A stretch of DNA of 63,923 bases, filler included, from Hausera hauseri (Eukaryota), in assembly GCA_046269625.1 (NCBI GenBank). It is 12 parts of 12 records of this genome, joined end to end, with 100 filler letters (N's around TTAATTAATTAA, not from the genome) between each part and the next. Parts side by side here need not be neighbours in the genome. Positions count along the whole stretch, not along the records: positions 35,389 to 41,961 come from JBJURY010085324.1; 11 more parts are not named here. One strand, 5' to 3'. The translations under genes and the position numbers were made by a program. Numbering within the stretch: the stretch's first letter is position 1; each line of letters starts with the position of its first letter. Under the pieces are notes generated by a model. The model did not search any database and was not told the DNA's origin. It worked only from the letters and a program-made list of their open reading frames with translations. Below, piece after piece: positions 1 through 63,923 of the stretch.

Positions 1-330
1 CAATTTCTACTTGCCAATATCCAGATTGTAAATCCAGAGTGGTAAACTATTTTGTTCCTGAGAGCCTGTCTAGAGCTTCTTTTACTGATGGCAATGGGAA
101 AGAATCCTTCATTACAAGATTATTCACTGCTGTATAATAAATACCAAAACGGTGTTTTGTAGTACATTTCTTGTTAACCATGAGGATTGGTGAATACCAA
201 GATCTATAGCTATGCCTAATTATATCAGCTTTGAGCATTTGTTCAACCTCTTTTGTTATCTTAGGTTTCAGTGAATGAGGTGGAGGGTACCATTTTGGCA
301 TCTTCGGATCCTCAAGATCTATCTCTTCAT
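1..330 (-). pseudogene. Gypsy reverse transcriptase, N-terminal part
   Basis: EVEQMLKADIIRHS..WYSPILMVNKK..KDSFPLPSVKEALDRLSGTK*FTTLDLQSGYWQVEI is typical Gypsy RT up to the first catalytic Asp. It has an in-frame stop at 47-49. Confidence 0.92.
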
Positions 331-989
331 TTGAATCGGGCTTTTTCTTAAGTGGAATAGTCCATTATAAAGCTTTTGCCCTACCAGTATCTTCGTCGTC
401 TTTAGCAATAATTGATTTATAGCAGAATAATAATTCATAGAATCGACAATAAGATTCAGGTGAAAACTTAGATTTAACATGAGGTGGTGATTCGGCATAT
501 TTGTAAGGCTTTTCTTCAATAGTTATGGACGACACTCTATAAGTATTATCTAAGTTAGTATAAGCATGAAGTTTGACTGGTTTGACGCATTATTCGCTAT
601 CCTGATCGGCAGAAGGCTTGAGTGTACTCTCGTCAATATATTACTGAGTATTATATTTGGATCTAATATTTCCATTGGTTCGAAATATACTGATTGATCG
701 TCATCTTGTTGAATTTGAGGGTAAATTATTATCTATGTTCTTGGTGGAATGTTTTCGTCTACTAGGATCCATAGCTGTTTTTACGCCTTTATTCGGTCTA
801 CTTTTTAATAGTTTTCTTGTTTGCAAGTCGATTATTACATATGATAGTCTTTTCAGTAGGTGGCAGCCTAAAACTACATCGTCAGTTAGTTGTTCTANNN
901 NNNNNNNTAACTGCGAATTCGTGACGGAAAAATTGTCAAACTATGTGAACTTCTGGGTTTTATTTAAATATCGGTTTTGACATTTGGCC

Positions 990-1130
990 AAAAGCTCCTA
1001 TGCTTCCGGGATCTTTTATTAATGGTGGAAATAACTGTTCTCTTAACGTTTCAGGTATTGAATTATTTTTGACATGCGACATCTCAGAACCTGTGTCGAT
1101 TAAGCATAAACTTCCCAATCTTCAATAGAA
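990..1130 (-). pseudogene. Retroviral-type aspartic protease
   Basis: Minus-strand reading LCLIDTGSEMSHV (DTG at 1097-1089). Not present in the ORF track. Confidence 0.75.
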
Positions 1131-1566
1131 ATTTTGTCAAAGCGTCTCCCTTCTATTCCTGTTCCAAAACAATTTTATGCGGGTTTCGGGCGTTTAGTCG
1201 CCGATATTTTATGACCATTTATTCTGATTTCCGGAGAGGACACTATGTTTTCCGACAGTTGTCTTAGTTCCCCATTTGGGTATAATTTATTGTTTTCGAT
1301 GTTCGATTCCTCCGTTTAATGTGTAATAATTAATGGCTCTCGATTGTTAGTATGCGGCTTTATATTTCGAAAAGTTTGTACCCTTTGATTTTCCCAGCCA
1401 GGTAGTCCAGTCTCTATATTTCGCGATTCTCTTGAAGAGTAAAAATGTGTAGGATCGTCAATGGGATGTCGGTAGCACATTTTTCGTAAAATTCCATACC
1501 GTTTTACCTCTTCATAAGGGTCTTCCAAGTTAATTGTTCTCTTATAGATTTCTGTTTGATATAAAC

Positions 1567-3660
1567 TCATTGATCGCTTATCACCGTCTTCATAGACTGG
1601 AGCGGCAGGGGGTAACATGGGCAATAGTGCCTTAACAATGGAATATGTCTTATGTCTATCTGTTTTAAAGGGGCTTCTTTTCCCTTAGGCTTGTCATCAT
1701 CCGAATTATTTCTTCGTGTTTTAGGTTTTGGGAGCTTCCGCTTGTACAAAAACATAGGTCTCCCTTTTTGTTTGCGATTATGGTAGCGGACATGACGTTC
1801 TACTTCCAACTTCCGTCGGCTTTCCTTGTATGCCTTTAAAAACTTTCCAAAAGGCGTTATTATCGCAGTCAAAATTTTACACGAAAATCAGGTCAACGTA
1901 AATATTTCATACCCATTTATTACTGCTTTAATGACTGCCTTAATTAGTTGGATTAAAAAGGATATAGCTAGAAATTCAGATGCGGCTTGTCCAAAAATTA
2001 AAAATCTTCCCCAAATTTTGTTCAGTATTTCCGTGATCACTGCTTGGTAATGATTTGCACCGAGCAACGATTCCCATTTAGCCTGATATCGGGTATCATC
2101 TACTACTGAGGCCATGGTTCGATTTAACTCGTACTATCATTGTCGTGAAAAAGCAGGGAATTGTCTAAAAGTTTCAATTTCCTTTGGTCTATAAAGACCC
2201 TTCGACGAGGTGTCTTGGAAATTATCATCCGTGATTCCTTTTACGAAATTAGTTCCCGTTAAATTAATTGGAGCAGCAGTAATACCTCCACTTGGCAAAC
2301 TTATCCAATCAGTTTCGCTACGTCTAAACATTGGTTCTCCTGAACTTGCCATACAATCTTTAAGGATTGTTGGCTGAGTCGCATTGTCCACACAATATTC
2401 TAGTAAGTGGCATAGCTAACCGGGGAATATTTTTGTATATAACTGAAAGTACTTGTGTACACCGTTTTTCTTCGACATTGATCGATACATCATTTTTCTC
2501 GCATTCGTAAGTAAACAAGACCTCGCCGGTGACTCGACCGAAAATTCCTTCTCGAATAGTAATTATTGACGATGCTAACTCAGTATTAAGATAAATGAGA
2601 GCTAGTTTTGTTCTCATAATTTTCATGTCTAGTTTACAATTATTCGATATCATCTTGTGGTATAGTTCGGCTATTTCAACTTATCCTTTGCAGTAAAAGT
2701 AATCATCTCGATTTTTCAAGTAATCTTCAAGACGAATGTCTGCATCTCCGGTTTGTAAGTTTTCGCATTTATTTCCGTTTCTGCGACGAAAACTGCTTCA
2801 TACTTAGTGGCAAACATCACTACTTCGCAACGGGAGATCATTACTTTTTTAATAAATTTCAATCCATGAGGGTCGGAGATTAATATGGTTGGCATGGAGT
2901 ATTCTGCTACATCTTCGCGTGTCCTTGTGTTAGTGTTGAATTTATTTACGTATCGCTTACCAGTAGTCTCGTTGAATTTCAATTCCTTGATTTTGATAAA
3001 ATTACAATTCTTTCTAGAGGGAGGTTCCCATATTATCACTGAACTACTGAAAGCACACGTTCCATCTTGTAAATGGAATCTTTGATTTTTGGTATATAGT
3101 TTGGTGACGCTACGAAATATCACTTTCTGCGCTAGAATTTGTGATGCATAAAAGTCTACGACCGCTACGTTTGATTCTAGTCCTTTGCCAGTGTCGTATT
3201 CTGCTCCATTACAGTTTTCATTATGCATGTCTAGCCTTCCGACCATTACTTTATATGCTCTGATTATTTCTTTGTTGCATTTTGCGTTCCATAACATCCC
3301 ACTGTAGTCTTCCTGTTTCTCTGGCCTGCTTAGAATGTTTGCGTTCTAAATTCATCAGAATTAAAGGAGTCGCTGGTTTAATTATCGATGAATGTCCGTA
3401 TATCAGTCCGCAGTGAAAAATGCTACGGGATCGCCGTAACATACACTCCATTCCTTCCAGTAATATTAATTATTGTTGTTGGTATAGAAAATAACTTTTT
3501 TCCATTGTTTCTAGTTTATGCGGTCTGGAGTATTCGTGCACCTCTAAATCCATTAAGGTGAATTTCTGTCCAAATTTAAATTTATCTTAATCATAAGCGT
3601 TAATGGCACCTATCTTTTTCACCAACATCATGAAGGTGAGTAAGTTGATTATCCAATTTG
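1567..3660 (-). pseudogene. Chuvirus-like envelope glycoprotein (env), with frameshifts and stops
   Basis: Motifs appear in the expected order: hydrophobic signal-like WIINLLTFMMLV then AYD*(C); FHCG..GHSS; DGTCAF..IIW; GIFGRVTGEVLFTYEC..V..EEKRCTQVLSV..PLTRIL; C....PMF....W; GLY....I..FRQF; membrane region WGRFLIFG..S..LAISFLIQLIKAVIKAVINGY; basic tail. This matches my recollection of chuvirus G proteins and their endogenous copies. Confidence 0.8.
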
Positions 3661-3665
3661 ATTCA

Positions 3666-5100
3666 TTATTTATTTTCCGTTGTTATGAGATTTCGTAACA
3701 TGTCTTCTAGTCGGTTACTATTACTGAATCGTTTATCTTCTTCCTTATCGAATAATCCTAACCACTTTATTTCTCGAGGCAGTTTTCTAACCGCTTTTCT
3801 TGCTAAGCTTGCAGCTCTATTAAATTCGTTCTCCCAATTGGGATTTGTTCTGAAAGCTAAGAACAGTAATACTTTCTTTAGCTTTTCCATCGTGTTCCCT
3901 CCCCATGACCTTCTCGACCACTGATTCATCGGTTCTGTCACTCTTTGATAACTTAGAACGGAAATTGCTCATCATTTTAGCTGCGCTAAATATCATTTTC
4001 TCTTTTTCGTCCAACATGTCACGATGGATGTTTGAATAATTTACTATGTGTATTAGATTTTTCATTAACGCGCTTAATTCGTCGTTGTCCGCTCTGAAGG
4101 TAGGAATATACATCTATCTCAATTTTCTAATGAATTCTACGTTGTAGTAAACATCTCCTCATATTTTCTTGGGCCTACCTACAGGGAGTTTCTGTTTTGA
4201 AACAGTCGTTGTCATTTCACTTAGTGGTACTAAATTCTTGTCGTACTGTTCCTTGACTTTATCCGTTTGCAGATACTCAAAATACATGGAGGCGTCTCGG
4301 ACTCCCATGATTTGTCCTACATATTTGCCTTACGTATGGCTTCTTCTTTAGTCTGCTCATTAGCTACTGTTACCACTATTCGGTTTGTTTTGTCGGGTAT
4401 AATCCAAACGTCTAGTAACTGTTCCAAGTCGTCTAATATTTTATCTCTAAAATAGAATCAATAATTAACTCATTTGTTCCACCATTGTTCATTAACCATT
4501 CTCTTATGTCCCTCACACAGGAATATGTGGTTAACTCACATTATTTTTCATCCATCCACTCAAATGATATCTTTACTTTCATCGTTTCCTCAGGCTTAGC
4601 TTTTAAGATTTTAGCGTATTTCCTTATCAAAAGTTTCCGCACTGTGCTACAAACTGTATTCTCACAACATAATTTAGTTAGGGTCGAAATAAGTTGCTTT
4701 AGCTTATTTTCAGTAATATTTATGTTAATTAGTTCGATTAAATCTTTTTTAGTTAGCTCTGGGTCCAGGAGCATCTCTACATTTAATTGCCTATTCTGCG
4801 GACGCATTTCTGGTTTATTTAAATGTACTGGAGTTATCGGATTTGTGACATTTACCGCATCTAAGTAAGCATCCGATTCTGGTTCATTTCCGACTTCTGG
4901 GAGTTTATAGTCTTCTAGCGCTCTATTCATTCTTTGCACGTTCTCTCGAACTTCCTTTAATCTCAGTTGTATTTCTTTCATCTGTATGGTCCGGAAACTT
5001 ATTCTGTTTCCACAAGCGTTCTGGATCGTTTTAATATTTCGCCCAGTTCGTTAGCAGGATTGAGTCCCCTTTGATGATAGTCGGATCGCTCGATAATTAC
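3666..5100 (-). pseudogene. Unidentified helical protein region upstream of the glycoprotein
   Basis: Same-strand ORF pieces 4541-4981, 3820-4113 and 3666-3941 run directly into the G signal region. No motif recognised. Confidence 0.45.
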
Positions 5101-5101
5101 A

Positions 5102-5201
5102 NNNNNNNNNNNNNNNNNNNNNNNNNNNNNNNNNNNNNNNNNNNNTTAATTAATTAANNNNNNNNNNNNNNNNNNNNNNNNNNNNNNNNNNNNNNNNNNN
5201 N
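5102..5201. other. Artificial contig linker (N-run + TTAATTAATTAA + N-run). Identical linkers at 9722-9821, 14233-14332, 22290-22389, 26574-26673, 30658-30757, 35289-35388, 41962-42061, 48101-48200, 52282-52381, 58491-58590
   Basis: Eleven identical 100-nt spacers whose core gives stop codons in all six frames. Adjacency across them is not biological evidence. Confidence 0.97.
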
Positions 5202-5446
5202 ACTATGTAGGCACAAAATCAATACTTCGTATTAAGCAAAATGTGCTTTTAAAGCCCAGTGAAGCGGAAATCAGTAAATCTTTAAGCAATGCGGGATAGG
5301 AAGTCATGTATGCCGAATGGGAATATGGCACCAGGTATTCGAATTCGAGCTTACAAGTCGAATACTTAGCTATTCAAACTCGCAAACTAGCCAAACATGC
5401 ATTATTCGGCGAATCTAATGACACCATTCAATTCCCCATGGTCGAA

Positions 5447-5574
5447 AACCTTAAATTTGGTATCGCCTTCTATTTAATTTAATTGACTCATTAAAACAAA
5501 AGCGCATTAAACCCTTAAATTTGGCGTTGAGTTCTATTTAATTTAATTGATGCACTAAAACAAAAGCGCTTTAA
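5447..5574. repeat. Two tandem copies of a ~64-bp unit
   Basis: CCTTAAATTTGG...TTCTATTTAATTTAATTGA..CA.TAAAACAAAAGCGC.TTAA occurs twice, just upstream of the PolB gene. Confidence 0.8.
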
Positions 5575-5646
5575 AACCGATCAATAAACGGGCAGTGCAT
5601 GGTGATTTGACTATATTTTTCATTATTTCCAAAATCAGTTCAACGA

Positions 5647-8600
5647 ATGGTGAGTTTTTTAATTGTGCTCCTCAAATAATTGGTTGATTTTAGATGCGCA
5701 AATTTTACAGTGAATGTTTGGCTCAATTGCACGAGCCGGAAAATTGCCACAGTGTTATGAAGAAATTCTTCTGCATATGTACAACAGGGTTTAGTTTTAT
5801 ATATGTCCTACATGTGAGGTAGTGTGCCAAACCAATTATGAAAACTTTTACAATATCCATAAACAGCACTTGATTTCCATCACCAAGTCGAAAAAACAAA
5901 TATTCAGTACCAATATGCCAATAACGACTTCCGTGTCAAAGGAAAATCGAGGGTGCAGTTCATATGTGTATTGCACATGTACAATACATAACCCTGAGAA
6001 TTGCCACATTGTCATGCGGAGCTATTATGCATACAAATTCAACACAAATACAGGATCATCTATTATATCTGCCCAGGATGTGAGGCTGTATGTGATGTAG
6101 AATACATACAGTTTTATGATAATCACAAACATCATTTGACTGACTTCGCATCAAAGTCAAAGAAGATCATCTTTAATAAACATAAGCCAGTTGCAACACA
6201 GCCTGCAATACCCCAAGGAGTGGCCAGTTGATGCTGCAGCATTAAAGAGTAAATGCCGCAAATATGCCATTGATGCAACTTGTCAAACAACCATCAAGGA
6301 GTTCCTGGAGCACACAAAGACAGGACAGAGGAGATTCTTAAGGACAACATAGCTGAGCTCAAGGCTATTAAGGCTAATATGAAACTTGAGGCCACATACG
6401 TCAATGTTGATGCCGAAGAGTCCAAAAGGGCGTTCAAGACCAGAAATAGACCCATATTTGAAGCCACCAATATAGTAGAATGGCTCCATGAAGAGTTTGC
6501 AAAGCTGATCTGTAAAGCTGATGAGAGCTACAGTAAGAAGAGTGGATGAACTCTGGCAACCATCAAGAGATTGCTTGTATATGTGCACAAGTACTCCCCA
6601 ATGCGGGGCAGTACTTATATTTAGCTTCCGGAATAGATCGCTAATAAAAAGCATGCATCAGTGTCCATAATAATGACAAGAAGTATTTAATGTATTCCAT
6701 TCTCTCAAAACTCGTACCGGATCAGAAACATGCAGCAGATCGAGTTTGGCTATATAATGATCCGAAGCACAATTATGACTTCCTCTATCCTTAGATGCAA
6801 TTAAGAAGTTCAGTCGAATCAACAACATATCCATCAACATCATTGGCTTGGATGAGGAGGACAAATTTTATCCCCTGTAGATATATGATACTGAATTGGA
6901 AGATCATAGGGATCTGCTTCTACTAGACGATGGAAAAAAGAAACATTAAGTTTGGATGAAGAACTTTTAGCGTCTAGTCGGATCCCAAACTACGAATCGT
7001 CATGAAAAACTAGAAATATGTAAACGATGCTTTTCACATTGCACTGGTGATACAGCAATGGACAAACTTGAAGTGCACAAGATGTACTGCAGCAACAATT
7101 ACTGTGTAAGGCCAGAATTTCCCAAGGAATACTACACTGAATTCAAGGAGTTCGAGAAGAAGATCAAGGTCCCAACAGTTAACTATTGCGACTTTGAAGC
7201 TATTCTCTGGCCAAATTTACAGCTGCACTCCCAGTCCTCAACATACCAGCACAAGGGCATACTAATATCATAAACTCTCATCGTATTGGATAGTTTAGCT
7301 CGTCATTAGATAGTTTAGTGAAGAACCTCCCTGCAGAAGAACTCAAGGAGACGAAGCGGTTCTTCTCCACTGTTTTTGACCTCGTCAAGAGGAAAGGCGT
7401 GTTTTCTCATAACTACATAACCTCATAGGAAACACTGGATGAAAATTCACTGCCGGCCAAGAAGGACTTTTACAGTATCCTTTTTGATTGCGATATCAGT
7501 GATTCTGACTACCAGCATGCCCAGAACGTCTGGCATGCATTTCAATGCCGATTATTAGGGGAATAGAGCGATATATACCTCAAGATGGACGTGCTGCTGA
7601 TCACAGATGTCTGAGAATTTCAGAGATGTCACAATAAAGAGCCATGCTTTGGATCGTGCTCATTTCTTTACGGACCAGGGATGAGCTTGGCAGCTCTGAT
7701 GAGATATACCGGCATGAGGCTGTAGATCATCAAGGATTACGACATGATCCTTATGATCGAGAGAGGCATTAAAGGCGGAATATGCCACGCCATTCATCGG
7801 TATAGCGAGACCAACAACAAGAATATGGCCGAGTATGATACGTCAAAGGAATGCTCACATATATCATACCTGGATGCCAATAACTTGTATGGATATGCAA
7901 TGAGCGTCCCATTCCCGTATTATAACTTCAAATGGGTCTAGAATCCTGAAAACATCCCTATATTGGACCTGGATCCCACTGGAGATACGGGCTATATACT
8001 GGAGGTCGATATAGAATATCCGACTTCCATCCACTTAAGGTATCAACAGCTGCCTTTTCTCAGTGAGAGCAGAACTCCGCCCCATGGAAAGCACAAGAAG
8101 CTGCTCTGCCATTTGGGTAATAGGCAGAGGTATGTAGTTCACTACATCAATCTCCAGCAGGCAGTTAGATATGGACTTCGTATTACCAAAATCCATGGAG
8201 CCCTTTAGTTCAGCCAGTTTATGTGGATGCAGCCCTACATAGATAGAAATACGAAGCTGCGGACAAATTCCAAGATCGATTTTGAGAAGGACTAGTTCAA
8301 GCTTTACAACAACTCGGTCTTTGGCAAGACCATGGAGAATATCCGCAACAGGATCAACATGGAACTGGTATGTGACTGGAAGCGAGAAAAGAAGCTTATT
8401 TCAAAGCCTAACTTCCACAGCAGCATCATATATACTAAGAACTTGGTCAGCATCCATATCCTGAAAACAGCATTGGTATTCACAAGCCCATATATGTGGG
8501 TATGGCAATCCCCGACCCGTCAAAGACCCTGATGTATCATTTCCACTACGACATTATGGTCCCCAAGTCCTAGTCCATGCAGCTAATTTATATGGATACT

Positions 8601-9065
8601 GATAGATTCATCTATCATATCCATACAGAGGACATTTATGAGGACATTGTCCAGTTAACAGAGCATATTGATACCACAGACTATCCAAAGGATCATCCCA
8701 ACTATTCATTTGACAATAAAAAAGTCCTTGGGAAATTCAAAGACGAGGTGAATGGAGCAATCACGTCAAGATTAGTGGCTCTTAGATCTAAAATGTATGC
8801 CCTAGACGTATGTGGCCAAATGAAAAAGATGGCAAAAGGGGTTCAAAGGGCTACATTGGCCAAGAAGATTAGTTTTCAAAACTATGTGACAGTGATGCAG
8901 GAGCAGACTCACATTATATCGAAAATGAAAAGAATCCAATCTATGGATCATAACATCCAAACTGTCACCTTACAGAAGAAAAGTCTAGATTGGATGGACG
9001 ACAAGAGGCAGGTCTTCAGCGATGGAATTCAGACATTACCTTACGGGTACGTGACATTATTGTAA
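5647..9065 (+). pseudogene. Polinton/Maverick-type protein-primed DNA polymerase B, decayed and internally deleted
   Basis: YCDFEA (ExoI), KRKGVF, GIKGG, YLDANNLYGYAMS (motif A), LEVDIEYP, KLYNNSVFGKTMENIR (motif B), YMDTDRF (motif C), GKFKDE, LRSKMYA, KGV, DDKR, TLPYG. Multiple stops and frameshifts. Confidence 0.92.
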
Positions 9066-9234
9066 CAATGTACGTATTGTTATTCGTTGTTTTTCTTTGT
9101 TCAATAAATGTTGTATAGAAATATCGTGTTGTCTTTTTAATGAAGTAATGTGGGATATAGAGTAAGGCCAATTAAAACTAAGTAACTACTATATAGGTTA
9201 AGACCAATTAATTTCATAACATATTTATTTAGTA

Positions 9235-9720
9235 ACAATATAACTTTGGCATAACGCTAAACAATTTTTCTATGCACAATGTGAACCATGCTCACTATAA
9301 ATACATGTAATGTTCTTTGGTATAGCCTTCAATTTACCACATTCGTATGCACATATTCGCAATTCTGGAAATATGCTATTAAATATCTTCTTCTTTCGCC
9401 CATCTGCATGATTTTTGACAGAACATGCATTCATTTATATCACATATTCTCAATATCTCGCATAAGGCAATCTGTGCAAAACTGGGTATTATATTCCTCC
9501 AAAGTCAGTTTGTAATGATGGTTTGTCAAATAAGCATTTGTTGCTTGAGCCTCGTTTGTGCAACAATGCAGTGTAGGCCTAAAAATAGCAAAAATCACAT
9601 GTACTATACTAAAATTCACTTACGCAAATACATAGTGTAGTGGGTGAAACATATTATCCACTGACATTATACATAGCTCCTTTATGATGTATCCGTTATT
9701 ATTATCCACAAATCCCTCCA
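9235..9720 (-). pseudogene. Maverick accessory protein, DEDD/DnaQ-like nuclease-type (inferred)
   Basis: GFVDNNNGYIIKELCIMSVD..HYVF ... TCIYSEHGSHCA*KN. Homologous to 58040-58490 (IKELCIMD...HGLQWYEG) and 33792-34330 (CPYRDHGPNCAYKN). Convergent with PolB. Confidence 0.6.
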
Positions 9721-9931
9721 ANNNNNNNNNNNNNNNNNNNNNNNNNNNNNNNNNNNNNNNNNNNNTTAATTAATTAANNNNNNNNNNNNNNNNNNNNNNN
9801 NNNNNNNNNNNNNNNNNNNNNACCAGAAATGCATAAAACCGTACAATTACAAAGCAGAAGGAAAATTAATTCTAACACAATTTGATAAGATGAAATACAT
9901 AATTGAAGGTGAAATGTTACATTGGTACCTA

Positions 9932-10080
9932 TGTGGTGCCCACATTTACCCAATCGGTGAATTGCAAAATGAAACTGCGTTATGTTAAAAAACGTTGTGT
10001 TTTAATAATAAATTGATGAAGGGAAATTTTGAAAACTAATGAATTCCTTGGAATTTTAGTGCAGGTTCTACAATTTCACA
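9932..10080 (+). repeat. Short LTR-like sequence related to the 130-bp LTRs at 16799 and 18515
   Basis: Starts TGTGGTGCCCACATTTACCCAATCGGTGA, shares GTTTTAATA and ATTTTGAAAA.TA.TGAA with those LTRs, and ends TTTCACA. Confidence 0.6.
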
Positions 10081-10107
10081 ATTAGATTATTCTTTTTACT
10101 ATAAAAG

Positions 10108-10800
10108 ATGCATACGAACGAATCAGTTTATAACGACATAAATCATTTTAATATCTCAAGTCGATTATTCAACATGAATGATCCACAAAACATGTGGTCA
10201 TCCGACAGCATGTTTTCAAGTGATTGTTCATTTTTAACAAGTCGTGGTTTATTCAACGGTTTCCAAACATCACAACTTCTTAATCGGCCACAACGAATGA
10301 GTCGAACGAAACCATCAGGCGATAGACGTGAAACAAATTTAATAGTAAACTATTTACCAGATGGATTTTTTGAACGGGATTTATATGAATTATTTGGTAA
10401 AGCAGGCCCGATTGCTTATCATTATGTTGTGAGAGATAGAAAAAATCGAAGTAAATGGTTTTGTTGATTATAAAAAATCATCTGATGCCGAAAAGGCAAT
10501 TGAAATGTTTCTTTAATATTCGATTCAAAATAAAAAATTGAAGGTTCAAAATGCGTTTGAAGGTGTACGAATAAAAGACGAAGAAAGACTACGCGTTTTG
10601 AAAGGTCTTACAAATTTGGGTTATAATGTGGAAATAAGAAATGCTTCGTCACATTGGACCGTTGCTAATGTCAGGAACATTTTCGGAAAGTATAGTGAAA
10701 TCATTAGATGTTACGAAAATACATCAGACGATTTGGGAAATGTCGACAGTAACGGAAAAACCAAAACGAAAACATTCAACGCTATTTATCGCTATCACAC
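10108..10800 (+). pseudogene. ELAV/Hu/Sxl-like RRM protein, intronless and disrupted
   Basis: ETNLIVNYLP (ELAV-type RNP2). RNP1 GFVDY lies in a shifted frame near 10457, followed by DAEKAIE, a stop, and NKKLKV. A divergent second RRM follows. Confidence 0.75.
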
Positions 10801-10801
10801 T

Positions 10802-11098
10802 TGTTAGAACCAGATCGACTGGTTGGGGAATCCGGTCAAACCCCAACGGAAGAGTTATAGAGGGTAAATGGTAAAGTTATATGGTGTATATATGTATAAA
10901 AGTATATATATGTATGTATGTGCGTTCACATGTTGATAATGTTGTGTATGAGAATTTGTATAAAATAAGGGTTGTATAGAATGTATAAAATGTTGGTTGG
11001 ATGTGTGTGAAGAATAAAGATTGAATGATCCCTGGCAGGGTTTAGATGACTGAGAGATGACAATAACCATGGTTGAAAGCCGTTAGACGGTCTTTACA
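10802..11098 (+). mobile_element. Solo LTR (~297 bp)
   Basis: TGTTAGA...TCTTTACA termini, internal AATAAA near 11013, flanks ACACT/AAACT (4/5 target-site duplication). It interrupts the RRM reading frame. Confidence 0.65.
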
Positions 11099-11182
11099 AA
11101 ACTATTGTTTTATAATTGCATGACAGTTCTACGGAGTCCGGTAATTTAAAGTCAAAGGTAGAAATATACCAACGTCAATTAT

Positions 11183-13600
11183 TTGAACAAAATTTCCATT
11201 TCTCTCTATGATGCAACACGATTGATATCACCCGAATTTACAGCCAAAACACGGAGGCATAAACGGAGGGTGAAGGACAGAATGAAACATCAGATGGTTG
11301 CCAACGTCAGTGGTACACGATTTGAAACAGTGAAACGAATTTTGGAAACTCTTGGTTTCAAACTGGATGATGACGAATCAAACAAATCCAGTTGCCTGAT
11401 ATGGACTGATAGCATTATATCACAAGAAAAATTGTCGGATTTGAAATCATATCAACGTATCAATCATTTCTTAGGAATGTCGGAAATTAGCAGAAAGGAT
11501 TGCTTGGCTAGGAAGTTTGCAAAGATGCAAAAACTGAGACCTGATGACTATGACTATTTTCCAAAGACCTGGATACTTCCTCAGGAAATGAATCTCTTTC
11601 AAAAATATGTCAAAGAAACCAAAGATCCGAAACGGAAGAAATATTTTATTCTTAAACCAGCCAATGGTGCAATGGGATTAGGGATCAAAGTGTTATCTGA
11701 AGACGATCCAAATAAAGTGACGGACCCATCCATTGTTCAAGAATATATTGAACGACCTTTCCTGCTTGATGGGTACAAAAATGATTTACGGATATACGTT
11801 CTAGTTACTTGCTGTGATCCATTATGCGTATTTCTGTTTCGAGAAGGTTTAGTCAGATTAAGTACAGAGAAGTATGTACGACCATCAGATCCTAAATCAG
11901 AATCTGTATTTATTCATTTGACAAATTATTCAGTCAACAAAAAGAACTCAAAGTATGATAAGGGTTTAGACGAGTATACAGGCAGTAAACGATCGTTATC
12001 GGCCTTAATGAATATCCTTAGCCACCAGTATCGTATTGATACTGGTTCGTTAATGAAGCGCAGTGTCGATATGATTGTCAAAACGTTGTTGTTGGTCCAA
12101 CCGCATTTAGTTCACAACTACAGAATGTGTCGAGCAGGCCAGAATCCATTTTCCGATAGTGTCTGTTTCGAAATACTTGGTTTTGATATACTGCTCGATG
12201 AATTCCGACGTCCATGGTTGCTTAAAGTTAATCGATCACCAAGTTTCGGTATGGATGAAGCTCTCGACAGAAAAGTTAAGGGGGATTTGCTAACAGACAC
12301 AGTGAGACTTGTTAATATTCGAACATCAGACAAAGAGAGGTCGGAAAATTTTGAGAAAAAGAGAACTGCAAAGAGGCTTACTCTCGCAGCTGCACGGACA
12401 AAAATAGATACACAACTTGATCAAGAATCTTTGAAAAAGCGTAGAGAAATCGATAAAAAGAAGCAAAAATTGATCGATTTGCTAGGAAAACTAAAATATA
12501 ATTCTGCCAGAGAGTATGTTGAAAAGCGTCATTCTGGAAATTTTATTCGAATATTTCCTACAGATGATAAGGTTGCCTTCGACCATTATGGCGAAATACT
12601 TGTCGATAGTTTCACGTTGTTTAACCAGCTCAATAATCAGTCAGCACAGATTGATGCAAATCAGGCTGTTCAACAAATGATACAGTGTCTTATTCAGAAT
12701 CATTATAAGGAAGATATTTTGGAAAAAATACGGGCATGTGAAAAGGACGAAAATCGCATTCTGGAAAAATATGGATTTTCACCAAATTCAGAACAAACAA
12801 CAATTTTACCGGAATTCTATGACACATCATCCGATGATGAGTCATCGTCGTCAGATGAGCCTGAAAGTCTGCATACAAAATCAAGTTATTCTCGCATTGA
12901 TGTTACCAAAGATTCTCATAAAAATACGGTAGAACCAAAGCGCGTAGCATCGTCTGCATCTCTTACTATCATTTGACAGTCACAAAGACATCCAAAATCA
13001 ACTGTATCTGAAAACAAAGAAAAAAAGAAGCCAGATTCCAAATCCAATATAGGCCACCAAATCTCCTCAACAACCTGTGAAGATTCATATTTCGAAGCCT
13101 ACGTAAAAGACGATGATTATAACTCAACCAAGTCCCAACGAAATGTATACATAATGACAAAGAATTAAAATGAAAAAGTTAGAAAAACTCAATTTTCTGA
13201 ATCATCTTTGCACGATGAATTACTAAAAATTGTTCTAGCAGCATAAAAGAATCTCAATATGAGATACTCTGCTCAGTTTGAAGAAAAGACAAAAGCACTG
13301 CTACCCCAGATTCAAAATAGTTGGGATTCTTATCGTTAATCAGTTCTTACGTATAGGCTTGTAACATTGAATTCCAGAAAACGACAAAAAAAAATTCAAC
13401 AGTCAAAATAACGTCGAGGCAATTATTAAAGAAAATTTTCAATATACTAATGATCTAAATGCTGTACGATTAAACCTATTGTTAAAAAAAATTTATAGTC
13501 ATCTGTTGTGAAATCTTGGTCACGGCTTGATTCAATGCTTTTCTAATTGTAAATCGTGGCAATTGATTTTTTTTGTTGTGAAGATCAAATTAAAGCATTG
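11183..13600 (+). pseudogene. TTLL7: Tubulin polyglutamylase TTLL7-like. Long intronless ORF to 12976, then a frameshifted C-terminal remnant
   Basis: YQRINHF.GM.EI.RKD.LAR, FPKTWILP, KPANGAMG.GI, DLRIYVLVT.CDPL, HLTNYSVNK, YRMCRAGQ...SVCFEILGFDILLD, NIRTSDK. Catalytic ExN is read as KVN. Downstream remnant NLGHGLIQCF near 13520. Confidence 0.85.
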
Positions 13601-14332
13601 GAAATGGATATTTGTATTCGAGTTGTACCAACTTTCAATGAATGCCGGTGAAGACATAGTCAGAATCCGATAAACAGATCTTTTATGAATATTCCCGAGA
13701 TTAATTTTTCTGAAGTTACAGAACTTGTATGTTAACTGATCTGTTACATATTTCACTACCTGGATATTTATACATCTTTTCTTATCTGTACATAAAAGAC
13801 GTTTTGTGTAAAATTGGTAAAACTATTTTCCATATATTTTTTTCTTGATTTGGAAGTCGTAAGTTGTGACCTGACTACGTTATTGTTTTAATAATACACT
13901 TTGCATTTTGAACTTAATTTGAATTTTTCAGCCATATTTTTTCAACATTTGATATTTCAATTTGATTTGACTAGCTTACGCCATATTTTTTTCTTCGAAG
14001 AAATCGTCTTTTGCTATTATCAATTTTAACTCACTATCCATTTTTTTAAGAATTTATGTCTCAATTTTGCAGTATTTTATATCAAATCATTTATCGGATT
14101 TAGTCGATTTGTTGCGTGCATATAAGCACAACTGAAAATTTCGAATTATTTATTCGACTACCATATTCATTTTGATCAAATGATTTTAGTAACCGAATTC
14201 GAAATAGAAGGAAAATTTCTGTACATTACCAGNNNNNNNNNNNNNNNNNNNNNNNNNNNNNNNNNNNNNNNNNNNNTTAATTAATTAANNNNNNNNNNNN
14301 NNNNNNNNNNNNNNNNNNNNNNNNNNNNNNNN

Positions 14333-15675
14333 AATGTGGAATTTGTTATGAGTCATACGAAAAGAAAAATTATCTCATTATGAATCCATGTAAACATTCG
14401 ATTTGTGAAGTGTGTTTCCAATCAATATTTGAAGGTTACTTAGTGTGTCCATTTGATAGACAAAATGTAGAGCAACTAACGAACAAATTCCATCACGTCA
14501 CTGACATGAACCAATTGACATTTGGTTACTTACAAAATAAGTACAAGGGGGATACAGAACAAGTTGGGAAATGTATCAGATATTTCGAAGAGCTAATTTT
14601 GAGTACAAAAAATGTATCGAATAATCATGCCCATCGGCAAAAGTGGGAACAGCAAAAATTGTTCAAAAATGAAATATTTTCCGAATCATCGAACCAAATG
14701 AATTTGGATTTTTTACGTTCAATATTCGCATTTCGTGGCAAACCAAAATCAGAAGGTCAAAATAAACACTACGTCACAGTTTACACTTTGCATCAATTAA
14801 TTTTATTCGCGTCAGAATTTTGTGATTACTTCTCACATCTTTCAGTGATGTTTAATAAGGATCTCTGCAGAGACAATTCGTCGAAATTCGACTCGGAAGA
14901 GCTTAGTCGGGCATTAACTGTAATGAAAATTCTCGTAAATAATGTCACATCAGAAAGTTTGAAGTCAGCATTTTGTCAGTTTTCCCGGGAAATCTGTGGA
15001 TTGTGTGGACATTGTAAAATGGAGAGACCTTCAGATATTTTGATACGGGAGTGTGATGAGTGCATTGCAGTATCTGATGATGAATTTTATGACAAAGGTG
15101 ATGAATATTTCAACTCAGTCGTAAATGAGTATCTACAGAATATAAGGGATAGCATTGCTATGGCAATAAATGGTTTCATAGACAAGACGAATGTTGATGA
15201 GTCCATCGAATGTAATTTAGATGCTGCAGTGAACTTGTTTAGGATCCTTCAATGTGCATATTTGAGTTTTGTTATCGAATGTTATGTCAGCAATTACGTC
15301 AATTTATTACGAGATAATTGCAGGAGGCTGTACCGTCAAAACGTCGGACAACAGAAAATTTCACCATGTGCCAAATTGAACGACATAAAACCAAAATTCC
15401 AAAATCATTTAAATAATTTATTTAATTGTATTCTGATTCTGGAAAGCGGTGATGAACTGGCATCGACTGTGGACAAAATTATGTTAAACTCGGTCAAAAT
15501 TCGTGATCTGCTTACGAAAGATTGAATGATCAACATTGGTGGTGGATTTTGTGAGGAATCTCGTTTTTATGAATACATATTTATTCTTGCTTATGAAGGC
15601 CAAAAATGTTGGGATAAGTGTATTGTTTCGGACGGAGAATGCTTTGAAGGCGACGAAATAGATTTAGAAGACTAA
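14333..15675 (+). CDS. RING-finger protein (C3HC4-like with CPFD), 5' cut by the contig edge. Stop at 15523 with an open in-frame tail to 15675
   Basis: CGICYESY...PCKHSICEVC...CPFDR. The frame continues after TGA as an acidic tail, followed by AATAAA. Confidence 0.7.
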
Positions 15676-15864
15676 ATAAAGGTTTAAAAAATTATAACCA
15701 GTCTTACTGATATTTGATCACAGTAGTATATAAATATTACTGATTCTAATAATTAAAGATATTTTAATGCCATCAAATAAAGTTTGTGTGTTTCAATGCA
15801 TTATCTGTTCAAACTTTGTTAGTGCATGCATGCAAGGGTAAGAAAAATGTGTATGTATCTAAAG

Positions 15865-15890
15865 CAGTGTTTCTCAACGTGAGCGATATC
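15865..15890 (+). mobile_element. hAT-type terminus (MITE remnant)
   Basis: CAGTGTTTCTCAACG..CGATATC resembles the termini of the hAT element at 27424-29771. No convincing partner end. Confidence 0.45.
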
Positions 15891-16798
15891 AAAATTTTTG
15901 GTGGACGATGGAAAAATTTATAGTAAACCAAAGTTTTTACGTATTCGTATTGAACCATATTTAGATAATCGATGTCAGTTTAGCTATTTTTATCAATAAT
16001 ATTTAAAGTATTGTATGTAATTGGCTTTTTCATATGTTTAAATACGAAATGCGATGTCCAATTCCAACTGCTGCTTAGTTATCATCAGTCGTCTATATTT
16101 GACATTTTATTATTGGATGAAAAAATTGAAAATGCAACCCTTTTGGACGATAGTTCAAAGTATAGTGTTTTTAATAAATGAAAATCGGATTAATTGTTTT
16201 ATCAAATGAAAATTTGTGTTTAATAAATGCAATCGACGGTATATCCATATTGCGAAATGAAGAGACTAATGGATATTTATTCAAATATGGAAAATCATTT
16301 GTTAAAGAACGTGGTTCCATACTTTTTCTCTTACTGATGGAAAAATTGTTTGGATTAAAAAAATTAAAAAAAATAGATGATTCAACACGTCTTTCGGGAT
16401 TTGGCTCAAAAATTGTCCGCCCTTGATAACAAAGCATTTAAAACGCCACCATTTAACATTAACCCTATGGCAGTTATGCACAATATCCGACCAAATTTTA
16501 ACCATGAATACAAACGTTTCGATGGGTGATTATTTCATGGAACATAATCCACACATTGATTCAAAAAATGCATAAAAAATTACGATTGGCATACTTTTCG
16601 TTCCTCAGAAAATTGACGGTAAACTTATGGTTAAAAACATATATAACACGCCAGCATATAGTTATAATTATAATCAATATAAATGTATCAATTGTTATAT
16701 TATAAACGTTGTGCAGCATAAGTATTAAATTATCGAGTATGAAAATTAATTGCAGTTATTCTGGTCGTCAAATTAGTGGAAGAAAACGAAAGCTTCAT

Positions 16799-18644
16799 TG
16801 TTGTGCCCACATTCTCCCAATCGGTGATTTGTATATAAAACATTTTTCTTGTTTTAATATTCAATACAAGATTTTGGATTTTGAAAATTATTGAACCTTC
16901 TTAATTCCGATTATTTCATCATTCATCAGAAGCCCACATCTGTACACAGTCGCTGTACAACGGACAGAAGTCCAACATTTTTAATGGTCACGGACCCATT
17001 AGGATCAATCGTTCTGCATCAGCCGGTAGAACCAGGAAGTTCGGAAATTGATTTATTTTTCCATCGACGATGCATCGGACATGCCTAATGCTACTTCTGT
17101 CGATTCGACCAATAACGAAAAATCTAAATCATCACATGACTCAGAAAAAAACAAGCAAATCAAACTATTTGCATTATCGCGAATCCCACAAACATTCTCG
17201 GGAATCCGATTGTGATGACAACAATTCGTCTTTCGATCGACCACAGAATAAATTGAAAAAAATCAACGATTGTTCCAACTTCATCAAAGTATGACTGTAA
17301 AACCAATTCAATAATATTGTGCCCAACAAGAATTCTTAAATACTCTCTTTTGTTTTCCCATTTGTTGTTATTCGTTATGTAATCGCCGACGAATTGACAA
17401 AGTTTTGATGTTTTTTATCTCATCGTGTCGTAGTACCTCATCAGGACCACAACAATCCAAATTCGTGTACCCATGTTCAAGTATTTACAATGTTCTACCA
17501 AAGTGAAATTATTTGGCCTATATCCTCGGACTAATACCTGACATTTGATGACCATTTTACTCAGCAAGAAAATATATATATTGTAGCCATACCGACAATG
17601 CCGCTTATTTTATCAAAACCTAATTCAAATCGGCTCAATTCAACATCAGCACACATGGCTTTGCTTTACGATTCTGAAATGGGCGAGACATCTTTCAGTT
17701 TTAATCACAGACATCATCTGATGTCCCCTGAAAGTAGAATATTCTATGATAATCAGTCATCAGCATTTTACTTATATACAAAATCGTTATTTGATAATAG
17801 ACAAAACTGTGATTTCTCCAGATCCTAATTTCATAACAACGTTATCTCCAAGACACTGTAAAATTGAACCTACCAAAGCAACGCATTTAGAAAATGTTAT
17901 TCAGTCTCCATTGGGAAATTTGAAGACCACTTTTTGTGTTATCTTTAATCGAAGATGATAATGTTTTGTATAAAGACGATGCCAATAATCTGCAAATATA
18001 GTGATATTGAATTTTTTTTGAAATTTGAAATAATAAATTCTTGTGTTAACGCATTATTCCTGTGGTTCATTTTTATACTTTGATTATGGAATTACAATTA
18101 AATTGACACAAAAGTTCACTGGATCCGAACAATACGTTGAATTATCATAATAACAACAAGATATCTTGTGAACAGCTGAGCAACATTCCGTCTGTCAGAG
18201 CAGTTGAGTCGAATTTGGACGCAAAAATACTATCCATTGGAGTGAGAAATCCTAACAGAAACAATTCCTGCTCACTTGCCTCGCTCGTTAAACAGAATCT
18301 GAATTCGACCAGTGTTTTATGTATTGATTGTCGAATACCGAGTAATGCAAAAAGGATTATAGCGATTCCAAAAGAACCCGAGTTCGCCCATTTGCCATTT
18401 ACATCGGTGTATAACGGAAATATGATCAGTCATCAGGTTTCAGAAATCTGGTTACCAGAAGACCTTCGGTGCATCCCTCCTGGCAATACCAACCTTGCCA
18501 CGGGATGGGGGTAATGTGGTGCTCACATTCACCCAATCGGTGATTTGTATATCAAACATTTTTCTTGTTTTAATATTAAATACAAGATTTTGTATTTTGA
18601 AAATTATTGAACCTTCTTAATTCCGATTATTTCATCATTCATCA
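16799..18644 (+). mobile_element. Non-autonomous LTR element (TRIM-like) with 130-bp LTRs and unidentified internal cargo
   Basis: Direct repeats 16799-16928 and 18515-18644, TG...CA, about 6 mismatches by eye. Purine-rich GGGATGGGGGTAA immediately precedes the second copy. No gag/pol motifs seen inside and no clear TSD. Confidence 0.75.
18502..18514 (+). promoter_or_regulatory. Polypurine tract (PPT)
   Basis: GGGATGGGGGTAA abuts the TGT of the 3' LTR and is preceded by the hairpin TGGCAA-8nt-TTGCCA. Confidence 0.6.
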
Positions 18645-19194
18645 AGAAAACAAAATGACACATATTTACATTCATGAAATAAGTTTACAGCTGCTGACAT
18701 GTCATCGTGCCCAAAAGAATATTAACGCAAATAATTTATTACAGATGATGTCTTCTGTGAGAAATGTGCCTTAAGAGGTCAGACATAGGGAAAAAGCAGA
18801 AAAATGTTTAAATGTGAAGCAACATAGAACTCCTTGTCAAGGCAAATTCCAAAGATCGTTTCAAACTTTGACTGTATTGAAGAGAAGCAGTTTAAGTCAT
18901 TCACCGGTCTAATTCCAACATGGCCGTTTAACGCAATTACAATCGTCGTAATTTTCACTATAATTAGGGTGTCAGATAGGGCAATTTGGGATCATGTTAA
19001 CAGTGGCAACATTTAGAGGATTGAAAATGGGTGTTAACTTTTTAATTGTGCCAGACAAGGTAAATTTTGAATTGCATCTATTTTCAGTTAATGGGGAATT
19101 TTGTCTGGTCTGTAATTTATTTATAAATATAATCATAGTAAAGAGACAACAAAAACAAAGACAAAGGTATGAAAATTATATCATTGTTGAATAT

Positions 19195-20262
19195 TAAACA
19201 CATTTGCTAAATCGACTGTTTGTTGTCGTCTGTGACGTCGTCGTTCACACCGTGGACAAGTCATTGCTAGAATAGCAGCAAGAACTGTACTAGTACCACC
19301 AGTTGTTGTCATTTTTTGACAACACCTAAATATGTTATTTCAAAATGTACAGTGAGACTGTGCCGATCATAGTTAGCTGCATGTAAGGATGCACATCTAT
19401 AGTACATGGAAATAAGTACGTAAGGAGACACTTGTAAGATTTTGCATTTCTTATCTTTAGAACAATTTGTAATCTGTAGTACTGTAATTATGTCACACTG
19501 TAAATACTCTTCTTTGATTAGTTTGTATTGATGTGGATTGATTGGATTGAAAATTACTATTTCTGCATTTCGAACTCACCTCCTTGAAAGTGCGATTGAC
19601 GAAATACTCAAACTTCGGCCAAATACAATAGGAAAGTCTGTAATGAACAAATTGAACGATGAATTGGTTCATTTCTGATGTGTTAGGATTTGTTATTGAA
19701 CATTCGATTAGAATTTGACTTTATTCATTTTGATTTGAAGTTACAGTTCAGACATTACAGACTATGACAATGTGAATATTGATATTATGATTAATAAACG
19801 TATGTACATAAAGGTCTGACTAACTCCACACTCATCCAACGCACCAATTCGATGATTCATCATGAATCCACCGCCGTAACTTCTACGGTTACGCCATTCC
19901 CATGCTTCATCATCAACGGCATTGCGACTGCCTTGTCGAATAAAATTAACGAGACTCTCTTCTCGTCTTTGTTTACTGTCCTTACTGCAGCCGATACTGC
20001 CCATAATTCAATTATAATCGTTGCCATAACGTAATTTCCATATGGACAAATGATGAGGTAAAATACTGTCATCAACTGTATATGTTGTGGTCCAATTGAC
20101 TCATAAATATTATCCGTCAATTCTTCAATTAGTCCGCTGATTGTTGGACACGACTGTGATGATCCCATACCTCCATGTGACCACAATCCTACATCGAAAT
20201 TCCCCGTTGACTCATTCACTTCTTCTGCTGATGAAACGCACGACATAATTGGTGACGATGTC
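19195..20262 (-). pseudogene. Possible claudin/PMP22-like membrane protein exons
   Basis: GLW...C motif and hydrophobic stretches in ORF 19860-20246, a later segment GGTSTVLAAILAMTC, and AG acceptor-like sites. Weak. Confidence 0.25.
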
Positions 20263-22389
20263 TACAATAATATTCCAATTTATCCAAATAACAATTACTG
20301 AACATTTTTTATAAAATCACGCAAACTGATAAACTATTCAAATTTCCCGCATACATTTCTGAAAATTAAAACAATTCTCCAATATACAAAAATGAAATTT
20401 CTTAATTTTGATAAAAAAGAAATTGCACAATCGTGAGAAAAATTGGTATTTTCAATTTCTGATAAATTTTAAAAGAAAACGAAATATTTATATCTCTCAC
20501 AAATACGTGAATTTAATTCTCGAACAGAAACTTTTCTCATCGTCTTTAATTTTACACAAACATGTCGACGAAAATAAAATTTTTTGCTAATACATATTTC
20601 TGATAAAACCCCACAAAGTTCAATTATGTTAACCAATATAATTTAATTTTAGTATATTCAGCTTCGCTGCAGGAAGGTCTTGAACCGATGTCTGAGAAAT
20701 TTCTAAAGAAACTTTTCTCATAATATTGTTTGTCACACAAACACATTTCGTTATGACGATCAAACTCATTTTATAATAGTAGATAAATTCAACATATCAT
20801 GATAATTCAGTTACTAAAACCATTGAATGATATTTTATTTTATTTCCATTTTCTATATGTTGTAATCGTCTTTATTTAAATGTCTTTCGTACTTTAAAAA
20901 CCTGATTGCTATTGACAAAATTAGCAGTAGTAAATTTTTATATTTCATTAAAAATGGCTTTCAAATTATTTCTATGTAAAATTTTAGTTCTTTGTTTTTT
21001 GGCCACCAGCTGAAGTGTAAGCACATGACTAAAATTGATTATATTAGAAGGTTTATTTATGAGTTGTACTTGTTATCTTAATAATGACACATCTAACATT
21101 TTATGCCACTCGAATATCGTCAAGAATTGGGATTGTCGAACATGAATATTGTGTATACTGTATGTATCGTTTTAGGTTTATTATGTTAATCGTATGAAAT
21201 TGTTGTGTTATTGAATAAATGTACAGGGTGTAACATACAGACATATTCATAGATGAAAGGTATAAAAGGCTATACGTTATAACCATTTTATTGATGTTTT
21301 TATTGATTTTATTGCTTATTATATGTACATAGTATTAGCATTTTGTGAAGGGCAAACAAGTCAATATTTTGCGTATGCTCCTCTTGCTTCTGTAACTGCA
21401 GCAAGACATCTGAGATATGATCGTAGGAGACTTTCAAATAACTAGGTATCATATGCCATTCCATATAAATCTTCATTCATATTACTTCTTACTGTTGCAA
21501 TGCTGTAACGATTTGGTCTTGTTTTGTTATGCATTCTCGATTCTCCTCTATCTTTGATAATAACACCAACATTTTCACATGGTTCGATATCTGGTGAGTT
21601 TCCAGGGCACTCATTATTTCCAAAAAATCAGTAGCGTTATCTCGAAGCAACTGTTGAGTCGTTAGAGCATTGAAACACAGTGCCTTATCATGAACTAATG
21701 TAACCTGATTCAGGTCAATGAGATTGTGATCGGTTTTCATGAATGCAATGAGGTTTAGTTTGAGAATTGTTTCACAAAAGAATTTCATTTATGCTAAGTG
21801 CCCACATTCTATCATTTTGTCTATAAACTTTCTGAAACACCCAAATAAAAAACTCGTGCATAAAATCATCTTCGTCCCATTCACGCGGGTATTCAGTAAA
21901 CCATAATCGATTTTTACGATGTCCGGCTGTTTTAAAAGGAATTTAATAACATGGAATGGCGGTACTTTTGTGTTATCTTACCCCCAAAGAAATGTATTGA
22001 TGACTGTGAAGTGGAAACTCGATTGATGAAATTTAAATTGTATATTAATTGTTAACATAATTTGAATATTATAAAAATGCCGTTCAGTTAAATGAACGCC
22101 AACAAAAACAAATAATGCAATCCAAAGAAATCATTAAACGATCAAATCACCAACAAGACGAAGGAGAACACGTTTTTCATGTACAACATGACTTGGAAAT
22201 AAATGGTATTAGACAGACTCCGCGTTTCGTCCCATATCTCAACTCTAACATGGCTGACCTACCCCAGTTAGAACAGAGAAACCTGGAAANNNNNNNNNNN
22301 NNNNNNNNNNNNNNNNNNNNNNNNNNNNNNNNNTTAATTAATTAANNNNNNNNNNNNNNNNNNNNNNNNNNNNNNNNNNNNNNNNNNNN

Positions 22390-24520
22390 TTGGACGAAGT
22401 TGAAGGAAGAATCACCCAAATAGAGCAAAAGGTGAATGATAATAGTATGGGTTTAAATGAATTGGACGAGAAAACTGATCAACTTGCACAAGAAGTTGGC
22501 AACTATTCTAGACAACAAACTATTCGACAGCAAACTATTGATAACATAGCCAAATTATATAGAAATAGAGAACAGATAGACAATAATGAAAGACAAGTAA
22601 GGCAAAGGTTAAACGATATGCAAAATCAAGTAACAGTTATAGTAAACGAACAGGAACAAATTCAAGAAGGAAATAATTGTACTAGAAATTAAAGAGACGT
22701 TGATGCGAGATATAGATCGATTGAATGAACGTCTCGAGCAAGTAAGGACAGAGAAAGTAATAACCCGACGACAGGAAGAAGTACACACACCTGAATTCTC
22801 AGTAGAGGTAGGTTCAATGTCTTGCGAAACCTCTGACATCGATAGCGGCAACATGGAGCCACAGGGGGATAATCAAGAGCCATTGGCTCACCAAAACAGA
22901 TATAACTGTGACCCTAAAAATAATAATGTCACATATGATTACAATGAAGCACGAAGAGAAGAGAAATATCAGACACTTCTCCGTCTTCACACGTATGAAG
23001 GACGAGTATCGGACTTGGAAGACTTCTTGGATGAATATGATTCTCTGGCTACAGACATGCATTGGAGTGACGCGAAGAAAATATCACTTCTACCAGTACA
23101 TGTGAATAATGATTTAAGAATGGCAATAACGCGTCTACCCCTACGAGTAAACGAAACTTGGTTGCAACATAGAGAAAGGATTTTACAAAACCAGCAGGTC
23201 AATATCCAAGAGAACCGATATTTGAAATTCCAAAATTGTAAGCAGAAACCTAATGAAGAAGTGTTGACTTATATAAATAGATTTAAAACAGCAATGACTA
23301 GATATTTTGGTCATAAAGCAAATGCTTTTAGTGCAATGATCATGAAGCAATTTGTACTTGGACTTTTACCACCTTTAAAAGAAGGAGTTAAGTTTCATAC
23401 TGCCACAAATATTAAAGAATTGATAAATTACACTCGAAAAATGGCAACACGGATAGATGAGACACCGTTATGGGCTAACCAAACGCAAATAGCAGCAGTT
23501 ACTACGACACCATTACTAGTTAGACCAGACGTATCAAACCGTAGTAATTCACCCTGGAGAAACTCTTCAAGAAGCCAAAGTCCTAATAGTCAAAATACTA
23601 ATACCCCCCAGCGAAGTAATACCCCGGAGAGAGGAAATTTTAGCCAGTCATCCAGAAACTATAATCAAAGAAACACACAACATCAGCAAAATAGGGGAAA
23701 CTATGATGATCGACAGCGAAACGATAATAGATACGATAGAAAACGAGGCTTTTCGTGAGACAGAAACGATAACAGAAGTCGATTTCCTAGTAGAGAAAGA
23801 TATAGCAACGATCGAAACTTTGGGCGTTACGAGGATAGAAACCTTTATTATAAACGAGATGATAGTCGAACACAATATCTACGGGATGATAATCGAGCAC
23901 GATATCCACGAGACGATAGTCGAACAGGATACTCAAATAATCGATGGGAAGAGGTAAGATCTAACTATCCTAATGATAGGCGAAGTGAGAGCCGCGAAAG
24001 GTTTAGAAGAGAGGATAGCCGTGAAAGATATAATAATTTTAATAGAAACGATAATAGAGAAAGAGATAATCGACGGGGTGATAGTATAGAAAGATATAGT
24101 CCTAGAAACGATAATCAAACTAGTTATAATGACTCAAGATTAGGCAACCACGACAGAAGACGCGACTACACTCCACTTCGACGAGAAACGGATAGGTATA
24201 ATAGAAATCCTAGCCCATACCCTTCAAGAGACAGAAACCGAACTCCTTCCCCAGGACCAAATGGTAATAATAATAAATATACTCGATCGTCAGACTACAA
24301 TTTTAGACGAAATGAAACATCATCAAATAGGAGCGTTTCTCCGTATAGGTATGATAGGAATTCGACGTCACAATATTCCAATAATTTCAATGAGCGAAAA
24401 TCGGATTCGACAATACCATCTTATAGTAGTCCTACGAAAGAAAAAGGAAATTTGTCAGATAATAGAAAAAATAATAACGACGAAAGAAATGCCTCGCCTC
24501 GTCGTTCAGTAACTTTTAAT
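22390..24520 (+). pseudogene. Retrotransposon Gag: coiled coil, capsid-like core, long Arg/Asp/Asn/Ser-rich tail
   Basis: YEGR..DLEDFLDEYD.LA....WSD..KI..L, Q..NE.V..Y..RF and QFV.GL.P are Gypsy Gag core motifs. The low-complexity tail is broken by stops and frameshifts. Confidence 0.8.
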
Positions 24521-26573
24521 GAACAAAGTAAATCAGCTTTTACGGGTTTGTTAATGTCAAAACCCGTAGCAGAATCTTATCAACTAACACCTGAACTGCC
24601 AACCAATAGTACTATCCTGGAAAAACCCTTCATAACTAAAAAGCAATTGGATCAGGAAGAACAAAAAGTACCAGATATCCAAAGAAATACACTTCCATAC
24701 ATGTTATGGCGAGAAACTAAAGAAATTAGAGATTTACTTTCAAGCTTTGTAGCAATAGATAAAATTAACAAACAAGAACAAGAATTAAAAATTAACCGAA
24801 TAAGAATAGAGAATATTGAAGGAGACCTGATAATTGAATTAGAAGATATATATAAAGAAAAAGAAAAATGCTATGAAAACCTTAGACAAATACTCTGTGG
24901 AAAACTTATAGTTGGAATAGAATTGCCATGGTTGTTTAAAGAAATACAATTGAAGGAAACCGATATTTTTGGTACGTTTAGTGTAGATCAGAATTTTAAT
25001 TTACCAAATGATCAATGGAAAAGAGAAGATACATTGTTACAACAATTGAATAATCTACGACAAGAGTATCAGATTAAACTTAACCGTCAAGGATCTCCAT
25101 ATTTCATTTTTCCAAGTAGACCTTTATATAAGAACGATGGATATCCCCAACGTGAAATGACATGTAATACTACCTTAATTCCAGAGGCAGTATTAGAGCG
25201 CATGGACCTAAGTATTGTTCAGAAATAGGATGAACTGTTTGAAGACAAGAAAATTGACAGAATAGAGTTCGCGGACATCGCTGAACAAGGATTGATTTGT
25301 ATGGGAGGCACTGATAAACTCTACCTTAAGAGGACTGATATTCGAATAAAAAGAAAGGATCACCGTGTGCTATAATTATCAATCAAGGAGAAGCCAGATT
25401 GCAAATTAATAATAGAACAGTAATAGTCTCCAAGGAAACTAAGATACTCCCTAATTGTCCTTATGAAGGAGATTATCAGATTCAACCTTTGGATAATTGC
25501 CCGGTATATTTGATACAATTGCTTAAGAATACACCCGCGTTAGCTGTGGATGAACCTGTGACACAAGATAGAGAAATAATTCTTACTGGTAGATGTATAA
25601 CCAAAGGAGACCAAACAGGACTTACTCAGGTCACTGCCAAAAATCTGGAAGGAAAGACAATCCTTAATATTCATGTATATCTAAATATACCGGATAATAC
25701 TAAGTGTACCTAATATAGCAGACAGTTCAATCCACAACGACAGGAACCGGTAAGCGAATTCATGAATAAATATTTATCACGAAAAGTGATCATTGAACGT
25801 CAGTTACCAGAACTGTTAAATACATTGAATATAAATCCAAAAATCTAACTGCCTTATACGATTTGGAACAAACAAACAGGAACTACAAATGTTTGGACCT
25901 ATATAACGGCCATAATTCGGAAATAGTGGCACAAAGATGTTTAGATGAATACCAAAAAACGATGCTAGTGGAATATAATGTACCATGGGTAATAGAAAGT
26001 CGAAAGACGTTACGAATAGCTTTTCCAGCAATAGGAGAATTAGGGAAAACTGAGGAAGCCAGGGCAATCCCGATAATTGAACCAATAACTCAAAGATACC
26101 CATATATGGATGCTGATGAATATTCACAGAAACTTGTTAGAAATAGACCAACCGGAGAATGGATAGACCCGTATGATGATAGATTAGTTGCACCCTTTAC
26201 CCAACCAACGGCTCCACTACAACGATCAACGCTATTTGAAAATATACGAGATACAATGCAACCGAGTACATCCCAGAAGGAACCCCAAATAATAAACGAA
26301 GATGAAATGTTTAAAATTTTAGACTATGATCTTATATCTACCTCAGACACTTTACAACATTCGGAAACTACATTGCTACCAATCGGAAACCAAGAGTTTA
26401 TTCCAGAAATCGATATCCCACCAGGATCTATAGTATACGGCGAACCTCTGGAATTAACAAGCGGAACAGTTAAAGCCAAATTACAAATGTTCAATTCAGC
26501 ACCTAATGAGGTATGGGAAGCTTTACGACAATATGAAACACTACCATTAATCAATCGAATAGATTGCGCGCCA
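24452..26573 (+). pseudogene. Unidentified coding extension continuing from Gag
   Basis: Same-strand ORFs 24452-25228, 25399-25713 and 25863 to the contig end. No protease or RT motif found. Confidence 0.55.
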
Positions 26574-27423
26574 NNNNNNNNNNNNNNNNNNNNNNNNNNN
26601 NNNNNNNNNNNNNNNNNTTAATTAATTAANNNNNNNNNNNNNNNNNNNNNNNNNNNNNNNNNNNNNNNNNNNNTACTGTACCACATTGTTTTACTTGTTT
26701 CAATATTGAACTCAAAATTATGTGCAATTCCTGTGGAATTGAACAAAAATACGTCCCAAATATAAAACGGATTACGTAAAGTTGCATGTAACATCTAATC
26801 TTGATATACTCATTAGTTAATTAAATAAAAGCATCATAATGTGGTGTAGCTTTGATTTAATTTTGGAGAATTACTTGTGCCAGAAGTACCGATAATACAA
26901 CAAGTATTATCAAGAACTGAGAAATTTCTGGATAAGAACAAAAATAAGATTTTCAGTAATTCCTTGCCTCTACCCAGTAAACTAATTAGTCAACACAACA
27001 TATTCAATTAGCACTGCAAAAACAAACAATATAAATTTTGTCATCGACTAAAACAAACTAGTATAGACCTTAAAATGATGACTAATGACGTATTTTTCGT
27101 AAAATTGTAGACAGTTCAGACGTGTTTGCCAATCTTTCTTCTGGGAAACGTACAAAATTTACAACGGCAGCCAAAATTCAACATATAATTCAAATGATTT
27201 TGCATGAAAGGATCTACATCTCAAATTGTTTTGTTTTGAATATTAATACTAATATTTCCAATAAAAATGTTACGAATGTTTAGAAAAAACAACGCATACG
27301 TGTCTTAATCAAATCCCGTTGAAAAAGCAGAATTTTGTATCGCCTAAAATGGTCTTTTATATTTCGGTTATGGAGATTAAAGATGAAACAATCAGACAAA
27401 TAGCTCCAACACATGTTTTACAT

Positions 27424-29771
27424 TAGAGTTTCTCAACGGAGACAATATCGCCCACAAGGAGCGTTTTAAAGTTATGAGGGGGGCGGTGAAGTGGAAAGGT
27501 GTGATCGGAGGGCACTACAATGAAAATTGTTGTACCAGTTTTATCTAACAGATCTAACGAAAAGTTAAACTTTTTGCTTAGTTAAACCAAATTCACTGTT
27601 AATTCGCTTGCTATGATGTCTTATTGTATTTACGAACTTAATGTCTGGGTGTGATATACAAATCTTACAAAATAGCGATTTCTGATGTTCCGTCATTGAC
27701 ATACCTATATTACTCTTATTTACCCTTTAATATGAGGTTGTAATTATTAGAGTCTAATGATTGTCAATTCATTGTTAATAGTCAATACATGTTTTCAGAA
27801 ATGGAACTAAAGAAAAAGTGTCGTCAGTATTCTATCAATTACCTCACCTTTGGTTTCATAGAATATCCCAATGACAAGAGTCTTCCAATGTGTCTTCGCT
27901 GTAGATAAATATTCTCCAACGAGGCAACGAAGCCAAGTCGACTCAGTGACCATCTCCACGCTATGCATACCGATAAAAAGGATAAGCCAATAAGCGGCCA
28001 ACAAAAGGTCTTCTCGACCAGTCCAACAGCAGCCTTACTATCCCCGTAATGTTCAAGAGAAAGAATGTAGCTGCGGAAGACGGTCTTCGTGATTCGTATT
28101 GAATCGCTGAACTTATTGCAAAGAATGGAAAAGCACACAATACTGGTGAAACGCCGATTCTTCGTGCCATAAATAAGGTAATTTCTACAGTGATGCATCA
28201 GGATCCTGCAGATGTCCTAAAAGTGTTACCCCTGAGCGATTCTTCCATACAACGATGCATTTATGAAATGGCGCTTAATGTCAAAGAGCAGCTACTCTAA
28301 ATTGGAAATACGAAAATTCTCCATTCAGTTAGACGAAAGTACGCTGCCTGACAACACTGCGCTGCTGTTGGTTTGTGTGCGGTACTTTGATGAAGAATGG
28401 ATTCTGTAAGAAGACCTCCTCTTTTCTCAGAAGTTGATCACGGATACAAAAGGTGAATTCATAATCTCAGTCCTAAAGGCATTCTTCGTTGAGAATTGTC
28501 TTCCAATTGAGAATGTCATCGTTTGTGCCACCGATAGAGCCCCTGGCACTGTTGGTCAGTACAGTGGCTTCCTGGCATATTTGAAGACATTTATCCCCAA
28601 TGTATTCACCGTCCACTGTCTGGAACGCAGACAACATTTAGGGCTAAGTGCTTGAGCGAAGGTCTTCACGCTTCTCTCAACACAGTTATCCTAGCCGTGA
28701 ATGAAATCAAAACAAACACCAAGAATGGACGTCTCTTTGATGAACTCTGCAAATACAATGTCGAACAATATCGGCGTCTACTCATTCATACTGACGTCCG
28801 TTGGCTGTCCAAAGGCCTTGAACGTTTTACTGAATTGTATGAAAGCGTCGGGCAGATTACGAAGAAAACGGAGAACATGCTTTCTGTCAGAAATTGAAAG
28901 GTCAAGGTGAACGCCTTCTACCTGGCTAGACTCTATCGGAAATTTAACGAAGTGAGCCTACAACTGCAAGGAACGAAAGTGACCCTCATCAACTGCAAGA
29001 AAAGTATTGCATCTTTCATTGACAAACTGGACCTCTACCCTCAGAACCTGCTCAGAACAAAGTTCTACCAATTTCCCGAACTCTCCTCTTTGAGGAACCA
29101 AATATTAATGGAGGAGATTCAAATATTGTCGAATCACCCTTCAGCGCTAAAGGTGGACATAACAGTACGTCAACACGATATTGTTGACATGAAAGTCGAG
29201 TGGTGGATGATGAATTCTTTCATTGGAAACCCATGTGATATGAAACCAGATTGCAAAGAAGGAGTTATTGGAGCTGCAGACCGACGAGGAATGTCATGCA
29301 AAGTTCAACCATGGTGGCTATATGCAGTTATGGCAACGCAAACCGATGCTACTGCTTTATCCCAAGTTGTGAAACAAGATGTTAATTCTCTTCGTACTTG
29401 TGGAATTAGGCTTCAGTACAGTGGCCAACTTGGTAACAAAACAGAGAAACCGCCTTGATATCGTGGAAAGAGGCGATCTCCGTCTTCTCACTAATATAAA
29501 ACCAAACATCAACGCAACTGCCATCAAGTGTGAAGCGCAAGAATCACATAAACAAATTAATGGAATAACTCCTTCGACATGTAAACTGTATCTAGACTTT
29601 CTTTTTGAGTACATACACACGAACATTATGGATATAATTAAAATAGTAGTAAATAGCTTTTGTAATTGAGTCACATTTTATTAGCGGAATAAGAGTGAGG
29701 CGGTTGGCGTCTTTAAAATTCCATAATGACGATTCCTTGGGCGCTAATGAAAAAAAGGTTGAGAAACCCTG
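27424..29771 (+). mobile_element. Complete hAT (Charlie/Buster-like) DNA transposon
   Basis: TIRs TAGAGTTTCTCAAC ... GTTGAGAAACCCTG. 8-bp flanks TTTTACAT / CTTTACAT. Confidence 0.9.
27800..29560 (+). pseudogene. ZBED5/SCAND3-like hAT transposase
   Basis: RQYS..YL.FGF, KPSRL..HL, HNTGE, PLS, SIQLDEST, ATD.AP, VHC..RQHL, HTDVRWLSKG, VELGFS.V...TKQRNRL...RGDLRL. Many lesions. Confidence 0.9.
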
Positions 29772-30757
29772 CTTTACATCGTAATAGGCAGAACAGAAAT
29801 GGCTGTACCGAATGTACCAAACATTTTGGCTATCGGAATATAAAACTGAATCTTGGTAAATGAAATTAATGTTTAAATTAAATTGGTTGATGCATGTTTA
29901 CTAGTTTTGTATTACAGTTCATATTGAAACTGTTGCTAAATGAAATACTACTCTTATAGTTATGGTGGGCCCTAACGACTCCCGACTATAACAATGATTT
30001 GAGTTATCAAATTTTATTTATTTGTGCAGGTTAGGTTCTACCGTTCTCGGTAAAACAGATTGTGCATTACGATTTTATATTAATTTTTAATAAGTAATGT
30101 AGGTGCTGCTGCGGTCCTGTGCAATATGTTATAACAATTCCCGTCTTAACTATATGATTTTAAGTTGATTTTAACCTCAGTGACGTCTAATTACCTATAG
30201 GAGGTAATGAAGAAACTATATGATTTTAGTTAGAAAACTTTAATATAATAAACCGCGAGTCGCACTTGAATAACTTCGTCTTCGGATATTTCGATCGCTA
30301 CAACGAAGATTTAATAAAACACTTTTCAAATATTGGTTTCGAATTCGTTTCGATTTTTTTGTTAGCTATGTTTCGGATCAATAAATAACTAGTTCGCTTG
30401 TTGACTCCTTCAATTTTTCATCTTGAACTGATTCTCAATACAGAGAAAACCATAAATATATCCATTGAACTATAGACGTAGTGCCGTCATATAGTTCCAA
30501 GAAAAATAAAAATTTAAATATATAATTTTTCGCGATACAACGTGATATATAAATACATATCCTTGGTTAGAATCGAAAAAAATAAAATACATTACTCTAA
30601 AAATATTACATTTGATTTCTTTTAAAAGTGGATTACATAATGTACCAATGTAACTACNNNNNNNNNNNNNNNNNNNNNNNNNNNNNNNNNNNNNNNNNNN
30701 NTTAATTAATTAANNNNNNNNNNNNNNNNNNNNNNNNNNNNNNNNNNNNNNNNNNNN

Positions 30758-33480
30758 GACTGTCGGAAAAGCTGATCACGTACGATAAACTACAAGGACG
30801 GCCAGGTATAAAAATAAAGATACAAGGTAGATGGAAAGACTGCTTATTGGACACAGGAGCACGGGTGCACGTGATGAGTAAGAAGATTTTTGAAAGACTG
30901 ACAGATATCCGGCTGGATAAATCCGATATCATATTCCATTGTGCAAATGGTAGCCCCTAGATTGCATAGGTGAACCATCCGTAAATGTGGAACTCAAGGG
31001 TTTACAGAAAAGTGTAACTTTCATAATAATGACAGACATATCACCAGAAATAATTAAAGGAATGGAACTGCAAAAGACTTTTGGAATCGAATTAGGTTGG
31101 AGACAAAAGATGGAGATGAACAAAGATATGATGTATGCAAGTTAAATGCAAAATTTGGTCGAAAAGTGACAAATGAAGAACGATTCGAAAGAGTGAAGGA
31201 GATTCTGCGCATAAACAAAAACCCAGTGGTATTGGATATAGTACGGATAAACCAAGAAATCTTCATGGCTGACAAGTGGGACGTCGGCTGTACAACATTG
31301 ATCAAGCGTAGAATAGACACCAAAGGCTCACCATTTATCATCAAACCACATAGATAACCAGTGAATCTAGAAAGTAAAATCGATGAGACCATCCAAAACC
31401 TATGGTAAAACAGTATCATCAAGAAATGTAATTTACATTGGAATACTCCGATTATCTGCATCTGAAAGAAAGAGAAAAACGATGTCAGAATTTGTCTAGA
31501 TTTTAGAGAGTTGAACATCATTACAGAAAGACAAGCGTATCCCGTGCCGAATATGATGGAAATAATGAATAAACTATATGAGGCAAGATATATTACATCA
31601 ATCGATTTGGAAAACGCATACTACCAGGTCAAATTAGAGGAAGAATCCAAGTTGAAAACATCTTTTTTGAATAAACAGGGGCAATTTAATTTCAACAGAA
31701 TGCCTTTTGGAATAGCAGCAGCGCTGGGTACATTTCAAGAACTAATGATCAAATTAGTGATATATGTTGAACAAACTATAGTATACCTAGACGATAGATT
31801 GGTCTTTTCGAAGTCTTTAGAAGAACATTATATAATACTAGAAAAAGTACTAGATCAGATCAAAAAGACGGGACTGAGAATAAATGCAGAAAAATGCCAC
31901 ATCTTAAAAAAGGAGGTAAACGTCTTGGGACACTTTGTGAATAACAAAGGAATAAAAACGGATGCCTGAAAGCTGGACGCCATCAGATCCTTCGAGAAAC
32001 CGAAATGTGTAAAAAGTCTGAGAAGCATTTTGGGATTTGCAATTATTACAGCAGATTTATTCAAGGATACCCCACAAAGGCTAAGTCATTAGAACATATG
32101 TGCGGACTGAACAACAAAAAACTGGTATGGACCGAGACTTTTAACAAAGCATTTGAAGCAGTGAAGATGGCTTTGGCGTCGCCACTAATATTAGGGTTCC
32201 CAGACTTTAAAAAGGAATTTATTCTGGATAGTGATGCTAGCTTCGATACAATTGGAGCAGTATTATCACAGAGAGACAGCGCCGGGCATGAAAGCGAGAT
32301 TGCATACGGGTCACACGGAATAAATAATCAGGAAAAGGGCTATTGCATTACACGGAAGGAGTTTCTGGATATGTACTACTTCTGTCAACATTTTATTCAT
32401 TATTTCTATGGAAGAAGATATACAATGAGAACGGACCACAAGGCCAATACCTTCATGTTGAAAACAAAAATGCCGGTAACAGCACAACTCAAAACCTGGA
32501 TAAACTGTCTATCAAGTTTAGACATGACTGGAATACAGGAAAGGCACAGATCATGCAAACGCCAACATATTATTCCGGACCAATTGCGATACATGCAGCC
32601 AATGCTTATTATCTCACGAACATGCCAAAACATAAGGTCAAGACTCGAAGGATAAACGCAGTTGAAGCACCAGAAGCATATCCATATCAAAGAGGCAGCA
32701 AAAAAATTGAAGAAATAAAAGAATAAACCTCAAAAAAGAACATTGGAAATTCTTAGTGGAAAATGGCATAGTGAAGACAAAAACAGGCAAGATATGGATA
32801 CAAACGGATAAGAGGAAAGAAATGATAAAGCAATGTCACGCCATACTATTCTATGCCGGAATAGAAAAAGTAACAAAATACATAAGCAATAACTACGATA
32901 TGACAGACATGAAAGACACCGTAAAGGAAGTGATTGGATCTTGTGAGGCATGTCAACGAAACAAGACAGTGACAACGGGTGTGAAGGAAGAGACCCTGAG
33001 ACTCTCTGCAAACGAACCATTCGAGAAGATCTACATTGACACTTGTGGACCGTTAAAAGAAACCTGGAGAAAGAAAATATATTGGCCATCATAGACCAGT
33101 TTAGCAGACACATATAGCATTATCTGCTATTGCAAAACACGACGAAGTACAACAAAAGACATGGTGCTAAAGATATGGATTCTCAAATTCGGCGCACCGA
33201 AAGAGATACACATTGATTGCGGTAAAGCATTTGAATCTAAGGTCCTTAGAGACATGACAGCGTCAATGGGCATCAAGATGTGCTGTTCAAGCCTATATGA
33301 TCACAAGACCAATGGCATAGTGGAAAGGCAATTCCGGACAATTAAAGATTATATAGGTGCGACTCTTCATGATCGACGACGAACCGATTGGGAAGAGATA
33401 CTACCGGAGATAGAATTCACATTGAATGCAACAGTTCAGAAAACAACAGGATAGAGCCCAGCAGAAATAATACGATGGAA
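30758..33480 (+). mobile_element. Decayed Ty3/Gypsy pol (PR-RT-RNase H-IN)
   Basis: LLDTGA; CLDFRELN, IDLENAYYQ, RMPFG, YLDD; FILDSDAS..GAVLSQ, TRKE, RTDHKA; H..(Y)..CEACQ, IDTCGP, DCGKAF, NGIVER. The domain order is Gypsy. Confidence 0.93.
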
Positions 33481-33791
33481 ATATGGTGCACGGTAACGAC
33501 TCAATTGGATACTTATTAGTCATTCAAACTGTACAAATTAGCAATGGTTATCTAATGTATTTGTGAACCCAAACTGTTTACGCACTGAGACTGACACTGT
33601 TTCGTCCACTTTGTTTCAATGTGTTTAGCAGTGGAAGAATTGTCATACTCGGTATTCCGACAATGGACTATGAAATGTCAGTTAATTAAATTACACACAA
33701 TATAAATGTTTTAGTGAATCAAAATAATGTACCCTGCACAACGGGCTATAAATACCACACTCATGTTCGTTCAGACATTTCTACTACTTCT

Positions 33792-34330
33792 ATGGAAGAC
33801 GATGATTAAACGATACTAGTCAATGGTGACAATGAGTATTATTGTTTTAATAATCGCTTGATGATGATTTAAAGTGTCGACTGAATATTGAATTGCAAGG
33901 ATACATAGAAAATTGTAGTGCAGGCTACAATGTGTTTCCAATGTCAATAGCACAATTCCGGACAGCACAATCAAATGCATAATGAATGGTTTTCGATTGG
34001 ACTTTATTGGAACGACGGCAATTCAACGTTTTGTGTCTCTTGTATCATGCGAGACAATTGTGATCGTTTTGACATTGAAAATACAATATTTTACATTAAA
34101 GATCAAATTGACGGATAAAAATTTACACAACTCCATCCACAGTTTACCGAGTTTCGAATGACGACGTATTCAACAATAACATCGAAGAGCACGCTGGTGA
34201 TGGTGACTAACAATATTATATGTCCATATCGTGATCATGGACCGAATTGTGCTTACAAAAATGTCTACGGCTTTGTATTGACTATATTTTATGCAAATAG
34301 ATGTATATCTCTGTTTCTTTCTTTTCTTTT
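33792..34330 (+). pseudogene. Maverick DEDD-like nuclease homologue
   Basis: IELQGY ... FCVSCIM..NC.RFD.EN.IFYIKDQ.DG ... CPYRDHGPNCAYKN. Confidence 0.55.
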
Positions 34331-34401
34331 TTTAGTTTTCGTAAATAAGGTTCAAAAACTATAAATACGGGAAGGAAATAACATTAATCATCAATATCAT
34401 C

Positions 34402-34885
34402 ATGGATACAGTTAATCAACTGAAGCAATTGCAAAATTTTGATGCGTTATCAATTTTAGACTTGATACGATGGTGTAAAGTACTTGGTAGTAAGCTGGTT
34501 GCGACAGCAGCATGTGATTTTGGATTTAAAGAAGTTTTAGCGTCAATAGCATTGATAACAGGAACAACAGATTGTATCTGTAAAGAAAATCTAATTATTG
34601 TGTTAAATCAAATGAACATTCACCGATTATACGATACAAATTACTTTAATGATGTTGAAAAAGTTCGCGGTGAATTAAAGAACCTAAAAGCGAAAATAAT
34701 GGACAAAGTACGAGACTGTAAGTTTATGTGTGTACTATGTAAACAAAGAAAGTGGATACGGTATTCTTAATGTGCGGTCATGTCGTTGTTTGTCAAATGT
34801 GTTCTAACACCACCACAAGGTAACCCACCAATGTCCAGAATGTAAATGTACTGTAATGGAAATTGTACACATTTATTATGAATAA
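34402..34885 (+). pseudogene. Small protein with a C-terminal IAP-type RING finger (frameshifted)
   Basis: CVLCKQRK..TVFLMCGHVVVCQMCS...CPECKC.VMEIVHIYYE*. Confidence 0.75.
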
Positions 34886-35076
34886 ATAAATGCATTGACT
34901 TTTCCGTAATGCGTGGAGTTTATAGGGGCAATTTGTTACAATGACTCTCAATGTTGACACATTTGTAATATAAACAAAACAGCGGGTTTGAGAAGTATAT
35001 ATAGCGATATAATTTCATTTTAGTTTGTCTCTATTTCTCTCTTTCTCTTTCTTTCTCTCTCTCTATATCTACAACA

Positions 35077-35288
35077 ATGAATTCCGATGAAGCACCAATA
35101 GGTTTGAGTTCTGCTGCTGCAAGTCAACCACGATATAATCATTATTCGGTCAGACCGTCTCGGTTGTACAATGGCTACAAATTAAACTACCTACGAACGT
35201 CCATTCAATTATCATTGGCGCAACCGGTCAAACTCAAACAGGTGAAATACGGTTTGTTGGCAAAGAAAATCAGCGACAGTGATTTGGA
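35077..35288 (+). CDS. Unknown Maverick ORF, cut by the contig edge; homologue of 56810-57290
   Basis: SRLYNGYKLNYL..IQLSLAQP.KLKQVK.GLLAK.ISDSDL is shared between the two copies. Confidence 0.6.
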
Positions 35289-35388
35289 NNNNNNNNNNNN
35301 NNNNNNNNNNNNNNNNNNNNNNNNNNNNNNNNTTAATTAATTAANNNNNNNNNNNNNNNNNNNNNNNNNNNNNNNNNNNNNNNNNNNN

Positions 35389-35918
35389 AGCGACAATAAC
35401 GACCCTGATTTCGTAGATGCGAGAACAGTATTCAGTGCATCGCTATAAGAAACCGAACTTATCGTAGAACTTCATATCGACGTAACACTATTAGATAACA
35501 GAGAATTGAGCTTAATACTATCACCCGATGACGGCACATACATCATCAGATCCACCCGGTTTGGCCAAATAACGTCCCTTGGTGTTTCTTTTATTTTCAA
35601 AAAATCCACCGGTGGTCTACGGGACAACATATTTATGGTGAAATTTGCTTGTCCGTGGTCATAACTCGCAACGGTGACATTAAATGAATGCCAGTTTAAT
35701 GATGAAAATGACACACTTTGGATCGGTGCGTAACTGACACGTCGTTTGAAAATCGAACACAAGTAATGGTTGACACAATCGTATCGGAAATGATATATAC
35801 AAGTTAAATCAAATATTGCAACGTATCCTTTCGAATACCAAACTAAAAACTTTTCGGGAAATTCGCTTTTCCAATCAACTTCTATATTCTAAGTACCTTG
35901 AAACATGTTAACTTCAAT
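35389..35918 (-). pseudogene. Unidentified third gene fragment following the UBR5 piece in the same frame
   Basis: UBR5 similarity stops after NILH. The frame continues through a stop into ORF 35472-35762 (FNVTVASYDHG, faintly cadherin-like). Confidence 0.35.
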
Positions 35919-37924
35919 ATGAAGGATATTTCTTTGTCCATTTAATTTCTCTCCAATTGATTTTGAAACTAGACTATCAAATTCCGATAATCCCAAAAAG
36001 TTTTCTAAAATATTGGTCACCTTTTTCTCATCAGCTCGAACGATATGATGCATCAACGTTTGAGATTCCAAAACCAAGACGCCAATGAAAAGACGATTAT
36101 ATTTATTTTTCGTGCTTCGTGTATTTTCTACAATTTGGTTATTTAACACGACATTGCCCATGCTTCTCGAATTGTTGAAATATAAAGCTCCAAAATTAAT
36201 ACATCTAACTGGGGGTAAATCCAACCACTGAGGACTAGGAATGGTCTCAGATTTAGACGAAACGGAGTTATTTGTGTGGTTATCGTTAAATAAAAAAGGA
36301 TAAAAGGTGCCATTTCCATCTCGGATAAATATTGGACAATAACGTTCCACATTAAAAATAGTTCCATTTTTGAGCTCACAAAATTCACTTTCTAATGGTC
36401 CAATAATCATTGAATTATTGGATCGACCCAAAAAGCCGTTGGATGTCGTATTAAGGCGATGGGATGAATTAACTTTTTTCGAAAAACTTAACAATTTATA
36501 TTCGATTACTTTAGGTGCATTTGGTTTGCGAACAAGCAAAGGTATTATGTCATTCTCAAGAGCCATGCCCACTATGCTTGGATTAGAATTTGACGGTGGC
36601 TTACATTCTAAATATGCTTCAGTTGGTATACACTTAGGATACTTTTGAACTATTTCTGGAACACGAAATATTAAAGGTTGTTTAACAATTACTAGTTCTT
36701 CTTTTCGTAACAAACGGCAATCGTTTAGCCAAAATATTGGATCTGGCGTAGCACTGTTAGATTCAGTACACGTCGCTGAATTAATTCCAAATACGGCACC
36801 AATTGGTGAAAAGGGACAATTAACTGCGATATAAGCTCTCTTGGAATCTTTTAAAAATTTGACTGCCGCTATAGAACCATCAACTTTCAACACGACAACG
36901 ACAGGTTGCGTTCTGCCATCTTCGAGAGATATAACATCTTTTAAACACCAGTCTTCCTCGTCTTCTTGTTGCTGAGCATTACGTGATGAATTGTTAGCCT
37001 TAGTTGTATTTTCATCTGGTGTTGAAGATCGTTTGTGTCCAGCTAGTGGTTCATTATCTTGATTGCTTGAAGTGAATGATTCAGAATAACGAGTTTTGTT
37101 TGATCTGTTTCCATTACTGCCGGAAATTGGTGGTCAGCTTTCTGTATTGACTTCAGTAATCAGATCGCCCGCCGCACTTCTGCTGTTTACAGATTGTTTT
37201 TTACGTTTGAATGTTCCAGGACTAATTTTAACTGGCCCGCTCTGATCACTACAGGTTGAACTGGCCGGTAACGGTGGAGGAGGCATTTCAGCCCACGATG
37301 TCGTTGATCGCTGAATAGAACCAGAACATTGTACACTGATGCTATGATTACTACTCTGATTGCCCTCAGACACTGAAACTTGTTTATTGGTACCATCAGT
37401 TCCAAGAAGTTCATAAAGGAACGACGTGTTCATCTGTGGGTGAGTATAAGCATAAGTAATCGGATCAAACGAAGCCGGATTGGTGGAATTTACAGAGTTC
37501 GGAATTGAGTTTCGTCTTTCATTCACTAACCTCTGAACTGGTTTAACACTAAACTGACATATATCTTCAATTTTCCACGCATCTTCCAATGGAGTTCCAA
37601 CTCGAGGAATTCCATCTGCAACAGTAAACCCTATTGCACCAGCATGAAAAATTGGAGCGTTTCTCATGCAAACAAATGACCCCAACGTTATATTAGATAC
37701 ATCGTTTTTGCTTAGTTTATTTTCTTGATTACAGCTATATTTATTTTTATCTTTGGGAATTAGATCTATACTTTTTTCATAGCCGTTTTCCGATATTTAA
37801 ATGGAATTACTCCCCACCAATATATATTTCCTGATAAACATTTTATAGGAGATACAAATGATGATATGTATACATCTGCAATTGTTTCATCCTTTAATTC
37901 GTTATATTGAATTGCAGTGTGTTC
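35919..37924 (-). pseudogene. UBR5: Internal fragment of HECT E3 ligase UBR5/hyd (N-terminal half), intronless, with lesions
   Basis: EHTA..Y.EL, YWWGVIPF..RK, PIFHAGA.GF....G.P.VG, MPPPP.PAS.CSD, WCLKDV...ED......VLKVDG...AVKF, DCRLLR.EEL, RDGNGT.YP, WLDLPP, QTLM.HI.R.D and GQRNILH occur in UBR5 order. Confidence 0.85.
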
Positions 37925-39002
37925 AACAGGAAGCTCAATTCCTAGTAATCCTCGGCTTATTAATATACCGTCCGCGTCTTTCGATATCTTGTCGAACACA
38001 TCTGCTGATATATAATTTTCAACTTTCAGGATGATTGGTATTGGTTTACCGATTTCTTTTCTTATTTTTTTAATCGTATATGCATCATTTACAAAACTTA
38101 CCATAGCTATATCAACTTCATTGTTAGCTACAAATTGAAGCGCCTTCACATAGCTTTCATAATAGTTATGAAGAACATTTGGACTCCAGAGAAAATTAAT
38201 TGACTTATTTAAGCTTAAGATGCTTCCTGTTTAACGAGACATCGGCACCATTTACCAAAATTTTCTCTAATAATTTGAGTGACAGTTCCGTCTTCAATAT
38301 AAAGTCGACTTCGCGGTATAAAATAACGCATGATTTGGGGAAATTGGGAAACATTCAATGAAGTGACATTGTATTTTGATGTATCTACAACATCAAAACG
38401 AGATACTAACCAAACAGATTCTCCTTCAAAAATTTCGTCTTTTTTGATAATAACGATATTTGACTAAGTTTTGCGACTGGAGCTGCGATGTCAACGGCTA
38501 TCGAAATTTGCCTAAACGAGTCTTCTAAATATGTTTTCTCCGCTCTTCGTACCAAATGAATTACTTTTTTTGGTTTCCTCGTAACCCAATGACGTTATAT
38601 TCAGTCTGGCAACATTTATTCCTGCTTTCATCATTTTAAAATTAATTCTTCAGTATTGGAAGCTTTCCCAAGAGCACAAATCATTTTAGTTGTTCTGTTT
38701 TCTTTAGCATTTTGATAGACATCTAATTGACACATATGGTCCAATTTTCTTGGTGGGTATTCAAATCGGTTATATTCAAACGTCTTACTTCTTAATTGAA
38801 TTATAGTATCTGTAATTTTATTTCCTTGACACATACACTTAAATCCTTTTGCAGGAAGCGATTTTGGAGGCATGTTTAAGTCAAAAAGTGGCTGTCGTAA
38901 ATAGTGTTGTTTCAACTGCTCAGCTTTTTCAGCAATCGATTTGTAATTTTCTTCAGCTCGATACAATGCGCAGTTTAATTCGTCCATTTTTTCTTCTGAC
39001 AC
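37925..39002 (-). pseudogene. Divergent pyruvate kinase N-terminal fragment, intronless
   Basis: DHMCQLD...TKMICALG.AS...AGINVARLN; VDIAMVSFV, IILKVEN, ADGILISRG.LGIELP. Contains stops. Confidence 0.85.
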
Positions 39003-39569
39003 CAGTGTAGTTTAGATAACATGAGTATTAATTCCATTAAAGAAAAAATCCAAAAAAAAAACGATGATGTATTTGAACTTTCAAAAAGCTTTTGCAAAAT
39101 CAATTTTCTATACATTTTCAACATTACTCAGTATACAAATACTACATTTACAACTATACATTAAAAAACCTTTTACAATTCAATTAAACGTCCTTTGATC
39201 AGAAAAGTATCCAAGGAATGTTGCGGAAGTGTGAAATGACGTAACTGGTTTGAGGTGACCTGCGAATTGAGGTAAACTTCGAATTGAACAGTCGAATGTT
39301 GTATGTGTCGAAACGAATATGGAACATCTGCATATGAACTTGAGGTCTTTGTTCTTTGTTGAGAGTTCCCTGCTTTTCTGCATTGCTGTATAAAGACCAT
39401 CTTTTCCTTTAAGTGAAACTTCAAAATGATAGCTTTTACAAATCGTTTGAGCTAAGTGCCGCTGTCACACCTTTGTCGGAAATTACAGTTTTTTTGCGTC
39501 GCATAATTACATGGTGGGGAAAAGTCCTCTCACCAATTCAAACTGTGCAGCCACATCCTAGGCACTACG

Positions 39570-41961
39570 TCACTCCCCCTGGCAAGACGAAGACTATGAA
39601 GAGAAGAAAATGAATGGAAATTATAGTAGGGAAAAGAAAAACTTAAACCTATTCGGTTTTGGTACATGTTAGACGTTGGACTCTATCTATGAACTTCTCC
39701 CTGCTATAAGTGCTAAACGTCACATGACGTGATCTGTTAGATGTTGCTAGTGCTTGTGGGGCTGTTCGAGGGAAAGAAACTGTGGATTTTGTGGTGTTTC
39801 TGGAGGATGTTTCATGAAGAGGTGAAAATGGCGAAGAAACTGAAGAGTGAAGTGGGTCAAGCGAAAGAGGCGAGACTGGAGGTGGAGGCAAATCGTGCGT
39901 TGACGGTGAAGTGAGTAGTGCGCGTGCAGGTGATGACAGCGAAGTGAGTGGTGAATGAACAGTGAACGATGACGGAAGTAAAAAGGATTTATTGTGACTC
40001 TACTGTTGCGACGGCTCAAAATTATCGAGGAAATTAGATAATGGCTCGCGAGAAGAGAAATTAGAGTCAGGATTTAAAACAAGGCTGTTATCCTGGTCAT
40101 CATCAACGAAGAATTCTGGCTTAAGTTTAGAGATATGTACATTTTGAGGTTTGTCCTTGCGTAAAATAGTAGCGGTGTGCGAACAAAGGTTTAGTAATTT
40201 GTAAGGGCCAACGTATTAAGGCCGAAAACCTGACGGTGAGGGGTCCTTCAGCCATACAAACTTGGCTGAGTATATGTCCTCTGGAATATAAGATTTGTCT
40301 TTATTTATAAGACGGCAAAATGCATTAGAGTTTACCTCTATAAAGTGGAACTGTGCTGCACGAATGACTTCATCTGATGGACTTTCAACCAGATTGGAGA
40401 GCTCAAATAGTGCACGAATTGGTGTCCCAAAGAGAGCTTCAGCCGGTGCACAACCGGTGGTAGTGGATGGCGTGTTACGACAACCAAGTAGAACAAAAGG
40501 AAGAATCGAAGTCCAATTACGATTGTTGTTTTCCAGGATTTTTAGAGAAATATTCACGGTACGGTGAAATCTCTCAAGAAGGCCATTTGCTTGGGGATGG
40601 TACGGCGTCGTCTGAAAGTGGGCTATCCCCAAGTGCTTAACTAGAGATTTAAAAAGATCAGCTTCAAATTGCGGACCCTGGTCCGTTATGATGTGACGTG
40701 AACCAAAACGGCTGACCCATATCTTGATTAATGCATCTGCTACTGAGTCAATGTTGGTTGATCGAAGCGAAACGGCTTCAGGCCAGCGGGAAGCGCGATC
40801 CATCATGGATAAGATGTATTGATAGCCGTTGTCGGATGGCAAAAAACCGACAAGATCCAAATGCACCGTGTCAAAACGGGACGTACAAGGGAAGTGGTAA
40901 AATGGTGGTTTTAGGTGTTTGTGACCTTGTATTGCTGGCATGCTGCACATCCCTTGACCCAAATCTGTACATCTGTACGCATAGTTGGCCATACAACGTG
41001 GCGTTGCAGTAGACGAAATGTGACTTTTAAACCCGAATGATGAAGAGAGTGAAAGTTATTAAAAGCTGTCTTTTGTAGCGATGGTGCAAGAATGATCTTC
41101 TTGTTGGTCGAGTTGGAAGTGTCATAAGCGATGCCATCAATGATTTCAACAGATTTAAAAGCTTGGAGAATGTCAGATGATGGCTGTTTGCTTCTCAGGA
41201 CCTCAAGGGAGAAAATTGGCTGAACTGTAATTGAGTTAACCGACCTCGAAAGAAAATCAGCTACTAAATTTTCGGTGCCTGAAATATATTTCATGGAAAA
41301 GTTAAAAGTCGACAGGTATGATAACTGTCGTTCTCGTCTGGGTGATGGCTGTTTCAAAGTCATTATATAAAGTAAAGGCTTGTGGTTGGTTTGGATGATA
41401 AATTGACGTGAAAGAAGCAAGTGCTTAAAATGCTTTACCGCAAAAACTACAGCCAAGAGTTCACGGTCGAATGTGGAGTATTGGCTTTTTGGTTGCGTGA
41501 GCTTTCGGGAATAAAATTCTAATGGTTCATCGACGCCATTGTATATTTGGTGTAATATCGCACCAGTTTCTGTGGTAGAGGCATCGGTAGTTAGTATTAG
41601 TTCGGCGTTTGGTTTTGGAAAGGCCAAGATTTCCACAGTTTTCAGACCTTGACGAAGGCGATCAAATTGGTTTACTAGATCGGGAGTCCAGTGGATTAAT
41701 TGTCTTTTCTTCCCAGATGAGAGGTGTGCGAACGGTGCCGTTAGTTCGGAGCAGTGTGGGACGGATTTGTGTACGAAATGCAATGTCCCTAGAAAACTCC
41801 TTCATCGGTAGTTGTAGTTGAGAACGTTACATTTTTTAATTGTTCTAAGCGATCAAGCTGGGGTGAATGCCCTTCAGGAGTAAATATGTGGCCTAGGAAG
41901 TTTACGCGTTTCTGGAAGAAATTGCATTTGTCGAAATTAATTTGCAGGTTACTTTGATGCA
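39570..41961 (-). mobile_element. Ty3/Gypsy 3' part: end of RT, RNase H, integrase, Ser/Pro-rich tail, PPT
   Basis: FLGH; LTTDAS..GAILHQ, YSTFDRELLAV, HKPL; HSLHH..CAACQ; HLDLVG, TDQGPQF, NGLLERFHR; GPY. PPT AGGGGGAG at 39580-39573, with a probable LTR start at 39569. Confidence 0.92.
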
Positions 41962-42061
41962 NNNNNNNNNNNNNNNNNNNNNNNNNNNNNNNNNNNNNNN
42001 NNNNNTTAATTAATTAANNNNNNNNNNNNNNNNNNNNNNNNNNNNNNNNNNNNNNNNNNNN

Positions 42062-42881
42062 CAACGGAAGGCAAACAATGGCTATCCGTATTCTCATACA
42101 CGGAAAACAAGGTGACGATGACGATAGTCTACGTTACGTAATGTCAGATTATTTCGTTTTCAAAAACGTCAGTCGACGCCGTGGTTTTACCCGAATCGGA
42201 AATTGTTTCCGTCATCATTCGGTGTTTATTACTGGAAACCGACTTCTGTTAGTTTTACGTATTGGTATTGGCAGAACTGATCGGTTTACATCGGCGATTT
42301 CGACAGATGCTCAAATATGCCATGTGGGACTTACTTGCGAAGCTAAAATTAGTTACATCGGTAAAATCAAACTGTGATCGTTGTATTCGGCAACTGACAC
42401 GGGTTGCGGACATGCCTATCCATGTGTTTAAGAAATTCAATTTCGCAGACGATTCACCAGCACAAATTGCTTTCATAGTATCAGTGATCAATGAAATGAT
42501 TCTGACTCAATTCTTCCGTTGGATTATCCGTAAATCGGATGTGGCGCATACTGTTTCATTTGGTCGTCATCGGAAACGTTTCGCGTTGCCAAGTTGCATT
42601 TTATCGTACTATTATACAGGCAGAATTTGTGCATATTGGTGATGGCATTTTCAGCATCTTCACAGAAACGGATTTATCCGCTTTATTTGGACAATCTGTG
42701 CGTTCACAGCGTATGGCTTTCCAAACTCCATGATTATACTTTGCAGGAAGCCTTGCTTGATTTGACTTCAACAGAGATAAATACAATTCTGGCCAATAGT
42801 AAAAGCGAAGGAATGTGGCTGGACACCGACTTCCAAACAATTCTCGCTGTTGTAATCTGTTACACATGCTACTTGTTATAG
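42062..42881 (+). pseudogene. Unidentified frameshifted coding remnant
   Basis: Overlapping plus-strand ORFs 42078-42377, 42262-42642 and 42594-42881 look like one broken gene. No motif recognised. Confidence 0.3.
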
Positions 42882-43039
42882 CATCATCACTGTCAGATTC
42901 TATTTCCAGTATTGTGAAGTGGTAGAGGTGCTCTGTAACTAAATTCGTGAAGAGGGAAATCGGGCCCGACTATGGGGCCGACGCGGCGGCGACGGAGGCC
43001 CGGCCATGTCCAACCAAATTGGCCAGAGGGCGCCGGCCG

Positions 43040-44890
43040 CTGTGAGCACCACACATTCATCTTCATCTGTCCAATCTGGGGTTTTGTGCTGTTATTGCGA
43101 TAACATGGTGCAATTTTCGATTAAACTATTGTTTCCAAATGATTCAGGAAATCATGCACACAGTTCCAGCCGTGAAACATGTAATACTGCGGTTGACCTG
43201 CAGCTTTTATCGGGACAACCAACATTCCCACGGCAAGTGGAACATGTTTTTGATCGTATACGTTGTGCCGTGGTAGGATTCTCAATAGCAGCATATATCA
43301 CATATGTTGTACTGTCCGTTTTATACCTATCACTAAATTGCAGTTCCTTTTTGAATGGCATGACGTACATTGTTGTTCCTGATGCATTCTGTTTGCACAG
43401 CGTCACATGTTTTTCCCACGTGGTTTCTGATCTGAATCCATGCAGACATGTAGGACACCATTTACAACGTATTTATTTTTGGACAAATTGATGGTAATCC
43501 ATGTTCAACAGTCGGTCCAAATTTGTCACGGCCAAGTAATGAAAATTTTCTGCCTGCTTCGTCAATAACAAATTTAATGTACATCCATTCGGTTTCCGAC
43601 TTCGATAGATTATATCTATATGTGGATTCTTGTAAAATTTTCTCGTCTGCCGGTATTTCAACTATTGTCTTGTACCGGAACACGTTGATTGACAGTGTCG
43701 GATTACGCAGTTCAAATGTTGAAATGGATTTTAGTTTCATCGGCATCCAGTTTTCGTCGAATTGCGATTCGAAAAATACTGCCGATACTAACTTGGACGA
43801 TATTCACTGTCTGTTCACTTCGTCATATTTTAATACCGCCAGAATACTGTAAATAAAACAGTAATCATCGTCCGTGTTTTTTACATTCACTACCTAATAA
43901 GAGTGCTTTAGAGCTTCAGGTGTCGGTATGAATAAACGTCCGGACAGGTAAATCATGTCACTCGACTTTGTTATAATAAAACCGAGTGACGATTTTTATT
44001 ATTCGTCAACTGCATTATTATTCCACAACTGCCTTTTTCGGTGTAATTGACGATGTTTTCGTCCAGCTTTTCGCCCATATCGGCAATGAAATCTTTGGAA
44101 TATGGAACTGTTCGATGTGACAGGAACCACTGTTTCCTGTTACCCTGCAGATTCTCAAATTCTGCAAGTGCATAATATTGCCCTTTGCAGTTGTGGTGTT
44201 TGAATTTCTCCACTTCGGTTTCTAACCGGTTGCGCACATAACCGGGTACATGCCTGAGTTGAGTTGCTGATTTCGCCGACATGTTAACTTTTATATCCAG
44301 GGACGATCTGTTTAGGTCGTACTTGACAGTAATGGGCGGTTCCTGTTGATGCTGCTGCTCCCGCCGCTGATGTTCTGTATTGCTGCTTTGCAGGTATTCG
44401 TCAAGACTTGTTGATGTTTGACATTTCCTGCTTGTTGAGGGAATACTGCTTTTTGCTGCCTCCATTAATATTTCCTTTTTGGACCCATGAAGCTGGTTCA
44501 AGTGTTCCTTGTGCTCATTATAAAATTGTTCATAGTTGATTTCATCAACTACAGAACAACCGGGACAGACGTAGGCCCGTTTACTGTGCACCGTTATGTG
44601 CCATAGTACTACTCCATTTTACTATGGCAACCTGCAACGTTGTGCACTTTACTAGTACAATACCTTGGGTACAAGGAGCAATGCACATGCATCATCTTAG
44701 ACCGATTAACGGTCCATGATTATACTTGTGCACCTCATAAAAATCGGCGTATAGACAAGGGGCCGAAATACTACCGCACGTTGGTCCCAAATGAGTCCGT
44801 GCCAACGAAGTAATATTTAGCCATTTGCTGATAGCACTGATCCTGCTCCACATGTATACGCGAGACGCAATACATGGGATAATTAGTGCA
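43040..44890 (-). pseudogene. N-terminal half of Maverick PolB, close relative of 52750-54430
   Basis: Near-identical peptides (ITVKYDLNRS..DIKVNM, HNCK.QYYALAEFENL, NVKNTDDDYCFI, RNPTLSINVFRY). Truncated at a GC-rich junction. Confidence 0.88.
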
Positions 44891-45047
44891 TTTCTGAATG
44901 GAAAACAAAATAAAATAAATGTTTTATATTAAGTTATACTATAAATTGAAATATGGCAACTTATTTTCGGTCTTGAGAAAAAAAGGTCTCCTTACTCCCT
45001 CGTAAACAATTATTCTAAACGCTACAACAACAACAACCAAAAATCAC

Positions 45048-45293
45048 ATGGAACACTACATTGAAAGCGAGATTAAGAAATAGACCGATGACATTTTGAC
45101 TGGACATGTGTTTTATGTTCAGTTTTTGTGTGAGCTCGCAGAAACCAGAAGTAGTCGACGGGAATATATTGAATTACTTGTCAGATCTCTATTCATACAA
45201 CGTACCAAAGATGAAATGAGATGAAAACGGCATCAACAACGACAGATTAATTTCCTCATTGGACTTGTTTTTTTGCTATGCTTTGTATTGTAA
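45048..45293 (+). pseudogene. Small ORF divergent from PolB; homologue of 52382-52605
   Basis: MEHYIES....D.I.TGHVF.VQ.LCEL..TR.SRREYI.L...QR.INFLIGL. Confidence 0.65.
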
Positions 45294-45419
45294 TGAAAAA
45301 GTAGATTGACCGTATTTAGTCATACATTTGTACATATTTTGTTGCGCTTGTTTTCTTGAATCAATATAATTTATTTCTCATGTATAAATACTTGGGTTTC
45401 GTTACGGCATGACATTACG

Positions 45420-45790
45420 AAATGTCTCATTTATCAGAACTCATTTGCTTGTATCACTCCTTCGACGGTTTCCGGAGTCACCTTTAAAATCTTGATCGAC
45501 CTTTACATGATGCACGATACTGTTCGCCAGAAGAGATATTCCAGCGTGCTGAGGAGAATTGGAGGGCACGAGAACCTTATCTACGACATATGAAGCAGGT
45601 TGTAGGTGACATGGATATGATTTTTCGCATATGGCAGAAATTGGCGGATACCTATGTACTGTGTGCCAACAGTCCACGTCAAATGCAGTTTGTGGATGAT
45701 TTTCTCCAAAGTGACCAAATGGAAATCGGCGGATCAGATTTTCTTTAAGCAACATTTCAATGTAACCAATTCCGATGGACTCGTTCATTC
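45420..45790 (-). pseudogene. Unidentified coding remnant, probably part of the Maverick
   Basis: ORF 45441-45788 next to the small divergent ORF. No motif recognised. Confidence 0.25.
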
Positions 45791-45916
45791 TCCTACGGAA
45801 TTTGTTAACCCATGTGGTTTGTGTGCTCCTAATTCATTAAAAACGATTTATTCAATTTTGTTGTTGTATAAAACAAAGGGAAATAAATGTTCTATTCAGA
45901 CTTGGCGGAATGCCTC

Positions 45917-46033
45917 TTTGTTATAGTTAGATAGGTGGGGACATGGTGTTGTCCGAAACTGGGTCATGGAAAATTTTTTCAAATGTTTGTTATAGCCAGA
46001 TAGGCGGGGAAATGATGTTGTCCGGAATTGGGT
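45917..46033. repeat. Two ~48-bp direct repeats (period 69 bp); a related copy lies near 47299-47332
   Basis: TTTGTTATAG..AGATAGG.GGGGA.ATG.TGTTGTCCG.AA.TGGGT occurs twice. Confidence 0.7.
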
Positions 46034-47480
46034 TAAAAACAAATTTTTCATACATAAAATATATAATTTAATTTATAAATAAAAATTTAATAATAAAATA
46101 AACTGATATTAAATAAAATTAGTAATCAATAAAATTTACATTTTCCATTTTTCGGTAATGATGAATTTTTGAAATGATAATAACCTAACTGCAATATTTT
46201 ATGTTTTTGTGTGTGAGTGAGTGTGGTTATAGTTTTACGACACACTATTGATTGTGTAAAAAGTGCTTTTAACATGCGCTGTATCGGGAATGACCTTTAC
46301 ACTAACGAGAAAACAAATCATAAGAATTAATGTGTCCTTCTCCATACAACTACAATATCTTTGTTACAAATTTTGTACTCATTAGATTGTAGTAGACGGT
46401 CTCAGGTGTCACAATCATTCTCCTTATTAGTAGAAGTAGTACTCAGACATTATTGTGAACGTATTCTGCTTTTTGGACGGACAGACAGACTGTTTTGTAA
46501 TTTTGAAATATACTACTTACTATATTTCTGTTGTTGTTGTTACCATGTATTGTTATATCGCTTCACTACCTTTGTTACATTTGGTACACGGTCTCAGGTG
46601 TCATCTTTGCTACTACGTCTACTACTGCTACTAGCATTGAAGTTTTGTTCATAATCATTCTCCTTATGAGTTATACTCAATTATGAGCTCATTCTCATAG
46701 TGCGATTGTCATTTATTATTAACCGTTCGGTTTTAATCGTCGTCATCGTCGTCGTACAAAATAAAATTCGAGATTTTATTATATAAAACGAACGCATTTA
46801 CAAAACATAAAATGAAAATGACGATTTTGACGTTTTACAAAATGTGCGTTTTTCACTCGGATCCATTGGTCTGATCGTGAAGCGGTTATATGAAATTTTC
46901 CCCAATTTATGGGCAATGTACGGGATCCATTTCCATCACCGGCAGACTTGAACAGAGGGAAATTTTACCAGACGGAAATTTTCCCAACCGGTTTTCCCCA
47001 TGTTCCCTTGGTCGGACGACGACAAAACCGTGCCCATTCGACTTGCCAACATCAATTTTACCTCTGTACAAAATTTCCGTATGCCAACTACATGTGTTGC
47101 GTTGCCAGTCGCACATTTCCAGTTTTTCTTCTTCCGCCTCCTGTGCCGCCGGGTTAGATTTTTCCGATTCGCGGCGCTGTTAACTTTTGTTCGCCTTGTA
47201 TGGCTCGACCGATTGATCTCAGTTCAAAGTCCAATCCCCGACCTTCTTTCCCGGGGGAGGGGTCTCCGACCACGAAACATGAAATGCTCAGAATTGTGAG
47301 ATAGGTGGAAAAATGTTGTTCCCGATTAGATTTGGGCACTTTTTGGGAAATGCGGTAGAGCTGACACTTCTACCCACTTTCGCATTTTGGACAATAGTAT
47401 TTGAAAAGTCAAATTGTGCAAATGAAAGAATATCGAACAGCAGTGATGCGTCGAGAAACTCGTCGACAACTAGTATACAT

Positions 47481-47651
47481 TTGAAAGTTGGAATAGATGT
47501 ATTCAACAGAAGTCCGGAATGTGGTTTTGATTATTTGCAGTCAATTGGTGTTGTGGATAGCAATGAGAAAGGTTTCAGTAACATAAAGTTGTTTGAATTT
47601 TTAACGTCCAAACACAACAGGATGCTTCATAAGTACGAATTTCATTTGTGA
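47481..47651 (+). pseudogene. Sec7 (ARF-GEF) domain N-terminal fragment or exon
   Basis: KVGIDVFNRSPECGFDYLQSIG...LFEFL resembles the Sec7 pattern G...FN..P..G..YL...G. Confidence 0.45.
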
Positions 47652-48972
47652 CATTTTATTTAAGTCGTAATTTTTATCTAGATGTCTTGTGTGAAATAAT
47701 CATCTTTCTATCTACTCATGGTCATGACAAACCAAATGTGCTGGATATTGATGAAAACAAATAAACATAGATAATGTGACATTTATACTTTTCTTTGTTG
47801 TTTGGGTGATTTATTTTTTTGATTTTGAAATAAAATTGAGAAACGAATTTTTGGATAAATTTTTTACAGTTTCTGACTAATAATAATTGTTTGTTCTGTA
47901 CTTATTCGACTATTTTCCATTCATTATTAATATTCTATAACTATTCTATCATAACAAATACTAATTGTTTATAAATTAAAAATTGTTAGAGCCATTTTTA
48001 TACTTTTGTTAATAGCATCGTGACACTGCAAACGGAATGACCTCATGTGACATTTGCGGGATAAAAGAAATAATCACGAATTCACCCAATCCGGGATAAG
48101 NNNNNNNNNNNNNNNNNNNNNNNNNNNNNNNNNNNNNNNNNNNNTTAATTAATTAANNNNNNNNNNNNNNNNNNNNNNNNNNNNNNNNNNNNNNNNNNNN
48201 TGCTTGATAAAATCAGAATGCATGTTCGGAAACACAAAATTAATGGTGGAGAAATTCCCCCGGAGAGCAGCACTCCGAAAACAATGGCTAGGTATGTTGA
48301 AAATTTTAAATTAGATGTTTTTTATATGTATATATCTTGGATAAGGGATATGGGGAGATTATGGGGATATATAAACCGGTGTTTATAAAATTAAGGTCAA
48401 GTTTAAGAGAAAGTAGATATGTATGGGAAATGAACGCACATATACGTCATGTTTTAGTGAAAAAGAAGGGGTTTCTCGGGGACAACAAACAAAATTTTAT
48501 AATTGAAGTTTACCGTCTGGATCGAGATCTATTAATGGGGAATAATATGAATTTAAATGGGCCTAGCAAACAATCGTACAATGGTATAAATATGGACGAA
48601 CTCGTTTATATATTCAATTTAAATCCTCCATTTTATGGTAGCAGAGCGTGGTTTGTGCTCTGCACCGTGATCCGCGGGCACAAACCACGTGATGTTTTGA
48701 TCTTTCGAGGTGTTCTGTATGTCTGTCTTCTCGTTTTCGGCTCTTTTTCTTTCCGTTTTAAGTTTGAAATAAAGGCGAGAATCTCCTGCAAGATATGCAC
48801 GGTGAGGAGTTTTGAGGAAACAAATAAAAGGAAATGTCGTGACTATCTTGCAGAAGTGACGCCAAATTGGAGAGTTGTAAAACCTTATGCCGAGGGCAAT
48901 AAAAATTTAAAAGAAAATGTATTAAAAGTTTATCACTCTAAACAAATAGAGAATAGACAACGTTTATCTATG

Positions 48973-49203
48973 GGGACTTCCGGTTATCCAGGACGACCAG
49001 GAAAAAAAGGAATTAAGGGAGGTAAAGGTGAAATTGGAAAGGATGGTCTGGAAGGGGAAAGGGACATAATAATAAACAAGTTAGTCATCAAGTGAGTCAA
49101 AAAGGATATATCGAACCTAGAGGAGACATTGAAGAAGAAGGATTAATTGGACAAAAAGGACATGTTGGGAATTTTGCAAATAGAAGTTCAAATGGTGAAA
49201 AGG
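48973..49203 (+). other. Collagen-like Gly-X-Y repeats
   Basis: GTS GYP GRP GKK GIK GGK GEI GKD GLE GER (10 triplets), then a degenerate second run after a frameshift. Confidence 0.8.
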
Positions 49204-49235
49204 ACGATAATATGACTAGAGTTGGAAAAATAAGA

Positions 49236-49451
49236 AAACAGATAATCATATGTTGCGGTGGACGAAATTACGTGGTAGACGCAACTGAGGTTCAGTCGTA
49301 TCGTGGCCTAACCGGAATAATAAGGAAAAATCTGAGAATAAACGGGGAATTCAGAACATTATATGCTGAAAAGCCGCTATGGATCGACGAAGCAGTGAAA
49401 AGCATAAGACATGGTGCAACACTTCATTTAACGTTCCAGTTAAAAGGAGGA
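49236..49451 (+). other. Ubiquitin-like domain in frame with Gag
   Basis: About 72 aa ending FRTLYAEKPL...IRHGATLHLTFQLKGG; compare ubiquitin QRLIFAGKQL...IQKESTLHLVLRLRGG. Confidence 0.75.
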
Positions 49452-50630
49452 AGCGAAATAACAGCGGACAAACTCGAAGAGCGTATTGCCGAACGACGAG
49501 GACCCATAAATGAATTGGCTTTGATTCGAAGTAGATTGATGGATATAAATTTGAACAAACATGATTATAACGTATTCCATCAAAGTGATAAGAAGGTTTT
49601 TTCGAGTGTCCAAGAAGAACTGTGTATATTGACCACCGCAGCCAGGAAACGAAAAAGAAAAGATAATGTAACATTGCTAGAGAATGAAATAGAAAAACGA
49701 GACGAGCAGAACAAAAAAATCAACACAATTATCCATGAAAGAAGCTTAATAGAAAACAAATCGACAATTAACACAGTAAGAGGTGCGGATAGTGGTATAA
49801 AGGAAAAGGTTATATTGCCGAAATTGCAGAAGTTAGAACTCCCAAAGTTTGGCGGTATAGTCACAGAGTATGATAAATGGAAGAGAACGTTTGACACCTG
49901 CGTTCATAAGACGTCAATGTCTGACATCTACAAACAATTGCAATTAAATCAATGCCTGTACGGAGAACCGAAGAGATTAATTGAGAACTTTGACCTGTCT
50001 GAAGAAGGCTATAAGGCTGCAATGGGAAAACTTGACTCTTATTATGGGGGAGAACAACGGTGTTTTGCCGCCTTCATGACCGAAGTGATGCGTTTTAAAC
50101 CAATCAGGGAAGAAGACATCATAGGCCCAGATAGATTTGTTGCTTTGTTGGATGGCATAACAGTAAGATTGTAAAATTTGGGAAGGAAAGAAGAATTGGG
50201 TGGAGGATTATTATATAAAAGTCTTGTAGAAGAACTCCCAGAATCTATAGTATTATTATGGGAGAGACATGTAGCTGAAAAGAAGCTAAATCGAACGGTT
50301 GAAGAATTGAAAACTTGGGTGGAGTCGGAAGCGAGCATACGGAGGAGCACCATTAAAAGAATTAGAGGTATCAACGTCTTTAATACATTTGAGGCTATAT
50401 CGCCGTCAAGATTTGGAAATGAAAACAAATTTGATCAAACAACAACTAACAATCGTTCCAGAGTTGAAAATTATTAGAATAATGCAACGTTCGGAATCAG
50501 GAGACATGACAAATAAACACGAAAGAGATTTTACATAGATAGACAACCTAATCAAAATGAGACTCGAGTTCAAGATAAGATGAAGACAGGTAACAGCGTT
50601 AAAACATCAGATAAGAACGAGGAAATGCTT

Positions 50631-50777
50631 TGTTGGGAATTTGAAAAGGAGGGGACTTGTAAATTTGGGAATAATTGTAGATTCTTACACAAGAAAGATA
50701 TGAAAATCGAAACACGGATATGCAAATATTATCTGAAGGGAAATTGTAAGTAGGGGGAAAATTGTCATTTTGTTTAT
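50631..50777 (+). other. Tandem CCCH zinc fingers at the Gag C-terminus
   Basis: Hand translation: CWEFEKEGTCKFGNNCRFLH (C-x8-C-x5-C-x3-H) and CKYYLKGNCK*GENCHFVY (damaged C-x7-C-x5-C-x3-H). Confidence 0.8.
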
Positions 50778-52381
50778 GAATCACCGCAAATAAGGATAAT
50801 TCTAAAAAACAAGAAAAAGCGTTCTATACACGACACACAGAAGAAAGAGTAAACAAAGAGGAAGACGTGGGAGACGATATTGAAGCACGGGTCAACACGT
50901 ATGTAATTCAACGATCAGAAGGGAAAATGACAAAAAATAAAATAGCATTGCATACGGTGGACGTATGTTTGGAGAATGGAGAGCGAAAAATAAAAGTGTG
51001 TATGTTGTTAGATGATGCGAGTACAGAATGCTTCGTAAAACGTTCTGTCGCAAAGCAATTAAAATTAACTGGTAGTCAGGAAAATGTGTCCGTCATGGTG
51101 GTAGGTGGAGAAACAACAAAGTCGAAAATGAAAAGGATAAAAATGAAATTACGAAGTAAGAACGGAAAGGTTGACATCCCATTTAAAGCGTTGGTCCCCC
51201 ATGATCCAATTGGGAAAATGATGGCCGTAAATTGGGAGATCGAGAAAAGAAAATGGCCACATTTGAGAGAAATAAAGTTTGCCGCTTAAAAATTGCAGAA
51301 ATCGGTTGATGGGATAATCGGTGCGAACTATATGCATTTGCATAGGTCTATAAAGGAAATAGCAGGAAAAGCAAACGAACCTGTAGCCGGATTGACTCCA
51401 CTCGGATGACCGTGAGTTGGTGTGATCGGAGATGAAAGAAAAAAGGTAAGGACGAATTTCGTTAGAACATTTTGGACAAGAACCGATAAAGTGCAAGAGG
51501 ATTGGAACAGATTATGGGAAGCAGAACAGGGGTTCCAAGAAAGGACGGAGCTAAATAACTTAGAGATTGAATTGTTGGAAAAAGTAGCTAACGGAATAAA
51601 ATATGAAAAAGATAGATATTGTGTTAAACTACCCTGGAAGGGAGAGAAACATCCAGACGTCAGTAATTTTGAATCTTCATGGATGGCGAAAAGAAGGTTG
51701 GAATTACTAATAAAAAATTAGATAAAGATGTTAAAGTGAAAGCGGAATACGATAAGGTTATTAAAGAATATGAGGAGAAATTGCATATAAGAAAAATACC
51801 GAAAGAAAAAGAAGAGGAAACAAAATGGCTATTACCGCACTTTCCTGTATTCAAGTTTGATCGTGACACCACGAAATGTCGAATAGTGTTTGATGCGACT
51901 GCAAAAATTAAGGAAAAGTGTCTAAATGATTTCTTAGAAATCGGTCCAAAATTACAACTCGACGTAGTTAACATCTTACACAGAATGCGTCGCAATAAGT
52001 ATGTTTTAATTTGCGACATACATGAAATGTTCCTCCAAATTGCAGTGGATTCGACAGATAAAAAATATTTACGTTTCATATGGAAGGAAGATAATAAATA
52101 AGTTATCTACGAATTCAATAGATTGGTGTTCGGACTAAATAGTTCTCCTTTTTTAGCACAGTTAGTATCCAGAGTGAATGCGGAAGGATTTGAAAAGGAA
52201 TATCCAAGAGCAACGGAAACTATAAGACGATCTACGTATATGGATGACTGCATAGATTCAGGTCCAACAGAAGAGGAAATANNNNNNNNNNNNNNNNNNN
52301 NNNNNNNNNNNNNNNNNNNNNNNNNTTAATTAATTAANNNNNNNNNNNNNNNNNNNNNNNNNNNNNNNNNNNNNNNNNNNN

Positions 52382-52605
52382 AATATAAGTCCAATGAGGA
52401 AATTAATACGTCGTTGTTGTCGTTTTCTCTTCATTTTATCCGCGATACGTTTTACGAAGTGAGATATGACTATCAATTTAATATACTCTCGCCTGCTCAT
52501 TATTCTCGTTTTTGTCAGCTCACATAGATGCTGAACGTCAAACACGTGTCCCGTCATTATTTCATCTGCCAATTTCAGAAATGCACTATCAATGTACTCT
52601 TCCAT
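52382..52605 (-). CDS. Small unknown ORF divergent from PolB
   Basis: Homologous to 45048-45293 and in the same relative position. Confidence 0.6.
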
Positions 52606-52749
52606 TTAAGTTGTAATATGTAATATGGTTGATATGTTTATACCTGCGTAAAAGAAATAAGTTAGAGTATAACAATTTATTATATAAGTGTATTTAATGT
52701 TAACATTTACTTTAATTTGTTTCTAATTCAGAAATAAAATCAATATCCT

Positions 52750-55700
52750 ATGTATTGCGTCGCTCGCACATGTGAGGAGGCAGAACAGTGCCATCAACAG
52801 ATAGTGAAATATTATAGTGTTGGACTGGACACATATCTGTGTCAGACGTGTAATAATATTTCAGCCAAATGTCCGTACACCGATTTTTATGAGATGCACA
52901 AGCATCATCTCGGACCGTTTACACGGTCGAAGAAGAAGATGCTAGTGCATTGCCACATTTATCCACGGTATTGAACAATTTTATAATAAGCACAAGGACC
53001 ACTTAAACCAGTTTCAGAGGCCCAGAAAGGAAATATTAATGGAGGCAACAAAAAGCACTATTCCATCAACAAGAAGGAAACGTCAAGCATCAACAAGTGT
53101 TGACGAATACCTACAAAGCAACAATACAGATCAGCAGCAACAGCAGGAACCGACCATTACTGTCAAGTACGATCTAAACAGATCGTACATGGACATAAAA
53201 GTAAACATGTTGGCGAAATCAGCAACTCAACTGAGGCATGTATCGGCTCATATGCGCAACCAGTTAGAAACCGAAGTGGAGAAATTCAAACACCACAACT
53301 GCAAAGTGCAATATTATGCACTTGCAGAATTTGAGAATCTGCATAGTGACAGGAAACTATGGTACCTGTCACATCGAGCAGTTCCATATTCCAAAGATTT
53401 CATTGCCGACATAGGCGAAAAGCTGGACGAAAGATTCGCCAACTAGACCGAAAAAGGCAGTGGTTGGCGAGTAATGAAAATTGTCACTCTCGGTTTTATT
53501 ATAACAAAGTCGAGTGACATAATTTACCTGTCCGGACATTCATTCATACCGACACCTGAAGATCTAAAGCACTCTTATTTGGTAGTAAATGTAAAAAACA
53601 CGGACGATGATTACTGTTTTATTTGCAGTATTCTGGCGGTATTAAAATATGATGAAGTAGACAGACATAGTGCATATCGTCCAAGTCAGTATCGGCAGTA
53701 TTTCTCCGAATTGCAATTCGACGAAAACTGGATGCCGATGAAACTAAAAACCATTCCAATATTTGAACGGCGTAATCCGACACTGTCAATCAACGTGTTC
53801 CGGTACAATGCAATAGTTGAAATACCGGCGGATGAAAAAATTTACAAGAATCCCTATGTGGATATAATCTATTGAAGTCGAAACCCGAATGGACGCACAG
53901 TAAATTTATTATTGTTGGAGCAGGCAGAAAAATTTCATTACGTGGCCGTGACAAATTTGGAACGACTATTGAACATGGACCACCATCATTTTATCGAAAA
54001 GCGTATACGTTGTAAATGGTGTCCTGTATGTCTGCATGGCTTCAAATCAGAAACCACGTGGGAAAAACATGTGACGCTGTGCAGACAGAATGCAGGAACA
54101 GGAACAACGATATACGTCATGCCAGTCAAAAAGGAGCTGCGATTTAGTGACGGGTCTAAAACGGACAGTCCAGCTTATGTGGTATATGTTGATTTTGAGG
54201 TAATCCTACCACGGCACGACGTATACGATCAAAAACATGTTCCAATCGCCGTCGGAATGTTGATTGTTCCAATAAAAACTGCAGGTCAATTGCAGTATTA
54301 CATGTTTCACGGCTGGGACTGTGTACGTGATTTCCTGCATCATTTGGAAACAACAGTTGAATCGGAAATCGCACCGTGGTATCGCAATAACAGCGCAAAA
54401 CCCCTAATTTGGACAGACGAAGACGAACGCCTGATGTTTGCAGTCACAGAGGAATGTTATCTGTGCCACAAAATATTACCGCTTGATGCACAGGAACAGC
54501 TCGTACCGGATTGTGACCATTTTACCGGTTGATATCTCGGTGCAGCATGCAATTCATGCAATTTGGCGAGGCGTGTGTGGCCATTCCCACAGGTGATCTT
54601 TCATAATTTCCGAGGTTATGATTGTCATCATATACTCAAATGGGCCATTAACGGATTTCCGCACTGGGAACTATCCATAATCCCAACAATAATGGAGAAG
54701 TACCTATCCTTATTGGCACGCATAAACCGGTTTCAGATACGATTTCTTGACTTATTGCAGTTCCTCAATAAATCTTTAGCAAAGCTCGTAAATGCCTTGC
54801 CGGATGTACCGCTAACACTGACGCAGTTCCCCGCACATATTTCATGCAGCAAAGGCATATTCCCGTATGATTTTGCTGTACCGTACGAGCGACTGCAGAC
54901 AACAGAGGAGTTGCCACAACAATGGGCCGGAATTACAGAGGACGAGTAGCAGAAAGCGCAGAAATTTCGGAAAGAGCTGAACTGCATGCAACATGTTGGA
55001 GTACATTCTCCAGTACCTGAAACTGGACGTGTACTTGTTAGCCGACGTATTCCAAGCGTTTCGGGCTAAAGCGTTGGAGGAAGATAGGCTGGAGCCGCTT
55101 AATTTTTACTTTATACCGGGGATGAGTTGGAAATCAGCTCTAATGTCAACAAACATCACGCAGCCAGTGGTAATGATACCACCACCACATCAATGCTGTA
55201 TACTGACATTAATAACCTGTACGGTTTGGCGCTTTCGCAACCTTTTCCGTACGGTTCATTTGAATGGGTTGTCAAAAAAACAGGAATTGGATGCATTAAT
55301 GGACAGTCTACCAGCAGCAACACGACAGAAAGCAGCTCAGTCGGCAACCTAATGGAAGTCGATCTCGTGGTACCAGGTGAGCTGCATGACGCTTTGGACA
55401 AATTACCCGTGGCACCAATCAGCCAATGTCCACCCGGCGGCTCAAAAGTAAGGAAACTGCTCATGACGCATGAACTGAAATCGAATTATGCGGTTAATTG
55501 GCGTCTACTGCAGTTTTAAATGCAGTTCGGTGTACGCATTATACAGCTGCATCGTGCAATTCGCTTCAAACAGGCTCCGATATTCGAGGAATACTTTGAT
55601 GGAAATTCGGAGAAACGAGCCGCAGCTTGTACAAAGTTCGAAAAGGACTATTACAGGCTCAAAAACAATTCACTGTACGGCAAAACAGTGGAGAAACTAA

Positions 55701-56441
55701 AAAAGCATATCAATGTGCGCCTGAGCAACAACAAAAAGCGCCTGGTTACGTATACCAGCAAAGCACAGTTTCGGCGATCGATGCACATTGCCGACGGATT
55801 AGTCGCCGTGCTTCTCAACAGGGAAGAAGTAGTACTGGACCGGACAAGCTACATCGGACAAGTAGTACTGGATCTGAGCAGGTTACGCATGTACGAGCTA
55901 CAGTATCGCGACTTGGCACATTACCGGCAACGGAGGCTGCAAGATCAATATCGTTGCCGGTGACACAGATAACTTTTTCCTTGAGCTGAAAAACATCGAT
56001 CGGGACCAGCTGCTTCGACAAATGATGACAGATGGACTATTGGACACGTCCAACTACTCGCAGAATCATCCGCTGTACAGCAGCTCAATGATAAACAAAA
56101 TCGGCTGCTTCAAGGATGAAAGCGAAGGCCGTATCCAGTACCGAGTATGGATATTCCTACGCACAAAGTGCTACAGTCTTTTGACAGATTGTGGGCCGAA
56201 AATGCGCGCAAAAAGCATCCAGATGAATTAGACGGAATTAAATCACGGTGATTATCGCCGTGTCTATGATGGAGAAGAAGAAGAATCAAAGGCTGTTGTG
56301 TCCCAAACGACCATACGATCGATTGAGCACTAGCTATATACCATAACAAATAAAAAGATTGCTTTGTCATGCAACGATGATAAGCAAAAGTGGGTGGGGC
56401 GGAATAAAGGTTGGGCGTATGGACATTGGCGTTTGAAATAA
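52750..56441 (+). pseudogene. Protein-primed DNA polymerase B, near full length, decayed
   Basis: YVDFE, endonuclease-VII-like C..C...DHFTG.YLGAAC..CN, FHNFRGYD.H, KGIFPY, YLKLDV.LLADVF, YTDINNLYG.A.S, LKNNSLYGKTVE, GDTD, GCFKDE, K.YS, DDK, YGHW. Confidence 0.93.
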
Positions 56442-56809
56442 AATATGTACAGATACATTAGTTGCACCGACAAACCGGTTCAAATATTCAATTCATTCCC
56501 GCCAAATTATTGACAATTACGTACATTTGTGGTTTTTTCGCATTTCTTTTCTATTGTACATATTGTATTACATTCCAGTAACGTATTTTTGTACACTGGT
56601 TTTTGTCTTCTGTTTTACGCATTTTTAAGTTAACAAGGGGAATGAAGCTTAATTTGGAAAATATTACATAAAAGAGTTACGCGCTACACATTATTGTTCA
56701 TGACCTATAATTAACAACATACAGTGACAAATGCAAAACAAAAAATACAAAACACAAACTCAAATACTTTTATTAATTATAATCAACAACGCAATAAGTA
56801 AATCAAATA

Positions 56810-57290
56810 AGGCTAAACGTCCCCAGTTTCCACATTGGCGATTTAACGCCATACAATTCTTGTGCCTTTCAATTTCAGCGTCAAGCAGCTTTTAGCACCT
56901 TCGGATAGCAAAGTCGTCGCTTCTGCTTTTGTTGTTGTTGTTGTTGTTGTTGTTTCATTCCCTCTTGAACGGACAATATTTTTTATATTGCCCTTGAGAA
57001 AAAGAGATGATGTGTCCAGAATATCATTGGACAACACCAAATCACTGTCGACGTTTTTCAGTGTTCGTTCCATCGTGTCCAAATCACTGTCGCTGATTGT
57101 CTTTGCCAACAAACCGCATTTCACCTGTTTGAGTTTGGCCGGTTGCGCCAATGACAATTGAATGGGCGTTCATAGGTAGTTCAATTTGTAGTCATTGTAC
57201 AACCGTGACGTTTCTGACTGAATATTGATTGTATCGTGGTTGACTTGCAGCAGCAACATCACTGAATTTGGATGCTTCACTAGAATTCCT
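56810..57290 (-). pseudogene. Unknown Maverick ORF, possibly OB-fold/ssDNA-binding (inference)
   Basis: Homologue of 35077. Beta-strand-like C-terminus CLTLKLKG / ELYGVKSPMWKLG across a frameshift. Confidence 0.45.
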
Positions 57291-57488
57291 TGTTGCTGTT
57301 GTTGTTGTTTTGTAGAGGCAGAGAAAGAGAGACGGAGTGAAATGAAATTATACCGATATATATACCTGTCTAACACCTTGTTTTGTTTATATTACAAACA
57401 TGTCAACATTGAGACTTATTGCAACAAATTGCCCCAATAAACTCCACGAAGCTGTTGTGTTACATATTACAAAAGTCAATGTATTCAT

Positions 57489-57963
57489 TTATTCATAATA
57501 AATGTGTACAATTTCCATTATAGCACATTTACATTCTGGACATTGGTGGGTTACTTTGGTGGTGGAGCACATTTGACAAACAACGTGATGACCGCACATT
57601 AAGTATACCGTATCCGTTTTTCTTTGTTTACATAGTACATATAAACTGACAGCCTCGTACTTTGTCCATTCTCTTTTCATTCAATTTCGTTAATTCACAG
57701 CGTAACTTTTCAACAGTATTAAAGTAATTTGTATCGTACAATCGGTGAATGTACATTTGATTTAACACAATAATTAGACTTTCTATAGAGCTACAATCTG
57801 TTGCTGTCATCAATGCTATTGATGCTAAATATTCTTTAAATCCAAAATCACCTGCTGCTCTCGCAATCAGTTCACTATCAAGTACTTGCCACCATCGTTT
57901 CAAGTCTAACATTGATAATCCATCAAAATTTTGCAATTTCTTCAGTTGATTAACTATTTCCAA
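57489..57963 (-). pseudogene. Small protein with a C-terminal IAP-type RING finger (frameshifted)
   Basis: VLCKQRKTDTVYLMCGHHVVCQMCS..THQCPECKC.IMEIVHIYYE. Homologue of 34402-34885. Confidence 0.75.
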
Positions 57964-58039
57964 GATAATTACTATTATTTCCTACCCATATTTATAGTTT
58001 TTGAATGATTCAACTGACCAATACGGCGGACCTTATTTA

Positions 58040-58490
58040 CGGAAAGAATTAAAAAGAAACAGAGAAATACATTTATTTATTTGCATGAAATATAGTCAAT
58101 ACAAAGCCATAGACATTTTTGCAAGCCCCATGCGGCCCATGATCACGATACGGACATATAATATTATCAGGTACCATCGCCAGCAGGCTGTTCGATGTTG
58201 AATACGTCGCCATTCGCAACTCGGGAACATGTGAATGTAGTTGTCAAACTTTTGTCCGTCACTTTGATCTTTAATGTAAAATATTGCATTTTCCATGTCA
58301 AAACGATTACAAATGTCTACCATAATACACGTCACACAGAAAATTGAATCGCCTTCATACCACTGAAGCCCATGACGATGTCGAAAGAGAAATCCGTTTT
58401 TAAATTTCACCTTTTCCGTCAGGTAATTCCACACAACTCCGGGCTTGGTTTCAAAATGTTACCGACGTCCATAATGCATAATTCCTTGAT
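58040..58490 (-). pseudogene. Maverick DEDD-like nuclease homologue, 5' cut by the contig edge
   Basis: IKELCIMD...FL.RHRHGLQWYEG...FYIKD...CPYRDHGPH. Confidence 0.6.
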
Positions 58491-58832
58491 NNNNNNNNNN
58501 NNNNNNNNNNNNNNNNNNNNNNNNNNNNNNNNNNTTAATTAATTAANNNNNNNNNNNNNNNNNNNNNNNNNNNNNNNNNNNNNNNNNNNNCTTTTCTCGA
58601 TTAACTCAAATTATAATAATTAGGGTTATTTTCAGTGATTTTTATTTTTAAAAATTAACCACTTACCAATTTCAAGTTATTTGCCTAAATATTCTCAACC
58701 ATTTTGACTCTTGAACTACTCAATGCCTATATTTAACAAGACTGATGAAAGTCCATGAAGCACATAAAACCAGTCTGGTTTTATGGTCACAGATTCTGGA
58801 GATTTGATATTCTAATTGGCAGTTATATACTT

Positions 58833-58900
58833 TGCCCCATGTGAGGATCAATCTCACGACCCTCAGATGATGAGACTAACACACTACCTACTGCGCTAAT
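58833..58900 (-). pseudogene. tRNA-Met(CAT) pseudogene, 5' acceptor strand lost
   Basis: Reverse complement ATTAGCGCAGTAGGTAGTGTGTTAGTCTCATCATCTGAGGGTCGTGAGATTGATCCTCACATGGGGCA. Confidence 0.75.
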
Positions 58901-59442
58901 ACAGAAAAAAAACCTTAAAAGCACCACTACTTCTTGTAAAGTAACAAGTCTGCTCTTCTAATCAGCATGACATGATATCTTGCCACCATTAACCGCTTCT
59001 GCTGAGAAATTATGTTAGCAGGCCATTTCATATGAAATTTCCAATTTCCATTTGAAATGAAGTGGCTTGAATACAGTAATTTTTGTGAAAAGGTCTTTTT
59101 TTGACTTTGCAATAAAATTAAATTCATCTGATCACTCTACACAATGTAAAGTTAATACAAAATATGTGCCTCATGTTCTGCACATGAACTAAAATCTGCC
59201 CTATATGAGGAACAAACGTACAACTTTTAAATAATGCAGCATTTTTGACCTAACTAGGCCAATGTATTTACAATTTGAAAGGTGAATTAATGTATTTTAA
59301 TAGCTGTAGAATAATCATATTCCTACATTCAGAACCATTGTGACTCTCAAAATTATCCCTGCCTGTTTTGTAACATGGCTGATGAAAGTCCAATCGTTTG
59401 CATTATGGCCAGAGATTCTGGAGATTTGGTATTCAAAGACTT

Positions 59443-59515
59443 TGCCCCATGTGAGGATCGAACTCACAACCTTCTGATTATGAGACTGACGCACAACCTA
59501 CTGCACTAATGAGGC
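59443..59515 (-). tRNA. tRNA-Met(CAT), elongator type, probably degenerate
   Basis: GCCTCAT-TAGTGCAGTAGGTTGTGC-GTCAGT-CTCATAA-TCAGA-AGGTT-GTGAGTTCGATCCTCAC-ATGGGGCA, 73 nt, close to vertebrate tRNA-Met. D and anticodon stems have mismatches. Confidence 0.8.
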
Positions 59516-60055
59516 TCCTGCTATTAAGTTTTCTACCTTATTTATCAAGCGTATTAGAGTGCTGAGAATTTTAGGTCTATTCTCAAATTTAAGAATAAAA
59601 GCTATTTTTCAACCTTCGCAAGTCTAAGAATCACTCATACTCCCTCAACTATTTAAGAGACCTTCAAAGGTGGCCTAAGTGGTTGGACTTGACAGTAGAT
59701 GGCGACAATGAAGTGAAAAAATTTACTTTCAAATCAATCACCATGTTTTCACTCACACGTACAGATCACAGATCAGGAAAACACACTTTCTCTGCTGAAA
59801 TGAGTGGCTCTTTGGATTGGAACAAGTGTTCTGGGAGCAGAAGAACTTCCTTTCCTTGATTTAAATTGATTTGGACTAAATTCTAACCCATTACCAGTAG
59901 CCACACGCATACAGAGCTGCACAATATACTTTCACTCTAAGCACATAAATAATCTTTTTGATATAAGTTGTGATAAACATTGTAGACACTCACTAATGTA
60001 TACAGGTACTTTAAAATGTAGATTTTTAGGGTGATGTGATCTTTCTTATGTACTA

Positions 60056-62244
60056 CCGTGTTTCCCCGAAAGTAAGACCCTGTCTTACATTCTTTTTAAC
60101 CCACCCTGTCTTACTTTCGGGGAGGTCTTACATTAGCCGGAAAAAAAATGACAATTTCTTTTTAACCAAAAAATTAACATTTATTAGCATGCTGAACAGT
60201 AGAATAAAAGAAATGTAGCGTATCAAGAACATCTTGTTATTACCGTATGACGGTATTTACATGTAAAACAACGAACTAAAAACAACAAACAGTCTGAATG
60301 AGTTATACTGGAAGATAAAACAAGATTTATTCCATCACAACCAGGTCATCATCTTCAGGAACATCATCATAAACATCAACACTCTGAGGTTCCTCTGGAT
60401 TTTCTTGGGGCTCTTGAGGCTCCATTTCCGCCTGGATCATTGGCCCATACCTGTCATGTGTTGCAACGGCACTGTCCTGAAATGAGCAGGTCTTGTCCAG
60501 GTAGCCAGCTCGCAGTGCATTTGCAACGCAGGTGTCAGTAATCTTATCCCATGAATTCTTCACCCAGTTCACAATCTCTGGCAGTCTGGGCTTCACAAAG
60601 TTCCCACGCACATTTCTCTCCATTCTGTTCTCAATGTGGTCATTGATCTCGGCACGGAGATTGTCCTTGAAGGGCTTGTTTATGGTGATATCCAGAGTCT
60701 GGAGATAAGCCGTCATCCCTGCCGGAATCATGATCTGGTCGATTCGTCGCTCATGAAGAAAGTTCTTCATGTCTTTGGCGCGGTGTGTGCTGGCTGCATC
60801 CCAGATCAGCATTCCTCTTTGGGTGCCTCGCATAACAAGCGGCAGCATTAAATCAAGCCACTTCCTTATAACAGCTTGTGTGGCCGAGGGTTTTTCAGTT
60901 TCCAGCACATAAATGCCAGAAACCTGCTCAATCTTGTCCTTCTTGCCCTTTGCAATGAGTAGCGGTGTTACTTTAGTGCCATCCAGACGAATCGCCAAAA
61001 TGCAGGTGACACGTGCACTTTTATAAGCGGTGGAGGGAACGTACACAGAGGAGGCACCTCGTTGGTCAATGGTGGTTTGAGCTGCTTGGCCCATGAACAC
61101 GGCAGTTTCATCCATGGCAATCATGTTGGAGAGACTGTACTTTGTGAAGTCAGTGTCATCCACAAACATTTTGTAGGCAAAAGCACGTTTAACTATTTCT
61201 GCATCCTCCAGCCTAAAGAGTGTGGTGGATCTTCTCAGAGACAGGTCATTGCGTTCAAGAAAGTTATCCACCCAGTGCTGTGAGGCCTTGAATTCCTCAG
61301 GGGAAATCTCAAACTGTGGTGCACTTGCAAGAGCAAATTCCTGAATCTGAGCCCTGGTCACCACCAATGTCTTCGCTCTCCTGTCAGCAACCCACTCAGA
61401 GACCAGGGCTTCCAGCTCAGTAAACATTGGTTGCCGACCACATCCAACCTTACGCATTTTAGCCTTTCCGGTCTCCGTTCGTTCACTGATGCGATCATAA
61501 TCAGCTCGCCATTTGCGGACCAAACGTTCAGCCAGCATTTTTGTTTGCAGAATTCCGCAAGATTCTTGCCCCGAGATTCCTCCACTTTCCCTTTTTTGTA
61601 CTCCACAGAGTAGCTTTTTCTTTTACCGGGACCAGAAGAGCTCATCTGGGGGTAAAAATATACGGTATCAGCATTGTTTCTGGTTCCGTATCTGTTTTAC
61701 AGTACGGTACTTTACATTACGGTAGACTGTTCAACAAGCAAGCAATCCCTGCAGCCTCCTCATTGTTGTACGGTACAGTACGGCATCCCCTGCAGCCTCC
61801 CCATACAGTGGTTCTGCCCCCCACTCTGCCACCACACACACTGACACATACGGTACCAGTACAGCCCCACACGGCACCCACACACATATCGTACCGGTAC
61901 CGTACACACACACACTGACATATACAGCTCCATACGGCACCCATACACATACCGTACACACACACACACACAGAGAGAGAGTTTCGGAACTTACCGTTAC
62001 TTTCCTTCTGTTTCAATCTCCTCTGCGGTGCCGGGCTGACGATTCGGATGCCGGACCAATCGGAGCGAGCCTGCAGGCGGTGATGTCGCGGCTGATTCGG
62101 CCAATCAGCTGCGAGCTGGCTGACTGGCCAATCACAGCTCGAGCTGATGGCCTTACAATCGGGGGGTGCCCTACATTGGCGGACCCCCCCGAAACCCCCA
62201 CCCTGCCTTACTTTCGGGGGGGCCTTACTTTCGGGGAAACACAG
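60056..62244 (-). mobile_element. Complete pogo-superfamily (DD35D, Passer-like) DNA transposon
   Basis: TA|CCGTGTTTCCCCGAAAGTAAG ... CTTACTTTCGGGGAAACACAG|TA, with subterminal copies of CTTACTTTCGGGG at both ends. Confidence 0.92.
60327..61645 (-). pseudogene. pogo transposase with one frameshift near the N-terminus
   Basis: KRKSYSVEYK HTH, CENP-B HTH (FKASQHWVDNFLERNDLSLRR), MDET, WD-x35-D (35 residues counted). Confidence 0.9.
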
Positions 62245-63923
62245 TACGTTTTGCCTGCTGGAGTAACTCTTCGCACAGAGGCCTCCAGTTGCGTCCTGCT
62301 TTTGTGTTGAAACACCCTGCCGGTGTTTCAGCTTCTTCTTCCTGGCAGCTTTTTGCTTAAACTTCACAAGTGAACTTTTAAGATTGAGCCATATTTTTGG
62401 GCGACCCCTCTCCACTGGGTGTCCTGAGCCACGTCGAGGTGCCACACTCAGCCTTCTGCAAGCTGCGAGTATCCAGACTCCCGTGAGCAAAGCTGTGACG
62501 GCCAGCACTTTCAGGGCCTCTTCTCAGCTGTCCATCAACAAGCTGAGACGGTCCCAACACCAACTGGTAAACAAAGCCTTGGGTGCTGTTTTCCCCCGTC
62601 CACTGACTCCTGCCACGGTAAGAGGCCACGGGTCTATAACTTGTCTGACCTCGGGAGAACCTCCGGCTCACCCTGGCTCACTGGTTAAGAGACATAATAA
62701 ATATAGCCCAGTATAGCTGTATTGTTTGTCTCTCTCTTTTCCTATCCCTTGCCTCACACACACCTCCACTCTTCCACACACACACCCTGAAGGTGTAACG
62801 AAGCATTGTGTAATAATCACTACTGTTAGTTATCACAACGAGAGCTCTGTAGTAACTAATAATCACTCAATTGTAATCACTTCCTTTAATTTTTATTTTA
62901 AATAAAAATCCTGGTTACATTGTAACAGGAATAAAATTAATTAGCGACTCCTAGTGTTTCTATGAAACTGAAAGTTGGGTATTTCTTGACAAACAGGCCT
63001 TGAACCTTGTTTAACTTGGTAAACTACTACTAGGACATTATAAATGGTACTCCAGGCAGTGGGTTTATTCTACATTTTGGCGAGCCAGCGTGGAGGTCTG
63101 AATATGAAATATCTGGTCTTTAATTTCATAAAAACAGTTTATTTTGCTTCAGAGTGAGTTTGTGCTGTGTGTTAAAAGGTTTTCTTTTTTCCTCTCTCCT
63201 TTGTGTGCTTGTAGCATTCCCTGCTGGACAGAGATGCATGTTGTACACACTCTTGTTTGATCCTTGTGAAGTTATAAGCTTTCTGCTGTCTTTGTGCTTT
63301 TTTGTGCTTTCAGTTATAACTGTTATTGATAAAAGTCATTGTGATATCAATTATTGGTTGTGCATGCAAGTTGTTATAAGATCGATCAGGGCGAGTGTAG
63401 TTAAGCTGCACAGTTGTTCGCCTGGGATAATTGTCGCCTTGTCCGCGTATTCCGGAAAGTTTGACAGTTTTTCCCCCACTTCGTGTTGACCCCTCTGCTT
63501 TGGCCAAGTAAAAGGTTGGGGCCTGCTTATTTTATAAGCTAAAGGTAGAAGTGTTAGTCGCTGCGTAAATAGTCCGTTCTAAGCTACGGGTTTTAGCGGT
63601 TGCAGGGGATTTGTTCTGTCAGCGTGACACTGATGGATTTCCAGAGCTTTGTGTTCTGAAGAACAGACTTCTGTGTCTGTTGGTAGAGGGGACCAACGCT
63701 GTTGTGTGTTCGGTCACTGTGTTTCAAGGTTTCCGGTATTAAAAATGTGTTGGTGGAGCGGAGCCGATCTGCCTCTTAGAGCGAGGCAAGTGACTCCATA
63801 TTGAACTGGGAAACACTGTTCTTGAAGCCGCCCCCCCCCCAGGGCGGAGTGTTGTTCTCATTGGTTCAGTAGTAGAAGTGCCACCGTCTTTAAATAGAAA
63901 AGGGCTTTAGTGCCATCGTGTGT

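Follow-up and report, generated by a model that had tools for sequence, protein, structure and literature searches.

The window, a 63,923-nucleotide stretch of Hausera hauseri DNA, consists of short contigs in series joined by N44-TTAATTAATTAA-N44 spacers, and the element described here occupies all of contig 1 (positions 1-5101, 5.1 kb) on the minus strand. In minus-strand order, contig 1 encodes a helical and ubiquitin-like module, a signal-like segment, a class III glycoprotein with a membrane anchor, a tail, a retropepsin and the start of a reverse transcriptase (RT), confirming the domain layout reported in the initial annotation. Gag, RNase H, integrase and both LTRs fall beyond the ends of the contig. 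The features are as follows.

4770..5050, minus strand: 5′ part of the polyprotein region, no family assigned; the contig ends at 5101, with Gag and the 5′ LTR beyond
4373..4768, minus strand: helical and ubiquitin-like module, divided between two frames, recognised by a profile of relatives
3680..4370, minus strand: broken coding region, no family assigned, at the site where the planarian element Burro carries a BCL2-like domain
1840..3670, minus strand: class III (chuvirus G / herpes gB-type) envelope glycoprotein, from PF24664, phmmer, four profile segments and the fold of a relative
1120..1840, minus strand: basic, proline-rich linker, predicted cytosolic tail, with PPAAPVY at ~1612-1592
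850..1120, minus strand: retropepsin with a DTGS motif, D at 1097
574..798, minus strand: spacer domain between protease (PR) and RT, common to relatives (profile match, iE 1.2e-7)
2..436, minus strand: N-terminal part of a Ty3/gypsy RT; the contig ends before the catalytic motif

The glycoprotein (G) begins with an internal signal-like segment (~3655-3601), followed by the ectodomain and a membrane anchor (~2016-1890); these two segments, PPAAPVY, the DTGS motif and the RT start all lie where the initial annotation had placed them. Pfam PF24664 (Monjiviricetes_fusion) matched in two minus-strand frames (E 7e-18 and 1e-16), and phmmer with G returned 48 matches (best E 1.6e-26). A profile built from 11 intact relatives aligned between 3670 and 1840 as four collinear segments, covering profile positions 9-631 of 648, at 61-116 bits each versus −0.3 bits for the best reversed-sequence control. 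The predicted fold of one relative, P0002 (mean pLDDT 77.8), matched both chuvirus G (E 2e-40) and HSV gB (E 4.5e-14). Together, these matches bear out the proposed chuvirus-type class III identity. Word-seeded searches with G found no homologs, whereas the full HMMER search did; locus searches in viral contigs and in prokaryote genomes gave no match. In G trees, the window sequence forms a long branch in both cases and clusters with polyprotein-embedded G (support 98/96 for the C-terminal segment and 92/89 for the middle segment), separate from free-standing G proteins of 650-750 aa.

Within G, this copy has 6 stops and its frame changes 3 times. Co-option of env genes by hosts has general precedent, and it could be proposed on that precedent and nothing further that such an element gave rise to a fusogen gene domesticated by the host. 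We consider this hardly credible, since the family is multi-copy and the breaks refute it unless all of them are assembly errors, while 3216-3684 and 3760-4234 are matched by contigs from the sequencing run with 0-1 differences.

Downstream of G, the 10-N gap at 898-907 falls inside the protease rather than between protease and RT as first described, and 3 run contigs cross it. The relatives' protease profile matches the C-terminal half, from 895 on; the N-terminal half alone gave no Pfam or profile match. The spacing from DTG to the conserved glycine is 73-76 codons, versus 68-72 in 7 relatives. The RT start matched three PDB sequences, namely Ty3 RT (E 1.4e-9), Ty3-G Gag-Pol and one ‘enzymatic polyprotein’; with Ty3 RT and Ty3-G Gag-Pol as the best solved matches, the gypsy assignment of the initial annotation stands. 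Over its N-terminal 145 codons, this RT shares 37-45% identity with its counterparts in 7 G-carrying relatives, versus 25% with a further gypsy RT present in the window. No direct repeat longer than 18 nt was found within contig 1, and thus no LTR pair separates G from PR, as had been claimed. The contig has a Ty3/gypsy RT in PR-RT order together with two features of GAG-ENV-POL gB-type errantiviruses: its env is of class III, with both a signal segment and an anchor, and lies upstream of pol on the same strand with no LTR between. The spacer at 574..798 takes the position of the dUTPase-like domain described for Burro (PMC6431247, available text); no dUTPase Pfam match was obtained in the window.

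Upstream of G, an open stretch of 169 codons spans 4541-5050. For 4770..5050, Pfam assigned no family at E≤0.05 and the best ESM Atlas score, 0.82, was uninformative. A module profile assembled from 6 segments of 5 relatives matched twice and collinearly, at 4768-4486 (iE 3.6e-7, profile positions 16-112) and 4505-4373 (iE 0.0027, positions 106-151), with a best reversed-sequence control of −1.1 bits; the ubiquitin label derives from a weak Pfam match (E 0.0025, below the curated cut-off) in the counterpart from the relative L002. Pfam found no Gag in 3600-5100. The ‘unknown ORF’ that the initial annotation had put forward as Gag or X is not Gag, and part of it is a helical and ubiquitin-like module common to the relatives. 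The broken region at 3680..4370, on which ESM Atlas was likewise uninformative, contains a GRPKK motif (~4179-4165) that is also visible by eye in P0007 and P0049. Neither Pfam, two profiles of relatives nor hhalign (probability ≤0.2%) found a BCL2-like domain in the window; decay may conceal one in this copy.

The copy in contig 1 is dead and unable to make a polyprotein: the cheapest read-through of 2-5050 requires 17 stops and 10 frame changes. Its cost of 37 is nonetheless far below that of shuffled sequences (85.6 ± 5.1; 0/200 as low). The stretch between anchor and protease can be read through with 2 stops and 1 frame change, a cost that 2/200 shuffles match; the linker frame has 2 stops in 178 codons versus 9 and 15 in the other two frames. 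This nearly open interval fits a single-polyprotein layout. The anchor-to-protease distance of 306 codons lies within the range of 13 relatives (132-392) and exceeds 12 of the 13, with no similarity to relatives detectable past the start of the linker. PPAAPVY was considered as a budding motif; it is neither of the canonical PPxY and P[TS]AP and was therefore given no weight.

The relatives carry the case for one reading frame. In two intact loci, L001 and L002, G, PR, RT, RNase H and integrase follow one another in one ORF that is stop-free at the DNA level (3,426 aa in L001; 3,703 aa in L002, counted from Gag onward); no direct repeats of at least 40 nt were found in either. An architecture scan of 17 of the 48 phmmer matches (the ten best, three short ones and further long ones) placed G and protease in one chain in 10 of the 17 and G-PR-RT-RNase H in 4, with a Gag or CCHC match upstream of G in 3. 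Gag lies upstream of env in L002 and P0010, and the full PR-RT-RNase H-integrase order was seen in L001, L002, P0003, P0007 and P0019. L001, L002, P0001, P0003, P0007 and P0049 share the order of the window element, their G segments being 24-42% and their RT starts 37-45% identical to it. They differ in being intact where the window copy is broken; several also have 2-5 protease motifs before RT, against one in the window, and a membrane module after the integrase. P0003 is entered in the database as a Flavobacteriaceae MAG protein and probably represents animal DNA that ended up in the bin.

The same order could instead be divided into separate ORFs, giving a GAG-ENV-POL element of three ORFs in which env ends at its own stop and frameshifting, splicing or read-through gives access to pol. 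The breaks between anchor and protease in the window copy would suit this arrangement, as would P0002 and P0035, which stop at the anchor or shortly past it; and Chary and Hayashi, in the text available, give GAG-ENV-POL as an ORF order with gaps of ≤2000 nt, without the term polyprotein (PMC13524379). The linker breaks, however, are not denser than those within G, and in the relatives nearest by both G and RT (P0003, L001, L002 and P0001) G continues into protease without a stop. We therefore regard separate ORFs as distinctly unlikely. The claim of one polyprotein is supported at the family level; in the window copy no continuous ORF survives.

A chuvirus-derived G fragment might also have landed within an unrelated gypsy pol, or the assembler might have fused the two. 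In insects, fragments of chuvirus G are frequent neighbours of broken gypsy pieces without capture (PMC10084718, in the portion available), and the contig is of short-read type with an N gap, from a highly repetitive family. The sole run containing the element may itself be the source data; one of its contigs connects 894 to 3240, omitting 2345 nt, and none of those listed spans G to PR. Against this, G, the linker and the catalytic DTGS all lie on one side of the gap, which is internal to the protease and crossed as described above. Run contigs of diverged copies span 1515-1921, 1106-1493 and 1078-1441, linked by joints such as 1354-1545 and 1397-1542, and the relatives matched by G are also those matched by the spacer and by the RT, with the order conserved. 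Collinear relatives and the L001 and L002 ORFs already largely refute chance neighbours or misassembly, leaving this explanation very improbable, and the same collinearity bears out the placement of G upstream of PR-RT on one strand. Diverged pieces of the family number in the thousands in the run, where summed contig depth is 171-30,324 per bin, a figure not taken as a copy number. No RNA datasets containing the element were listed, which is uninformative on expression.

Taken together, the element is very probably a decayed Ty3/gypsy copy arranged as X-env-protease-RT, and its likely origin is a Burro-like ancestor read as one Gag-X-Env-Pol polyprotein. In such an intact ancestor, a cytosolic Gag-X part would be synthesised first, and the internal signal segment would direct the downstream chain to the ER, where signal peptidase would presumably cleave after the segment. 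The ectodomain would adopt a gB-like trimeric fold in the lumen. Because the single anchor would halt transfer, the tail, protease, RT, RNase H and integrase would be made in the cytosol; in hydropathy scans of L002, P0003 and P0007, the region ahead of the protease contains a single signal-like segment and a single anchor, a topology leaving Pol cytosolic. The protease would then liberate Gag and Pol products, with Gag, Env and Pol arising one to one and Pol tethered at the budding membrane, and the outcome would be particles that have an envelope and are capable of entering other cells.

This layout has precedent. The initial annotation took env genes of retroviruses and errantiviruses to lie 3′ of pol. 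The premises that this always holds in gypsy elements and that the layout is undescribed are not supported: GAG-ENV(gB)-POL gypsy elements have been catalogued from three phyla (PMC13524379), and the in-frame Gag-env-PR-RT polyprotein has been in print since 2019. According to the available text of Arkhipova and Yushenova (2019), planarian Burro encodes an in-frame Gag-Ubl-BCL2-env-PR-RT polyprotein whose env is a mononegavirus-type fusion protein (PMC6431247). Compared by description, our element resembles Burro / GYPSM1 in having such a fusion protein placed after an accessory region on the Gag side and ahead of PR, a ubiquitin-like domain upstream of env (here two collinear profile matches), a spacer domain between PR and RT and high copy number, and Dugesia japonica copies of Burro are likewise decayed with stops and frameshifts (PMC6431247). 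The frame between env and pol is broken in the window copy and continuous in L001 and L002. Burro in the strict sense has an ORF near 5,000 aa, an element size above 30 kb and a planarian host, whereas our contig is 5.1 kb; Gag, the MATH/BIR/ankyrin domains, LTRs and size lie outside its reach. Since the BCL2-like domain that Burro carries directly before env was not detected, we file the element as Burro-like, not Burro.

Chary and Hayashi (2026) catalogued GAG-ENV(gB)-POL gypsy elements from flatworms, nematodes and bryozoans; these likewise combine gypsy pol with a gB-type env before pol, but are intact (PMC13524379). The available text of that study mentions neither a single polyprotein nor Burro. 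By eye, in a comparison covering flatworm and nematode rows, domain I-II of the window G is nearer to the six Schmidtea ‘Platyhelminthes_C1a’ rows than to the adjacent nematode rows.

Nematode endogenous retroviruses reportedly contain a continuous gag-env-pro-pol ORF, and in mosquito Anakin elements G is said to follow pol. The former are also metaviruses with an RNA-virus glycoprotein before pol and, judging by the title of the report, are nematode-restricted (Sacco et al. 2022, J Gen Virol 103:001739). Anakin likewise carries a chuvirus-type glycoprotein in an LTR retrotransposon, but one of BEL/Pao rather than gypsy type, as its available description states (Dezordi et al. 2020, PMC7642597).

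The element is thus a new, divergent and decayed member of an already described layout and, as found, matters little, being one more broken copy of it. The family retains interest because the literature covered, in the portions available, yielded no experimental test of threading and cleavage of a Gag-Env-Pol polyprotein or of cell entry by a lone gB-type protein; Chary and Hayashi state that how entry occurs is not known (PMC13524379). For these questions the intact L001 and L002 are better material than the window. In relatives, the same ORF encodes, after integrase and in a part outside the window, a second, FN3-like membrane protein. Possibly, though doubtfully, the lineage makes a two-glycoprotein envelope from one ORF, shared by the window family, whose host, a fast-evolving animal, might lie outside the three phyla from which such elements are catalogued. 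In that reading, the second glycoprotein would be signal-anchored with tandem FN3-like domains, a candidate attachment partner for the gB-type fusogen, and the post-integrase module of L001 and L002 is a candidate that could be tested as the source of the attachment function the family otherwise lacks.

Among minor observations, P0002 has a weak Bcl-2 match (E 0.001). Host TTLL7 is 42-50% identical to molluscan, hemichordate and vertebrate sequences alike, with no named flatworm among the 120 matches listed, and an Rfam search returned one tRNA.

The window consists of short contigs strung together with N44-TTAATTAATTAA-N44 spacers between them. In the first, PF24664 (Monjiviricetes fusion glycoprotein) matched two minus-strand frames in Pfam (E 7e-18 and 1e-16), and an HMMER search of one frame of the envelope glycoprotein (G) against 1.84 billion representatives returned 48 matches (best E 1.6e-26). 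A profile built on 11 intact relatives tiled G in four collinear pieces (3670–3251, 3285–2740, 2746–2390 and 2337–1840), spanning profile positions 9–631 of 648; no reversed control scored above −0.3 bits. An AlphaFold model of P0002, one of the related predicted proteins (mean pLDDT 77.8), matched chuvirus glycoproteins (E 2e-40) and herpesvirus gB (E 4.5e-14). On this relative's fold, the G family is a class III fusogen. When two G segments were placed in separate trees (32 and 38 rows, leaving out rows below 12 bits or 80% length), the window fell on a long branch on the side of polyprotein-embedded G proteins. G is followed by a proline-rich, basic linker and then by pol domains:

1–5101, minus strand: element under study, the whole of contig 1
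1097, minus strand: protease motif DTGS
798–574, minus strand: spacer domain between protease and reverse transcriptase (RT), profile iE 1.2e-7
First 145 codons of RT, minus strand: best solved matches Ty3 RT and Ty3-G Gag-Pol

The RT piece was 37–45% identical to that of seven G-carrying relatives and 25% identical to another gypsy RT of the window. The anchor-to-protease distance was 306 codons, versus 132–392 in 13 relatives. Thus, PF24664, the four-piece tiling, DTGS, the spacer and the Ty3-type RT bear out the initial annotation's placement of G upstream of protease and RT.

The region upstream of G (3600–5100) is not Gag, a Pfam scan having found no Gag match there. A profile of six segments from five relatives identified a helical and ubiquitin-like module at 4768–4373 in two collinear pieces (iE 3.6e-7 and 0.0027; 0.0012 and 0.0085 with an earlier four-sequence profile). 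A BCL2-like domain precedes the signal segment in several relatives, with a weak Pfam match in P0002. Three methods found none in the window, so the element is classed as Burro-like rather than as one of the Burro proper, the planarian giant gypsy elements.

Among 17 scanned matches (the ten best of the 48, further long ones and three short ones), Pfam placed G and protease in one chain in 10, G, protease, RT and RNase H in one chain in four, and a Gag or CCHC match ahead of G in three. Because these are predicted proteins, single-ORF status was checked on the DNA of two loci from metagenomes, out of 67 that matched the pattern. L001 is a single stop-free ORF of 3,426 aa with an open 5′ end, and L002 one of 3,703 aa, encoding a Gag-like start, two CCHC motifs, a ubiquitin-like domain, G, two proteases, RT, RNase H and integrase. 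The window's G, spacer and RT match such relatives in identical order. At 4,844 aa, P0049 is similar in length to the Burro ORF. Several protease motifs per polyprotein were seen in P0049 (up to five ahead of RT), P0012 and L001. Downstream of both intact loci lies a separate ORF (L001:10617–12107 and L002:12085–13473) matching RNase_T (DEDDh) exonucleases (E 1.4e-5 and 1.1e-3, respectively). P0003 (HBK71150.1), a 2,627-aa gypsy G-Pol polyprotein that was deposited as hypothetical in a Flavobacteriaceae MAG, is probably animal DNA in a bacterial bin.

The proposed single polyprotein accordingly holds for the family, given these stop-free ORFs. The window copy is a pseudo-element, and its cheapest read-through (2–5050) needs 10 frame changes and passes 17 stops. 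Six of the stops and three of the frame changes fall in G, two and one in the G-to-protease linker. Every region was more open than its locally shuffled sequence: in four regions none of 200 shuffles scored as low, and for the linker 2 of 200 did. The linker therefore has the properties of coding sequence in decay rather than those of an LTR or spacer. Contig 1 contains no direct repeat longer than 18 nt.

The stretch is present in one sequencing run, which may be the source data of the assembly, so its contigs are not independent support. At ≥80% identity, 9,233 run contigs align to 1–5101 (300 at 99% or more, 811 at 95–99%, 3,003 at 90–95% and 5,119 below 90%) and fill 30 of 30 bins, indicating that the element belongs to a large, diverged repeat family covering the whole layout. 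The ten-N gap at 898–907, flagged initially for read support, lies within the protease, the catalytic motif on one side and the C-terminal half on the other (73–76 codons apart versus 68–72 in seven relatives); three run contigs span it, omitting the Ns. Diverged pieces cover 1515–1921, 1106–1493 and 1078–1441, and single-contig joints bridge the uncovered stretch. Against the assembly, none of the run contigs listed reaches from G to protease in a single piece, and one joins 894 to 3240.

A hydropathy scan identified one signal-like segment and one anchor ahead of the protease in L002, P0003 and P0007; the signal segments of L001 and P0049 fell below threshold. By established membrane-protein biogenesis, an internal signal would direct G to the ER lumen, where signal peptidase would release its N-terminus, and the anchor would halt transfer, leaving Pol to be synthesised in the cytosol, where the protease would release the enzymes. 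This would yield equimolar amounts of Gag, Env and Pol, with Pol tethered to the membrane during budding. The post-anchor linkers of L002, P0006 and P0009 show, by eye, motifs resembling PPxY or PSAP, which are candidate ESCRT budding signals.

In L001, L002, P0003, P0007 and P0049, the same ORF extends beyond integrase into an extra signal-like segment and final anchor; P0019 has the segment and lacks a clear anchor. The modules comprise a signal-like segment, beta-rich repeats, a Thr-rich stalk and an anchor:

L002:9994–10959: post-integrase module, same ORF
L001:8969–10036: post-integrase module, same ORF
L001:4739–5326: third, shorter module, between proteases

The two post-integrase modules are homologous (E 2e-11), with weak links to P0003, P0007 and P0049. 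A model built from three sequences, of low confidence (mean pLDDT 47.9), retrieved mainly structures of the fibronectin type III fold (TM 0.2–0.3, best E 3e-7), and the module is possibly a second envelope protein. Its position would lie past the end of contig 1, and no copy was found elsewhere in the window. A literature search returned no paper on such a module, and "fibronectin" is absent from PMC6431247.

In planarian Burro elements, Arkhipova and Yushenova (2019, PMC6431247) reported a Gag-Ubl-BCL2-env-PR-RT polyprotein encoded in frame. Sacco et al. 2022 reportedly describe a continuous gag-env-pro-pol ORF in nematodes. Chary and Hayashi (2026, PMC13524379), who cite Sacco et al. 2022 for nematodes, document gypsy elements of GAG-ENV-POL order that carry a gB-type env, from Nematoda, Bryozoa and Platyhelminthes, among them nine flatworm and 10 bryozoan elements; by eye, domain I-II of the window resembles their six Schmidtea rows. 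The layout is thus not new. Dezordi et al. (2023, PMC10084718, accessible part) saw no clear gypsy capture in arthropods, which accounts for the initial annotation's impression that such captures are mainly in BEL/Pao elements. The window element is a divergent, decayed, Burro-like member of an already known layout.

Several transposons and a TTLL7 gene of animal type lie on other contigs. At 22390–26573, a Gag-like ORF, a long Arg/Ser/Asp-rich tract and further domains are 47–62% identical to P0035, which continues into a gB-type G; by sequence, this is the 5′ half of a member of a second giant family with env inside the polyprotein, in the genome that also carries the contig 1 element. Broken ORFs at 6274–9065, 43971–44618 and 53876–54532 resemble, by eye, Polinton-type DNA polymerase B regions, and inverted near-copies (43073–44532 and 52972–54409) accompany the Polinton-like ORFs. 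Two further gypsy pol fragments, a DUF1759 ORF, which we take to be a BEL-type Gag, and a Tc5/pogo-type transposase lie at 31253–32655, 40069–41953, 49032–50174 and 60327–61622. TTLL7 is 42–50% identical alike to molluscs, hemichordates and vertebrates and 66% identical to one contig; the host is an animal on a long branch, and a flatworm would be our guess from the element type. TTLL7 itself (11162–12976) is a single, intronless open frame of 604 codons.

Follow-up and report, generated by a model that had tools for sequence, protein, structure and literature searches.

LTR-mediated retrocopies that join at least two genes occur across animals, and their pieces are often in sense orientation and in frame, with the copies multiplied later (Tan et al. 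2016, PMC5131818). Maize Bs1, cited in the same survey, is made of pieces of three genes. In tripartite LINE chimeras, three transcript copies are fused by double template jumps (Gogvadze et al. 2007, PMC2104539). Gene pieces, among them retrogenes, can also be taken up and multiplied by Helitrons and Pack-TIRs (PMC4224331, PMC8277862, PMC6431247).

The locus considered here lies in a stretch of 63,923 nucleotides from Hausera hauseri assembly GCA_046269625.1 (the window). A pyruvate kinase (PK)-like piece, an internal piece of UBR5, and a third coding piece (fragment 3) follow one another end to end over 1,199 codons, all on the minus strand, meeting at joint 1 and, presumably, at joint 2. 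Measured against the LTR-mediated retrocopies of PMC5131818, the likeness lies in what appear to be partial mRNA pieces of several genes, in sense orientation and largely in frame; copies that multiplied afterwards and retain one set of switch points are another common trait. Those retrocopies have short shared sequence at the switch points, for which the candidate here is up to 6 bases at joint 1. They lie inside an LTR element, whereas here the 5′ side is bordered by the outer end of a 3′ LTR without a primer-binding site and, unlike in those retrocopies, the PK piece has retained an ATG and leader of its own. As in a Bs1-type chimera, the PK and UBR5 pieces lie on one strand, with joint 1 in two versions. 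Enclosure inside an LTR element is absent on the visible 5′ side, the 3′ side being beyond the contig end, and because enclosure fails on the visible side the chimera is not filed as Bs1-type. Apart from this failed enclosure, the chimera would, by analogy, work like LTR-mediated multi-gene retrocopies.

The likeness to the LINE chimeras of PMC2104539 would be three transcript copies joined directly through double template jumps. Those chimeras combine pieces of non-coding RNA, SINE, and LINE and have target-site duplications, whereas every piece here is host sequence that codes for protein, and the ends are out of view. Helitron and Pack-TIR capture likewise yields several gene fragments in multiple copies, with retrogenes possible; unlike such captures, the fragments here are long, purely coding, and on the same strand in the same frame, with no terminal inverted repeats of note in the contig. 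No UBR5-pyruvate kinase chimeric pseudogene was found in the open-licence literature searched, nor, by title or abstract start, any multi-gene in-frame shuffling in flatworms. The shuffling process is already known, and the chimera is a fresh instance among Bs1 and the Drosophila two-gene retrocopies.

Data and Layout of the Locus

The window consists of 12 contigs of 3,984-7,957 bases each, artificially joined by spacers of the form 44N-TTAATTAATTAA-44N with stops in all six frames. Adjacency across a spacer is no sign of linkage, and the contigs look unrelated. The chimera sits in the contig at 35389-41961 (JBJURY010085324.1), and 35389 is the contig end, so fragment 3 and the 3′ end of the chimera are cut off (Table 1).

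Read evidence comes from one public run, X1, in the form of Logan contigs; its share of words is 0.51, and the window may come from the very sample sequenced in this run. Logan contigs collapse or drop variants, and their depth is not equal to copy number. The alignment at joint 1 (37720-38010) holds 27 X1 records, 8 of them listed, and 6 of 8 loose ends are shown. Bridging was taken as at least 31 bases on each side of a joint; a parent contig sharing fewer than ~31 bases would go unaligned. The comparison across the locus covers 30 bins, with 8 of 6,123 pieces listed and the Gypsy element filling the tables.

Table 1. Features of the chimeric locus and its 5′ neighbor
Feature	Position	Strand	Evidence or remark
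Decayed Gypsy-type LTR retrotransposon, 3′ part	39573..41961	-	Pfam RT_RNaseH, Integrase_H2C2, rve; neighbor outside the chimera
Gypsy 3′ LTR, complete, 336 bp	39237..39572	-	TG...CA ends, 7-bp terminal inverted repeat
AT-rich leader, LTR end to ATG	38988..39236	-	Two more ATGs (39037, 39022) in another frame
PK-like gene 5′ half, divergent, four frameshifts	37928..38987	-	Pfam PK, PKM alignment, codon-usage score
Joint 1, codons V-E	37922..37927	-	Native UBR5 copies match the window to 37927
Internal UBR5 fragment	35859..37927	-	~Human residues 470-940; one frameshift (~37771), two stops (37134, 35889)
Fragment 3, coding piece without credible homologue	35389..35858	-	UBR5 frame, one stop (35472), ends at contig end
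Site of 41-base GT...AG insert	35672..35672	-	Insert in one X1 contig (depth 5.49), absent from the window

The Pyruvate Kinase-like 5′ Half

The original prediction placed an in-frame switch from PK to UBR5 near 37924, and homology on both sides bears it out. Residues 4-107 of ORF 37766-38230 (minus strand) match Pfam PK (E 5.8e-15), and the ORF matches PKM as far as ..LGIELPVE (E 3e-12). From 37927/37924 onward the same frame matches UBR5 in tblastn with 16 UBR5 homologues. The PK-like reading starts at ATG 38987, after a 250-bp AT-rich leader. PK N-terminal motifs follow after ~85 unassigned codons, a weak match taken alone (E 0.06); barrel and lid pieces come next, and then the clear match to ..SRGLLGIELP. 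The codon-usage score selects the same frames as homology. For the N-terminal 118-120 residues no homologue was found, with Atlas scores below 0.8 and Pfam HJURP_C below the cut-off.

The aspartate of the ARGDLG motif of pyruvate kinase binds the catalytic metal. In the PKM alignment this aspartate is replaced by leucine in the PK-like protein, which suggests that the PK-like parent may be a pseudo-enzyme. An X1 PK contig places 334 bases on the 333-base span 38349-38681, with 3 gaps (one listed at 38565) and a net gain of one base; by arithmetic, this is the pattern expected if the window's three frameshifts are absent there. This intact sequence may come from the parent or from a second chimeric copy, because Logan contigs collapse variants. 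X1 depth is 33-46 over 38689-39128 (leader and N-terminal codons), with 46 in the bin 38909-39128, versus 15-20 over the PK core, and this interval could represent a fourth fragment or a leader that has been copied more widely.

Joint 1

Joint 1 is genomic and occurs in two versions, with its UBR5-side position at 37927/37928, as evidenced by two X1 records that cross it and three contigs that leave the window there. Record 5 bridges the joint without a single difference: its span, 37870-37960 at depth 5.4, includes 33 PK bases and 58 UBR5 bases and thereby passes the 31-base bar. Record 4 crosses at 37858-37953 with 7 differences and has 26 bases on the PK side, below the 31-base bar; it overlaps record 7 by 30 bases, and record 7 in turn overlaps a 269-base PK contig by 30. 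The three diverging contigs depart at 37926/37927 into sequence that by hand translation resembles native UBR5, with D-x8-R-V-E-H versus D-x8-K-L-E-H in homologues; one is open (depth 10.2) and two carry a stop. The six bases 37922-37927 are UBR5-derived. Since the V-E codons fit both families (PAE in PKM versus PVE here), up to 6 bases of microhomology at joint 1 may possibly be common with the PK parent.

Simple mis-assembly at joint 1 is ruled out by the X1 contigs. More broadly, the chimera could be an assembly or whole-genome-amplification artefact in a short leftover contig, an idea encouraged by a window made up of 12 spacer-separated contigs of 4-8 kb, by several frameshifts in A-runs, by X1 perhaps being the source sample, and by a joint 2 without a bridge among the listed rows. 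An amplification chimera, however, would have arisen once and would match its parents exactly, whereas joint 1 is present in separately assembled contigs whose two versions differ at 7 of 96 bases, and we consider an artefact highly improbable.

None of the loose ends listed (6 of 8) is a free PK continuation past joint 1, so the PK part may be a resident gene rather than a copied mRNA. X1 depth of PK is ~15, and the joint-1 records have depths of 5.4 and 6.8, plus one unlisted record of about 4; these add up to roughly the PK depth, which would allow for there being no free PK parent. A two-step origin, which we regard as unlikely, takes up this point: a retrocopy or cDNA of UBR5 and fragment 3 would have recombined with, or inserted into, a resident PK-like gene that supplied promoter and ATG, and the resulting fusion may for a while have functioned as a gene. 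Such an origin would account for the PK part's own ATG with its 250-bp leader, for a PK depth roughly covered by the joint-1 records, for the lack of a free PK continuation among the loose ends listed, and for the X1 contig at 38349-38681, whose pattern fits the absence of all three window frameshifts. The loose ends and the records listed, however, are 6 of 8 and 8 of 27, the contigs drop variants, their depth does not measure copy number, and a parent contig with fewer than about 31 bases in common would escape alignment.

The UBR5 Fragment

Human UBR5 is matched at residues 522-589 and 640-928. The best 5 of 16 UBR5 relatives are from flatworms (Paragonimus, Cichlidogyrus, Heterobilharzia, Dibothriocephalus, and Taenia), with 29-36% identity among the proteins of 726-2070 residues searched, which makes a flatworm the likely source. 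UBR5 similarity had been expected to stop after NILH, at 35919, but it extends ~20 codons farther, through the stop at 35889-91, to ~35859 (DWKSEF versus DWTSKL in Cichlidogyrus). An intron was considered as the cause of the frame break at 37771; no in-frame acceptor is apparent by eye, and the break is taken as a frameshift.

Several versions of the UBR5 piece are present in X1. At position 37905, five contigs have another letter, which together with the window type gives about six versions. Two X1 contigs depart from UBR5 at 37810/37813, just past the YWW codons, into a different open frame and without a GT donor; they are likely another chimera on the same UBR5 piece. One further contig (depth 8.7) skips 12 UBR5 bases at 35997-36010.

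Fragment 3 and Joint 2

Past UBR5, unrelated coding sequence had been predicted, and it is indeed found. The UBR5 frame continues through a further 153 codons, different in sequence and with a single stop, compared with 5-13 stops in the other five frames, and it has the best codon score; stop counts and codon score likewise reject a plus-strand reading. Fragment 3 is not diverged UBR5: the best blastp score is 18.9 bits versus a shuffle mean of 20.3, the profile score is -4.0 versus 50.8 for a control, and the aromatic share is 0.13 versus 0.02-0.08 in 11 homologues. Its own family did not emerge from a PDB sequence search (1 match, E 1.4), Pfam (0 families), a word-based search among longer proteins (95 candidates, none with E ≤10), or the Atlas (no usable match). 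HMMER against representatives gave 2 matches, both to long repetitive proteins over 30-45 residues and judged spurious. A single-sequence fold prediction is all-beta with a pLDDT of 45, and the best hit of a fold search has Z 4.6; the model gives an impression of a beta-propeller.

Joint 2 would lie at about 35850-35858, where the sequence continues in frame with UBR5; no bridging record occurs among the 8 of 6,123 X1 pieces listed. The insert at 35672 within fragment 3 begins with GT and ends with AG when read along the coding strand, and its length of 41 bases is not divisible by three. It is likely an intron that was kept in the parent or in another copy and lost from the window.

Decay of the Window Copy

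The fusion was proposed to be in frame, which holds at both joints and fails along the locus. The window copy is a pseudogene: it has five frameshifts (at about 38633, 38565, 38420, 38225, and 37771) and three stops (37134, 35889, and 35472). Comparison with X1 found 580 differences; of the 40 listed, 33 fall in the coding span, with 4 synonymous and 29 not. The neutral expectation is 21-28% synonymous, and the chance of 4 or fewer in 33 is 0.03-0.15. There is thus no sign of purifying selection on the window copy among the 33 listed coding differences. Neither the reading frame nor the 4 of 33 synonymous differences is that of a functional gene.

Two of the listed X1 differences, at 35890 and 35473, turn window stops into serine. 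At 13 non-synonymous sites in UBR5, homologues match X1 at 7 and the window at 2, with 4 uninformative. Because homologues side with X1 at 7 of 13 sites, most changes arose in the window copy, but the X1 contigs do not represent the parent in pure form.

The Neighboring Gypsy Element

The original prediction put a Gypsy 3′ end ~570 bp upstream on the same strand, as a putative promoter. The strand is right, and 570 bp is the distance to the LTR start (39572), whereas its end (39237) is 250 bp upstream of ATG 38987. A polypurine tract (39580-39573) directly precedes the LTR, and RNase H and integrase are matched by Pfam, with a summed X1 depth of about 2,000-20,000. No TGG follows directly after the LTR as part of a primer-binding site, the first being 23 bases on, and no 7-mer match suggests self-priming. 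For lack of a primer-binding site, a role of this LTR as the 5′ LTR of a carrier is rejected. The chimera is outside the adjacent Gypsy element, because a complete LTR ends there with no primer-binding site behind it. Most likely Gypsy inserted separately from the chimera, and there may be a larger, different carrier into which it inserted.

Other Features of the Window

Elsewhere, an uninterrupted TTL-family ORF of 604 codons (11162-12976, plus strand; Pfam TTL, E 2.5e-65) takes up much of its 4.4-kb contig and is an intronless gene or a retrocopy. Another uninterrupted ORF (14335-15525, plus strand; 396 codons) begins at a contig end and has an N-terminal RING finger. Short compact ORFs with TATA-like leaders and, by eye, a broken RING-like end occupy 34345-35290 on the plus strand; Pfam gives no match, and the region makes a virus-like or Polinton-like impression.

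Mobile elements are also present. A second Gypsy-like pol, frameshifted, lies at 31466-33454 (plus strand), with reverse transcriptase, RNase H, and integrase motifs by eye. A 431-codon ORF on the minus strand (60327-61622) encodes a pogo/Tigger-type transposase (HTH_Tnp_Tc5, DDE_1). Retroelement gag-like ORFs at 49032-51289 and 22646-25228, both on the plus strand, match DUF1759 (E 1.5e-10) and, weakly, Retrotrans_gag (E 5e-4). Fragments at 8574-9065, 42943-44618, and 52946-54532 presumably resemble Polinton-type DNA polymerase B and its neighbors. Pfam searches of 8574-9062, 43971-44618, and 53876-54529 returned no matching Polinton-type family. The segments 43971-44618 and 52946-53446 are mutually similar.

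Origin of the Chimera

No introns were evident to the original prediction, and the alignments agree, with no gap attributable to an intron. Introns of the UBR5 or PK parents are absent from X1 contigs of 466, 366, 334, and 269 bases, gap-free in this respect, and no joints of this kind occur in 37720-38010. The absence of introns as such is a weak argument here, because the window contains the uninterrupted 604-codon TTL-family ORF and X1 is gap-free over 466 + 366 UBR5 bases. The sole direct sign of an RNA step is the 41-base GT-AG insert in one X1 contig of depth 5.5. Both joints are inside coding sequence, with the frame kept and on one strand; by simple arithmetic on strand and frame, this would occur by chance about 1 time in 36.

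Template switching by reverse transcriptase between mRNAs, followed by duplication and decay, is the best reading, and we give it an even chance. It is favored by the lost insert together with the same-strand, coding-to-coding, in-frame joints. In this scheme, the reverse transcriptase of a retrotransposon would switch template among the mRNAs of three host genes, passing from the fragment-3 gene to UBR5 and then to the PK-like gene to give one sense-strand, in-frame cDNA. The chimeric cDNA would then integrate into the genome, where it was likely duplicated at least once before it decayed. Of the template switching proposed originally, the genomic chimera stands firm at joint 1, and the RNA step is suggested by the single insert. 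LTR-internal sequence, a primer-binding site, poly(A), and a target-site duplication are not visible in the contig, whose 3′ side is cut at 35389.

Alternatively, the pieces may have been gathered at the DNA level, by a Helitron, a Pack-TIR, or template switching at a replication fork that collected intron-poor gene pieces or older retrocopies and was followed by multiplication. The presence of the UBR5 piece in about six versions at 37905, with different neighbors, is consistent with such capture, and the parents may be intron-poor here. There is also precedent in bat Helitrons that carry and amplify retrogenes (PMC4224331) and in the Pack-TIRs of animals (PMC8277862). However, the latter paper gives a median of 224 bp for animal Pack-TIR captures, and the pieces of the chimera are 0.5-2 kb, all coding, sense, and in frame. 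Furthermore, the contig, one end of which is cut off, has no terminal inverted repeat of note, and one intron has apparently been lost. Capture of this type is a contender but a rather unlikely one.

An exon-shuffling mill may be active here, in which the UBR5 segment serves as a hub that is joined to several partners, and a fusion of all three pieces with its frame intact, 1,199 codons or longer, may survive elsewhere as a young gene that replaces the free PK-like parent. This picture is unlikely. Compatible with it are X1 sense codons in place of two of the three window stops, gaps as expected if three PK frameshifts are absent, the second version of joint 1, the lack of a listed free PK continuation, and the contigs departing at 37810/37813.

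Significance

The stitching of mRNAs by retrotransposon enzymes is a known route to new genes. The chimera adds a case of in-frame, multi-gene shuffling of protein-coding pieces, read-supported at joint 1, in an apparent flatworm. A frame-intact copy that is expressed would raise its importance, as would a family of chimeras with the UBR5 piece as its hub. Were such a UBR5-hub family real, its copies would record the order of the capture events.

Follow-up and report, generated by a model that had tools for sequence, protein, structure and literature searches.

Whether a BEL/Pao retrotransposon can carry CCCH zinc fingers at the place in Gag where Cys/His knuckles are typical, and whether such fingers are inherited or peculiar to one damaged copy, is the question raised by this locus. 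The window, i.e. the whole stretch of DNA that was analysed, comprises 63,923 nucleotides from Hausera hauseri (GCA_046269625.1). It consists of 12 contigs joined by 11 N-spacers, each of 100 bases with a 12-base linker in the middle. Because of this composition, adjacency across the spacers is meaningless, and neighboring features of the window were discarded as genomic context. The CCCH-bearing element is located on the plus strand of a single contig (48202-52281; 4,080 bases) and is cut by the contig end. An overview of its features is given in Table 1.

Along the plus strand, a primer-site-like sequence is followed by collagen-like repeats, a ubiquitin-fold domain, a helical segment, a DUF1759 capsid, a spacer, two CCCH fingers, a protease region and a reverse transcriptase (RT). 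Gag, protease and RT are thus found in BEL/Pao order, with the contig ending within RT. The full order including RNase H and integrase was seen only in the knuckle-bearing database relative P0179, a 2000-residue frame with ubiquitin, DUF1759, knuckles, protease, RVT_1, Peptidase_A17 (the Pao RNase H), integrase and DUF5641. The RT is 53% identical over 198 residues to this full-length BEL/Pao polyprotein, and its best match is P0155 (53%), a cluster mate of P0179. The element shares with BEL/Pao an RT related to BEL/Pao RTs and a DUF1759 capsid in Gag; it does not share the CCHC-type knuckles of the nucleocapsid, which are typical but not defining. Judged by its RT and capsid sequences, the element is a BEL/Pao variant.

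Table 1 Features of the CCCH-bearing element and of the joined window (positions count along the whole window)
Feature	Position	Strand	Remarks
N-spacers	5102, 9722, 14233, 22290, 26574, 30658, 35289, 41962, 48101, 52282, 58491		
Primer-binding-site-like sequence	48636..48651	+	Sole match in the window; likely start of the internal region
Collagen-like Gly-X-Y repeats, two frames	48973..49169 (48973-49062, 49104-49169)	+	Pfam Collagen E 0.0011 (19.2 bits, below the cut-off of 27.2)
Ubiquitin-fold domain, diverged, Gly-Gly end, head of Gag	49224..49451	+	Fold model and position in relatives
Helical, coiled-coil-like Gag segment	49452..49814	+	55% identical to P0003; aligns across ubiquitin-headed relatives; helical nature read from sequence
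BEL/Pao capsid domain (DUF1759)	49815..50381	+	Pfam E 2.2e-13; in-frame stop 50172-50174
Polar, basic spacer, poorly conserved	50382..50630	+	18.6% identical to P0003; stops 50475-50477 and 50514-50516
CCCH zinc finger 1, intact, C-x8-C-x5-C-x3-H	50631..50690	+	Pfam zf-CCCH E 2.9e-09
CCCH zinc finger 2, broken, C-x7-C-x5-C	50721..50777	+	Stop 50751-50753; no fourth-ligand histidine
Aspartic protease region	50942..51406	+	Pfam Asp_protease_2 E 0.00045, below cut-off; frame other than that of Gag in this copy
Reverse transcriptase	51673..52281	+	Pfam RVT_1 E 0.00037, below cut-off; ends just past YMDD at the contig end

The copy is dead. Stop codons interrupt the frames of Gag (four), protease (three: 51287-51289 and two shortly after) and RT (one: 52099-52101, upstream of YMDD at 52237-52248). 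The reading frame changes before RT and between Gag and protease, the latter change being placed between 50786 and 50819 by tblastn with P0003. A pair of LTRs was not found in 40000-63923, and with the contig ending at 52281 the 3' end of the element is absent. The contig holds a BEL/Pao LTR retrotransposon copy that is both truncated and decayed. A total of 3,473 contigs of run X1 match the 4-kb contig at ≥80% identity and cover 30 of 30 bins, which argues for a many-copied family. Of these, 27 cover position 50666 within finger 1, and one runs from finger 1 over finger 2 in the direction of the protease (50667-50901). They were not counted as independent of the window, since X1 may be its source.

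The primer-site-like sequence is presumably complementary to the 3' end of initiator tRNA-Met. Around it, a few contigs of run X1 step back by about 60 bases, as if the site were duplicated. The only tRNA gene of the window, a tRNA-Met gene (59443-59515, minus strand), was considered as primer source and rejected, as it does not match the primer-site pattern; an 82% similar copy of this gene, not called by ARAGORN, lies 610 bases away (58816-58900). For Belpaoviridae, the ICTV profile gives a primer-binding site for tRNA-Arg or tRNA-Gly (PMC8742986).

Other contigs of the window contain further mobile elements and genes. Decayed element copies at 52702-56440 (plus strand) and 43073-45271 (minus strand), on separate contigs, are 73-94% alike in pieces; the former matches the protein-primed polymerase B domain DNA_pol_B_2 (E 0.00029, below cut-off) and may be Polinton-like. 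A DNA transposon at 60054-62246 has 27-base inverted ends and a 431-codon frame (60327-61622, minus strand) with HTH_Tnp_Tc5 and DDE_1. Gypsy-like by their domains are 40216-41801 (minus strand, RNase H and integrase), 31945-32655 (plus strand, RNase H) and 22646-23758 (plus strand, weak Retrotrans_gag). An uninterrupted 604-codon frame at 11162-12976 (plus strand) resembles tubulin-tyrosine ligases (E 2.5e-65), and a 414-codon frame at 14281-15525 (plus strand) has an N-terminal RING finger.

The initial annotation described two tandem CCCH fingers between the Gag core and the protease that had been missed by the ORF track. Their location is confirmed by the capsid before and the protease region after them (Table 1), and the omission is plausible: finger 1 lies in a stretch of 78 codons between stops, below the 100-codon list. 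Of the two fingers, the first is intact; the second contains a stop and has no histidine as fourth ligand, so that the window copy holds one intact and one dead finger rather than two intact ones. Finger 1 has the spacing of PF00642, and the stop-free piece around it (50532-50750) alone scores 37.1 bits against a cut-off of 20.5. Once the stops are read as X, Pfam counts two zf-CCCH stretches (E 1e-11), separated by a linker of 10 residues. Shuffling the 4,080-base contig 2000 times produced a CCCH motif by chance in 7 cases, any frame considered.

The comparison with P0003, a relative in which finger 2 is intact, shows where the element is conserved. Finger 1 shares 14 of 20 residues (70%) and finger 2 shares 10 of 19 (53%), compared with 72.5% identity in the capsid and 67% in the protease (67-69%); the linker reaches 30%, and the two spacers reach 19% and 26%. 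In this two-sequence protein comparison, which is not a dN/dS estimate, finger 1 is as conserved as the capsid (70% vs 72%).

Knuckles were searched for by patterns and by profiles. According to PMC12440569, the nucleocapsid motif of Belpaoviridae is C-x2-C-x4-H-x4-C; the ICTV profile names a nucleocapsid domain and gives no motif (PMC8742986). The initial annotation had reported no CCHC knuckle in the region between capsid core and protease, and the absence extends well beyond it. In a six-frame translation of the entire window, the strict CCHC pattern is never matched, and the wide pattern is matched twice, both times off the contig of the element. The comparative Pfam scan proposed earlier is informative for zf-CCCH, which matched, and uninformative for zf-CCHC, which missed all nine of the knuckle-bearing BEL relatives scanned and was discarded as a test. 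As Pfam zf-CCHC is silent on such relatives, a separate BEL knuckle profile was built from the knuckle arrays of 59 relatives. It scores 52.8 and 62.5 bits on held-out relatives, 10.7 bits on a truncated third one, and at most 1.1 bits in the six frames of the contig, with -0.6 bits for P0003 and -0.3 bits for P0153. A knuckle displaced into another frame was therefore not found in any of the six, and the array is gone from the contig, not just decayed.

To collect relatives, the Gag frame with X at the stops was compared to 1.84 billion cluster representatives, and the best 150 of 2,380 matches were taken; 21 + 1 proteins from two more searches and six from cluster look-ups were added. P0003 has a capsid 72% identical to that of the window and two complete fingers with window-like spacing; its capsid, fingers and protease share a single reading frame. 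At its far end, faulty gene calling has joined it to a host CFAP58 coiled coil. P0153, with a capsid 44% identical to that of P0003, encodes capsid, two complete fingers and the protease start in one open frame. Its spacing is different, with a C-x7 finger, a 3-residue linker and a C-x7-C-x4 finger. The zf-CCCH scores are 43.0 bits for P0003 and 34.2 bits for P0153. P0154 stops where finger 1 would begin, and P0175 opens with the last part of finger 2, followed by the protease; they probably derive from one broken element, since both list a longest contig of 5,749 bases. A complete finger was seen in three elements only, and P0004 and P0007, close in capsid, end before the slot. The fingers are hence not missing from sibling copies: P0003 and P0153 keep tandem CCCH fingers in the slot and have no knuckle, which upholds the proposed swap of the nucleocapsid module.

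The slot behind the capsid was classified for 162 usable capsids: 89 have knuckles, three have CCCH fingers and 70 have neither, mostly because the records end early. In the 55 proteins in which capsid and protease were both found, at least one knuckle is present in 54 (of which at least two are identical in capsid) and none in P0003. The distance from capsid to protease is 186 residues in P0003 and 126 in P0153, the median in 37 knuckle-bearing relatives being 152; the net charge of this part is +9 and +10, respectively, and +10 at the median of the same 37 relatives. A loose CCCH pattern also matches the junction of knuckle 2 and motif 3 in P0019, P0100 and P0129, three proteins without a Pfam zf-CCCH match. 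A strict CCCH pattern missed P0003, which served as positive control, and was not used as evidence among relatives.

Further searches were largely negative. Among the database relatives, none proved to be a full-length CCCH element with integrase and LTRs, and a word-index search among longer proteins, a weak one, returned nothing from 1,099 candidates. JGI metagenome contigs yielded no locus with P0003 and one locus with P0153 as query; this locus (L001) has a single CCCH motif in an open frame and no capsid match and was rejected as a relative. No loci of CCCH elements were found on scanning viral contigs. In the ESM Atlas, Gag retrieved DUF1759 clusters only, with leads below 0.9, and the fingers retrieved generic zf-CCCH clusters only, with scores of at most 0.77. 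NCBIfam and Rfam added nothing.

The phylogenetic reconstruction was based on 41 chosen capsid rows, namely the 14 closest ones, 24 drawn from the main group and three outgroup rows. The window, P0003, P0154, P0004, P0153 and P0007 form one clade (98/99), and the same six capsids group together in a quick tree of all 162 rows (SH-aLRT 87). On the 41-row tree, the distribution of CCCH fingers and CCHC knuckles takes one change; for this scoring P0154 was labelled CCCH by inference from P0175, while P0004 and P0007 were left uncounted. The sister group of the CCCH clade is not resolved. Since every resolved outer group bears knuckles, these would be the older state if the root lies outside the CCCH clade. 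A quick tree built from 51 protease rows groups the window with P0003 and P0175 (SH-aLRT 100), and the ubiquitin-headed, knuckle-bearing P0015 and P0155 adjoin this group (91, unstarred). Both flanks of the fingers thus point to the same relatives, so that the change is confined to the nucleocapsid slot. The CCCH trait is inherited.

Several other explanations have to be weighed. A late insertion of the finger DNA into a dead copy, or an artefact of assembly or gene calling, might be suspected in a copy full of stops and frame changes, the more so with P0003 being chimeric at its far end. It is hardly credible given three separate records that agree in position and type of the fingers at 44-80% capsid identity, given the single open frame of capsid, fingers and protease start in P0003 and P0153, and given contigs of run X1, not counted as independent, that cover finger 1 and extend towards the protease. 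The fingers could also have been remodelled in place from the end of a BEL array; motif 3 (C-x4-C-x3-H) together with the final cysteine of knuckle 2 already offers CCCH-like spacing there. The loose pattern matches exactly this junction in P0019, P0100 and P0129, and finger 2 of P0153 (C-x4-C-x3-H) aligns to the same part of the knuckle profile, but at -1.5 bits. As those three proteins have no zf-CCCH match while the fingers of the element and its relatives reach 34-45 bits, as the knuckle profile scores below zero on P0003 and P0153, and as cellular CCCH proteins match the fingers at E 1.6e-09, we regard remodelling as very improbable.

Two captures, one in the group of the window, P0003 and P0154 and another in that of P0153, would explain why the groups differ in finger spacing and linker length, at a separation of about 1.4 capsid changes per site. 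Both groups fall into one starred clade that includes no knuckle-bearing member among the rows, however, and finger 1 of P0153 shares 10-11 residues with finger 1 of the window and with both fingers of P0003, many of them general to CCCH fingers; a double origin is quite unlikely. The main rival explanation accepts the swap and assigns packaging of the genome to the basic spacer, leaving to the fingers a different RNA task, such as stability or translation of the element's own mRNA, or a function as decoy against host CCCH defence proteins. Gags with no CCHC array at all are known in errantiviruses and spumaviruses (PMC2774666), and PMC5031192 describes CCCH proteins acting in mRNA decay and RNA defence; the spacer region is indeed basic (net +9 and +10). 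On the other hand, the spacer shows little conservation (19%), the fingers occupy precisely the place of the knuckles at a similar distance between capsid and protease, and in the rows available the knuckles disappear on the same branch on which the fingers appear. We consider packaging by the spacer unlikely.

The preferred reading is that the CCCH fingers are the RNA-binding unit of the nucleocapsid in place of the knuckles. This is probable, and packaging of the genome would be their putative role. Comparison of sequences establishes that the zinc module of the nucleocapsid was replaced, that the replacement was inherited, that it is limited to this slot and that the fingers are conserved. 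The lineage concerned is a small one within BEL/Pao, and its Gag is ubiquitin-headed. Nucleocapsid knuckles serve assembly, RNA packaging and reverse transcription (PMC2774666).

In the ancestor, a ubiquitin head, helical segment, capsid, three Cys/His knuckles, protease and RT would have followed one another. The knuckle array would then have been lost and its slot taken by a pair of cellular-type CCCH fingers, for which a piece of host mRNA captured during reverse transcription is the likeliest source. No host donor was identified from PDB matches or the ESM Atlas. The best PDB match of the P0003 finger pair is Yth1 (residues 94-142, E 1.6e-09), followed by CPSF4 and TIS11d; the matches are spread over many CCCH families, none of which stands out as donor. 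After cleavage of Gag-Pol by the protease, the basic spacer and the two zinc fingers would serve as nucleocapsid.

In TIS11d, aromatic residues in both loops of a finger stack on RNA bases (PMC1635273). Aromatics are present in both corresponding loops of finger 1 of the window, of both P0003 fingers and of finger 1 of P0153; finger 2 of P0153 has one in the second loop only, the first being missing. From ligands, aromatics and PDB matches, the fingers are predicted to bind zinc and single-stranded RNA. Stacking of bases on two aromatics per finger would let them hold the RNA of the element and pick out the genome to be packed into the particle. Knuckles read G-containing motifs; the motif of the fingers would probably differ and be U- or A-rich. 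The same source (PMC1635273) warns that the target of such fingers is not predictable from sequence.

The head of Gag also deserves attention. Pfam finds no ubiquitin domain in the window head on its own. Modelled from a two-row alignment (window and P0154, without ubiquitin), it adopts a beta-grasp fold with pLDDT 76.7, two of five models being above pLDDT 70 and three below 50. The five top PDB matches of this model are all ubiquitin (probability 1.00, TM 0.71-0.77 by target). A Pfam ubiquitin domain directly precedes the helical segment in six relatives (P0005, P0015, P0046, P0058, P0081 and P0179), and against a profile of these domains the window head scores 14.1 bits, a value reached by none of 491 scored shuffles; the P0154 head scores 6.2 bits, reached by 3 of 495. 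The Gly-Gly end is shared by 9 of the 10 aligned rows that extend this far. Its retention suggests a cleavage site for host deubiquitinases, which would cut Gag behind the head. A ubiquitin head with Gly-Gly end is found in a wider group of BEL/Pao Gags (P0005, P0015, P0041, P0046, P0058, P0081, P0155 and P0179). No description of such a head in BEL/Pao Gag was found among the papers listed in one literature search on the subject. The head marks this wider group and explains how such loci could be mistaken in annotation for host genes of the ubiquitin or CCCH type. Where the window has collagen-like repeats, P0154 has a charged low-complexity stretch. The repeats are possibly a third captured piece of the host.

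The Cys/His knuckle has been called the only conserved signature of Gag proteins, which otherwise change fast (PMC2582038). In the lineage described here, an unrelated zinc fold has replaced the entire set of knuckles and has persisted while the capsid accumulated about 1.4 changes per site, and the lineage has multiplied. It may thus be viewed as a natural experiment on the duties of a nucleocapsid, i.e. sequence selection of RNA, chaperoning of primer annealing, or both. As CCCH fingers read sequence, a packaging signal should be findable, which has so far not been easy for BEL/Pao, a group whose particle formation is little known (PMC8742986). No report of a CCCH Gag in BEL/Pao was found among open-access papers screened by title and opening lines of the abstract. 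The term 'CCCH' is absent from the main text of the surveys PMC3118150, PMC8556966, PMC13524379 and PMC6238403 and from that of PMC2774666; five matches in PMC2864245 proved to be the name of an element. An unannotated Repbase family may well show the same layout.

Among known BEL/Pao elements, P0179 and P0155 have the same order of DUF1759 capsid, protease and RT as the window element, and a ubiquitin-fold head ending in Gly-Gly is common to both sides. They carry a three-motif Cys/His knuckle array, whereas the window element has two CCCH fingers in its place, a far more diverged ubiquitin head that Pfam does not match, and collagen-like repeats upstream. A CCCH motif instead of CCHC is reported for the Gag of Saci-2 from Schistosoma mansoni (PMC2582038); Saci-2 belongs to Ty3/Gypsy, which points to a separate origin. 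Taking both together, one may tentatively imagine, though we find it doubtful, that host parts served to rebuild the two ends of Gag in a BEL/Pao lineage not described before. Host deubiquitinases would then release the capsid by acting on the ubiquitin head, and the captured CCCH fingers would choose the genome by reading a U- or A-rich signal. Such replacement would have occurred repeatedly and convergently, and the zinc knuckle could be exchanged for a finger with which cells read mRNA. Departures from the standard knuckle that are specific to a lineage, as in the window element, are also reported for CsRn1 (CHCC; PMC2582038) and Troyka (C-x2-C-x8-10-H-x4-C; PMC12440569), but there they are altered Cys/His motifs of Gypsy-like elements and not a tandem pair of Pfam zf-CCCH fingers. 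In finger type, spacing and aromatics of the base-stacking loops, the element resembles the cellular proteins Yth1/CPSF30, TIS11d/tristetraprolin and MBNL, and residues 94-142 of Yth1 show the same succession of a C-x8 and a C-x7 finger. In contrast to these cellular tandem CCCH proteins, the fingers of the element are embedded in a retrotransposon Gag-Pol.
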